A DNA stretch of 52,911 bases, filler included, from Asterionella formosa (taxonomy: Eukaryota), in the NCBI GenBank assembly GCA_002256025.1. It is 4 parts of 4 records of this genome, joined end to end, with 100 filler letters (N's around TTAATTAATTAA, not from the genome) between each part and the next. Parts side by side here need not be neighbours in the genome. Positions count along the whole stretch, not along the records: positions 26,519 to 39,672 come from NKIB01006921.1; 3 more parts are not named here. One strand, given 5' to 3'. The number at the start of each line of letters is the position of its first letter. Position 1 is the first letter of the stretch. Both the position numbers and the translations under genes were made by a program. Shown here in pieces: positions 1 to 52,911 of the stretch. The notes under the pieces are model-generated. The model worked only from the letters and a program-made list of their open reading frames with translations, was not told where the DNA came from and ran no database searches.

Positions 1-1727
1 TTGTGTGTAGGCTGTGACGGTGTTGTCTCTTCTGCAGCTGGCACAGTCGCTGATCCTCGCTGATCCTTTCCTTTCGACGATTGTCGTAAGACAGGCAGTT
101 TCGTCATTGGTGAACTAAAGGAATGAATTTGGCAGTTCTTCTGAGAAGCTTTTTTCCCATTCAAGCCGTTTTGTTCAATCGGTGTGCGAGATAGTAGTGG
201 GAAGGGAGCGGAGAACGGGTCTGCGGAGTTTCTCTTTCCTGTTGGTATTCCGCCTGCAGCCGAAATTCTTGGCTTTCTTTCCACAGCGTATTTCTTCATG
301 ATATCAAAAAACGAAGGATATGTAGTGTCAGTGTTCGTGTCGTCTCGTTGAGGAAGGCGACGGGCCATCATGTAAGACGGACCGCCATGTTTGCCGAGAC
401 TTCTTTCCGATTCATGTGCGTACGTCCAGTGATGATATCCAATTATATCCGAAAGCTTGACTGCCTCAGGATTTCGGATGACACGGTTCGTGATCTTGTC
501 ACCTCCATATCTCGACACGGCGCCAACGCGGATAAACCCGAATCGTTCGTAGAAAGGAATAGAAGAGTTCGTGGCTTGCAACACAACATACTTGTAATGC
601 TCTTTAGCGATAATGTCATCCAATGCCATTCGCAGGAGGTATTCACCGCATCCAAGCCCGCCGAGTAGGCTGATTTCTGCAATCGTTGGAAATACTACAC
701 CGCCAGCGAGAGGGTCGCCTGATCTAGGTTCTTCTTCGAGTTCCAATGACATGGAACCATCGAAATCACATTTATCACTGATGGAAGTCTCGCCTTCTCG
801 TGGTTGTAACCCGCTGGAAGGATGCATTGAGTCCCATTTGAAATAGTGTGACCACGTCGTAAAAGTAGTAAACATGACAAATCCTTGTAACCAGCCACTT
901 GTTGCATGGCGAATCTGAAATCCATACAAGGGATCATCGATATCGACTCTATCTCGAATGTAATCACGAGAAAGCGGGGCAAAGAAAGGCTTTGTAGCCG
1001 ATCTACCCAAGGTGGCAACATGTCGTCTTAGAGCTGCTGACGTGCAGACTGCAGTCATTTCTGACAGTGAGTCTTCCCAATGATAACGCTCCGTTGGAAT
1101 CCACAACACACTAGATCCATCAACAAATGGTACTAGTTCATCGATATTTTTCAAATTGTCCAGGTGAGGTGCTGCGTGGAACTCGGAAGCAAGACCGGCA
1201 TTGCACAGTCGAGATGGCAATGTTCTTCGTGGAGCCGTGTCTTTGATGGTACCATTGGCAAATTTCTTGTCTTGGACTCTCCACCTTCTAATGAATTCTT
1301 TGTTACGACTGACCTGTGGTACTTCTGACACGAGATATCTGACCTGGTTCTTTTCCAGTGCAATCGATCGTTTCTTTTCGCGGAGTGAACGTTTCAAAGC
1401 TGAATTATTCGATTGCGAAGTTGTTGCCGCTGCTCCCGAATCCTTGGTTGATGTATTTTCTGTTTGAGACAAGCTTCGAGTGTTGTCAATATTCACAAGG
1501 TGTGTTTCTACCAATGCTGTGTCGATTGAAAAATTGCCCCCCGTGCTTTCAACGCGGCGACGCAAATCCGAATGGTGGGAACTCAGGACAAAGTTTGAAA
1601 CGTTTGGAATAATGTAGTTCGTTCCATACACCACATTTTTCTTTTGTATATGATTAGCCAGGGACTCCATGTCAAAGTTCGCCTTCAAGCCTGCATTTTG
1701 AGCTGCCGGGATGGAGATCATGGCCAT
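1..1727 (-). CDS. GNAT-type acetyltransferase domain protein, 3'-truncated by the window edge (about 575 codons visible)
   Basis: Read by hand: ATG at 1727 with an in-frame TGA just upstream, and the frame stays open to position 1, which explains its absence from the ORF track. It contains IAEISLLGGLGCGEYLLRMALDDI...YKYVVLQATNSSIPFYERFGFIRVG, matching GNAT motifs A and B. Confidence 0.8.
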   Translation of the reverse strand, partial: MAMISIPAAQNAGLKANFDMESLANHIQKKNVVYGTNYIIPNVSNFVLSSHHSDLRRRVESTGGNFSIDTALVETHLVNIDNTRSLSQTENTSTKDSGAAATTSQSNNSALKRSLREKKRSIALEKNQVRYLVSEVPQVSRNKEFIRRWRVQDKKFANGTIKDTAPRRTLPSRLCNAGLASEFHAAPHLDNLKNIDELVPFVDGSSVLWIPTERYHWEDSLSEMTAVCTSAALRRHVATLGRSATKPFFAPLSRDYIRDRVDIDDPLYGFQIRHATSGWLQGFVMFTTFTTWSHYFKWDSMHPSSGLQPREGETSISDKCDFDGSMSLELEEEPRSGDPLAGGVVFPTIAEISLLGGLGCGEYLLRMALDDIIAKEHYKYVVLQATNSSIPFYERFGFIRVGAVSRYGGDKITNRVIRNPEAVKLSDIIGYHHWTYAHESERSLGKHGGPSYMMARRLPQRDDTNTDTTYPSFFDIMKKYAVERKPRISAAGGIPTGKRNSADPFSAPFPLLSRTPIEQNGLNGKKASQKNCQIHSFSSPMTKLPVLRQSSKGKDQRGSATVPAAEETTPSQPTH

Positions 1728-2039
1728 TTCTAACGTGAATCAAAAGGTGAAAGCTCAATGTTGCGTGCAAACTAGTACGCAATGGATGAGTCGGCCAAGG
1801 AAACAAAACGAAATCCAAACAATGCATGTCCTGGTTCTACATACCCCCGTGCATTGTTGTCGCTTCGTGTTCGTTTTCCTGTAGACTCTACAACAGAGTC
1901 AGTACAAAAGTATACATTTATTGTTCACACACAAAAATGGATGATATACCGGTAGTTAGTATAGCACTGTTGCACGACATCATAACGATGCGACCGAGGT
2001 GCTGTACGTAGGAGTACTTATACCGGTAGGTACCTGGTA

Positions 2040-3620
2040 CCTACCAAGGAAGGTCCGATAATCGAGATATTTAGCTTTATCTTCTCTTAAGTAAAAAGGT
2101 GTTTTACCGGACCTTCCACGGTCCCTGGTACGCACCTGGCACTGGAAGGTAGTGCACGTTTTATATGCACCTTTTCAGTTTTGATGCTTTCCCAATGGAT
2201 CGTCTCATGCCTGCCAGACGAGCAAGATAGGCCAGCTTTTGATGAAAATAATGTTCCTTGAGTAATTTAGGAAAATGATAGTCTTATTGACTGATGACGA
2301 TTCGCAGAGTCAGTCTCTGAACTCGACTCCGATTTGCTGACTGATGAATGGGTTCAAGAAACCGTCTTTTAACCGTCTTCTAGCTTCGGAATCCACATAG
2401 GAATCCTACCTTTCTACATTTAGAACTTGCTGACAATAACAGAATTTGCGGACTCTGACTAGAACTTGCTGACTACGACAAAAACTTGCAATTCAGAATA
2501 GATTTTCTGAATGATCCTTATGCCTATGAAGTATATGATAGATGAATGAACTCAGCCACTACTGGGGGGGGGNNNNNNNNNNNNNNNNNNNNNNNNNNNN
2601 NNNNNNNNNNNNNNNNNNNNNNNNNNNNNNNNNNNNNNNNNNNNNNNNNNNNNNNNNNNNNNNNNNNNNNNNNNNNNNNNCCCCCCCCCGATTGTATTGC
2701 CAATACTACTTATGATCATAAGCAAACTATGTGGTGTCATATGTATATGCATGGCTGGTCACAGTCATTATCATGCCACATGCAACAGGCTACCGTGGTA
2801 GCTACTGCTAAACTACTGATAAATGGTACCGGTATTTGCAATATCATTCATATATCACATATATACTAGTATGGCTAAGTACTAGGATAGTCCACCTGTA
2901 TATATTTTCAGGGTACCAGGTACCCGAGGTAGCCTTATAGAAGCTAGTAGTATATAATTATTCAGCTTAGATGTTGCAATTTGTTTCTGTATATAAAACG
3001 CCAGAGTGTAGTTCTTGTACACGGCTGGAGAATCCTGCATCATGCCATTTTCGCCTTTACCAGCATGTCAAAAATAACGAATTTCTTCATGGAAAAAGAA
3101 AACGACGCTATGCTATCTGGTAAATATATCTAACACAATGTAGATAATACTATCGTAAAAAAATAATTGCAATAGCACTAATAATGACATCAAAAATTGA
3201 AGTTGCCGGTGGCGCATTGCTTCACATAGTTCAGTTGATGCACAATTCAAAACGACGAAGTTATCAACAGAGTTTACCCGTGCTTTTACAGCACGCAGCA
3301 CACTACACAACAGTTATCTGTAGGTCGAACGAAATTTTGTTTGATTCTCTTATTACGAATAGAAAATGCTGATTTTTTGATTGGTGAATTCCATTAGCGA
3401 ACCATCATCCAGTTGCTGAATACCATTACCAGTAGTAGGTGGTGAACACGATTTCGATGAAAAGAAGACGACTTAGATTTAATGAATGATAATTTAACAT
3501 TGGAGAGCGATACTTAAGAATGAAAATCCAGTCTATGATCTCATCTGGCAGGCATGAGACAATCCATTGGGAGTGCTGTCAAAACTGAAATGATGCGCTA
3601 CCGGACCTTCCTGGTGCCTG
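2040..3620. mobile_element. Non-autonomous TIR (MITE-like) element remnant, spanning an N gap
   Basis: About 50-bp inverted repeat: 2173-2222 TTTCAGTTTTGATGCTTTCCCAATGGATCGTCTCATGCCTGCCAGACGAG versus 3540-3590 CTCATCTGGCAGGCATGAGACAATCCATTGGGAGTGCTGTCAAAACTGAAA. The terminal motif GGAAGGTCCG (2048-2057) has inverted copies CGGACCTTCC at 2108-2117 and 3602-3611. No clear TSD and no transposase ORF. Confidence 0.6.
2421..2490. repeat. Short degenerate tandem repeat, period 39 bp
   Basis: TAGAACTTGCTGAC at 2421 and again at 2460, each followed by similar sequence. Confidence 0.55.
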
Positions 3621-4968
3621 AAGCTTGCTAGAAGCTGTGGTACATTTGATGACAAGAAAATTTTGGATATTGCAGATATTCATGCCTGAAGGCCTAAAAC
3701 TTAAAATAAATAGGCTGACCAGCATGGGAGACAGTTATCTTTCATTCGTGGCATGCTTATTTTGAATAGATTTCTCCTAGAACTCAATTTGGCTCAACAC
3801 AAACTATTCTAGGGTGAAAGCCATTCCCCCATTCTGAAACCCCTAAATCAAAACAAGATTAGGAGTTTTACAGGAGAACAAGATTCCAATGGGGACCTCA
3901 GAGGCACAGATAAGAATATGTTTACCAACAGCATATAATAATGACTGTACATTTGCAAGGCTGATAATACATAAATACTTGGGTTAAATATCAATATCAA
4001 TATAATATCATAAAATTTGTTTGAACATAAAAGTTCCTGGAACAGGTTTACTGGTGGTACCAGTAATAGTAATAGTAATAGTAACAACATCTTGACAATG
4101 CATGATGATATGCCTATTGTTAACAGACTCCGCCAGTGCTGTAACCATTGGTTGCGGTACTAATGTGCTATATGCCGAAAATGACAAAACAATAGCTCTA
4201 TACCGACAGCATCTTCCGTTTTTGGGAATTTGTCGTAAACTAACTTCATGTACGACAAAGTTCAATTATGACAATTTTGTCGTAAATGAGATTCAGATTG
4301 TTATGGTAATTTTGCCTAAATTTACAGTTTAATATGGAATAAAGATAACTATCGGTACGGTAAATCTTTAAATTCAGCACAATTGCCGCAATTTCTGGTA
4401 CTGGTAGTTCAGTGAATATTGAGTACCGGTCCGGTACCTGGCACCAGGTACGTTGAGGGGAAATAACGGTACCTGGTACATGTGCGCGCTGTCCGGATGT
4501 GGGTACCTGGTACTGTAGCTAGTACCAGGTACACAAACCACAGTAGAGTTTCTCAGCACGACCATCTCCACTCAAAAAAAATTAGCGAATGCTTGAGATT
4601 TCGACATGATTCTAAAACGTCTGACCGCGGGTCCGCCTAAGAATGGTGCTGCGTCAGCATCAGTCTGGACCAGGCTGTAGGCAAGCATCCTCTGAAGCGT
4701 GAAGCAATAATACATTTAAATATATTTATGTATTAGAAAGAAGAATAAAAGGATGATGGAGCAGACTAAATCAAAAATAATTTATGATATATATTAAATA
4801 GAGAATCATGCCATCTACATTTATGTATGTGAACTTTTTGAAATATTTTATTATTCCACTGTGGTCGAATAATCTTTCCTGGAAGTCATGTGCTGTGTGT
4901 ATCCATCAATTTCCCGCCACAAATAATTTTGTTGCTTCTCGAACAATCCAAAACCCCGGCGATCAACC

Positions 4969-7320
<2,352 letters not shown>

Positions 7321-7573
7321 AATTAGAGTTAACCGCATGGTCCAACTGGATTTTAGAACTTTTACTTGAGAGAGCGACAGTATTAATCACAGCTGATCCT
7401 CCACGACTAATTGTAGAAACCATGGACATGAAAGGTAGGTAGTGCACATCATATTGTTTTTGTTTATTGATTTGTCGCGATCGTTGTCGAACGACGAATT
7501 GATCATGTTTCATGGGACGATAAAAGGCAAATTCGTAATGTCAGAATCTTCTTTTTGCGAGTGCTTCATGACG

Positions 7574-8515
7574 CTAAGTGGTGCCACTCGAGCTGGATCT
7601 TTTCCAATACCGTTCAACTGCTGGTTTCCTGTCACCCTTGTCCCAATCTTCATGTCCAAGCTGTTTCAGTAACTCATCCATTACATAGTCGACATCAGCA
7701 TGTAGCTTCAGCGTCGCCACTTGGTCATACGGCGTCTGCTGAAAATTCACGATGGCAAATTTCCTTGCCAAAGTTGGTAAGGATCCTGCTGGAGTTATCC
7801 GTAAGGAGCTTCCCAATACAATAACCAAATCCGCTTGTTCGCATTCTTCTTTGCAACGAGCAAAATCTGCCTCCGGAAGCTCGTCGTCCCAATCCAGTAA
7901 CATGTCCCTAAGGTCGCCTCCACAATGATCACATTTTCGCCCTGTCGTTTTAAAACTCATGCCACCCACATCAAAATCTCTAAAATGTTCAGTATTGCAT
8001 TTCTCACACTCCTCTGTGAAGACACAACCATGCAAGACTGCATGCCGGTCTCTAGATAGCCCCGACCTTCGGTGTAGTCCATCGACATTCTGAGTAATGA
8101 CAAAGTCGAGAATTCCCAAGTCAATCATTTTGACCAAAGCTCTGTGTGTTAGACTGGGCGAGGCTTTCGAGAAATCCATCACCTCTTTGGAGTCTCGCTT
8201 CCGTTTCTTTTCGTTCGTCCAAATGCCATTGGGACCACGAAAATCAGGAATTCCAGCGTTGGTCGATATCCCCGCCCCAGTCAGGACAACGATTCGATTG
8301 GCCCCTCGTACAAGCTCAGTGAGCTTTTTCATTTTCAGCAGTAGGGTCCGACCAGTATCACGTCGTTCTGGCAAGCCACAAACGCCCTGGATGAGGAGAG
8401 GTGGTGCGTGGTAGTTAGGACGTTCAAGTGAAAGGCTTCGAACTGGGCTCCTCTGCAATGACAAACGCACCTTGTTGCCGTATGGTGACAGCCTCGAAGC
8501 ATAACCTTCTGACAT
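7574..8515 (-). CDS. SIRT6: NAD-dependent deacylase, class IV sirtuin (SIRT6-like); exons 8515-8471 and 8386-7574
   Basis: Motifs GAGISTNAGIPDFRGPNGIWT, ITQNVDGLH, LHG, CxxC...CxxC and LGSSL. After removing an 84-nt GT-AG intron (8387-8470), the N-terminus MSEGYASRLSPYGNK|GVCGLPE matches the SIRT6 N-terminal signature. Confidence 0.9.
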   Translation of the reverse strand: MSEGYASRLSPYGNKVRLSLQRSPVRSLSLERPNYHAPPLLIQGVCGLPERRDTGRTLLLKMKKLTELVRGANRIVVLTGAGISTNAGIPDFRGPNGIWTNEKKRKRDSKEVMDFSKASPSLTHRALVKMIDLGILDFVITQNVDGLHRRSGLSRDRHAVLHGCVFTEECEKCNTEHFRDFDVGGMSFKTTGRKCDHCGGDLRDMLLDWDDELPEADFARCKEECEQADLVIVLGSSLRITPAGSLPTLARKFAIVNFQQTPYDQVATLKLHADVDYVMDELLKQLGHEDWDKGDRKPAVERYWKRSSSSGTT

Positions 8516-9429
8516 TTTTTCGCAGCGTCGACACTTGAGCTGCAGTTTTTATCCCTTCCGTATGGCACAAACAACTATTTTTAATGACTGTCTCGAAGAT
8601 CCTTTCAGGAAAATGGCGAGAAGAAAATACTTCATTTGTACTACCAGGTACCACCCTGGAACGCCTGGTGCACTCGGTACTCCGTACTGCTGTGTTACAC
8701 TCCTGTACATCACAATGCATCAGCACGGCCGCAACTGCCAGCAAGTGCGTTGCGGTCATTTTGCCGAAACTGAAAAACGACGCGAGTAGCGCGCAGGCAC
8801 TCAAAAATTGGGTGCTCTTCGAATAAAAAAAAGCTTTTGCACACTACCAGTGTGTTATAGCATAAATTATTGTACTCATGATGCACAAATTTGGTCAACA
8901 CAAACACAAAAAGAAATTTAGTAAGAAATAACAAGGCAATATATAAAAATGTGTGTATTCATGTATGACTACATATAATTTCCTGGAATATTTCAAGACT
9001 TGCATGCTCATACCCAAAATGGCTTGATCTCAGCAAAATAGGTATTCATATGCATGTACACATCAATCAGCCTTATGTAGCTCATCGGTGTCTTCAATCA
9101 CAGCCATGATGTCATCATCCTCTTCCGGTCAAAGGAGATCAGCCAGAGAGGGTGTCCCTTCCTCTCCAGCATGGCGGCTTGAACGTCAATTAATTGGTAT
9201 TTTGAAGTTTGCCAATTGACTTGTACATCATGTGGTATTCACTTTTTATTCGATGGAAAATTCTACCCATAGTGGAAGCTAGCGTGCTAGTAATTAACTA
9301 GCACCATGTAGAAAGCTAGTCATATGATTGTTTGCATAGCAACACCAGCAGTACCTAACAGTACAATATAGTGCCTTTACTCCCTGATTTGTCGTGTAAT
9401 GATGTTACATGTCATATTAACACATCAGT

Positions 9430-9458
9430 AAATCAAATCAAATCAAATCAAATCAAAT
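9430..9458. repeat. (AAATC)n pentanucleotide microsatellite
   Basis: Five full AAATC units plus a partial one, in AT-rich intergenic DNA. Confidence 0.85.
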
Positions 9459-11141
9459 GTATATACTCATTTATCAGAAACAATGAGAATGTAATAAAAT
9501 GTATGCTGCTAGTAGTATATGTAGTAAAAGCTAGACTAAATAAGTAGCTGTGAATTTCCACCAACGGTGGGTCAATCAATAAGGATTTCATTGATAATTT
9601 GGGACAATGCAAGATCTTGGCCATACACCTTGAAGATTCGGTCAATTGCTGTATAAGCAGCCACTGTAATGACCACATCTAAAAACGACCACATGTCATC
9701 TGCTCTGCAACTGAATCCCCTACAACCTTGCACCGATAGTAACAAATAAACTTACCATTCCTTCCCCTCTTAACCCTTTTAACAGCCTAGTTGCCTTTCT
9801 CTCATCCAGCAATTTCAACTTCAATCTCCTGAAATATTAAGCATGAAAAACAATATTTGGCTTTATGATTCATTGAAATACCAGGCCTTTGCAAGGCTAG
9901 CACTGGAATTTTGCATCCAGCCACCATACGTAGCTAGGACTTAAATATCCCAATGTATAAGAGATACTACATACCAGTGATCAAAGTACTTCATGCATGC
10001 TTCTTGTTAGTTTTGGCAACAACCTCACTTAATTTTGCTGCCCAAGACAGTAGTACCAGTAGTATATAATTGTAGATTAATATTGGTTGTTTTGATCAAT
10101 TTTGCAGATATAGCAAAAAGTTTTGATTTGGCAGATAAAGTAAACTTTACTCGAATCAAGCAATGATCCAATGACTCAAAGTAAACTTTGCTCGAATTGA
10201 AACAGTGAAACAAGCAAGACAAGATAACGAATCGGGTAAAACTTATGGCTCAGGTGTGGCTCTAACAGATGTTCATGAGGCAGCAGCAAGAAAGGACACA
10301 ACAAGAAATGAACAATACAAACATTGCAGCGAAATGATCATCAAACGAAAAGCAGCGCATTGTGCCCATTCTTTCAAGTAAAAATGCATTCGACTGGTAT
10401 CTGCAAAGAACCGGTGATCACCAAAGGGAATGTTACATGTGTATCCAGTGTGGCTGGCATGGGTTTACAAGATCTTGCAAACCAGGCCAATCTAGTAATG
10501 GAAGTGAGTAATTTGCAGTAGCCAATCAGTATATAAAAATACTGCGCGCACTTACTATGGAATTTTTAGGGCAGGAAATTTTACAACTTAATATTGAATC
10601 ATAAGACTCTGATTTGGATGATGATGTTCCAGCACTAAGTATTTCTGATTCTGATATTTTGGAGATAGTTGAAAGTGTGCGCTAGTTGGTATGCTGTTGT
10701 TACTTTGGTTGCCGTGCGTAAGATTTAACATGTACCAACACTCCGTACCTCTTTTCGGTACCCGGGTACCTGGTACATGTACAAAATACGCACCGGATTG
10801 ATTTGGCTGCTGCGTGTCCCCGTGTGCTCTTCAACACACTCATCTCCGGGTTATGATTACGTCGCTCACCACAGGCACCTTTGTCATCGCTAATGATGAT
10901 TTGTGTATTGTGTTCCCGCATCATTGCCATCTTTTCGCCTCCTGCGTGTTTGTCCTTCGCATTCGACATCCCTAGTACTACAATTGCGTAGACAAGTACT
11001 GAGAAATCTGCAACAGTTGTTGTATCCGACATGCACATCGGTAGTCGTTGCTTTCATTCCATAGACTTCGTCAGGCGACTCAGAAAAGCTCACAAAACGA
11101 ACCTTCTCACACTGAACACTCAACGCACATACAGCCTCATC

Positions 11142-11384
11142 ATGTCTCTCCTTCGTCAATTTTCCAAGGCCATCATGCCAGCTCTGGATCGCGATCTCGG
11201 TCGTTGTATCGGCAAAGAGCTATCGTCGATGGACGATATGGTTTCAAACTTCTTGGCCCCAAGTGTCTACGGATATGAGAAAGCTATCCCCAGGGGAGCC
11301 TTTGGAGCCACTATGAAGCACAACGAGCCTCAGCGATTCATCAAGGTAAACTACCCCATTCCCCAACCCGGCCTATTCAAGTAA
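11142..11384 (+). CDS. Small hypothetical protein, 80 aa
   Basis: ATG in the context ATCATGTCT after a C/A-rich leader. GC content is gene-like and the ORF converges with the next gene. Sequence MSLLRQFSKAIMPALDRDLG...PQPGLFK; no family recognised. Confidence 0.55.
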   Translation: MSLLRQFSKAIMPALDRDLGRCIGKELSSMDDMVSNFLAPSVYGYEKAIPRGAFGATMKHNEPQRFIKVNYPIPQPGLFK

Positions 11385-11596
11385 ATAGACTGCAAGGCAA
11401 GGACTACCGGCAACTTTGCTCCTATGGGGATTTATGTGTCAACAGGTGCAGAGGGCAAAGGAAGCATTGCAAGCAACGAACCTTTCACGAACATGCATGC
11501 ACAATCTGCACCTCTATACGAAATAGATCGACCGAAGTCAAACGATAAACTGAAATATTCTAACGAGCGATCTCCTAATGCCAAGTAAAGCAATTG

Positions 11597-12673
11597 TTAT
11601 GGCCACTCTCGTTTATGAATGAAATCTGTTTCGTCCACCCAAAGCACTTTCGGGATTTGATTCCCTGCACAGTCTGTAGATGAAGTGGTAGCAAGCATAC
11701 CGTACACTGCCTTACCTACTCCTTTCCTTCTCGCAGTCGTGATATCTACATTACCGCAGTCATGTGAACAAGTTTCGTCCACCACTTCTGTGCCGAGTCC
11801 CAAATCAAAGAATCGTACCCTAGAGGAACCAGGAGTACTTACAGCCAACAAATCTTTCGATTGCAAGCCCACTGAAAACTCATGAAGTGCGGCAAACGTT
11901 GGAAATCTCCCATCCTTGCTCCCAACGCAGACCTCCCATTTACTTTTATGTGTACCGACTTGACAGACATTCCAATCCGACCTTTGCCCTTGTTTCTGAA
12001 ACACTCTCACAGTACCGTCCCAGCAAGCCAGTGCTATTATTCTGGTACTCTTGCTGAATACCAAACTTGTAGCACGCTCCAATCCAATAGTCAGTGTCGT
12101 GCACCAAATGGTTTTCGGCTGACTGCCGCTCACGTCGTCGACACTCCAAACGCCGAGATCCAGCCCGGATACAACGGCTATATAGGCACCAGCTGCACAC
12201 ATGGCATGTACTCCGTTGCAGCGAAATAGCTCGACTGGTTCTGATGGATCAGATGAGCCATCACAATTATTTTCCACAAGATTTGATAGCAAATATACCC
12301 AGGCACCACTGCTATTGCCAACTACTATGATATCTCTGATCGCAACGAGGTGAGATGCAAGATATCGATACTCGTTCATGTGAATTTGTAACCACATCCC
12401 TCTGTTTTCCTGCCTTTGAAAGATCCTAAGAGCGGAGAAGACACCTCCTTTCTTAGTAGGATTCTCCTTGGTAAGCACTAGCAAAGTACCGTCATCTGTC
12501 CAGTAGTGGTCGATAATTCCATCGTGTTGCCCTGTATCTACTAGCTCTTTGAAGGAAAGGTTGTCGATAGAATGAATCAATAGACCACCAAGTGGTTTGT
12601 GTTTGGGTATCTGAGAGCAAGACTTTCCGTCGGGGTGAAGTCTCAGCCGACCGGCAAAGTCAGCTGATGCCAT
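11597..12673 (-). CDS. WD40/beta-propeller-like hypothetical protein, 358 aa
   Basis: Long ORF with beta-rich repeats such as ATSLVFSKSTRIIALACWDGTVRVFQ and LLAVSTPGSSRVRFFDL. Confidence 0.7.
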   Translation of the reverse strand: MASADFAGRLRLHPDGKSCSQIPKHKPLGGLLIHSIDNLSFKELVDTGQHDGIIDHYWTDDGTLLVLTKENPTKKGGVFSALRIFQRQENRGMWLQIHMNEYRYLASHLVAIRDIIVVGNSSGAWVYLLSNLVENNCDGSSDPSEPVELFRCNGVHAMCAAGAYIAVVSGLDLGVWSVDDVSGSQPKTIWCTTLTIGLERATSLVFSKSTRIIALACWDGTVRVFQKQGQRSDWNVCQVGTHKSKWEVCVGSKDGRFPTFAALHEFSVGLQSKDLLAVSTPGSSRVRFFDLGLGTEVVDETCSHDCGNVDITTARRKGVGKAVYGMLATTSSTDCAGNQIPKVLWVDETDFIHKREWP

Positions 12674-13162
12674 GGCTTTACGGTTCCGGTATTGAAAACT
12701 AAGGGCTCTGCATTAGAATGGGAAGTGGAACACTGGAATGGGAAGCTTGGTGTCTGATGATTGTTACGTTTTATCACTGGAGTACTTGGTATTCCTCTGT
12801 TCCGGTATCATGCCGGTAGTTGCAACCAAACTTTACGGCTTGGCCGATCATGAAGCTCAAGAAGCTCCGACAATCATCCGGAGATCAGCCCCGCCTCCTA
12901 TTAAAAAATTATTCCGAACCGACTGGTGTATACCGGTCTGGACACCGGTATACCGGGAACGTAGTCGTAAAAAATTAAACTCCCAGTAAAACCCGTAGTG
13001 GAGGCTAGCGCTAGTATGTAACTACCTGGTACCAGTGTCAAGATTTAGTACTGCGTGCATATTAGTTCAGTCGAACTAATCAATCTTGAATAATATTCCA
13101 GCCAAAATCCCGTATTGAAATGCTGTGAGAATTTGAACAGCATTGATTGCCAAGAACTATAT

Positions 13163-13262
13163 NNNNNNNNNNNNNNNNNNNNNNNNNNNNNNNNNNNNNN
13201 NNNNNNTTAATTAATTAANNNNNNNNNNNNNNNNNNNNNNNNNNNNNNNNNNNNNNNNNNNN
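13163..13262. other. Assembly gap with artificial linker
   Basis: 44 N + TTAATTAATTAA (stops in all six frames) + 44 N. Confidence 0.95.
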
Positions 13263-13477
13263 CCTGTGCCTGCCTGAGATCCTCACGGGCTCCTTCCTGT
13301 GTGGTGTGCAAAGTAATGTAAATAAAACAATCAAAAGACCAAAGACTATACTATTGTCTGGCTCAATTGACAGTTTCCCTTCTTCCTTCATAGAATGTCT
13401 ATTAGTGGTCTTGCTGCCTCGATTCGAGCTGTAACAGGTATGCCTTGTGTGTAGTGCGCCTTCCACCTTCGTTCCTG

Positions 13478-14788
13478 ATGCCCGCAATCATAGCTCACCT
13501 TGGACCCACGACCCCATTCAACGACCATGAAACGCTAGATTCGGAGACGTTTGACCTCGCCGGACAAAATGTGACAACCATTACAAACACAATCCAATCT
13601 GCCTTTGGAGAACCCTTCACGTTGGACCATATGATTCGCATTACTTTCATCACAGGTGCCGGAAAACTGGGACGCCAAAAGTATGACGACGGCGCAGCCA
13701 AGGCGGTCACATCCACCCTTCGAGACTTGGACTTCGAGGAAGATCGAGGCGCCTCGTGTGTTGTTGAATGTGCTGGGTCCTTTAAGTTGCAGCATGATAC
13801 TGGGAAGAATTTGAAGACTGTCGTTGTCTTTCCCAAGATTGTTGCAACTAATGCGATGGAGATTGGAATGAGCGATTTGAATATTGCGACAGCGTCATTG
13901 TTGGACGAGAATTCTCCCGAACATATGATAGCCATGTCGTCCAAGAGTGTTTTTGAACGCATGTTAACGAGTAAATGTTCTTCCTGGAGTCAAAAAAAGG
14001 CCTGCGTGACTGCCTTGGAAAGGTTGAAACTGATGCTGAATGCGCTGGATACGAAACTATTATCGGGAACACCAATGGCGGACGCTGAACAAGACTTCTT
14101 CGATACTGTTAGCCTTACATCCTTGGAAGAAAAAGAAGAGCTGGTGAAGCATCACATGCAGCAGCAAGTGGAGGATCAGCAGAATATTACCAAATCGGAA
14201 AAAGAAGTCTTGCTCAGTCAAGTGATGGAGCGACTAAAGATAGTTGATGACGACATCAACGGATCTAAGGGCAAGACAAAGAAACTTGAAAAACTCGCGA
14301 TAACCAAGTCAAAACTTTTGCAGAGAAAGGAACTGTTGGAAAAAATCACTCCCAAACTTCCTCACAAATTGCGGAATGAAGCTGACATTCTAAAGCTCCG
14401 CATGGAATTGAGGCCAATACAAGCCATTGAAGATGGTGCCAAGGGAAGACTTATGACGCTCAAGGAGACTCAAACACTAGCTCGTAAAGCGGAGATTCTC
14501 GAAGAAATTGAAGAGTTGGAGGAGAAATCGCGTGATTGGTTTGAAGAAGATGATGCCTTTCAGGCAAGAGTAGATGCTAGTCGTGCTGCAGCTGCTAAGA
14601 TAAAACCAGCGAAAAAGGCTACAGTCAATTCAACTGGCACAAAAAGTACGCAGGGAGCCAGTAAATGGGTGACACCTGGGGTGGCCAAAGGAGGGGTTTG
14701 GGGTAAACCTGCGACCACAAAGAAAAGTGCCAATGCGAAAGGAGGTGGCGTATTTGCGGCAATGATGGCAGATAGTGACAGCGATTAG
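13478..14788 (+). CDS. Hypothetical protein: alpha/beta N-terminal domain, coiled coil and Lys-rich tail
   Basis: 436-codon ORF from the ATG at 13478 (an upstream exon cannot be excluded). Heptad-rich middle section; ends GGGVFAAMMADSDSD. Confidence 0.8.
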   Translation: MPAIIAHLGPTTPFNDHETLDSETFDLAGQNVTTITNTIQSAFGEPFTLDHMIRITFITGAGKLGRQKYDDGAAKAVTSTLRDLDFEEDRGASCVVECAGSFKLQHDTGKNLKTVVVFPKIVATNAMEIGMSDLNIATASLLDENSPEHMIAMSSKSVFERMLTSKCSSWSQKKACVTALERLKLMLNALDTKLLSGTPMADAEQDFFDTVSLTSLEEKEELVKHHMQQQVEDQQNITKSEKEVLLSQVMERLKIVDDDINGSKGKTKKLEKLAITKSKLLQRKELLEKITPKLPHKLRNEADILKLRMELRPIQAIEDGAKGRLMTLKETQTLARKAEILEEIEELEEKSRDWFEEDDAFQARVDASRAAAAKIKPAKKATVNSTGTKSTQGASKWVTPGVAKGGVWGKPATTKKSANAKGGGVFAAMMADSDSD

Positions 14789-16945
14789 TATGGAACAAGG
14801 ATTTGCCGTTAGAAATTAATGCGAGACCACCATTTCGTTGCTCCACCCTCTGTGTCTCCTGGTACTCGAAATATGTTCTTAATTCGAGGAGGCTTAGAGA
14901 GCTTGTTGATGACAACCAAACAAGTGTTGTATGTTGTACAAGCAATGCCTTCTAGTAGTATGCTAAAGAAGAAACATGATGCAAATGTTTTACCATTGAG
15001 TTCAAGAAGCAATTGCTGGAGGTATATAAACAGGCTTGCAATTAGTGCAGGCAATTTATTATCTCAAGACAAGAGCTGTATTTGTTTGGGAGCAGTCGAC
15101 AACAAGACCTGAAGCTCTTACTGTTAGATTATGGTCTAAACACGTTCAGTATATTAGTATGGAAAATTTTGGGAATGATAATTAGGACCAGCATGCCAAT
15201 CTTCCACCTTCAGATTGGCACAACGCTCCCCACAGCAATTGACGCCAGCAGCAGCGCCAGCTTTCATCAAAGAAGAAGAGGTTGTCAGAGACACTATGTT
15301 CCTCAAAATCAGTGAATTTTTATTTAAACATATATCAAATGGTGAGCAAACTATTCGATTTTGGCTGCACTATTGCACCTACTACAAAGACGAATTTTAA
15401 GTCTATTCTAGTAGCCTACAGATAATGACATATTGAATCGATCATTGATTTGGTTGCTATGATTGGCAGAAATTGAGTATTTTTTTTAATTTAGGCAGAC
15501 CATTACTTTATTATTATTTTTATCACAGTTATATGATATTCATGATTTACATACCGGTACTTATACAGTCATCTCTTGCCGCTTTGCTAAGAATATGGCA
15601 GATGCCAGGTGCAATATTTCACCACTGCTTATCACCTTGCTTGCCAACTGTCCATCATTGATGGTGCCTTGGCCTTCTGCTCTCATATACTCACAAATTC
15701 CTCAGTAATTGCTTTGGAATAGGTCAAAAATAGCGTCCGAAAGGTGATAGGCATAAGTAGTGAGGGGTGTCATAATCTTGTGCAGGTTTTGGTATGCCAG
15801 TGCTGGGAAGATCATGCATATCAATGAAGGTTTCACTTGTAATGAATATATATGATAACCTCGATTGTGAAGGCAGTGTGTCGCAAAACTATGTTGTGGA
15901 ACTTATTCCTTAAAAAAAGTATACACTATACAAGAATGTAACTGGTAGAAAAATGGTTTAGCTGGAGATGCTCCAGTCAAACAAAGCAAGTGAATAGTGC
16001 AGCAGAGTGTCAGTGGCACTACTGCCCTGATGGGTTTATTATTTTTGAAGGCTTTTTATGGGTTACAGAGCCAAACACACCTCTGTTGTCTCTCCTTGGC
16101 CAGTTGAGCTTGCTTTCGAGGTCAGCAGTGCGCAAACCGGTCAGCAAATTTAACGACACAATGGTGAGTTTCTTCTCTCCTTCAATTGCCAGGATGTGTA
16201 TTACAATGCCAGTACCGATATCTAGGTCCAGCCGGGATGTGTTTTATTTATTCTGGGTGCAAAAATGGGTGTGATCTGTTGCCCTCACTTTTCTACACAT
16301 ATGCCACACTAAACAATACTGGTTGCTCCGTCACTGATGTCCCAGCCTATGTACAGTTACTGTACCTNNNNNNNNNNNNNNNNNNNNNNNNNNNNNNNNN
16401 NNNNNNNNNNNNNNNNNNNNNNNNNNNNNNNNNNNNNNNNNNNNNNNNNNNNNNNNNNNNNNNNNNNNNNNNNNNNNNNNNNNNNNNNNNNNNNNNNNNN
16501 NNNNNNNNNNNNNNNNNNNNNNNNNNNNNNNNNNNNNNNNNNNNNNNNNNNNNNNNNNNNNNNNNNNNNNNNNNNNNNNNNNNNNNNNNNNNNNNNNNNN
16601 NNNNNNNNNNNNNNNNNNNNNNNNNNNNNNNNNNNNNNNNNNNNNNNNNNNNNNNNNNNNNNNNNNNNNTTTGCAAAACAATTCGCGTTCATTGTCAACG
16701 AAACGAGCATTGCGGTTGCTGGTCAAACTACATTTCTGTTTGCTGTTCATGCTTGCTTCTCTAGCTTATAAGTCATTGATAACCATAGTCATATTGAGAG
16801 CTGTTGATTGAGTTCAGATCTTGAAACAAAGGAAATACCTTTTAGAAGGAAGCAGCAGTGACAGAATTAGTCCACAAGAGACTGGAGATTTCCGCTTTGA
16901 ATCCGTAACCACAACTCCGCGACTTGAAAAAACGACAGGGAAGCT

Positions 16946-19900
16946 ATGCATATTAAACAAGTTGTTCTCGATGGATTTAAGTCCTACGCGCATCGTACAG
17001 TTGTGGATGGGTGAGTTTGTGATCGCGTTTATTGAATCAGTCGGATCAGAAATAGAAAGGACTAGAAGAATTCTACGCATGCGAACCTCATCTTTGCGAT
17101 GTCATCTACATTGCCATCTCGAATCTGATGCATCACTGACCTTTGCGTTCACTAATCTCCATTTTCCTCAGCTTCGATCCTCATTTCAATGCCATTACCG
17201 GCTTAAATGGCACTGGCAAGTCTAATATTTTGGACGCCATTTGCTTTGTCCTTGGAATTACGAACCTTTCTCAAGTCCGCGCCGGAAATCTGAGTGAACT
17301 CGTCTACAAGCAAGGTCAAGCTGGTGTCAACAAGGCGAGTGTAACTGTCATTTTTGACAATTCAGACCCAGCCACATCCCCTGTTGGATACGAAGTATGC
17401 GACGAAGTGACAGTGACTCGACAAGTTTTGATTGGGGGCAAAAGCAAGTACTTAATCAATGGACGCAATTCTCCTGCAGGCCAAGTGCAAAATTTGTTTC
17501 ATTCGGTTCAGCTAAATGTCAACAACCCTCACTTTCTTATCATGCAGGGTATGTCCTAGCGATCAACGAACGAACGGTTTAAATTGATACTTAACTGACG
17601 TGTTGCTAACTATGCCCTTGCACGTTCGATAATAACAGGGAGAATCACGAAAGTATTGAACATGAAACCTCATGAGATTCTTGGCATGGTGGAAGAAGCT
17701 GCTGGTACTAGAATGTACGAGACTAAACGTGTCGCGGCGCTCAAGACAATTGAAAAGAAACAGCAAAAAGTCGACGAGCTCAACTCGGTCCTCTCCGAAG
17801 AAATCACCCCCACTCTTGAGCGTCTCCGCGGTGAAAAGCAGTCTTACCTTAAATGGTCAAAAAACAATGCAGATATTGAGCGCATTGAACGCTTTGTCAT
17901 TGCCAGTGAATACGCCAACGCTCAATGTTCCCTCGATAGCACTACGGAAGGATCTACAGCCCTGGAAGAACAAGTTGAAAAACTCAATGAGCAAGGCGAA
18001 ACGACTCGACACGAGATATCCATCAAAGAGCAGGAGATTTCTCAGCTTACTAAGAAACTGAGCGGAGAATTCGATTCACAATTGACATGCGCAAAAACAA
18101 ACGAAGAGAAGAAGTCCAAAGCTCTTGTCAAGATTACTTCGGCCTGGCAGATCAGCACGAACGACGTCACATCTTCCGAGAACGATCTGAAGGTTGCTAG
18201 AGATCTCGTGACCGAAACTGTGTCAGCAGTCAAAGCCAAGGAAACAGAAATAGCCGATGAGTCTGCTCGCATTTCTAAAGACATGCAAGATGCTGCCAAC
18301 GCCGAAGAGATCCATGCTAATCTCCAAAAGGACTATCAAAACATGTCGGCAGGAATTTCCTCGTCACAAGGCGAAGAAGGAGCATCCTTACCACATCGCA
18401 TCTCTCAAGCACATGCGGACAGCAAGAGCGCCGAGGCTAAGGCCAAAAATGCCAAAATGAAAATTGATCATTTAGTCAACGCACTCAAGGGAGTCAAGAA
18501 AGACATGGACAAAGAAAGCACATCCTCCATGGCACTTGCCAGCAAACGCGCCACTGCTTTGTCAAAGGTTCAAGGTCTTCATGCCAAACTAGGTGAATTG
18601 GATTTCGACATCGACGCATTCTCCTTGTTAGAACAAGAGAAAGTTGATCTCGATTCGGTTACTGCTGATTTGAAGGATACAGTTGAAACGCTTTCGGCTC
18701 AGTTGGAAGGTCGCCTTCGATTTAAGTATTCCGACCCCGTCCGTGGCTTTGATCGCTCGAAGGTAAAAGGTATTGTCGCTCGCTTGGTTTCTGTCCATCG
18801 TCCGGAGAATGCGACTGCGTTGGAAATAGTTGCCGGAAGCCGACTTTACCAAGTTGTTGTGGACGAAGCCATTACAGGAAAAGCCCTCCTTAGCAACGGC
18901 AAGCTTGAGCGTCGCGTTACTATAATTCCCTTGGACAAGATTCAGCCTCGTCGCATAACCAACGCCGCTTGTGAGCGCGCCAACGCGATTGCTGCTGAAT
19001 TGAATTCATCCGCTACTCCCGCTATCGAACTTATTGGTTTTGACGAAGAAATTCGCAATGCCATCGAATACGTATTCGGTTCTACCTTTGTTGTTGATGG
19101 CATGCAGGCTGCCAACAAAGTTTGTGATGCCACCAAAACCAAGACCGTTACTCTTGATGGAGATGTATACGACCCATCTGGTACTATATCGGGTGGATCC
19201 AACCATAACCTCGGGTCAACTCTATCGAAACTGTCTGAGCTTACTACTGCTTTGCACGATCTTGGTAAAAAGGAAGCTCGTTTGACAGTAGTAGAATCTC
19301 AAATGAATGCGATGAAGTCGGTCTCAGGAGAATTTGAGAAGTGCAGCGCTCGATTGGACCTTGCTTCAGCTGAATTGGCAAATGTAGAAAAACACTTGTC
19401 TCAAACTACTTTTGGTATGTTGGCGGAGAAACACAGCTCCATGACTGCCGAAATTGACACTGCAAGGATAGAATACGAGAATATGGAGCATGAGAAGAAA
19501 GTCAAGTGGGAATTGTACAATGAGCTCCAAGAGAAAGTGCAAGAACTAACTCAGCAACGCGAGGAGCGCTTGAATCAGATTGATATCGCCGTCAAAGAAG
19601 CAAAGAAGGTGGCTGCAACCAAGTCTAAGAGTGCCCGTGAAGCCGAATTACGATCGCAGACTCTTCGCTTGGAGTTGGATAGTATGAATGCTGAAGTAAG
19701 TGCTGCCAAGCAAGCTGTTGCTGTTGCTGAAAAGGCTTTATTGCACGCACACGATGTTGAGTCGGAGCTACAAATGAGGGTGGGAGATGCCAATGCTGGA
19801 TATGACGAAGCGAAAGCAGAGTTGGATGTGATCGAGGGGCAAGCCTTGCAATTCTCGTCGGAACTTTCGATGATGAAATGTGTCAAGTCTGATATGGTTA

Positions 19901-20844
19901 AAAAGGCAGAATCTTTGGAATTGGAAGCCATGAAGTTACGAGTTCAAATATCCAAGATTGAAAAGGAACGAGTCAACGCTGAAAAGTTTGTCGCCGGCAT
20001 CATGAAAAAACACGCTTGGATTGAAAGCGAAAAGGCTGCCTTTGGTGTCGAAGGTGGTGACTACGATTTTAAAGCAACCAATCCAGGTAAAATGAGCGCT
20101 CAGCTGTCTACTTTGAAGGCGGAACAAGAAGTTCTAACCAAAAAGATAAACAAGAAAGTTATGGGAATGATTGAAAAGGCAGAAGGCGAATATACTGAGC
20201 TACTACGTAAGCGAAAGGTCGTCGAGAATGACAAGAAGAAGATTCAATCAGTCATTGAGGAGCTCGACGTAAAGAAGAAATCAGAACTGGAGCGAACTTG
20301 GAAGAAAGTTAATGGCGATTTTGGTTCCATTTTTGCCACCCTTCTTCCTGGTGCAGCTGCAAAGTTGGAACCTCCTGAGGGCATGCAGGCCTGGGAAGGG
20401 CTAGAGGTCAAGGTTGCATTCGGTGATGCTTGGAAAGATTCTTTGAGTGAACTCAGTGGTGGCCAAAGGTCTCTCCTTGCTCTCAGCTTGATCCTATCAT
20501 TGCTTCTCTTCAAGCCTGCTCCAATGTATATTCTCGACGAAGTTGATGCTGCTCTGGACTTGTCACACACCCAAAATATCGGCAACATGCTCAAGACCCA
20601 TTTCAGCCAGTCTCAGTTTGTGGTAGTTTCTCTGAAAGAGGGCATGTTCAATAACGCCAACGTAATTTTTCGCACCAAATTTGTCGATGGTGTAAGTCAA
20701 GTAACGAGAACGATTGGAACGGGAGCTAGTGTGAGGTCTAGGGCCTTGAAAGAAAAGAAGAAGGCGGAAGAGGCAATTGCGCCCACTCCAAGAAAAACAG
20801 CTCCTGGAAGCAAAAGTCGAGGAAAAGAAAATTCCGTGTTCTGA
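16946..20844 (+). CDS. SMC2: Condensin subunit SMC2; exons 16946-17010, 17172-17548, 17639-20844
   Basis: [15 protein letters not shown], Walker [32 protein letters not shown], hinge, [13 protein letters not shown] and Walker [12 protein letters not shown]. Two GT-AG introns restore the frame. Confidence 0.97.
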
Positions 20845-21290
20845 AATTGGATGAGGGAGGGGAAAAAAGAGATATATTCGTAAAGACACACGATACATCT
20901 TAAATTTTTGGGAACGAAATGTAAAATGAAGGAAACTTTATACAAAGTGCATTTAGTAGTTAGGAAGACAAATGAATACTATACTGTGAATACCCTAAAG
21001 AAATGTTCGATGTTCCCACTTGTCCAGGAAAAATTGTTCGGGAATCATACGGGACAGTTTAGGTATGCAAACGAAGCCCAATTTTCAAAATTTGGTTGAA
21101 TGATCTTACGGTACTGTTGAATCTTTGACAACATCAAGTCAGTCTCCAGTGATGACAGAGCTGCTGATACTCCATCCAACTGTTGTGACAAAAGTGCGTT
21201 TAGATGACCACATTGGCTTAGGCCATATGACTGAGAGTCACAACTGAAAGAGATCTATAATTTCAAAAGGAATCAGGCTCAAATCGTCGA

Positions 21291-24200
21291 TCAGAATATT
21301 GCTGGATTCTTTGGTGCATAAATTCCTACAATTCCATCTGTGCCTCCACAGGCAAGTACAGGCTTGTGTGGGTGAAATGATAGGCAGCCAACAGGCCCGA
21401 TTCGGTGCCCTGCCATTTCTTCGTGGAATCTAATTATCTCAAGAGTGTCACCATCCAACGAGAAGAGCTTGATAAACTGGGCGTGGGAGCCCGTGGCTAT
21501 CAAGGGAATCAAGGGGTGGATAGCTAGGGCAGTCATTTGGCTTCTCTGTACGTTGTGAGTACGTATACTCGCTGAAAAACGAAGATCCCAAATTTTGACT
21601 TCACCAGAAATACTTCCCGAGACAATCTGCATTGAGATTATTAAGACGACATTAGAACGAAGATCACAACAACTGATCAACCGATCAATCAAAATCCTTT
21701 TGCTTACCTCGTGGTTTCCACCATAGCTAGTGAATGCTGTGGAGACAATCCAGCTCCCATGCTCTTTGTAGTGCTGATTCGTTTGCGACCCTCGAAAACG
21801 ATTCTCCGTGGAAATACCAATCGACCTGGGTGTTCGAAGATCAAAAGTTCTGATAGCTCCATCGCTAAATCCAGCGACAACAACGTCGGGCCCTATGCCA
21901 ACAAAATGTGTAGAACCAGACATACTCTCGTTCCAGGCTGTCGAGATAGTGGTAACACAGGCTTCGGTTTGAGTAGACAATGTTTGCAGGCATTTCTCTG
22001 CTCCTAAATCCCAGCATTGAAGCACTTTGCTTTCCCCACCTGCTACTAAGCGGCCATAATATTGTTGCCATTCTAAAACAAGCCCACTTCCTCGTGAATC
22101 ATGATTCATATCTGATAGTGCAAAGAAAGCGGACGTTAGAATAGGAACGCGTCCGTCGTGCTTTCCATCGAGGCCGGAAAAGACTCGAATTGATCCATCA
22201 TCCGTCCCAATAGCAAACAAACTATTGGACATGGCATTGATCCAGCACGATGAGGTCATCCTTGAACCTTTGGGGTTTCCATTGGAGAAAGTAAGGTGTC
22301 GAGATCCGCTGTTGGTATTCCAAAGAGAAACCTTGTCTTGACCATGGCAAACAACCAGAAAGTCCTCGCAGGGATGAAACGTAAGTATACTAGTCATTTC
22401 CTGCGCCTCATTTTTAAGGAGCATAGTTTGTTTGAGTTGAAGTGTATTCTTCTTACTGCTCAGTTCCACTTCTGCCTGGGTTTCCTTTTCCTCTTCCGAT
22501 TCCAACAATACTTCTGGGTTAATTGAAGACTTTTCCATCTGCTTTGGCTTGAGACTTTCATAAAAGTTTGATAGTCTCTGGCTTTGTTGCATGATTTTCA
22601 CCCTCCTTCGCGCCTGATAAGCAATTGAAGCTCCACGCGGGCTCAGAGGATCGTAAACGTTGTCAGTCGCCGAGAATTCATCGTGAATGGAAACAAAGGA
22701 GGACCTTTTCCACGACAAGAGCTCTGATTTGGGAAGTTCGTTTTCTACCGTGAAAGGACTTTCTGCTGCAATGGGAACGCTTTCCCTGAGGTCGGCAGTC
22801 CCAACACTAGTTACACGGAAGTTCCTATTTCTGAGCATAGAACCTCCAAGTTCTGAAGAAATTCGCCTCAGTGGAGTGTGCACGTCCCTCTCGTCGCTCG
22901 ACAAACGATGTTGAGGGCCATCACGAGCTGGGTGCTTAATTTCCGAGTAGGACAATCTACCAATTGATGCAACTCGAGCAATTCCTTCGTCTCCATCAGT
23001 ATTTGCGATTCTTCTACTTTGAGTTGCTTGCGGATCTGTCTGCATTTTTTGAAACAAAATGTTCTCGTGAACATAGCTCACTATTGAATTGGTAGCTGAC
23101 GCGACTTGACAATGAGGATCGTTTTGTTTTAAATCCTTGATAGTTTTCCAGACCTTACCGAATCTTTCAAGTGTTTCGCGGTCGACTCCATGAGGATACT
23201 CGATTTCTGTATTGAGCCTTGAAGTTGAATCAACGTCATGATTCAATTCTGGCTCATAATGTGTCTCTGATCGGGTTAACGCCAGCGCCATCTCTTCTGA
23301 GACAACCAAGAATGCATCAAGATACTTTTCAACACCACATGCCAAAGAGACAGCAGCTTCGTATCTTACCAAGGAACTTGCATCACTTGTCGCTTGGATC
23401 AATGCGTCCATCACCTCCAAGTCAAGTCTCACACGGCGTCGGTCATCAAAAACCGAAGGCATGGATTGCCGAGGATCTTGTTTTGACGATGGATATATTG
23501 GCGAGCTAATAATCGGTAAAATCTTGTTTGATAGAAATGTAGGTTCCGATTGTTGCCGAGGAGGATTACTTAATAACCCTCCTCCCATCAAACCAATTGG
23601 TGATGCACTGCCGAGAAGCGGTGCGGTTGGTGCATTTTGATTATGAGGGATCGACTGAGCAGCTAGTGCCTCGTGCGCATGTCCACCCAAAGAACCTTGA
23701 ACTTGCTGAGAATTCCATGGTATGCCATATAGGCTATTAGTTTCAAAGGTAGGCTGAAGATAGCCAGGAAAACCGGGTGAAGTAACACGTGGAGAAGGCA
23801 TCTGCTGATTTTCTGCGAGCATGTTTGGTGCCATATTTGGTTGCATTGGCCCACCTCTAACGGGGAACGACGACGATGAAGGAGTGTGCTGTCGTGGTGT
23901 TTTGCTTGATTCTAATAATGCCGAACCACCTTTTTCTGTAATTGCAACTTGTGACGAACTCAATATGCATCCGAGGCCATAGCAAGCTGCGGCTCGCACA
24001 TCAGGCGAATCATCATGACCCATTCTCACTATAAGAGTCAAGTGGACGTCGGACCCGTATGCATCATTCTGGACTACGTTGTTATCCTTCATCAAAGTCC
24101 CAAGACACAGACAAAGCCACAAGCGAAACATGGGAGGCGTCCGTTGTTCTGCAACTGCCATTTTGGCAAGAAAATCGTGATCTTTCATTTCCGTGTTTTC

Positions 24201-26313
24201 CTGCAAGTCCATGGATGACAACAGTGCACAGCAAGTGCCATGCAGATTCAAGCGCATGCATTCAGTTTGCCCCTGAGGATAACTGAAACATGTGATGGCA
24301 AGGATAAATGCGGCCATAGTCCTTTGTTCGGCAGCCTCTCTTGGATCACTAGCTAGATTCAGCGTGCCCCTACTTAATCCCCAAGTCAAATGATGTATAA
24401 AATGAGGAATAGCTCCGTCTTTCACAAGATCGACCTGGCACGACTGGTCAAATGCCAAAATCTTGGCCCAAATTCCCACAAGATTCTGTTTATTTTCTGG
24501 ACTTTGAAGTAGCTTTGTAACATAAGGATGTATTCCCAGAGAAAGCGATAGATTAACAGCCCACGGTCCCAAATCCAAAAATTGGCGTAGCAACATAAGA
24601 GCCCGTACACGATGGGCCTGAAATAAGAGAATTTGCAGCACCACAGGAAGTTGCTCGGGTGACTCCTTTGTGTCATGTATATAGTCAGGGTCATTTTTGC
24701 GGACGGATGCAAACTCAAGCCAAATTTCGAAGGCAGTGAGTTGTTCCGAAAAGAAAGGGGACGATATACTAGAGAACTGTCGTGTAGCAATTTTTTTTGA
24801 CTGTATCACTGACTTCTCTTCTCCATCTATTTCGCCTACGGGAGTGATGACACTAGAGTTTCCAATAATTCCATCTCTCATCAACCCAGTTAAACAAGTT
24901 TCGCATGCCAAATCCCATGCTTGCCATAGCGGATGGTCACAAACACCAGGAGGCAACGGTGGAAAGGATTGGGGCGAGCAATTGAGACTCCTGAGGATTC
25001 GATCTGCCAAAAGAAAATTTCGAAACATGCTCGCCACCATGAGATCCTGTCGAAACAGACATTGAAAGAGAGGTTTTGGTAACACATTCCAGGCAATAGA
25101 ATCCGTCACGGCAGTGAAAATCCAATTCAATTCTCCAAGTGGTGTTTTTCTGTCATTGGCCTTTCCAGGAACCATATTCACGTCGTCTGGGCTTAACCCT
25201 TGCATAGACTGAGGATTTCTCCTTACAAACCATCGCAAAGCCATTTGAATTGGAGTCGTCAAACATGACGTAAAAATATCTGCAGGGTAGTCAGGGTGCA
25301 TTGGTAACCATTCGTTAGCGGCTGTAGGGCATAGAACAATTGTATCCTTGACCCACTGTGACGCTCTAGCGTCCACGTCATCCACTCTATCCTGTTTTCC
25401 CTCGGTCGAGACAGCTAAATGAGCGGGAGCTGTTTCTAGGGGTGTGGTCAGGAAACGAATTAATTTTCCAGCGCAGCTACAATCTAAAACCACAATGCTC
25501 GGTTTGCCCAGCCATTGGCGTAGGTCAGTTGCACAAAGTGGAATGTATTGAGTATGGTGCTGAAGAATAGGAGTAGACTAGTTAGCTCAACTCTTCAGGC
25601 GTGCTCGAAACTCGCGTAATTCAAGAACTTACGGAATCAAAGACCCAAATTTCTCCATTTTTAGTAGCTCTAGGGACCCCATGTCCATTGTAATGCAACA
25701 GGACGCGCTCATTTCTCGCGTGGCGCCTCAGACCCAAGCATAATGCCCTTACATCTTCCACCGTTGGATCAAGTGCTCGACGATATTTAATCGTTTTCTG
25801 AGGTCTCTGTTGCTGCCAATTAGCATACTGAGCTTCTAGACGTTCTCCAATCTTTTCTTTGGCTTTAGCTCGGCTCACCGATGATGGATCCATCCAACAC
25901 TGTAGCCTAGCGCAAGGCTGAGGCTTTGTAATGTCCGGAGGATCTGTCCCTACATTCAGAGCCATCACTAACCCCACTCCTACCGTTTTCATGCGGTCCT
26001 TCAATCTCCACGAAGGAGTAATTTCCGATTGGTCCTTGTGTTCTGGCTCTTTCGAATCCGCAACAGGAACAGTATAATGTTTAATTATTGGTCTTGGCGT
26101 CGACAACGATGATCGCAACAGATGAAACGATGAGACTCTTTGCAAGACAGATCCCCCAGCCGCATCGCCTTCTCCAACAATACCAGAAGTTCCGGCTCCC
26201 TCATTGTGAATTAGCTCGTGGTCGCTCCTTCCCTGCAACAGGGAGCCGTTTGAGGTTGCTTTCGTTTTGAGGTAAGGAGCAATTCCTGCATGATAGTTAT
26301 AAAACTCCCTCAT
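21291..26313 (-). CDS. RPTOR: Regulatory-associated protein of TOR (RAPTOR/KOG1); exons 26313-25633, 25559-21708, 21626-21291; possibly 5'-incomplete at the gap
   Basis: RNC domain (WRLKDRMKT..LNVGTDPPD, LHYNGHGVP, PADIFTSCLTTPI), HEAT repeats (LGPWAVNLSLSLGI) and C-terminal WD40 repeats. GT-AG introns at 25560-25632 and 21627-21707. Confidence 0.95.
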
Positions 26314-26418
26314 ATCCTTGCGTGTGCGGCTCGTCCAGCGTTATCAAGGTTCAGCGCATCAACTGATGTTAGTCCATCAGGCAGCAAAAGGAACTCACGA
26401 GACAGAACACGATGATGA

Positions 26419-26518
26419 NNNNNNNNNNNNNNNNNNNNNNNNNNNNNNNNNNNNNNNNNNNNTTAATTAATTAANNNNNNNNNNNNNNNNNNNNNNNNNN
26501 NNNNNNNNNNNNNNNNNN
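26419..26518. other. Assembly gap with artificial linker
   Basis: 44 N + TTAATTAATTAA + 44 N. Confidence 0.95.
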
Positions 26519-26817
26519 TGGTTTGCTATGAAGGCTCAAGAAGCTATGGAGGAGATGGAGGATAGTTCAAAACCATCACGCAAAAAAACAAAGACCGGTT
26601 CTTTGGAGTCAGGCAGTTCAGTTGAAATAGATATTTCAACTTCTCGTTCATCATGAACTGATGATGAGGTGTCGATTCTAGAGACTGGACCATAAGAGTA
26701 TTAAACTAGTTTGATTATAGTGACATTACATTACAATAATCCTTTCATTATTGCTGCCAATCTAGAACTTGAACTTTACAGACTTAAAATATAAATCTAG
26801 AATCAAGTAATTATCTA

Positions 26818-27390
26818 CTATTTGTTCTCGTATTGAATCCACAAGTGCTCAATCAAATTGTTACGCAATTGAAAGTGTTCACCTTCACTCATGTAGTTCA
26901 TTCTTATATTCTTGAAATCAAGAAATGTGTGTAAATTGTCATGATTCACGTTGTCAACCAAGAATCCATCCTGAATATTGTCAAATAGATATTCATTTGT
27001 ATTTTCAGTTTCCCATTCATCCTCTATGATCATGTTGTGCAAAATGATGCATGCAATAATTACACTGTTCATAGCACCCACTGACCAAAGTTTACATGGA
27101 AGTGCAAGGATCCTCCACCTGGCCTGTAGAACTCCAAATGCTTGCTCAACATCCTTGCGCTGTGCCTCCTGATGCATCGAGAAATAACTCCGTTTTGGAC
27201 CTTGTGGCTCTGAAATTGTCTTGACAAATATATGCCAATTTGGGTAGATTCCGTCAACCAAATAATACCCCAGATTGTGTTGTTGGTTGTTGATGGCAAA
27301 CTGTACTTTTGGAGTCCTTCCAGCTGACAAATCATGGAAAAACGGTGAACGATCCAAAATATTAAGATCATTGTTTGCCCTGGGCATTCC
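26818..27390 (-). pseudogene. PIF/Harbinger DDE transposase, C-terminal half only
   Basis: GMPRANNDLNILDRSP, YYLVDGIYP, QEAQRKDVEQAFGVLQARW and ACIILHNMIIEDE are typical Harbinger transposase motifs. Similarity is lost upstream of about 27390. Confidence 0.88.
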
Positions 27391-29322
27391 GACATCCTTG
27401 TTAAATAATCTATGCGGAGAAACTTTTTCCGGTGAAGAAGTATTTGAACTAATGTTAATGAAGACGAACATACAATTAATAAGATGGGATGGAATATTTG
27501 GAAAGTTAAATGTTCTATGTAATGAACTATTCACAGGCTTGTCGTCACCATCGGAGCTGCCGACAATCTAAGTAAAACAATATTCTATATGTGTTATGAA
27601 GAAAAAGAACGATTGAATGATCAGGAACAGACCATTATCATTACTACTTGGTTATCTGTATGAAAGATTGGACAAAAGATCCAAGATCCAACTGATCTGA
27701 AATAAGTGGAGTTGAATCGATTGTAAATCGATTTCTAGTTTTATAAGCTCACAATAAATAAGGAAGCAAAACGTTGCTGTCTACATTTGACTTGTCTAAG
27801 AGAAAGACTATGGCACACAGCGTGGTGTACAAACGTGTACTGCTACTGGTGTAAGGAATTTAACACAGTTTACCGGTTGGTCAATCACCATGATCCGAGA
27901 GCGCCAGCCGGACAAATAGGAGGCCCAACAAGGGAGAGATGTGATATCTCAACAACTTCGTAATATTGATCACAATTCTACCTGAAAATAAATCACGGCA
28001 GAAGACATATTTCACAATTTGACCATCGATTCCAACAATACCTACAATGCCTCAGTTCACCCGAAGACAACGAGAGCTGATGAGGGAGCTGCCTCTGTCC
28101 AAGCGTCCAGCATGGAGAGAGCGAAAGACTGCATTGACACACAGGGAAAAATTTCGAACTGCATTGACCCACTGACGGTATAAAAAACACGTTTTGTCAT
28201 GAAAAATCATTCATTTTCTATTTCTTAAGCTCCAGAATGAATCTTGTGCATATACCGGATGGAATGATACTGTTAGTTCTCAACCGATTGGACGTCGATC
28301 TTTCGTTAATTTGGGTCAAAAGTGGCGATCGGAAAAATGAAAAGCACGGATTATCCCAAGTTTGGAGTTCTTATCTTATTGAAATCTTGCTAAATGTGAG
28401 ACTCTAGAGGCTGCCTTGCTTTTATTGTTTCCCATGTCTTGTCTGCATACATGTTCTGTTTTATGGCCTTTTTGATGACAAGGTCATTGACAGCAGGCAC
28501 ATACCATTGTTGGATTTCCACTGTGGGTAATTACATTCCAAGTGAAAAGAAAATGTGGCATAAAATACTACATTGCCTTTTTTGCAGTAATAGTTAATGG
28601 AAGAATACTGGCCAAGTGTTTGGCTATCATCATTGTTTTCCCCAGGCTCCTCTGCACTAAACTCACAGCTTTTAGTACTATCATTGGCTATTTGCCATAA
28701 ACTCCCTGTACAACATCATAGAAATAAGTACATTTTTGTAAGCATGGGAATGTGTCAGTTCATTTACTCTCCTGGTGAACATTGCTTGTTGCCATGCTGA
28801 TGTTTAATTGTACTGATGTTCAAGTTTATTTTAATTTATGATGTTTTACCATTAGAATAATCCCTCAACATAACACAGCCAGAGCACCAGGTACAGAGGT
28901 GCAGGTACGAGTCGTACCCAAAAGTGCTCACCAGCTACACATGCGTTACCAGGTACCAGTACCAGTACTGTACCAGGTACCCTGGTATTGGTACCAGTAA
29001 AAAACTGCCATGACCCATTGAGTTAGGGTGTTTGTTTGACTTCTCCGACCAAAGGTAAATTCTGTCGAATTTCGGACCCATCTGTTCGATAGTGTCAGAA
29101 CAGCATCGATCACTCAAGCTGTTGTGTTGAAATTCTAATTGAACGATTACATCAGAAGATACGATGATAATAAAACAGCTAATAAGTGATTTCTATGGGT
29201 CATGGAAGTATATACTTTTTTCTGAAAAAAAAAATATAAGTTTATATACATTTTCGAGGACGGATTAGGTCATGTGTTAACGCACTTTTATTTCATTATA
29301 CCTTTTTACTAAAAACATATAT

Positions 29323-31974
29323 TCAAGATGCCGCACCTTCCACCATCATGATGCTCCTCCAACTTTCAAGTCCAATGGTCAGATCATTGCGATCCCATTG
29401 GCCACAGCATCACCTGCATCTTCAGCAGCATGCTGAGGATCAGGAAGCTGTGCTGCAGCAAGTGCATTTCGTGGAATCTGCTCCCCTCGATGGCAAGTGT
29501 CGATGTACCTTGCTTTGAAGCAGCTGTTGCCTTGTATTTGGTACTGGTGCATCACCCTCACGTTTATAACAAATTACAAGAGTTCTGAGTTCAGTCACAT
29601 TGTATGATTCAATCAGCTTTCCAGTTGCTCTTACAGCATCAACCTTGTCCACCATTTTTTTAAATCGAATATTTGCTCGCTTTTCCTTTTCGTCTTGTGC
29701 AAGCTGTTGTATTTTCATAACTTCTTTTGCATGATACCAAAGTTCTGGACCAAGTCGACAGTTACCAGCAGCAAAGTGTGTGTAGTCCAGCAGTAATCCT
29801 TTTGTGTTGATCTATTGCAGCCTGTGCTGTTTCCTTTCGTTTCCTTGCATGATCATCAGCATCTATTCCATTCCTTGCATCTTCTCTCTTGCAAAAGGCA
29901 AAAAAAATTTCTGTCAATGACCCAGAATATCCGTCTGTCAGATTCAGCATTTCAGGAGTTTCATTCGAGTTGGTTGTGGTTCCAGCAAGTGATGAATTGA
30001 GTTGAGTGCTTGTATTCTGTATTCCGCAGTGAGCAGAAGGTTATAGTTGAGAAGCCCCCATCCTCGTTCTGAGACTGCTTTCCTGTTTGTTCTTTTATTT
30101 GCAAAGCTTTTTTCCCAGGCAGTTGAAACAAGGGCAACAATGTCAGATTTCTCAATAGCAAAAGGCAAATCATGTTCAGTCTTTTTGGTAAGTTGGTCTC
30201 GCTTTGCAACTGTCAGTTCCATTTTGAAACTTCCATTCTGCTCCGACAAATCTCCGACTTGCCAGTAGGAGGTTCCATAAGGGACACCTATACACACACT
30301 CCATGGGGTCAAAGGGCTGTTGATATATTCGAGAAAGGAGCAATCGAATCTGGAGCCATGTCCATCTAGGATGAGGAAAGGGTTTATTCCATCACTGCGG
30401 TCAAACAATTCCAAAGAATCCATTTGGGCCAACATTTTCGCTCACCAAGAGTTCTGCAGTAATGCTTCCTGATTCCGAACAACAACACAAAGTGGGCACA
30501 TGCTTTCCATTTAACACACACAGTTCCCTGGGGAAATCGCTTTCCTTTGCCAGTGTTTAGGTTGAAGTTGTCATCATTGCCATGCCATTCCACAAACGGG
30601 TTAAGCCCCTGTACCCAACTAAGTTCAAGCTCTTTGGCAGCAAATATTATAGCACACATCACTGGAGTTCCTTTGGCAGCTGTAAATCCCAAGACTATAA
30701 AATGCGCATCCTTTATAGCACTTCGTTGTTGTGGTCTTGCCGCTGTTCCAATACATAACACTTTCTCACCCCCCCCCCTTCTGTCCATCTTTTGCCTGAC
30801 TGGTGTTACTTCCGACTTCATCAACAAATATGAGTTTGGTGGGATGCTTAAAAATGTACTTTGTTTTCATTCCCAGGGCTCCTTCCTCATTTGCAACAAC
30901 ATCTCCTGATTTATTCAACCACACTTCTTCATCCAGCTTTTCCGCAATACCCATCTTGGCCATTTCTTCATACGCATCTCTATACATCTGCTCAAAGTTC
31001 CTTAATGTGCACCAGTCAGCACGCTTCCCATCGAATTTGACACCTTTCTTTGCCATGACATGAAGCCAATTGCGACTCATGAATCCCCTCCAGTACCCTG
31101 ATCCCAGTGGTTTAGACAATGTTGGATCCTCTCTGAATGAAATGCAATGTTTCTGCCTCCACAGCACAATATTTTCCATGATGGATTTACCAGACACAAG
31201 TGAGTTAGCAAGTTCCAGTCCCTGCCAACATGTAATTGGGACTCGCATTTTGGAGAGTTGTTCAATCAGCACAAAAATGTATGGCTCAACTTCGAGCATT
31301 GGTGACGTTGAAGCTTCGTTTTTTCCCTGGGGGTTTTTGCGTTTTGCCTGAGATCTCACTGTTTCTATATTTATTTCAACTCCAGGAGGAATACCAGGCG
31401 CCTCTTTTCTCCCCCTCTGTGGCCGACTGGACAATGCATTCTTCGATATTCTTTGCATCGATGCTGATGCCATTTGAGTGGTTCCCTTTGTCCGGCCTCC
31501 AGTAAGTATGGTGGTCATGGGGACAATGACTGCAGGAACACCAACTGAAGCAGTAGTCATATTTGTAGAAAATAATTCAATACTATTAATAGCATTGATA
31601 TTATCATCTATTCCTGTCATGTTGTCATCCTCTTCTCTTGTCAAAAAAGATGTTCTACTACTTGAATAGTAAAATGAGCGCATATCTGCCTGAGAATCTC
31701 CTGATAGAATACCCATGTTGGGGACAGCACTAGCACCTGCCTTTCGTAACCAGTAGTCGAATTTTTTTTTGGTAAGCCAAGGAAAGTATACCTTCTGAGC
31801 CTTCACCATGTTGGAAATGGCTCCGTATGGGAGCTTTCCATTATTGCTCGCCTTGATTGCTTCAAGTTCTGTAACAATGCCAAGCATGTTGCGTTGAATA
31901 ACGACCTGAGCATAATGAAGTGCTTCTGTCTCCTTCTTGATGCTGGAAGATCGACTTTTTCTTGACTTCGGCAT
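29323..31974 (-). pseudogene. pogo/CENP-B-family DDD transposase, frameshifted (3' end approximate)
   Basis: Consecutive overlapping ORFs give LIFVDEVGSNTSQ, FIVLGFTAAKGTPVMCAIIF, PFLILDGHGSR and CIGVPYGTSYWQVGD. There are several frameshifts, one at a 10-nt G run (C10 at 30769-30778 on +). Confidence 0.87.
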
Positions 31975-32081
31975 GGTGGTGCTGGTTTGCGTGATAGCTG
32001 TTAACTGTTTTTCATGTTTTGTGGACTGACAGATACGTAGATATCAAAATCCTCAATCAGATATAGGCGCGCCCATATCAT

Positions 32082-32174
32082 TTGCCATCTCTGTACAATT
32101 CAATACCAAAACAAAATCTTTATTTACAGACGATACCATTGCCATCTCTGTACAACTCAATACCAAAACAAAAT
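32082..32174. repeat. Direct repeat, 36 bp x2 (period 57), upstream of the pogo transposase
   Basis: TTGCCATCTCTGTACAAYTCAATACCAAAACAAAAT at 32082 and 32139. Confidence 0.85.
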
Positions 32175-32669
32175 GATTATTGCTATAAATGTGGTTAACG
32201 TTCAGACACTAATTAAATCAATGAAAACGAAATATTTGTATATATCGTTGTATATTATATGACAATGAGAACTCCAAACTTTTCCTAATCCGTGTTCTCT
32301 ATGTTTTTTGGTCGATTCACTATTTCCGGCAATCTATTGAGATGAACAATTAACTCCAAATCTCAAAGAAAATACATAGCTGACTAGCCTACATGCTCGA
32401 GAAGGAGCCAGAACTCTCAGAACTTAAATTTACTTAAGGTTTGACAGCAAAACGTGTTATTCGGCGTTCAATGGGTCACGGCAGTTCAAAAATATTCTCG
32501 ATGGGTCATGGCAGTTTTTACTGGTACCACTACTCCACTACAAGGTACCCCTGGTTGAATTTCTTGGTCAATACCATTGCATACCGCAGGGGTCCACTGT
32601 ACCATTGGCAGATACTTGAATAATGATCACAATCCTATGATGCATCCTGGAAATATGATAGTTTTTATT

Positions 32670-34112
32670 TGCAGACGCAAACAAGTGGTTGATTAGTGTT
32701 TTGGACGAGTTCGTGAATTCGGTTAGAGAGAGGTTCTGGTTGTTTTAATCCATGCTCCATAATACATCTTTAGTCAGAGACAATCTGCTTTGGAAGGTCG
32801 CTCTACACAGACTAGGCAATTGGATTTTAGAAAGGCAGGGCGGAGAAGAATGCGGATCCTGTGCGATGGATTGGAAAGAAACCTTGGTTCTGGAATGTGT
32901 AGTGGAAGGCGTCATTTGTTGGGTTTTTTCCCATTCAATTTCCTTGGCCATTGAAAGTCAGACTGTAGATTTGATAATTCCTTATAGGACCATTTTGAGA
33001 CAGCTCGAATTGTAGAGTCATCATCCTAGATGATTGTAGAGTAGATAACATTGTATTTAGTAATGGCATCAACCATCATTTCCACACCCGCATCTGGTTC
33101 CATTGTTTTCGAACTTCCAGTTACGTGATTCTTGGAGCAAACATGATGTTTGATAGGTTTCTTGTGCCGTATAGCCCTATCGCACACATTACAGACCTTT
33201 GACTTTACTTGATAGTCTAGGATCTTTCTCGTCTAGCCACCAATACAGAATGCATGTCCACTTACGGAGTTGTATTTATTCCCACTGGATCGCTACTGCC
33301 ATCCCATATCATAAGTAATGGTGATTTGCAGCATATTGAGTACATACATGAGTTCTGTAACAGGTAGACTATTCCACCACTGGAAATCTCGTCTTTTGTC
33401 AGCCCAATCGCTGCGTTCACGCACATTCAGTGATTGATATATTTCCTCCCAACAAGCCTCTTCCATAGCAAGAGCAGTGGTTGCCACTTCCGCCTCACCA
33501 ACTTTCTTTTCTACCGCAGTAAAATTACCTTGGGTTGACCAAAATCCAACTGCAAGAGGTAAGTTCATTGAAGAATAAACAATGTCGACGTCACCAGGTC
33601 CCAATCCAGCTTCGTGACAAAGAATAAACTGCTGGTTGATTGCAAACTGTTTAGCTTCTTTTTTCTTTATCTTACCATGGTCTTCATCTTCTTTGTTGCA
33701 GCTTCTTGCAGATTCGAGTTTAGCAACCTGTTTTTGGCGGGTTAAACATGTTATTTTGACGGCACATGCCAACCCATAGGTCTCCAATGACACAACAATC
33801 AACGGTTGCATTACTGATTTTTCTAACAAGGCTTGTTCCAAGAAAGAATCACAGTTCTCTGCCATTGTAAGGTGGTACTAGGCACTATTGTTTTGTAGGT
33901 CAGTTACAAAGGCACAAACAGTTTGTTTACTATATTTGTCAACAAATGTACTAACACATGTTCTGCAAAACACCTTTTCTGATTGTTGCAGGAGGAGAAT
34001 GTTTGATTGTAGGACACCACCAATTCTGATTTTCGTCGTTGACTATATTCCGACGTCCATGACAACCAACTCCAATTTCTGCTAAAAGACGGCCACCACT
34101 GGAGCGCGGCAT
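32670..34112 (-). pseudogene. Kolobok/'Mutator-like' DDE transposase with in-frame stops
   Basis: Hand translation beyond ORF 33293-33865: ETYGLACAVKITC...FAINQQFIL...ITYDMGWQ*RSSGNKYNSVSGHAFCIGG*TRKILDYQVKSKVCNVC...HVCSKNHVTGSSKTME...TII*DDDSTIR. This gives two acidic catalytic motifs flanking a CxxC-H-C insert. Confidence 0.82.
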
Positions 34113-34168
34113 GTTGCTTTAGTTGTCTATGTTGTTTGTTTTTATTACTAATGTGTTAAATTAATAAA

Positions 34169-34762
34169 TTATAAACAACATTGACAAAATATTATAGAAA
34201 ACAAGAAGAGTGCATGCCACCTCACTTCTAGATGATGAGTTTGAAACAACATACATACTAGGTGCATTGATGTAAAATATTCTATTGAAGTGAATGAAAA
34301 AAATAAACTAAACTCATCACTACTAGATTTTGAACTTTTAGAAACAGGTTTGAAGCCAGTGTACCCTTTGTTGCGGTCCTTGCTTTTCAATAGGGATCGA
34401 ACCCCCTTCAAATAACAGTCAGGAAGTTCCATGTGAACACCTTTTCCCAATGGTCCACAGTAAACTCTGATTAAAACTTTGTAGAGAAGGTTGCGGGCTA
34501 TTGACGCCGTAATCTCTTCATCCTTCAGTTTGCTGAGAATGTTATCATCTTCCAAGAAATATTCCACCAACTCTTCGACTTCATCCCATCGGCACTGACA
34601 TTCAGGGCATCCAAAATCACAGCATTCGCAGAAGATGCGACTCTCACATCCCTCCAATTCCGACTCTACAATTAACCGGTCTTGACATGTTGGACAGGTA
34701 TCATGACTGTAGTTGAATGGGTCATCCCCCTTGTTCTCATGATGATGTGTAATTTCGCTCAT
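34169..34762 (-). CDS. Cys-rich protein resembling the P2X7 cytoplasmic ballast domain (KolX-like transposon accessory protein)
   Basis: N-terminal CPTC...CECC..GCPECQC. C-terminal ARNLLYKVLIRVYCGPLGKGVHMELPDCYLKGVRSLLKSKDRNKGYTGFKP follows the R..Y......G.LG.....LP.C....R......Y.GFK pattern. Confidence 0.7.
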   Translation of the reverse strand: MSEITHHHENKGDDPFNYSHDTCPTCQDRLIVESELEGCESRIFCECCDFGCPECQCRWDEVEELVEYFLEDDNILSKLKDEEITASIARNLLYKVLIRVYCGPLGKGVHMELPDCYLKGVRSLLKSKDRNKGYTGFKPVSKSSKSSSDEFSLFFSFTSIEYFTSMHLVCMLFQTHHLEVRWHALFLFSIIFCQCCL

Positions 34763-35212
34763 GGTTGAATGTTGCGTTTTTTTTGTTTCTTACCAGTATA
34801 GTCATGAAAGATAGCATTTGACATGCTGACACACATATGTTGATCGTATTATATGTATATATACATTCAGTGATGGAGGATGTTTACATATATATTTAGC
34901 GAATTCGAAAAGGAATCTATGTATGTCAGCGCAAATTTCCACTGATTTAATTATTTCAAATGGAATCACGTCATTCACAAATAGCTAATAAAATTCTTAA
35001 TTCCAGGGAATTTTGGCAACCCTAAGAAATATATTAATTTTTGCCTAGGGTTTCAAATGCAGCAACCTTAAGGTTGCGGCCCCGCAATTACACATCGCGA
35101 GGCCTTTTTTTCCAAAATAATTTTATCATGTACCTCAATCCACACAGTAGTTAAAGGAAAAGTTGACTTTTGCTAACGCCACCACTTTGCATATGCTTAG
35201 ATACAGTCATTC

Positions 35213-35470
35213 CTCGACTTTGGGGTATGATCTATATTCAGATATGTTGAGGACCTCATTTCTGGAGAGAAGTGGCAGCTTTCCCTCTTGGAATAGTAAC
35301 TATCCAAAAGATAGTCGAAAAGGGGGGCCATCAAGCCTTTTTAAAGAGGGGTAACTGCCACTTCTTTGCAGAAGTTAAATCCTGACCTTATAGGGTACAC
35401 GGCTAGGCTATCTATTTCATTCTTCATGAAACCACGTAGATGTAGAGCAATGCCCCTCCAAAAAGTCGAC
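35213..35470. repeat. Imperfect foldback inverted repeat, probably the subterminal region of a non-autonomous element
   Basis: 35261-35289 TCTGGAGAGAAGTGGCAGCTTTCCCTCTT pairs with 35344-35372 AAGAGGGGTAACTGCCACTTCTTTGCAGA. Outer arms TCGACTTTGGGG and CCCCTCCAAAAAGTCGA also pair imperfectly. Confidence 0.65.
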
Positions 35471-37571
35471 CCGATCGGCTTTTTCAACAGTCGCCAAAAT
35501 ATTTGAATCAGAATTTACACATGCAAAAATGTTCTCGTATACTTAGAGTCTTGCGTAGGTATGTTTTGCTGAATAATTCTCAGTCCGAAAAGACTCCAGG
35601 GTAAGTTCCTGTGTCACTACACATATTCTGATTGGTTGAATTGAAGTTATTCACCTGCTCCAGATTTTCTGAAATATCCCGGTCTAGTAAAATAAAGCCA
35701 GCCACACTTGAACCACACCTATTAGATGTTCTGAATACTGGTTGGTAAAATCAGTGCCAGTTAGCGGTAGTTTCATCCTGAATTCCATCATGATGAACCA
35801 AGATTATGTACTACCTGGTATTCCGAGTACCGACAGACTGTTACTCTCGGACTCTGGTACTGATTTACATACCGGCATATTCCTCTGTGTGTGGAGTGAT
35901 ATTGAGACTACATACAGCAACGTTGATTCAATATAAACGTATAAACACAAGTCATGGGCATACATGTTGGGATATTCTTAATTTATACATGTGTTTTCGC
36001 TTTGAGCAAATTTATGTCTACATCCAGCAACAAAGAAAAAGTATTAATGTTTAAATATCATTTTTTAAATGGAACTCTATCAATCTGGCCCCGATTCCTA
36101 TTTAATTCAAATATTCAAATGGACACTCGAATCATGGGAATTCTTCCGTGGTTTGTTTTGATCGCTTCCATTGTTGTTTGTCGTTACGCACTGTTGTTTT
36201 GTTTCGATTGTACATATCTACATAAGAACCAATGCATTTATCAATGACTACTCATTGAAGATGTGGTATTGTGCCGTTGTTGATCATATTTGTTGATTTG
36301 TATAGTTGTTGACAATGATGTAAATATTGCCACCAAGGAATGCTTTTCTTGTACTAACGCGCTTTGCTACGAAATTTCTACTACGAGTTCGTATCAGAAG
36401 CTACATGAATACTCAGCTAGAGAGAGTCAATAGCAGTGCTGGAGCAGCGTGGCGATCACGCTTGCTCAGAATGTAATGATCAGGTTTGCTTGTTTGGTGG
36501 GCAGTGGAGAGGAATGACTGTGGCGGAAATGGTTGCAGAAACCAGACCATTTAAGGTCTACATTGTATTCAGCTTTTTTTCTTCTTCTTTCAGTCTTCGA
36601 TTGTGTGGTGATGGAAAGTCAATGTTGCCTGGTGTGTAAGTACTACAATGATTCACAATGCATAGCTACGTCTCCATTGAAACTCTTATTTTTTATTTCA
36701 TTTCTAACCCAAAACAATTTTTTCTATTTCTCATTTGATGCTACTTATTACATCGCATTTCATACTTTGGTTGCTCCAAACATCATGTTCAATTTTCATT
36801 GATGTTGCATGTTACAATCATTCTCGTGTGTTTTACGCTTGTTGTACCATCTCTATGCATATTACCGTTATTTTGGTTGTCATGCTAAAATCGGCAATTT
36901 TATTGCCGAAAAATTCGATGTGCCCCATATTGCCCTTAAATAAAAATTACTTAAGAAATTACTTAGAGACTAAAAATTTCTTAAAAGTACCCGAATGGCA
37001 AGACGATAGCTGGAGCGGGAATTGCTATTACAGTGCGAGAAGGAGAAACAAGAATTACAATGTGCTAAACACCATTGACAAAAACAAAGAAAAGGAAAGA
37101 GAAATAAAGAAATCAACAATGAAGAAATTGCGCCAGAGCTGGTGTGCTGCTCAAAGCAATAAATTTTTTGAGATGACAAAGGCCATGATGACAAAGAGAA
37201 GAAAATAACAAAATCGATGAGTTGGAAGCCCTGGAATCACCAATTGTTATGGATACTTCAAATTGAACCACCGGAAGTGGGGCAAATATTGAAATCAATA
37301 ACCCAATCCACACTCACCATCCAATTCTCTGGCTGACATGAGAAGTGCAGTCATAGAGAACTGAACCAAGCTACCACAACTTTTTTGAACAACTTCCATA
37401 CAAGGAAATGGCTACCACCCAAACCTTTCCACTGTCCCACCTTATGTGGGCCATTGAGTGCAACGGCGGCAACTATAGAAATAGAATAGCAAGAATGCAC
37501 TATAAAAATGATTAATATATTATTCTAAATTCACTTTCCTCGAGATGTCATGAACACACATGTCAGAAATA

Positions 37572-39672
37572 CTAAGTGAAACTCCCATTGGCGAAACTAC
37601 ATTTCGAAGCATTTGCAACAGAACAGCACTTATCGTAGGCCGTTTGATTGTAGCCGGAGGGACAGACCTCGGGAACCAAAATGGGCGGTGATTGCTGACA
37701 GTATGCCGCGTTAGTTGATGATGCCGTACAATTGGCAACAACTTCTAGCCATGTGCCGTAACTACCCACTGGTAGTAATACGCCACCCCTTTCAAATCGC
37801 TGGATCGCAAAACCATTACCCCATTGACCAACATCTGTGAACTTAGGCAAAAACCATGTTGGTGCCCCGACGTAGTCCTTGGGAGTTTGGATGACTCTGA
37901 TGGTCAACAAGCCAGTTGGACTGAAGTAATAGGTGTTTCCGACGGACTTACGCACTGCGGTAATTGAGTTGACAGGTTTGAAAACTTCTTTACAAGAGTA
38001 TTGCGCGCTGGGAGAACACCAGGTTGGAGCATTTGCAGTAATTGTAAAGTTTGTGCCAATCGGATATGCAATACTTAAAAGCATCGGAGTATCTGGACGA
38101 ACTTCAACCGACTTGACAACGAGTCTTTTCGGTGCCCCTGCTGTGAGCTTGAGAAGCCATGAGTAGCCTCCAACAGGTCCAGCAACATCGGCGCTAGCAG
38201 TGATAGGGAGACCATTGTCCAAAGAAAACTTCTTTCCCATATGCTTAAGGTATCCCAAAGGAGGGCAAGGTAGACCGTTGCCATTTCCACAAACAGTTTT
38301 GCCGACTTGGTTATGCTGAGCAGCATCAAAATACAAGGTCAATGAACCAAGTCCCCTTTCCTTCGTCTGTTTAATGAACTTCAATGGTCCTTGGGTGTCA
38401 TGGACAACTAAAGCAACAAGACCATGAGAGGACTAAAATTGAAGACACACTTTCATGCTCAACACAAACACATACCTTCATTGTCAACAGTCCACCAAAG
38501 TCCAGCTCCTACCAAGCCGGATCCAATGAGAGTCGGCACACGAAGCCCACTGACAGTGCCATCAGAGTCTAGCCAGTTTTGTGTTCGACCACTGACACTC
38601 AAAAACTTACCCCAATTGTCTAAGCTGAACCGGCGCCCACATTGCTCAAAAGTTATATTTTTTGTCGCTTGCATGATCTCGGGATTAAATTGATCCGAGT
38701 GGGTAAGGAACCCAAACACATACGATGAGCTTGCACATCCAGTATTCACATCAGGGCCACAACCACGAGTGGTGGTATTGTCATACTGGTTATATTGCTG
38801 CGAACGATATCCACAATTACGAAACAACGAATTTGTTATGATATGCTCCTGGCCCGTATCATACCAAGTAAATCCGTTACCGGGCATCCAAGTAGTAAAG
38901 GCACCCGTGGGGAGTGCAAGTTTGGTTCCTGTTCGACACACAACCAGCATATTATTGATCCAGAACCCAGATTCCAGTGCTTCAATGGAAAGGCCAACAT
39001 CATGTGCTTCAAAACCAACAATCTCCAAACGACCGGACCAAGAGTTTAAACCCACACTAGGAGCCAAAAACGCTTTGGTATTTGTCATTCTAATCCACGA
39101 CTGCTCATACTCCGGACACCACCCACCACAGTCACCAGAGGAACACAAGTCTCGCAAGCATGTGTTCCGTCCATGATTACCAGAGGCACGACCAGGGTTG
39201 TATTCGAGAACGCCTAGATCATTATAATAGAGAGCTCCACCAAAATAGAAGGCACCCGCATGATACCACCACCAGCCAGTACTGTGGGCCGTGTTCCCAT
39301 TAATTGTCAAAGGCAATGCAGACGAGGGTCTCATATAGATATCTTTGTGAGGACCAAGAGGAGTAGGAAGGTTCGGGAACGCAAATCCAGACCAGCCACC
39401 AGAAGCAGCATTGCCAATAATATTGTTGCGAACATTGGTGATGTAAAAACCAGCGGCTGTGACATCAGCAGGGAGAGTTAGGATATCACTCTGTTGATAT
39501 ACCTTGGTTGTTTGTCCCCAACCCCAAGGTGGTTCTGGTCCCAAAAGATGAATATGAGCAGCCAGGTTGAATGAAATGGTATTGTGATGCTCCACACCGT
39601 CCTCAAGATAATAGCAGTAGCCAGTAACATCGAAAGCAACATTCTCGTTCACGTTAAGGTAATTTGTACCAT
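37572..39672 (-). CDS. TMEM2/CEMIP/fibrocystin-like (G8-associated) beta-helix protein, 5'-truncated by a gap; exons >39672-38476 and 38407-37572
   Basis: NVAFDVTGYCYYLEDGVEHHNTISFNLA, AAGFYITN..NNIIGNAASGG..GF and GNTAHS are the PbH1 repeats typical of this family. A 68-nt GT-AG intron (38408-38475) joins the two ORFs. Confidence 0.82.
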
Positions 39673-39772
39673 NNNNNNNNNNNNNNNNNNNNNNNNNNNN
39701 NNNNNNNNNNNNNNNNTTAATTAATTAANNNNNNNNNNNNNNNNNNNNNNNNNNNNNNNNNNNNNNNNNNNN
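39673..39772. other. Assembly gap with artificial linker
   Basis: 44 N + TTAATTAATTAA + 44 N. Confidence 0.95.
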
Positions 39773-39950
39773 AGTAATAATGTACAGCATTGCTTATGTG
39801 AGCGATGCTGCTGCGTGCCGGTATGTACCAGGTACTGTATTCTATTAGTTGGTATTACCGGTTTATAATGATCATTCATACACCTACCTGTTTCGTGTCT
39901 TTTGCAAATGAGCGAAGGAATGATCATCCACTTTATTATTTTTTGTTCGC

Positions 39951-42900
39951 ATGTCATGTCATTCCATGGCTGAACTGATAACCATGATGAGTCAATCGAG
40001 TATCCTTACACCAGAAGAATCGGTGATGGCCTTGTCATTTGGAATAGAAACTGGAGTGTCTGAGGCTCAGCAGAAGAAGGACAACGATGACCACCTGGTG
40101 TCGCTTGTTGAGCCTGATTATGCTACGAGAACGCGAGGGGGCTTTTCAGTATCCGAGATCACAGAAGCAACCTGTAATGCTCGTGATGACAGCAAGGTGG
40201 AAATAATAATACCAGATTGGTTAGAAGACGACTATGACACTGAAGATGAAAGCTCTATCGAAGGAGACTCAAGAATCCCTTCAAAACAACAACACGAGTC
40301 GTTGTTGGAACAACTCCCTCCCGATGTGTCTGCACTCCTTCTAGCACATTTGCCAGTTCAAGATCTGCACTCTGTCGCCTTATGTTCCCGCACCATGTTC
40401 CAACAATCAAGGAGTAACGCTCTGTGGAAATCGAAATTTCTTGGACGATGGAATACAGACATTGTTCGAGAACAAGATGATTGGTGTTTAGCCTATCAAC
40501 GCGCCTACAAAAACAACCACGATCTTTGGATTACTCATTGGAATATTGTACTACCCATGGATGGAGATAGTCCCGGCAGATGCTGCGTTCCAGAATATGT
40601 AGAAAAGGAATTTGGGGATCGCGGTGACAAGCAATGGAGTCGGTACTGTCCCAGCTGCCGATATTCTCGTGACAATACGTTTCGATTGCCCCCCATGGTG
40701 CGAGACATGGAAGAAAAACAGCGATTGAGTACGGATATTTCAGATACCGTATATCAGGTTGAAGTTTCTGCTGCAGCACATGGATTGCTCCTGAATAGCA
40801 CACAAACATGCAGCAACATGACAACAACTCAAGCCCAGGCCACCTTTGCGTCTGCTCAATATTCTGTTGCCAAGTGGTGTCATAATGTAACGAAACATCC
40901 AAATGAATCCAACCATGCTGCAGTATCAATCAAGAAGCGTGCCGAACGAGCATTCAAAGCAGCATCGACATTTTATAGAACGATCGATTCGAAGCAATAT
41001 TCGTCCGACTCGCTGAACTTCCTTAAGGATTCCCTGTTTTTTGCAACGGGCGAATCCTTACTCAGCAGCTCTTTGGCATCTCAAGCGGAACTAGAGTCGA
41101 TGAAAAAGGAACTATATTTAAATGATAATATTACCGCTCCTGGAGTGACCAATACTGTGGCGCACCTTGGGCCTCACCACGAAAGTGCCCGGCACACTTG
41201 GCACGTGGTCCGATTTACGAATCCAGATTTTTGCAGACCCCTGACTTTTCGTATCTTCGTACAACGATGCGATTGCTTCACTGTGTATCCTTCGGAGGGT
41301 TATTTGGAACCAGGTGAGACTTGCCACATCGTCCTGGGTGTTCGCCTTTTGGGTAGTTTGATAGCCGAAGCATACGAAGCGATAAACGTCCAACGAGAAC
41401 AAGTTGACCCTTTTTTGGCCAATGTGTATGCGCACGAGGCCCACTTGCCATATGCTCCGTTTTCCGTGAGGTACATGTATGCACCCGTATCGCCCTGCAT
41501 TCCTCCTGCCTTTACGTCTCGGGGAGAGTCACGCCCCTCGCTAACAAGGCCAGCCATGCCACATGCTGCGATTTCAAAATACAAACATGTTATCGACTAT
41601 CTGTGGGAGCATGTGGCTACAGAAGTACTAGTAAGAACGCAGTATCTGTCGGCTCATGTGCATGCGAACTATCGATTCGAAGAGTTTCAATTAGCAAGCC
41701 TTTTCCCCTTTGACCTCGCCATTCGACCGACAGACAAATGGGGTCATCCTACTGCTTCATCGACCGCACTTGTTCATGTAGCGCCACAGTTGCAACACAG
41801 AAGTGCAAAATTGTTTGCAGCGATTAACAATACGAAATTAGAAACGGAATTTTCAGACCAGGGTGAATCGTATCGATCGGAGAAGAGTTGTCGCTTGTGC
41901 TCCACTGATTGGGGTGTTCGTTCGGAAGAACTCGGTCGCACTCACCTCCTTCAACTGCTGATATGCGAAGGCTACCGACGACATCGTCGACAGGAAATGG
42001 ATCGACTAATTTCGTTGATTCGAGTGGTGTACCGAATCGTACATGGAGCTTGTTGTGATTGGCATGACGTTTACAGGCTTCTGTATAAGCTGCACTGTCA
42101 GGTAGTGCAACGACGAGCTGTTCCTTTGCTTGGAAAGAAACAATGTCAAGCTTTATCGCAGTTGGAAATTACTTTGGACAGATTGTGTATCATTGTTCAT
42201 GGTAGATTGCGTGACCCTAACAGATCATTGCACGCTGAAAAGACTGCGTTTATCGGTCCAATTTGGTACTCCGAACCATGGCGAGAGGGTGGGGTCTATC
42301 GGCATCGATTGTGCACCGATTCTATCTACGGTGAGGTGGTCGAGTTACCGTCAGACCGAGCCGACGAATTTGAGCGCAAGGACGAGCCAGATGACTTGGA
42401 CTGGTTTCGTCGCCTATGCCATTCTCCGGGCAGATATTGCCTAGGTATTCAGCACGACCCGAATCATCGTGATGCAATCCCAATTTTCGACGCCATTTCA
42501 GAAAGAGCGCTTTACCCTTTTCTACCAAAGAACAGAGTGATTGGCACAGATGTTTTTATGGACGAGGCACTACTAGCTGTTGGTGGTGCCCTTTCCATGT
42601 TGAATTGCCCAAGGTCTTTGATTGTGCATGGGGTATTCGACCGAGTAAGAGGACCTGGCACCCTGATTAGATGTCCTGCTGCTACAACTCACTTATTTGA
42701 AAGAATTGGTCCAAGAATCGAGGAGAAATTGATCGACGATGCCTCGTCGCGTATTAAGAATTGGTCTTTGCCGCAGGGAAAGATTTCAAGTAATACCAAA
42801 TCTCGGCCCCATGTCGTGTGTGCAACCCATTATTGTTGCCTGGATTTTAGTGACTTGGATCCCGATGGGCATGAACTTTTGCACATCCAAAAATCAGGTT

Positions 42901-44396
42901 TTGAAAGCGTTGAGCACAAATCGTTCCTGCGAGACTATCTGGACAATGTGCCTCCTCTTGGTGTCGGTCAGTTCCCAATCAGTACTTTGGGGGAGGAAGG
43001 AAACATTTCAGTACTCACTTTGGCAAACTTTTCCTTTCTTGAACTTGATGATCAACGATCTCAAGAAAATGTCACTCGTGTCAACCACGGAAACCGTCAC
43101 CGTCATAATGATCGATTCAACCCATTGATCGTTGGGAACGGGAGGGGTCCTCGACTATTCAATCTCCTATGGACTCTTTCGGCTCATCTCGGATGGAATG
43201 TCGATGGAGAGCAGAGCGGTGAGGCATGTATCACGGTGGATCGGCGTTTTCTGATTGCCACTCAATGGGTTGCAAATTCTATTTCTATGCTACCTTTGCT
43301 CTTCACTCTCCTAGCTCGTGCCACCAATAGAATTACCATAAGACCAATCGAGTATCATCTGGAGGGATTGCCATACGATCTGGATAAAGAAATGAGATAT
43401 CTCTCCTCAACTGAATGTGCGATTGCAGCGATGGTGGTTTGCCACATTTGGTTACGCTTGGGACGTCATGCCGAAAGAAGGCTAGGACGCACTTACGAAC
43501 GAGCCATGCAAGAGCACATTTCGAAAGACTCAAGTCTCGGAAGTTTTGGTAGAATCACACGTTCTGTCGTGGATCATTGGCAACGTCGTTGGGATCGAGA
43601 TTGCCCCTTCTTTTTTCAATGTCTAATTTTTATGCCTAGATGGAATAAGCGAACATACAATGTTGTTCAAGCACATTTTTCGACCTACCGTAGCAAAGAC
43701 CTTCGCGAGCACAGGTCTTTGCTTGAAAGTGCTGCCTGTCGTGGAACGATGGACTTTGGAGGGAGTATACGAGATGGTAAGCCATCTGCAATCGTTGAAG
43801 AATCTTCATTTCAAAAGTTTATCACAGGTGGCTTGGTGGCCCTCGGAAGCTTTACTGCATGTTCCCCACATATCCTGTTGAACTTGATGATTGTGTTTGG
43901 TTCCAGCATTGGTCTGGGCATGAGCATGGCATTACAATTTATGGAAGCTGGACGAGGAATTCATTATGAATGTTTTCCGAACCAAAGATCAATCTTAACT
44001 CTTTTCTCCATGAACACTACTGTCATCGCTTTCTTCATGATGGGCCATATTGTTGGCAGCTCTGGAGGTATCTTGTTCCTTGCCGAGTTTATTGTTACAT
44101 CTGTTTCCCTAGTACTTGGAGGGGCCGGCACTATTTCAGCATCTGCAATTGAGTCCTGGGTATGCTTCGTTTGTCTTGCTTGGACTGCGTTTTGGGGCCA
44201 TCTGTTTGCAAGAGTTGCTCTTATGGATGGCATGAGACAAAAGCGAAGGGTAGCATCGTCAACGCTTCTTTTTTCATTATTAGTTGCTTTGTCATCATTG
44301 TTGATGATTTCGTTGTTGGCTTGGAAATGGAGTGTACCACCCGTCACGATGATTGTTCGCGATGTTCTGAAGAAGAGTGGGTATCGATCACGGAAG
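39951..44396 (+). CDS. Large F-box protein with an MSP/VAP-like Ig domain and C-terminal transmembrane helices; 3' end lost in a gap
   Basis: About 1480 open codons. F-box LLEQLPPDVSALLLAHLPVQDLHSVALCSRTMFQQSRSNALWK, MSP-like VVRFTNPDFCRPLTFRIFVQRCDCFTVYPSEGYLEPGETCHIVL, and several hydrophobic segments in the C-terminal third. Confidence 0.8.
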
Positions 44397-45324
44397 NNNN
44401 NNNNNNNNNNNNNNNNNNNNNNNNNNNNNNNNNNNNNNNNNNNNNNNNNNNNNNNNNNNNNNNNNNNNNNNNNNNNNNNNNNNNNNNNNNNNNNNNNNNN
44501 NNNNNNNNNNNNNNNNNNNNNNNNNNNNNNNNNNNNNNNNNNNNNNNNNNNNNNNNNNNNNNNNNNNNNNNNNNNNNNNNNNNNNNNNNNNNNNNNNNNN
44601 NNNNNNNNNNNNNNNNNNNNNNNNNNNNNNNNNNNNNNNNNNNNNNNNNNNNNNNNNNNNNNNNNNNNNNNNNNNNNNNNNNNNNNNNNNNNNNNNNNNN
44701 NNNNNNNNNNNNNNNNNNNNNNNNNNNNNNNNNNNNNNNNNNNNNNNNNNNNNNNNNNNNNNNNNNNNNNNNNNNNNNNNNNNNNNNNNNNNNNNNNNNN
44801 NNNNNNNNNNNNNNNNNNNNNNNNNNNNNNNNNNNNNNNNNNNNNNNNNNNNNNNNNNNNNNNNNNNNNNNNNNNNNNNNNNNNNNNNNNNNNNNNNNNN
44901 NNNNNNNNNNNNNNNNNNNNNNNNNNNNNNNNNNNNNNNNNNNNNNNNNNNNNNNNNNNNNNNNNNNNNNNNNNNNNNNNNNNNNNNNNNNNNNNNNNNN
45001 NNNNNNNNNNNNNNNNNNNNNNNNNNNNNNNNNNNNNNNNNNNNNNNNNNNNNNNNNNNNNNNNNNNNNNNNNNNNNNNNNNNNNNNNNNNNNNNNNNNN
45101 NNNNNNNNNNNNNNNNNNNNNNNNNNNNNNNNNNNNNNNNNNNNNNNNNNNNNNNNNNNNNNNNNNNNNNNNNNAATGTACTAGTATAATCAACTTTCAC
45201 TGGGTATATGTGATTGATTCAATCCTGTTCCTCCTTTATCAATCAACAGCACAACTCGTAGCCCTTTAGCGAGCTTTTTCAGAATCATTGTTAACCTTGA
45301 GTTCAAAAACTGCAATCGCCTCTT

Positions 45325-46733
45325 TCAACACTCTCCTCCATGGCTCAAATCGATAAGCACCGTGCAATTGTCGCACCGTGGATCCACGACATTTTTTCTC
45401 AATTCATTGTACAACCGACTCCAATTGGAACTCAACGTCAATATGTAGTATTTTGCCTCCATGGCGACCAACACTGATCCCAAAGCCCACAATCCTGGCT
45501 TGCCCTCCAAGTCTTGGGCAATATTCAAAACAACGTTGAATTCTGCCATGTTGAATGCACTCTTGGGTCGGGCAAGGCGATATGGTAGGAATTCCGTATA
45601 AAAGTGATCAATGTAGACATTCCAGCCTAGGTGTTGGCTTCTGTTTTCAAAATTCGTTACCGCGCTTGGATCCTCAGTGCATAGGAGTATATTAACTTCT
45701 TTCAGCTTGTGCTCGTCAACCACCTTTTGGATTTCAACAATGTACTCGTCGACATTAAAGAGTTTGGATTCAACGAACTTATCTCCCCATCGCATGTGAA
45801 CTAAAATAAGGTCGACAGGTACTTTTTTAAACTCAATCGTTCCGTTCTTGCCGAACACAGCCCTAGCCTGACGCTCTGCTTCGTCAACGACTAACGGCGA
45901 TACTTTAGAAAATAAAAACTCCATACTGGCGGCTCTCCAGGTGACAGTATCTTCATTGAATGTTGAACATCTGATTTGACTTTCCACAACACTCATATTG
46001 GCCCATTCACTAGTCTGCTCCAGCCCACAGGTTGGTTCTGCTCCTGGAAAGTAACAATCCAGTTGACTGGTATGAAACGGGTCTCCACATGCCTGATGAT
46101 CTATCCAGTCCCATGAGGGCGTATGCTGTGGTCGACGGTGATCGCGTTGTGGCACATGCGTTCTTATGCGATACCCTTTGTGCCGCATGCTTTCATTGAG
46201 GGCATACGACCAACATGCAATTCACTCCCTAGGCCCATGGCCCACGTTCGTAGCTCATACCGGATCCAGGGTATACTACAATTATGTTGGTGGTCGAAAA
46301 TGGTCTTGGCTTGCTCTGAGTATAGCTGAAGGTTCGTCCAGTCGTAGCTTAGTAGGAGAGATGGCGATTTGATTCCTTCCGTCGGACTGCTTGAGGGAGT
46401 AGAGCTTGGGCTAGCACTGGGTTGACTAGTAGGGCTGGGGTCCGGTTGAGCTCCTTCGGGCTTGGCGTCGTCCCTAGTACTTGCTTCGTTCCATGTTTTG
46501 TCTTCGTCAATGTTGCGATTCAAAATGTCCGATCTATGCCTTAATTCCTTGGCACCATCTACCGGTACAGAATTGGCATATCCTTCATTGCTTTCACGAT
46601 GAGCATCACTATCATTATTGATCGATTGGACGGATACAATTACCGTTTGGATCAGCGAAACGGTCCCTAAAAAAATCAGCATGACGACTAGACTGTTCAT
46701 GCTCCGCACTCGCTGATATATATTTCTCATCAT
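45325..46733 (-). CDS. FUT8/NodZ-like (GT23-type) fucosyltransferase, type II membrane protein; one apparent 1-nt frameshift at about 46212
   Basis: N-terminal TM segment and Ser/Pro-rich stem. Motifs GLGSELH, VHMRWGDK, LLCTEDP and LTLSSNWSRL. Adding one base joins ORFs 46164-46829 and 45325-46188 as ELHVWSYALNESMRHKGYRIRT. Confidence 0.78.
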
Positions 46734-47326
46734 CTTGCAACCGAACGTAGAGATGGCGGCTTGTGGATAAATGTGGGCGAAATAATGACTCCTCGTCGCC
46801 ATGGCTGGATCATCGGCACAGTAATGCATTGTAGGTAGAATGCGTGCCGGCCGTATGAAGCGAACAAAGACTACCGTACCGATATATCCAGTTCATGTCA
46901 CATATTTTTTATTATATATTCATCCATAAAGCTACATATAAATAAGAAGCACCACTGAATTTGGACACAAGAGGAAACAATATGTATGTACATAATATAG
47001 CAGCGCAGTTGAGGTAAAAGACGGTTAGCAATTATGACGATATTATTCTTAATTATATCATTCCTCTGGCTTTTTCTGTTTGTTCAAAATTACAAAACCA
47101 CAGCATATGGTACCAAGTACCAGGGGTACCACGTACCAGTGTGAAAGTACCGAGAAGAAGGGGGAAGATTGTTGCAAAACTCTTGTACACAATCCAACAT
47201 TCTGCCTTGCTTTGTATCCTGTCGTTGCAACATGTAAACTATATTCTTTCTCTGTCGATATTATTTACCCTCTGACATAGCATATTTTACCTTTCAGCAG
47301 TTCCTAGTCTACCATCAAGCATAGTC

Positions 47327-48229
47327 ATGGGCGACGGCGCTCCCACCGGTAACGAGCGAGTGGTCTTGACCGCCGATATTGGACCTGTCTCCCCATCGCC
47401 GAAAGAAATCCACCTATGCTTTCTCGGATGTGAGGACAAACCTCCGTATGGACCCACACATCATACGGCTCAACTGTTCCTTCTCCTTTTTGAATCTGCC
47501 GTCCTACAGGAGTATCCTCGCGATTCGTACCGAATACAGATATCTGTCTATCGTTGCCAACTATTCGATTACCCACCAGAGTATTCAACCTTCCATGGCA
47601 TTGTACTGCCCGGTAGTTTCTCGGGTGCCTACGAAGAGCATGACTGGATTGAACGACTGAAGCAGGAAATTGCTACTGTCATTTATCCACAATCCATCCC
47701 CACGTTGGGCATTTGCTTTGGTCATCAAGTTTATGCCCATGCGCTGGAGGGGGGAAAGGCAACAAAATGTCCAGCTGGGCCACAAGCGGGTTGTAGAACT
47801 TTTGATTGTACCGAGCTTGGAACAAGAACGTTTTTTAGAAGTGACGATGATGTTAGTAGGAATGCGTCACAGATTAAATTGCTGTACACTCATGGTGATA
47901 TGGTTGCGTCATTGCCATGGTGTGGCACATCGTTGGGTGGGAATGAGCATGTACCCATCCAAGCTGCCATGTACTACAATGCCAGCCATGACAAATCGCA
48001 CGAAAAACAAGCTGTCGCCGTCACTTTCCAAGCACACCCGGAATATGCTGGTTCGTCACTCGGGTATGAGGGCACTTTCATAAAGACTTTACACAAAATG
48101 GGAGACCGAGGAAGTGTGAAAGATTGCGAGCAAGCGGAACTAGATGCTTCGAATCATTTGTCGACCATTCAACGACAAAGCGTGAATGTCGTGATTGCGG
48201 CCGGAAGAGCTCTGGGTTGGTTTGAATAG
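47327..48229 (+). CDS. Class I glutamine amidotransferase-like protein
   Basis: Catalytic triad motifs LGICFGHQ and FQAHPE, plus GIVLPGS and THGDMV. Confidence 0.9.
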   Translation: MGDGAPTGNERVVLTADIGPVSPSPKEIHLCFLGCEDKPPYGPTHHTAQLFLLLFESAVLQEYPRDSYRIQISVYRCQLFDYPPEYSTFHGIVLPGSFSGAYEEHDWIERLKQEIATVIYPQSIPTLGICFGHQVYAHALEGGKATKCPAGPQAGCRTFDCTELGTRTFFRSDDDVSRNASQIKLLYTHGDMVASLPWCGTSLGGNEHVPIQAAMYYNASHDKSHEKQAVAVTFQAHPEYAGSSLGYEGTFIKTLHKMGDRGSVKDCEQAELDASNHLSTIQRQSVNVVIAAGRALGWFE

Positions 48230-48465
48230 GATGCTATAGTTTCGTAATGATTTAGAGATCTAAGTTTTTGTTGTTTCATTTGCATTATTTTACGGATGCG
48301 CTTGTTACCCTACCGCGCGTCACTCGCAACAAACAACGAATTCTACGGTGGGTCAGGCAACTAATCAATCATGTACTAGGATAACTTCTGTGTGTTACCA
48401 CCAGGACACTAGATATGCAATAGCTGCCACACACTGACGTCGTAAATGCAACGAAAATTGTCACC

Positions 48466-49110
48466 CTAACACGACAACAGCGACACCTCAAAAAATAGGA
48501 GCCCTCCTTTGCCAGCTCCAATATCCCTATTTCCATAACCAGCTTCTGGAGGTATGAACAAGTGTCGCTTCCCTCCTTGTCTCATTCCTCCCATTCCAAT
48601 ATCCCAGCCTTCAATGACTTCTCCTTTTCCCACGCGAAATCCAAAATCATTGGAAGCATCTATTATTTTCCCCTTGGCATTTGCTTTCCGTAATGTGTAT
48701 TTGACATGGCACTTTTGGCGATCTTGCAGGACAGGTCCCTTTCCTAGAAGTATGTCTTGGTATTGTACACCTTTACGACACGTGACCACGTCATATTGCG
48801 GGGACGCTTCTGGTTTTGAATTTTCGGCGCGCTCCTGGATTCGAACTTTGTCTTGATTGGCTCGTTCCTGTGCCTTGGCTTTCTTACGCTCCTTGCGTTC
48901 TTGCTTTTTCAAACGTAACTTGTTTATTTTAGTATCCATGTCACCTTTTGGAGTGTCTGACAGATCCACTCTGCTGCTGCCATGCTCTTCGCTCTCGTCC
49001 TTACTACTAGTGGCATCCTCGTCATCGTGGTCGACCTTGGACCTTTTGGCCACATGCGATTGCTCTAGTGTATCGTCAAAGTCGTCATCCTTCCTTGCTC
49101 TACGTCCCAT
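48466..49110 (-). CDS. FKBP-type peptidyl-prolyl isomerase with a charged N-terminal extension (nuclear/nucleolar type)
   Basis: C-terminal FRVGKGEVIEGWDIGMGGMRQGGKRHLFIPPEAGYG...LLFFEVSLL; acidic then Lys/Arg-rich N-terminus. Confidence 0.9.
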   Translation of the reverse strand: MGRRARKDDDFDDTLEQSHVAKRSKVDHDDEDATSSKDESEEHGSSRVDLSDTPKGDMDTKINKLRLKKQERKERKKAKAQERANQDKVRIQERAENSKPEASPQYDVVTCRKGVQYQDILLGKGPVLQDRQKCHVKYTLRKANAKGKIIDASNDFGFRVGKGEVIEGWDIGMGGMRQGGKRHLFIPPEAGYGNRDIGAGKGGLLFFEVSLLSC

Positions 49111-49882
49111 GATAGATTAACCAAAACAACAATTGATGGCTGGATTGATATACCTTAAGGTGTTGCCAATGTTGTAATACTTTTAATAGTAAACAAGAAA
49201 CACCAACGTTACCGCTATTCGCCCACCACGGTGAGATGATTTATATTTCTGCCACAACAGAAAAAAACCGGAAACAGATGATGTGCAATGGGTCCATAAA
49301 TATTGTTTTTATTTTCACGCGTGTCGCTTCCAGTAAGTACCAGTACCTTAGTACATACCCGGTAGTTGTTTTGTTATTCTACAGTGCCTGGGTGATGGTC
49401 AGACGACGACAGTAGATATCGGTACTTGCAGGTATAATCCAGATAAATGCTATGAACTGCATATNNNNNNNNNNNNNNNNNNNNNNNNNNNNNNNNNNNN
49501 NNNNNNNNNNNNNNNNNNNNNNNNNNNNNNNNNNNNNNNNNNNNNNNNNNNNNNNNNNNNNNNNNNNNNNNNNNNNNNNNNNNNNNNNNNNNNNNNNNNN
49601 NNNNNNNNNNNNNNNNNNNNNNNNNNNNNNNNNNNNNNNNNNNNNNNNNNNNNNNNNNNNNNNNNNNNNNNNNNNNNNNNNNNNNNNNNNNNNNNNNNNN
49701 NNNNNNNNNNNNNNNNNNNNNNNNNNNNNNNNNNNNNNNNNNNNNNNNNNNNNNNNNNNNNNNNNNNNNNNNNNNNNNNNNNNNNNNNNNNNNNNNNNNN
49801 NNNNNNNNNNNNNNNNNNNNNNNNNNNNNNNNNNNNNNNNNNNNNNNNNNNNNNNNNNNNNNNNNNNNNNNNNNAAAAAATT

Positions 49883-49943
49883 TCTTTGGATGGTTGAGTG
49901 GAATTTTTAAATTCCGGTTGTTTGTTTGTTGCTGAAAGCAACA
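49883..49943 (-). promoter_or_regulatory. Histone H2A 3' stem-loop region
   Basis: Minus strand: TGTTGCT-TTC-AGCAACA hairpin, then AACAAACAACC, then the 16-nt GGAATT-TAAA-AATTCC hairpin (49915-49900), then ACTCAACCATCCAAAGA. Confidence 0.6.
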
Positions 49944-49969
49944 TGGTTGAGAGCGGACGCTCAAAACAT

Positions 49970-50353
49970 TTATTTCTTAATTGTTTCAGTCTTCTTTGGA
50001 AGAAGGACAGCGTGAATGTTGGGAAGGACACCTCCAGAGGCAATGGTGACTCCTCCGAGAAGCTTGTTCAACTCTTCATCGTTCTTGACGGCGAGGGTAA
50101 TGTGACGAGGCACAATACGGCTCTTCTTGTTATCACGGGCGGCGTTTCCGGCCAGCTCAAGAATCTCGGCGCAGAGGTATTCAAGGACTGCAGCAAGGTA
50201 GACGGGGGCACCGGCTCCCATTCGGGTGGCATACTTGCCCTGACGCAAGTAACGTCCGATACGACCGACTGGGAACTGAAGACCAGCCTTGGCAGAAGCG
50301 GTGGTGGACTTCTTCTCTCCACGGCCTCCCTTTCCTTTTCCTTTTCCAGTCAT
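49970..50353 (-). CDS. H2A: Histone H2A (canonical type, no SQ motif)
   Basis: [39 protein letters not shown] and GGVLPNIH; intronless. Confidence 0.98.
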
Positions 50354-50792
50354 GATTGCGTTTGGAGTGTTTTTAATTATTAGCTTGACGCTGATCGAAT
50401 TGTGTGCTCAAGCTCACAGCGCTACTTCGGTTCTTAGTCTTGTTTGACACTTGTTCACCGCGCCAGGTTTTGAAAAAGTTGGGAGTGGATTTTCAGAAAC
50501 CTCTCAAGCGTTCCTTCTTGGTTTTGCCTTTTTGTGCTGTCGTAAAATTCTAGTGCACCCAATTTTCTTTGAGCCACCTACCAATTCCAAAAACTCACAG
50601 GAAAGTGTGTTGCAAAACAACCCGGAAAATGAAGAACAGCTGGCGCGCTCAAGGTTAGTGTTAATGGATTGAATTTATTTGCTATAAAAGGATGTAGAGT
50701 ATTGGAAGCACTACTTTCACCTGATTCAGCAACGATGCGGCAAATTCCATCTAAATGCTTACAATTTTCGATAGACGACTTAAGGTTTCAAC
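50354..50792. promoter_or_regulatory. Bidirectional H2A/H2B promoter
   Basis: 439-bp spacer between divergent ATGs. TATAAAAG near 50683. CTGGCGCG occurs once on each strand (50459-50466 minus, 50640-50647 plus). Confidence 0.7.
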
Positions 50793-51231
50793 ATGGCCAA
50801 GACACCATCCAAGCAATCCGCCAAGGCACCTAAGAAGGCCTCCACCGGCAAGAAGGGAAAGAAGCGCACTGAATCGTATTCTTCTTACATCTACAAGGTC
50901 CTCAAGCAGGTGCACCCTGACACTGGTATCTCCAAGAAGGGCATGTCCATCATGAACTCCTTCATCAACGATATCTTCGAGCGAATTGCCACCGAGGCTG
51001 GAAAGCTTGCCACCTACAACAAGAAGGCAACCCTTTCGTCCCGCGAAATCCAGACTGCTGTTCGTCTTATGCTTCCTGGTGGTACGTTGGAATTATGCTT
51101 TGCTTCGTTGCGTATTTCTTTATTCTATCGATATCATGTACTAACATTTTGTATGCGTCAACTCAACAGAGCTCGCCAAGCATGCTGTCTCTGAGGGAAC
51201 CAAGGCTGTTACCAAGTTCAGCAGTGCCTAA
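50793..51231 (+). CDS. H2B: Histone H2B; exons 50793-51081 and 51170-51231
   Basis: [21 protein letters not shown]...[33 protein letters not shown]. An 88-nt intron GTACGT...TACTAAC...CAG lies at 51082-51169. Confidence 0.98.
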
Positions 51232-51248
51232 AACAATAGTACCCAAAC

Positions 51249-51312
51249 TGTTGCTCTTTTGAGCATACCAAACAACCGGACAATCCAAAATTGTCCACCC
51301 AATCATCAAAGA
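51249..51312 (+). promoter_or_regulatory. Histone H2B 3' stem-loop region
   Basis: TGTTGCTC-TTTT-GAGCA hairpin, then TACCAAACAACC, then GGACAAT-CCAAA-ATTGTCC hairpin (51278-51296), then ACCCAATCATCAAAGA. Confidence 0.6.
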
Positions 51313-51601
51313 CCAACTTGACGTCTCAGCTTTTCTACTAGACACTGCTCCTTCTTGAACAGATATTGTTATAAACTGGCCATTGGAATAGTAGGCAGTG
51401 CACTGTATCTAAATCATGTACAATAGATTGGAAGCATACATTAATGATTGCAGTTTTGTCTAGCGGTCTGTTTTCCAAGAATATACCGGTAGTTTGCCTC
51501 GTTGATCAAATTTACTACTTCGCTAGTAATTATCGACGTAAATTTGTTTCACCAACTCATTACAAAAGCTATTGGAACTGTTGAGTACCTTTATAGGAAT
51601 T

Positions 51602-52862
51602 CTACAACTCATCTTTGATTTGACCAGCTTCGTTCCTGTATCCTGTCGAAATGGTCATGCCCTCCTTTCCAGGACCGAACCATTTCACTGTGTCTTGAAG
51701 ACCACACCAACCATTTGTACATCCCGGTTCTCGCATAGAAGTGCCTACCATAACAAGTTTCTCCAAATTAGGGTCTGGAGGTACTGTCGTATGCCAATGA
51801 GGAGGAATGGCATAATGGATATTAAGTTCAGCCTGCTCCTGATTCCACCCTGTTGGGAAATAGTGAACAAAAATCGAAGAGTCTGATATAGGAAACCATC
51901 AGCGGCAGGGGGGGGGATGTTGGTATATTATATAGGGTAGAAAAACGAAAGAGGGTAAGCATCGACGCATCTTGTTCAACAAAAGGAACGTATAGATTGC
52001 TACCATGACATACGTACACCACGATCCGTTAAACTTGTGAGGTCGTCCATGAATGCATTTGGATGATTCATAGAACATTAAATCCCCGCTCTCTAGCACC
52101 ACCTCGTTTGTATTCCCTTGAAAGTCTTCAATCAAAATTGGCCAAGGTTCACTGTCTTCGGAATGATCGACATGCAAAATACAGGAAATCACGTGCGTCC
52201 TGGACTTGTCCACGTGCATGAAGAGTGAAGAGTGATTACGATATACTCTTAGACCGTCTGTGCATCCAATTGTTTATGATGGGAAAAACATGATTCCATG
52301 AGCACAAGATGTGTTGTCAAGCCTAGGAGCATGGGACGAACACAGGGGTGCACTTACACGCAACAGCGCCAGTCCACGAGCCCCCACTCCATTCTTCGTG
52401 CAGAGGCTTCAACTCATTCAGAACCTTTCGATTCAGCCTAGGCTGCCTAATAAAAAGAGGTCGTTCCTCCCCTTCTCCTTCAATCACGTTAATAAAGGTC
52501 TCATCTTCCGCCGTCGGCAATCCCTCATGCAGCGATGCCATCAGCTCCTCCATCAACGCCGCTGGAGCTCGCGCTAATCCCCAACCATGTTCAGTGAAAT
52601 TAGGAGCCGTGACTGCCGCCGCCATGATCGAAACCCACCCATTGTAGCGATCCGCGTCGTTTGTGATGCGCTCTACTTGTGCCAAGCGACGACGGACCTG
52701 TCGTTTCCACCCAGCCGTGTTGGGAACAATCTGATGATCGCTGAGGGGCCATGTGTAATTTCGGGCGGCATATTCCCTCACACGGTCAGTTTCTATCAAG
52801 GCATTGATTGAACTGGGAATCAGGAGCGGGAGGAAAGCTAGGGCGCGTTGTAGAATTGTCAT
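51602..52862 (-). CDS. ER-luminal 2OG-Fe(II) oxygenase-like protein; exons 52862-52358, 52257-52018, 51882-51602
   Basis: Signal peptide MTILQRALAFLPLLIPSSINA. The spliced core reads YGLRVYRNHSSLFMHVD...YESSKCIHGRP...WYSSIFVHYFP (HxD...H triad), and the protein ends QIKDEL*. GT-AG introns at 52258-52357 and 51883-52017. Confidence 0.85.
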
Positions 52863-52911
52863 GGTGATGGAAGCAGAAGAGCGATAGTATTTTTCTCACG
52901 TTTGTCAATAT

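Follow-up and report, generated by a model that had tools for sequence, protein, structure and literature searches.

The minus-strand segment from 35071 to 32678 of the window, by which we mean the whole 52,911-nt stretch of Asterionella formosa DNA that was analysed, is very probably a dead, 3′-truncated member of a high-copy family of two-gene, cut-and-paste DNA transposons in the Kolobok superfamily, whose accessory protein is related to KolX and to the ballast of the P2X7 receptor. The features are collected in Table 1. Using blastn, window positions 35072-34017 and 33972-32678 align to two relatives, L002 and L003, at 75-78%. The first-pass annotation had placed a TTAA|GG terminus at one end of the element and the other limit at 32670; the terminus is present on the minus strand, and the left limit agrees with the position at which homology to intact relatives ends. 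The terminal repeat of the window copy matches positions 859-873 of L003 and, inverted, positions 4770-4784. Together with the TTAA it makes a string of 27 letters that is found at a single place in the window and in none of 100 shuffles. No second (3′) terminal repeat was found in the window with up to three mismatches allowed. A TTAAGG at 32434 continues in a sequence unlike the family end, and a search for inverted repeats around the element returned only short, chance-like pairs. The junction with the second copy contains only one TTAA between the two copies, and the same junction is found in another relative, L001. The separate transposase fragment matches the family at 66% over 539 nt, and a tblastn search gives it E 1e-19. 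The window also contains housekeeping genes, among them Hsp70 at 5330-7320 and SMC at 17599-20844.

Table 1. Features of the transposon copies along the window
Feature	Position	Strand	Remarks
TTAA at element 5′ end	35068-35071		Also borders the 3′ end of a second, fragmentary family copy opposite
5′ terminal inverted repeat, 23 bp	35045..35067	(-)	GG first (at 35067); match to L003
5′ non-coding leader, terminal repeat to accessory gene	34763..35044	(-)	78% to L002/L003, aligned jointly with the ORF
Accessory gene proper, 149 codons	34316..34762	(-)	Cys-rich, KolX/P2RX7_C-like
Read-through tail of accessory ORF	34169..34315	(-)	Family stop TAG changed to GAG at 34315-34313
Kolobok (PF20700) transposase pseudogene	32678..34112	(-)	ATG at 34112; co-oriented with accessory ORF
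Site of 77-nt deletion, frameshifting	33979..33980	(-)	Versus L001 (1064->1142) and L008 (572->650)
3′ non-coding end of second family copy	35072..35514	(-)	Same TTAA; head-to-tail junction
Separate same-family transposase fragment	10178..10674	(+)	C-terminal residues 668-791 of L003 protein

The metagenome locus L003 contains an intact element of ~3.9 kb that has inverted 23-bp ends and a TTAA; its accessory gene encodes 152 aa and its transposase 791 aa. Both of its ORFs are open and lie on the same strand, ~190 nt apart with the accessory gene first, and the 5′ end recurs in inverted orientation at 4767-4794. The L003 transposase represents a 90%-identity cluster with 159 member sequences. 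An accessory gene followed by the start of a transposase was present in eight of the nine metagenome loci that were fetched, and a search of 5.8 billion clusters gave 32 relatives of the accessory ORF at E ≤ 1e-3. Since the ORF has these relatives and the gene pair recurs in most loci, the features of the element are not due to chance. The tandem gene order and the distinct N-terminal Cys cluster described in the first-pass annotation are both features of the family.

Contigs from sequencing run X1 were also compared with the stretch, and 25,569 of them could be placed on it. Twenty-six match as far as 35071 and are then mutually unlike (agreement 0.41). The 77 nt missing from the window copy are seen as loose ends at 33980 in both RNA and DNA contigs. 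Several joints in the contig layout were weak and are not interpreted here, for instance one from 32677 to 35380 in a single contig whose shorter side has 21 letters.

The C-terminus of the accessory ORF had been likened to the ballast of P2X7, and KolX had been named as a relative of this domain; Kojima & Bao 2022 (PMC9587614) bear out the latter. Direct searches gave no such match. A Pfam scan of the window ORF returned no family up to E 1, and that of the intact L003 accessory protein none up to E 0.001, the gathering score of PF20478 not being reached. PDB sequence searches using either the ORF or the profile of its family found no P2X7, the best matches being chance Cys or His-tag similarities. 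The profile of the accessory family, on the other hand, had 80 hits among 1.84 billion representatives. PF20478 (P2RX7_C) was carried by 26 of the 35 hits scanned (34 of the 38 weakest, plus P0054), 15 of them above the Pfam cut-off, and the carriers match profile positions ~103-192 of 192. Alignment of the family with those 26 using hhalign spans 85 columns (probability 99.2%, E 8e-20), but these values are partly circular because the bridging proteins were chosen by their match to the family profile. The independent parts of the chain are the Pfam labels of the bridging proteins and a PDB hit: a profile built from the 26 proteins matches P2X7 chain 9e3m at E 4.5e-8 over residues 534-593. It also matches P2X7 chains 9e3q, 6u9v and 8tr5, and the next PDB hit has E 0.27.

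AlphaFold with 16 close relatives yielded an unusable model (pLDDT 46), while an AlphaFold2 model from 51 sequences reached pLDDT 72, with 84-94 over residues 61-130. When the latter was compared with 48,161 chains using VIA, rat P2X7 (6u9v_A) ranked first with a weak Z of 5.2; the next matches, unrelated helical proteins, scored 4.9 and 4.8, and the tool warns that Z < 8 can reflect a common arrangement. The alignment covers 91 residues at an rmsd of 4.0, with model residues 46-141 on P2X7 477-595; where it starts, at model residue 46 and chain residue 477, pLDDT is near 50. Foldseek against the PDB with the same model found no match below E 5, and the top scores in the ESM Atlas (0.86) were to unnamed clusters, under the tool's lead level. 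The third Cys motif of the ballast, (L/I/V)PSC(C/S)x3IRx2(F/Y)Px5Y(S/T)G (Rump et al. 2020, PMC7016195), is present in the family, whose consensus is LPDCC-x3-VR-x2-LK-x7-YTG, with L-K in place of F/Y-P and a spacer 2 residues longer. The first and second motifs (PxWCxCx2C; LCCRx3GxC) were not recognisable in the N-terminal cluster.

It could be argued that this likeness is convergent, or an artefact of Cys-rich sequence of low information, and that the upstream gene encodes an unrelated small zinc protein. The lack of any direct Pfam or PDB hit, the empty Foldseek search, a structural Z of only 5.2 and a bridge to P2X7 of only ~60 residues all fit that explanation, but we consider it quite improbable. 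PF20478 is carried independently by 26 of 35 hits that are significant library-wide, and the matched stretch is Cys-poor, resting instead on R, Y, G-x-L-G-K-G, L-P-x-C and Y-x-G-F-K. Moreover, P2X7 is the sole family below E 1e-5 in the PDB search with the bridging profile, and its first rank in the structural comparison falls on the expected residue range. We believe that the accessory protein is a divergent member of the KolX/P2X7-ballast (Zn-coordinating Cys domain) family, the link running through profiles and a model. The likeness, supported by the profile chain and by the weak but top-ranked structural match, would cover roughly its last 60-90 residues.

Mapped onto P2X7 by way of the hhalign alignment and the bridging profile, the ORF has R90 for R546, Y94 for Y550, G103 for G559, L113-P114 for L569-P570, C116 for C572, the family residue C117 for C573, R122 for R578 and Y134-x-G-F-K for Y588-x-G-F-K. 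R546 and R578 are GDP-contacting arginines that are conserved outside vertebrates, according to Rump et al. 2020 (PMC7016195). In this mapping, their equivalents are the only ones of the five GDP-contacting residues kept in the ORF; H547, R574 and K583 are replaced by N91, L118 and S127. F581-P582 is changed to L-K, and two residues are inserted ahead of the Y-x-G motif. The ballast, a domain that binds two zinc ions and GDP/GTP, is the tail of a receptor in P2X7, whereas in the present family it is a free-standing transposon protein.

The 197-codon, Cys-rich ORF annotated at 34169-34762 is indeed open on the minus strand, from an ATG at 34762 to a TAA at 34171-34169, and encodes 11 Cys. In its relatives the accessory gene stops after codon 149-152 with TAG or TGA. 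The TAG reads GAG in the window copy, which adds 45 unconserved codons; at 34315 the letter that restores the stop is found in 57,106 of 60,945 in the run X1 depth. Nine N-terminal Cys are conserved in the family (positions 23, 26, 39, 45, 47, 48, 52, 55 and 57), and dN/dS between lineages is 0.15-0.41. The private changes of the window ORF, R110H, C117Y and R88I, fall on sites that at least 14 of the 16 family members keep, and R110 is also kept in at least 90% of 51 sequences. In the source sample the conserved letters are the family majority at these altered sites.

The first-pass annotation had left open whether the ORF is intact because it is short or because it is retained. Because the stop codon has been lost and conserved residues are privately changed, we attribute its openness to short length and not to retention. 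The ORF is drifting and has most likely escaped premature stops owing to its shortness. Selective maintenance of this copy through co-option by the host, while the transposase decays, is in our opinion very unlikely. It would account for 149 codons free of premature stops beside a transposase that has a frameshift and at least 6 stops. At the lesion rate of that transposase (7-9 in about 490 codons), however, such an outcome has a probability of ~0.07-0.12, and neither the 45 codons gained with the lost stop nor the private changes at conserved positions agree with selection. Contigs of the family from RNA libraries cover the accessory ORF and parts of the element, which also seems to favour co-option; however, they are only 90-95% alike and therefore derive from other copies, so that they demonstrate neither expression of the window copy nor a single transcript.

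The co-oriented DDE transposase killed by stops that had been described downstream is also confirmed as a PF20700 remnant. When the window transposase was read through with X at stops, it matched PF20700 at E 1.4e-35, compared with E 3.8e-43 for the intact L003 protein. No other transposase family matched the L003 protein up to E 10, the single other hit (E 0.16) being unrelated. The window transposase contains 8 in-frame stops, 6 within the clearly homologous part, at positions occupied in relatives by Q/H/K, Y, C, G or R. The first four are all TAG. Recoding of TAG was considered and rejected, because relatives have Q/H/K, Y or R, C or T at these positions and the accessory gene of the family itself stops with TAG. 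The Kolobok signature consists of a first D block, S-x-x-ME, a second D, D-x-x-H-x-K/R, C/DxxH with a zinc finger, and the catalytic E. Motifs of this signature lie at residues 306-312, 372-378, 402-407, 455-461, 517-530 and 579-585 of the L003 protein, with a CCHC finger at 345-369, after the first D. The window transposase retains the first D, the CCHC finger and the second D, but it ends at about residue 520 and thus has no C/DxxH motif, second zinc finger or catalytic E. With neither a catalytic E nor a 3′ end, and with stops and a frameshift besides, the window copy is immobile by itself. It is ordinary transposon debris.

The Kolobok superfamily is defined by a TTAA target and termini of the form 5′-RR ... 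YY-3′ (Kojima & Bao 2022, PMC9587614). TTAA adjoins all four intact termini, in three distinct flanks: the 5′ termini of the window copy, L001 and L002, and the 3′ terminus of L003. The ends are GG ... CC (inverted) in the window and in L001, L002 and L003, which fits RR ... YY. The 3′ end is missing from the window copy and lies off the contig in L002, and the 5′ end of L003 lacks its first 8 letters, so among the fetched copies both ends are never intact together. TTAA was thus not observed on the two sides of any one copy, and a duplication of the TTAA target is inferred. The order of motifs is that of Kolobok_1_ADi, 1_CGi, 7_CGi and 1_FraCyl, as compared by eye with Data S5 (PMC9587614); of the published families compared, again by eye, the closest is the diatom Kolobok-1_FraCyl. 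Other PF20700 proteins bear a fused DEDDh/Exuperantia-like exonuclease of the kind described for KolobokD. These observations support the Kolobok assignment of the first-pass annotation.

Pfam names PF20700 'Mutator-like transposase', which might suggest a Mutator-like element (MULE/Phantom-type) with 8-10-bp target duplications, the TTAA then being part of the ends or present by chance. This we regard as very unlikely. The name is a mere label. The true duplication was not observed on one copy among the fetched loci, but a fixed TTAA adjoins four of four intact termini in different flanks, the 26 X1 contigs diverge directly past it and the junction of the two copies has one TTAA only; the motif series, by eye, also equals that of published Kolobok families. 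Least probable of all is a piggyBac-type element, since, despite the common TTAA target, the few piggyBac families with a short KolX-like second protein and the resemblance by eye of the nearest distant relatives of the accessory protein to two piggyBac-borne proteins in Data S6, the transposase matches PF20700 alone with no piggyBac family up to E 10, the ends begin with GG and not with the CC given for piggyBac by Kojima & Bao (PMC9587614), and no piggyBac transposase lies within L002 or L003.

We also compared this Kolobok family with known systems. Kojima & Bao 2022 (PMC9587614) place KolX in a few piggyBac families as well as in the Kol0 lineage of animals, and they assign the CCHC finger to KolobokP/E/D/5 and a few solitary families. 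Kol0 elements (Kolobok-1_XT type) are likewise two-gene Kolobok elements with a TTAA target, RR/YY ends and a ballast-related accessory protein. They differ in that the CCHC finger found here after the first D is absent from the printed Kolobok_1_XT core, and because of this finger the present family does not belong to Kol0. The accessory gene is upstream here, while the transposase is protein 1 in Kolobok-1_XT. In addition, the accessory protein is short (~150 aa), and it matches in its C-terminal motif alone, the Cys cluster at its N-terminus being of another kind. Reports of Kol0 are from animals only (PMC9587614), and our family is algal. Kolobok-1_FraCyl of Fragilariopsis cylindrus has in common with it the type of first-D motif, the CCHC finger and S-x-K-x-ME, and, because its transposase is labelled second protein (2p), it has an upstream gene too; the identity is clearly low, as judged by eye on the transposase core alone and not on protein 1. 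The red-alga and Phytophthora proteins of piggyBac-2_GrCh and piggyBac-14_PI (Data S6 of PMC9587614) are short and KolX-like. Their layout is that of the accessory protein's distant relatives, beginning with C-x2-C-x3-4-C-x-W and continuing with R..(A/L)Y, G-x-L-G-K-G, LP-x-C, IR and Y-x-G-F-K. They also lack most of the seven ballast Cys. They are borne on piggyBac and have three N-terminal Cys, whereas the present protein is borne on a Kolobok and has nine.

An intact element, of which L003 is an example, is ~3.9 kb long, bounded by 23-bp inverted GG ends beside TTAA, and encodes a ~150-aa protein upstream of a 791-aa DDE transposase. In the latter, the CCHC finger follows the first D and a C/DxxH-plus-zinc-finger block precedes the catalytic E. 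The upstream protein combines an N-terminal half made of the lineage-specific nine-Cys cluster with a C-terminal half in which a predicted helix pair with a conserved Arg and Tyr is followed by LP-x-C-C ... (I/V)R ... Y-x-G-F-K. It may bind zinc and possibly a guanine nucleotide, and it may serve transposition as a cofactor or regulator that is translated from the transcript of the element itself. A complex prediction for the L003 transposase and accessory protein scored 0.00, which is neutral on binding, as no alignments were used and the fold of the partner is uncertain.

The pairing of a ballast-like gene with a Kolobok is already known from animals. Here it occurs in a different branch of Kolobok and in an alga, in an element that is compact, intronless and apparently still active. 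The KolX/ballast module is now found with three transposase backgrounds, namely Kol0 Kolobok, a few piggyBac families and the CCHC-type algal Kolobok. A tentative extension, which we think unlikely on present evidence, is that TTAA-targeting transposons have carried the module as a portable accessory since before the origin of animals, with the P2X7 ballast its domesticated descendant. If this were true, the module would have moved between elements and would serve a step common to TTAA transposition rather than one transposase, the candidate steps being target-site, excision-repair or nucleotide-dependent assembly, and the conserved Arg pair would mark the ancestral guanine-nucleotide site of the cofactor from which the P2X7 ballast arose. 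By pairing a ballast-like protein of ~150 aa with another kind of Kolobok transposase, the algal element extends the known hosts and transposase partners of the module, and it is a small, tractable system in which zinc and guanine-nucleotide binding by the protein, and any dependence of transposition on the protein, could be studied.

The element lies on the minus strand of the window, which consists of eukaryotic nuclear DNA of 42% G+C (1,862 N in ten runs) with host genes that include Hsp70, Sir2, SMC and a Raptor-like WD40 protein. The features claimed by the first-pass annotation, a TTAA/GG terminus, a Cys-rich ORF and a co-oriented transposase, were all found on that strand. The pattern of TTAA plus terminus has a single occurrence in the window and was absent from all of 100 shuffles.

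Features of the window copy and of the intact reference element L003, and accessory residues equivalent to those of the P2X7 receptor as mapped via profile alignments
Feature	Position	Strand	Remark
TTAA	window 35068-35071	minus	top of element, read downwards
23-bp terminal sequence	window 35067-35045	minus	starts GG
Non-coding leader	between terminal sequence and accessory ORF	minus	~280 nt
Accessory ORF	window ATG 34762 to TAA 34171-34169	minus	197 codons, 11 Cys
Transposase remnant	window, from ATG 34112	minus	short spacer after accessory ORF
L003 accessory ORF	1167-1625		152 aa
L003 transposase ORF	1812-4187	same as L003 accessory ORF	791 aa, no sign of introns
L003 inverted copy of 5′ terminal sequence	4767-4794		then TTAA
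P2X7 R546	accessory ORF R90
P2X7 Y550	accessory ORF Y94
P2X7 C572	accessory ORF C116
P2X7 C573	family C117
P2X7 R578	accessory ORF R122
P2X7 Y588-x-G-F-K	accessory ORF Y134-x-G-F-K

Relatives of the accessory ORF at E ≤ 1e-3 number 32; they are without exception unnamed metagenome proteins, 40-91% identical, and most terminate near residue 150. A scan of metagenome contigs gave nine loci (L001-L009). By blastn, window segments 35072-34017 and 33972-32678 are 75-78% identical to L002 and L003, and 84-94% identical to L001 and L008. L003 is an intact element and its transposase is identical to that of L002. The 90%-identity cluster represented by this transposase holds 159 member sequences, so the family seems to have been recently active somewhere. 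At eight of the nine loci the accessory gene is followed by the transposase start, the exception (L004) being a 1.7-kb contig. The transposase match in L005, L007 and L009 skips from about residue 131 to 429 or 495; these loci keep the upstream gene region, with a broken accessory frame in L005 and L009, and resemble members of a diverged subfamily that have lost an internal segment. Of the DNA runs compared, X1, labelled algae metagenome, contained the largest share of the sampled words (81%). As 25,569 X1 contigs matched the stretch compared, the family is highly repeated in this run.

Kolobok transposons are defined by TTAA duplications and 5′-RR/YY-3′ ends (Kojima & Bao 2022, PMC9587614), and the proposed Kolobok-like identity was borne out. 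TTAA adjoins all intact termini seen, namely the 5′ ends of the window copy, L001 and L002 and the 3′ end of L003; these represent three different flanks, not four, because the window and L001 have a common flank. The element ends read GG...CC. The match of 26 X1 contigs ends with the last A of the TTAA (35071), beyond which they are mutually unlike (agreement 0.41). We infer the TTAA duplication itself, since no single copy was seen with both ends intact. The only transposase family in a Pfam scan up to E 10 was PF20700 ('Mutator-like'), matched by the window read-through at E 1.4e-35 and by the L003 transposase at E 3.8e-43. Comparison with Kolobok transposases, which the annotation had proposed, placed the motifs of L003 and the window by eye in the same series as those of Kolobok_1_ADi, 1_CGi, 7_CGi and 1_FraCyl (Data S5, PMC9587614). 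Other PF20700 proteins that we found are fused to a DEDDh/Exuperantia-like exonuclease, a fusion described for KolobokD in the same paper. The Pfam name is therefore misleading; the MULE identity that it suggests is very unlikely, and the element is read as a Kolobok, not a MULE or piggyBac. Three metagenome PF20700 transposases with such exonuclease domains (P0112, P0115, P0116), two of them also with a PML C-terminal domain, look like KolobokD-type elements.

The accessory protein had been likened to the ballast of P2X7. A Pfam scan of the ORF gave no match, and PDB searches with the ORF and its 16-sequence profile gave no P2X7 match, so the claim found no direct support of this kind; its C-terminal motif and the equivalents of R546 and R578 were recovered via profiles. 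Among 1.84 billion representatives the family profile had 80 matches at E ≤ 1e-3, of which 35 were Pfam-scanned (P0054 and 34 of the 38 with E 3e-6 to 1e-3, four proteins of 65-67 aa being omitted). PF20478 (P2RX7_C) was present at E ≤ 0.01 in 26 of the 35, above the Pfam cut-off in 15, and always with the match in the C-terminal part of the Pfam model. In the PDB, a profile of these 26 proteins finds P2X7 chains with E from 4.5e-8 to 6e-6 (residues 534-593 in 9e3m), and the match that follows them has E 0.27. Aligned with the accessory family by hhalign, they gave a probability of 99.2% (E 8e-20, 85 columns), a value that is partly circular because the 26 were picked by the same family profile. 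Taken as sequence profiles, these results point to a transitive link between the accessory protein and the P2X7 ballast. Only R546 and R578 of the five GDP-contacting residues are conserved outside vertebrates (Rump et al. 2020, PMC7016195), and both equivalents are retained in the accessory protein. The third Cys motif described in that paper has a modified form in the accessory family, and the first two, as given there, are not recognisable. The family does have the N-terminal Cys cluster of its own that had been claimed: between positions 23 and 57, nine Cys are conserved.

An AlphaFold2 model built from 51 sequences had a pLDDT of 72; block means were 84-94 for residues 61-130 and ~50 for the N-terminal Cys cluster. 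Foldseek with the model, the structure search that had been suggested, returned no match. A VIA search against representatives put rat P2X7 (6u9v_A) at the top of 48,161 chains, aligning model residues 46-141 with chain residues 477-595 (Z 5.2, rmsd 4.0, 91 residues). On its own this match of a predicted structure is weak, because Z is 4.9 and 4.8 for the chains ranked directly below. The matched range agrees with the 476-595 of P2X7 reported for KolX similarity (Kojima & Bao, PMC9587614). Short KolX-like proteins of two piggyBac families in Data S6 of that paper resemble, by eye, the distant relatives of the accessory protein. The dN/dS of the accessory gene between family lineages is 0.15-0.41; the gene is under purifying selection and is therefore a working gene of the element.

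The window copy is dead. Its transposase read-through contains eight in-frame stops, and a frameshift results from the absence, at 33979/33980, of 77 nt that L001 and L008 possess. The match to the intact element breaks off at 32678 (about residue 520 of 791), where the C/DxxH block (residues 517-530) has only just begun and before the catalytic E near residue 582 is reached. This block and the catalytic E are therefore lost, and the 3′ end of the element is also absent. The first four in-frame stops of the remnant (window 34042-32692, minus frame) are all TAG. A changed code for TAG was rejected; at the aligned stops the relatives carry ordinary residues (Q/H/K, Y or R, C or T, G, R), so the stops are mutations.

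The accessory ORF of this copy has no premature stop, for which short length and retention had both been offered. Short length most likely explains the open frame: at the transposase lesion rate the chance of an unbroken 149-codon frame is, by our own arithmetic, roughly 0.1. Against retention, the ORF's own stop codon is now GAG, and residues 88, 110 and 117, which are R, R and C in at least 14 of 16 family members, read I, H and Y in this ORF (R110 is also retained by at least 90% of 51 sequences). In the X1 family depth the conserved letter is in the majority at the stop codon and at sites 88, 110 and 117. The family is also represented among RNA-library contigs, one of them an 828-nt metatranscriptome contig over the ORF and transposase start; being 90-95% alike, these contigs come from other copies.

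The 'upstream' flank at 35072-35514 (minus) belongs to a further copy of the family: it is that copy's 3′ non-coding end and stops at the same TTAA, in a head-to-tail junction with a single TTAA. Positions 1-45 of L001 (93% alike) show the same junction, which could have arisen by insertion beside an older copy or by propagation of a dimer, or could mark an orthologous locus. A separate fragment of this transposase family at 10178-10674 (plus) corresponds to residues 668-791 of the L003 protein (66% DNA likeness). At the other end, 32414-32677 is highly repeated in X1, and at 32675-32677 many of the matching contigs part ways, giving 46 loose ends of low agreement. The truncation point of the Kolobok copy thus seems to coincide exactly with the end of an unrelated repeat. 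Two inverted repeats of 42 nt (28333-28374 and 32265-32306; 76% complementary, 3.9 kb apart) enclose an open 425-aa ORF without a Pfam match (30766-32043, minus), possibly another DNA transposon directly beside the truncated end. At 32082-32181 a 43-nt unit is directly repeated; its two copies are 93% alike and 57 nt apart.

The window and L003 transposases have a CCHC finger after the first D. Such a finger is described as restricted to KolobokP/E/D/5 and a few solitary families, whereas the core printed for Kolobok_1_XT, which typifies the KolX-bearing Kol0 lineage, is without it (PMC9587614). The element is therefore a Kolobok outside Kol0. The transposase of Kolobok-1_FraCyl, a family of the diatom Fragilariopsis cylindrus and by eye the closest in motifs, is labelled '2p' in the same source, which points to an upstream gene there too, in common with our element; the two were compared by transposase core. 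Among the matches listed, 'KolX' in the transposon sense appears in PMC9587614 only, the others concerning materials or chemistry, and the literature covered on Kolobok/P2X7, ballast/transposon and diatom gave no such protein beyond Kol0 and piggyBac. Relative to these sources, the new features are a ballast-like protein partnered by a FraCyl-like Kolobok transposase of the CCHC type, the upstream position of its gene, and a new Cys cluster; protein 1 of Kolobok-1_FraCyl, as annotated in Repbase without publication, may already represent this combination. Judging from the families, the DDE enzyme would carry out cut-and-paste transposition into TTAA, and the accessory protein would carry a zinc cluster and perhaps a site for guanine nucleotides, serving as a cofactor or regulator.

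Follow-up and report, generated by a model that had tools for sequence, protein, structure and literature searches.

The question raised by this locus of Asterionella formosa (GCA_002256025.1) is whether the two histone genes that it carries end in a common histone mRNA 3' processing signal, and what an additional hairpin upstream of that signal would contribute. The genes form a divergent pair, with H2A on the minus strand and H2B on the plus strand, in a 52.9-kb stretch of DNA that we analyzed as a whole and refer to as the window (Table 1). Pfam identified both products as core histones, and the C terminus of H2B, whose gene contains an 88-nt intron (51082..51169) with GTACGT, ACTAAC and CAG, is identical to the C terminus of its relatives' H2B. 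A motif scan of the window found no H3 or H4 genes, and a neighboring unexplained ORF gave no match in an Atlas search. Pfam matches among 19 large ORFs are to housekeeping families only (HSP70, Sir2, SMC, Raptor and a PIF/Harbinger-type transposase). Seven RNA runs, which are lake-water or other freshwater metatranscriptomes, contain at least half of the stretch's sampled words.

Table 1. Features of the H2A/H2B locus, with positions counted along the window.
Feature	Position	Strand	Description	Basis
H2A gene	49970..50353	-	127 aa, intronless, stop 49970-49972	ORF; Pfam Histone and Histone_H2A_C
Small hairpin	49951..49962	-	GAGC/GCUC stem, just past the H2A stop	RNAfold
H2A upstream hairpin 1	49927..49943	-	7-bp UGUUGCU/AGCAACA, loop UUC; ends 11 nt before the stem-loop	
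H2A A/C-rich 5' flank	49916..49926	-	Single-stranded; 3' end CAAACAACC	12-nt inverted repeat with the H2B copy
H2A histone stem-loop GGAATTTAAAAATTCC	49900..49915	-	6-bp GGAAUU/AAUUCC, loop UAAA	RNAfold; model R1
H2A 3' flank and downstream element	49883..49899	-	ACUCA (predicted cleavage region) and CAAAGA (49888..49883)	Relatives' spacing
H2B gene	50793..51231	+	Exons 50793..51081 and 51170..51231, stop 51229-51231	Pfam Histone
H2B upstream hairpin 1	51252..51265	+	5-bp UGCUC/GAGCA, loop UUUU; heptamer TGTTGCT from 51249	RNAfold
H2B A/C-rich 5' flank	51266..51277	+	3' end CAAACAACC	12-nt inverted repeat with the H2A copy
H2B histone stem-loop variant GGACAATCCAAAATTGTCC	51278..51296	+	7-bp GGACAAU/AUUGUCC, loop CCAAA	RNAfold; model R1
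H2B 3' flank and downstream element	51297..51312	+	ACCCA (predicted cleavage region) and CAAAGA (51307..51312)	Relatives' spacing

Both genes are followed by the layout that the initial annotation had described, consisting of an upstream hairpin, an A/C-rich flank, a GG...CC hairpin, ACYCA and CAAAGA, and the two second stems are unlike in sequence yet fully paired (6 of 6 positions in H2A and 7 of 7 in H2B). Both begin with GG and end with CC and so carry G-C at the second stem position, and in both the A/C-rich 5' flank is matched by an ACCCA-type 3' flank. RNAfold gave two hairpins in each of the two histone UTRs, with z scores of -3.65 and -3.80, and only 0/200 and 1/200 shuffled sequences folded as well or better. 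The second H2B hairpin had been taken as 6 bp with a 4-nt loop; RNAfold instead gives 7 bp and a 5-nt loop, a departure from the canonical 6-bp/4-nt geometry. A third, small hairpin lies immediately past the H2A stop, and RNAfold found no counterpart of its GAGC/GCUC stem behind H2B. The two sites are connected by an exact 12-nt inverted repeat, CAAACAACCGGA, and the exact 11-mer AAACAACCGGA occurs at only these two places in the window. The two-hairpin arrangement behind both histone genes is confirmed, and the identity of the 12-nt flank between H2A and H2B is a sign that the whole element is still under selection.

To place these elements among their relatives, we used a covariance model (R1) built from 35 elements on 19 related metagenome contigs (group D, alignment A2), with the window left out. 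The training elements comprise 16 behind H2A genes, 9 behind H2B, 3 behind H3, 3 behind H4 and 4 behind K/A/P-rich ORFs, 2 of which have a Pfam Linker_histone match, such that among the relatives the H3, H4 and H1 genes carry the motif as well. In an unfiltered scan of the full window, R1 returned the H2A and H2B elements as exactly its two best matches: H2A with 47.1 bits (E 2e-6) over 49874..49929, and H2B with 28.1 bits (E 0.006) over 51264..51322, where the hairpin core is taken as a 13-nt insert. What follows, at 16.6 bits, is the H2A hairpin read on the opposite strand, and no other match exceeds 15.9 bits. In a search of 279,106 bases (the window and 80 loci), the H2A score falls within the 44.9-61.8 bits spanned by the training elements. 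Use of the H2A hairpin by a gene on the plus strand, where the loop reads TTTA, was considered and rejected; the plus-strand flanks are neither A/C-rich nor ACCCA-like.

The likeness to group D extends to the 5' flank (AAAC followed by C or A), the GGA...TCC stem ends, the ACCC or ACTC 3' flank and the spacing of CAAAG, at +11 or +12, with group D elements lying behind all five histone classes. It does not extend to the loop. T is invariant at loop positions 1 and 3 in the 35 relatives' elements, whose loops are TCTA, TATA, TTTC, TTTA or TCTC, whereas the window loops are TAAA in H2A, with U at position 1 only, and CCAAA in H2B, with no uridine at position 1 or 3; both lack the position-3 uridine. 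Animal SLBP reads loop uridines. Each window loop occurs once among 102 histone-linked hairpins, the two of the window being counted in; of these 102, 87 have 6/4 geometry, 11 have 6/5 and 4 have another. Reverse-complementing either window loop gives a U-rich one (TTTA from TAAA, TTTGG from CCAAA), which would fit inversion of the loop between palindromic arms. The stems of the relatives are GGATTT, GGAATT, GGAGAT or GGATCT, and both window stems are fully paired though unlike the GGATTT/AAATCC of the clade. Among 64 distinct histone-linked 6/4/6 hairpins, preselected for perfect pairing, double changes occur at 4 of 6 stem pairs, and this same preselected set has a covariation score of 0.68, compared with 0.18 after shuffling. 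The GG...CC base is invariant in 64/64 aligned relatives' hairpins, but these were selected for GG...CC. The loci are phylogenetically non-independent and identical sequences alone were removed, so that the p-values given here overstate the evidence.

The window as a whole gave 0 Rfam matches at the gathering threshold, and neither element matched Rfam Histone3 (RF00032) in a search of 49870..51400 with E values up to 10. The connection to Histone3 runs through the relatives. Relatives' elements score 17.3-36.1 bits on Histone3, and in the 20 closest loci a single element, behind an H4 gene, reaches the gathering threshold of 34 bits with 36.1 bits. A search of 5 relatives' loci gave 11 Rfam matches at E values of at most 5, every one of them to Histone3 (17.3-31.9 bits), and they fall on 11 of the 13 elements listed there. 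Like the animal RF00032 signal, the window elements follow core histone genes at a short distance from the stop (54 nt from stop to stem in H2A and 46 nt in H2B), and their stem base is GG...CC, with A/C-rich sequence on the 5' side, an ACCCA-type flank on the 3' side and the purine core AAAGA downstream, in agreement with the Rfam consensus and with the description in a recent preprint (10.64898/2026.10.14.759114). They are unlike it in their loops, which are not U-rich, in the 7 bp and 5-nt loop of H2B, in the one or two additional hairpins upstream, and in that AAAGA begins 12-13 nt past the stem; in vertebrate histone genes the downstream AAAGA lies farther from the stem. The available part of a recent preprint on protists places the animal histone stem-loop 25-60 nt past the stop, describes the uridine at loop position 3 as conserved across eukaryotes, and puts the cut in histone pre-mRNA 5 nt after the stem (10.64898/2026.10.14.759114).

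In 28 of the 35 relatives' elements CAAAG starts 11 nt (in 16) or 12 nt (in 12) past the stem, whereas 2,000 shuffles of the tails placed it at these distances in a mean of 0.44 of 35 elements and at most in 4. The window elements show the same purine-rich element at this fixed short distance, with CAAAGA starting 12 nt past the stem in H2A and 11 nt in H2B. A pattern for a U7-like RNA (TCTTTG, an Sm-like site and a hairpin) had 8 matches in the window and 80 loci, none of them credible and 2 of them the antisense of the window's own elements; the Rfam U7 model likewise found nothing in the window or in the 20 closest loci. None of the group D contigs stops at a stem-loop; an unrelated one (L051) stops 3 nt past a GG...CC hairpin, which proves nothing.

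Judged by sequence comparison, the second hairpin with its flanks and CAAAGA shares homology with the histone stem-loop and the histone downstream element. The proposal that this part of the layout is the histone stem-loop and downstream-element signal holds, as it matches a model drawn from the 3' ends of relatives' histone genes, which themselves give Histone3 matches, above threshold in one case and below it otherwise. The description of the signal as lineage-specific applies to the A-rich loops only, since the signal itself is widespread in protists. We consider it reasonably probable that the second hairpin, the A/C-rich flank, ACYCA and CAAAGA together make up the form that the histone mRNA 3' processing signal takes in this lineage, working through cleavage of the SLBP/U7 type. 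We hypothesize that an SLBP-type protein would bind the stem-loop on the nascent transcript, that a U7-type snRNP would base-pair with CAAAGA, and that the common CPSF73-type nuclease would cut a few nucleotides past the stem, in or right after ACYCA. With a cut near ACYCA, the stem-loop would form the end of the mRNA, with no poly(A) tail, and the upstream hairpin would be kept in the mature 3' UTR. In this reading the window stems have been altered by compensated substitutions, and the loops have lost the uridines that are invariant in the relatives. Weighing against it are the loops that lack the position-3 uridine, the absence of a Histone3 match or a credible U7 candidate in the searches above, and the H2B element with its unusual geometry and a score of only 28.1 bits.

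The strongest alternative is that there is no SLBP/U7 cleavage here and that the mRNAs are cleaved and polyadenylated downstream, with the hairpins acting as stability or translation elements or persisting as recent relics. The loss of loop uridines from both genes would be expected of such a system, as would the absence of a Histone3 match to the window elements. Some close relatives' H2A genes also lack a stem-loop: three of the closest (L001, L004 and L006) have none within 125-160 nt past the stop. The poly(A)-selected libraries X2 and X6 contain 0.68 and 0.57 of the stretch's sampled words as contigs, which would fit this alternative too, although abundant histone mRNAs are known to slip through selection for poly(A). 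A decaying element would also sit poorly with stems that depart from the clade consensus at several positions and still pair throughout, with flanks and CAAAGA that retain the exact clade spacing of 11-12 nt, and with a 12-nt flank that is identical in the two genes. Decoupling of the stem-loop from cleavage is described for fungi and plants in the available text of the preprint (10.64898/2026.10.14.759114). We regard this alternative as rather unlikely for the two genes in the window.

A second alternative starts from the upstream hairpin. The initial annotation had called the signal bipartite, and in the stronger form of this idea the U-rich loop of hairpin 1 would be a second or even the main SLBP-type site, offsetting the loss of uridines from hairpin 2, which would mainly position the cut and the U7-type RNP. 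Several features of the window are consistent with it: hairpin 1 is preceded by A/C-rich sequence, its second pair is G-C and its loop is rich in U; the first hairpins' loops are U-rich (UUC, UUUU) and those of the second no longer are; TGTTGCT stands at a like offset in both genes, 28 and 29 nt before the stem-loop, where by rough arithmetic the chance of a heptamer match within 2 nt of the same offset is ~1%; and the similarity of the H2A and H2B UTRs reaches 5' of the A/C flank in the window only, not in the relatives' pairs. In one distant locus (L029), too, the H2B stem-loop is preceded at 10 nt by a GG...CC hairpin. The heptamer is indeed shared, but the hairpins said to contain it lie in different registers and have different stems (7 bp with a 3-nt loop versus 5 bp with a 4-nt loop), the minimum-energy fold of H2B pairs TGTTG with bases upstream instead, and R1 reports neither hairpin 1 at E values up to 10. 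The upstream hairpins of the relatives have no sequence in common, and their loops are heterogeneous.

The relatives offer another account of the upstream hairpin. Alignments of their UTRs show no conservation 5' of the A/C flank, and what remains of the bipartite claim is an excess of structure in the spacer, since neither the sequence nor the register nor the loop type of the hairpin is conserved among them. Over the 45 nt that precede the 5' flank, the mean folding z is -1.04 (n = 64), compared with -0.06 for downstream controls (n = 63; Mann-Whitney p = 2e-6, an overstated value given that the loci are not phylogenetically independent). The effect is found both in the close group (31 elements in 19 loci, per-locus mean z -1.09) and in the remaining loci (32 elements in 23 loci, per-locus mean z -1.08). 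The last upstream helix ends a median of 13 nt before the stem-loop, and 11 and 13 nt before it in the window. A last upstream hairpin with a stem of at least 4 bp is present in 56 of 74 spacers; the loops are heterogeneous, with a mean U fraction in these 56 of 0.30 versus 0.23 for the spacer (p = 0.025, likewise overstated). Across the relatives, the sequence leading up to the stem-loop has more structure than either shuffles or controls, and the upstream hairpin of the window is most likely an instance of a general tendency of these protist histone 3' UTRs to fold the sequence from stop to stem-loop while leaving ~8-18 nt single-stranded and rich in A and C. The hairpin probably does not serve as a second, conserved site of recognition, and we find a bipartite SLBP signal quite improbable.

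A remodeled signal that joins these elements would have lost its loop uridines and made the U-rich-loop hairpin, at its 28-29-nt offset, part of a bipartite SLBP site, and, independently, CAAAGA at +11/+12 behind all five histone classes of the clade would predict a non-animal U7-type guide RNA with UCUUUG near its 5' end; taken jointly, this combination is a long shot. Chance resemblance, or an assembly artifact beside the N-run at 49465..49874 that interrupts the sequence immediately past the CAAAGA of H2A, draws some support from this position and from the lack of enrichment of the 11-mer when up to 2 mismatches are allowed (19 found in the window versus 15.5 expected), but we give it next to no weight against two independent copies behind two histone genes, R1 matches far above noise, fold z scores near -4 and the same element behind histone genes in 19 related contigs.

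The probable assignment of the second hairpin and its flanks to SLBP/U7-type processing agrees with what is described for other protists. Histone stem-loops in protists, stramenopiles included, were reportedly found by Davila Lopez and Samuelsson in 2008. In the available text of their preprint, Zhao, Bond and Ni Leathlobhair (2026; 10.64898/2026.10.14.759114) describe stem-loops, SLBP and LSM10/LSM11 as widespread in protists, stramenopiles included, with LSM10/LSM11 homologues reported in stramenopiles. The elements in the window resemble the stem-loops described there in standing behind non-animal histone genes, and in lying farther from the stop and being less conserved than animal ones; the same portion of the survey mentions neither an upstream hairpin nor a constant distance for CAAAGA, and does not go into diatoms or single species. 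Histone3 matches are annotated in the Thalassiosira rotula genome (PMC11842555), so that such signals are annotated in at least one stramenopile alga, in the accessible part of that paper as annotations and not as sequences or analysis. Our literature search found no diatom-specific analysis of the histone stem-loop or SLBP beyond an Rfam count, and nothing relevant on histone mRNAs with a second or upstream stem-loop. That histone stem-loops are not confined to animals is already known, and the core of our finding is an ordinary, modest variation on a known signal.

The variation bears on how such signals are sought and understood. Surveys that rely on the Rfam Histone3 threshold would miss this clade almost entirely, since no more than 1 element passes in the 20 closest loci and neither window element does. 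The excess of spacer structure across many protist histone genes appears to be unreported, both in a full-text literature search and in the available text of the preprint (10.64898/2026.10.14.759114). A U7-type RNA in stramenopiles or other algae is likewise not reported in that text, and CAAAGA at a fixed 11-12 nt behind H2A, H2B, H3, H4 and H1 provides a concrete sequence and spacing with which to seek a U7-type RNA outside animals. The two genes of the window also show that uridines can disappear from the loop and leave the stems, the flanks and the downstream element unharmed, which makes them a natural test of SLBP recognition.

The window ends in a divergently transcribed pair of histone genes, H2A on the minus strand and H2B on the plus strand, and a motif scan of the window found no H3 or H4 genes. 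The remainder consists of ordinary nuclear genes identified by Pfam (HSP70, Sir2, SMC, Raptor, FKBP and a PIF/Harbinger-type transposase). The H2B intron has yeast-like signals (GTACGT and ACTAAC) and splits the codon after LPG. Because a run of N's directly follows the H2A CAAAGA, sequence past the H2A downstream element is unreadable; nine more N-runs lie in the window, several of them paired, at 44 bases each.

Features of the histone gene pair, its 3' UTRs and other sequence of the window
Feature	Position	Strand	Details
H2A	49970..50353	-	127 aa, intronless; Pfam core histone
H2A small hairpin	49962..49951	-	RNAfold
H2A hairpin 1	49943..49927	-	7 bp, loop UUC; RNAfold
H2A 5' flank	upstream of hairpin 2	-	A/C-rich, ends CAAACAACC
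H2A hairpin 2, GGAATTTAAAAATTCC	49915..49900	-	6 bp, loop UAAA; RNAfold
H2A 3' flank ACUCA, then CAAAGA	CAAAGA 49888..49883	-	
N-run	49465..49874		410 bases; adjoins H2A CAAAGA
H2B	exon 1 50793..51081, exon 2 51170..51231	+	Pfam core histone
H2B intron	51082..51169	+	88 nt; GTACGT, ACTAAC, CAG
H2B heptamer TGTTGCT	starts 51249	+	
H2B hairpin 1	51252..51265	+	5 bp, loop UUUU; RNAfold
H2B 5' flank	upstream of hairpin 2	+	same A/C-rich flank as H2A, ending CAAACAACC
H2B hairpin 2, GGACAATCCAAAATTGTCC	51278..51296	+	7 bp, loop CCAAA; RNAfold
H2B 3' flank ACCCA, then CAAAGA	CAAAGA 51307..51312	+	
PIF/Harbinger-type transposase ORF	26821-27567	-	Pfam Plant_tran / DDE_Tnp_4, E 3e-52; adjoins paired 44-base N-runs

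The initial annotation described a shared two-hairpin layout behind both genes, and this was borne out. RNAfold energies lie well below those of dinucleotide shuffles (z of -3.65 and -3.80 for 98-nt stretches, -4.52 and -3.91 for the core stretches), with at most 1 of 200 shuffles folding as well as the H2A or H2B UTR. The two sites are joined by an exact 12-nt inverted repeat, CAAACAACCGGA, and the exact 11-mer AAACAACCGGA is absent elsewhere in the window, where versions with 2 mismatches are not enriched (19 found, 15.5 expected).

Judged by comparison with related loci, hairpin 2 together with its flanks and CAAAGA is homologous to the histone stem-loop and its downstream element. Rfam returned no matches in the whole window at gathering thresholds, and none to the histone stem-loop family Histone3 in 49870..51400 at E values up to 10, the three matches listed there belonging to unrelated families (14-15 bits). 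We therefore turn to relatives, for which the window H2A protein retrieved 540 metagenome-contig stretches; the best 80 of the 540 were scanned for perfect GG...CC hairpins (stem 6-7 bp, loop 3-6 nt, A/C-rich lead-in), with the upstream ORF labelled. These best 80 loci contained 100 histone-linked hairpins, and 58 of the 80 had one behind H2A. Among the other 22, 2 have less than 120 nt of downstream sequence, about 7 have imperfect versions by eye, and 13 have no H2A hairpin, even imperfect. Three of the 13 (L001, L004 and L006) encode H2A proteins among the closest to that of the window (94-96% identity) with no stem-loop in the 125-160 nt past the stop, and may be replication-independent or polyadenylated copies.

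The 19 closest contigs (group D), whose H2A coding DNA is 80-87% identical to that of the window, supplied 35 distinct elements: 16 behind H2A, 9 behind H2B, 3 each behind H3 and H4, and 4 behind K/A/P-rich ORFs, 2 of which match Pfam Linker_histone (E 7e-14 and 8e-15). In these relatives, then, the motif also stands behind H3, H4 and linker histone genes, where its absence would have counted against the initial annotation. The linker histone H1 genes (L007 127-660 and L019 516-1040) have an apparent intron before the K/A/P-rich tail, with the stem-loop and CAAAG element again behind each.

A covariance model of the 35 group-D elements (R1), built with the window left out and run across the whole window with filters off, ranked the H2A element first at 47.1 bits (E 2e-6) and the H2B element second at 28.1 bits (E 0.006). 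The third match, at 16.6 bits against noise of at most 15.9, was the antisense of the H2A hairpin. When the model was run over all 81 sources, totalling 279,106 bases, the score of the H2A element fell inside the training range of 44.9-61.8 bits. One group-D H4 element passes the Histone3 threshold (36.1 versus 34 bits), and in five loci searched at E of 5 or less all 11 Rfam matches were to Histone3 (17.3-31.9 bits), on 11 of the 13 scanned elements. The H4 element is the only one to pass in the 20 closest and these five loci, the others scoring 17-32 bits, so surveys relying on that threshold would undercount the clade. Farther loci of the H2A search grade into the animal-type stem-loop, e.g., GGCTCT...AGAGCC followed by ACCCA.

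Both the pairing of the stem and the distance to CAAAGA have been kept by selection. Among 64 distinct 6/4/6 hairpins, which are 100% paired by construction because they were selected for perfect pairing, double changes occur at 4 of the 6 stem pairs, and the covariation score is 0.68 versus 0.18 when shuffled and 0.12-0.14 with the partner slid. The window stems are unlike the clade's GGATTT/AAATCC, yet every position is paired in both. In group D, CAAAG starts 11 nt past the stem in 16 elements and 12 nt past it in another 12, 28 of 35 in all; when the 26-nt tails were shuffled 2000 times, the count averaged 0.44 and never exceeded 4 of 35. In the remaining seven, CAAAC- or AAACAG-type sequences take its place. 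The window spacings are 12 (H2A) and 11 (H2B). We note that in the group-D alignment (L007, L019 and L021) the two stem-flanking bases, which cannot pair with each other, change together according to histone class within a single contig: A precedes GG and G follows CC at H2A and H2B, C and A take these places at H3 and H4, and the H1-type genes show either arrangement.

The loops of the window are atypical. T occupies loop positions 1 and 3 in all 35 group-D elements and in 77 of 102 histone-linked hairpins, among which TAAA and CCAAA are each found once, only in the window. Other lineages carry CACAT, AACAT and AATT loops, so non-U loops are not peculiar to the window. [quoted passage not shown] Both window loops are reverse complements of U-rich loops, and with inverted repeats as arms, a flip of the loop would yield both in one step; this hints at loop inversion as their origin, which we offer as an idea, not a result. 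The H2A arms (49900-49915) form a perfect palindrome, so that the opposite strand reads as the hairpin scored by R1, with the clade-typical loop TTTA.

The upstream hairpin, proposed initially as part of a bipartite SLBP-type signal, is not conserved: alignments of the window's H2A and H2B UTRs with those of the nearest loci are conserved only from the A/C flank onward. What stands of that proposal, on the R1 matches in the window and the Histone3 matches in group D, is the stem-loop and downstream-element signal. Within the window, RNAfold places hairpin 1 in different registers in H2A and H2B, and the heptamer TGTTGCT precedes both stem-loops at the same offset (28 and 29 nt), a match with a chance of ∼1% by arithmetic estimate only. 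The last upstream hairpin with a stem of at least 4 bp, present in 56 of 74 spacers, has heterogeneous loops with a mean U fraction of 0.30 versus 0.23 for the spacer (p = 0.025).

Among relatives, 64 elements have spacers of 47 nt or longer, and their 45-nt segments ahead of the 5' flank fold with a mean z of -1.04 versus dinucleotide shuffles (22% below -2), against -0.06 (n = 63) for equal-length control segments 30 nt downstream (Mann-Whitney p = 2e-6, inflated by related loci since only identical sequences were removed). Per-locus means are -1.09 in group D (31 elements, 19 loci) and -1.08 outside it (32 elements, 23 loci). The last upstream helix (at least 4 bp, 45 of 78 spacers) ends a median of 13 nt before the stem-loop, and 11 and 13 nt in the window. 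These z-scores and distances suggest that many of these protist histone genes keep the spacer folded and leave a short A/C-rich stretch unpaired ahead of the stem-loop; hairpin 1 of the window is a strong example. In a distant lineage, L029 (minus strand, 592-640), a second GG...CC hairpin (GGTTTC/GAAACC, loop CCCG) lies 10 nt before the H2B stem-loop, an independent two-hairpin arrangement.

Histone stem-loops in protozoa were reportedly first described by Davila Lopez and Samuelsson in 2008. In the literature searched, we found no account of loop-uridine loss in both genes with the rest intact, of fixed CAAAGA spacing across the clade's five histone classes, or of a structured spacer before the stem-loop, although figures and supplements of the preprint may bear on all three. 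The preprint describes histone stem-loops from protists, among them stramenopiles, along with SLBP and LSM10/11 (10.64898/2026.10.14.759114), and a report on the diatom Thalassiosira rotula gives 34 Rfam Histone3 matches in its genome (PMC11842555). Since such stem-loops are already in print, the window element is of a known kind.

The stretch was found in lake-water metatranscriptome RNA runs, including two poly(A)-selected libraries, so a polyadenylated form of these histone mRNAs is possible. A loose U7 pattern search of the window and the 80 loci gave no credible candidate. By analogy with the animal pathway, as outlined in the preprint (10.64898/2026.10.14.759114), the stem-loop would be bound by an SLBP-type protein and CAAAGA paired by a U7-type RNP, and a nuclease would cut a few nucleotides past the stem, leaving the stem-loop as the mRNA end. 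A CAAAGA distance that stays fixed from one histone class to the next could be the mark of a ruler-like guide RNP.
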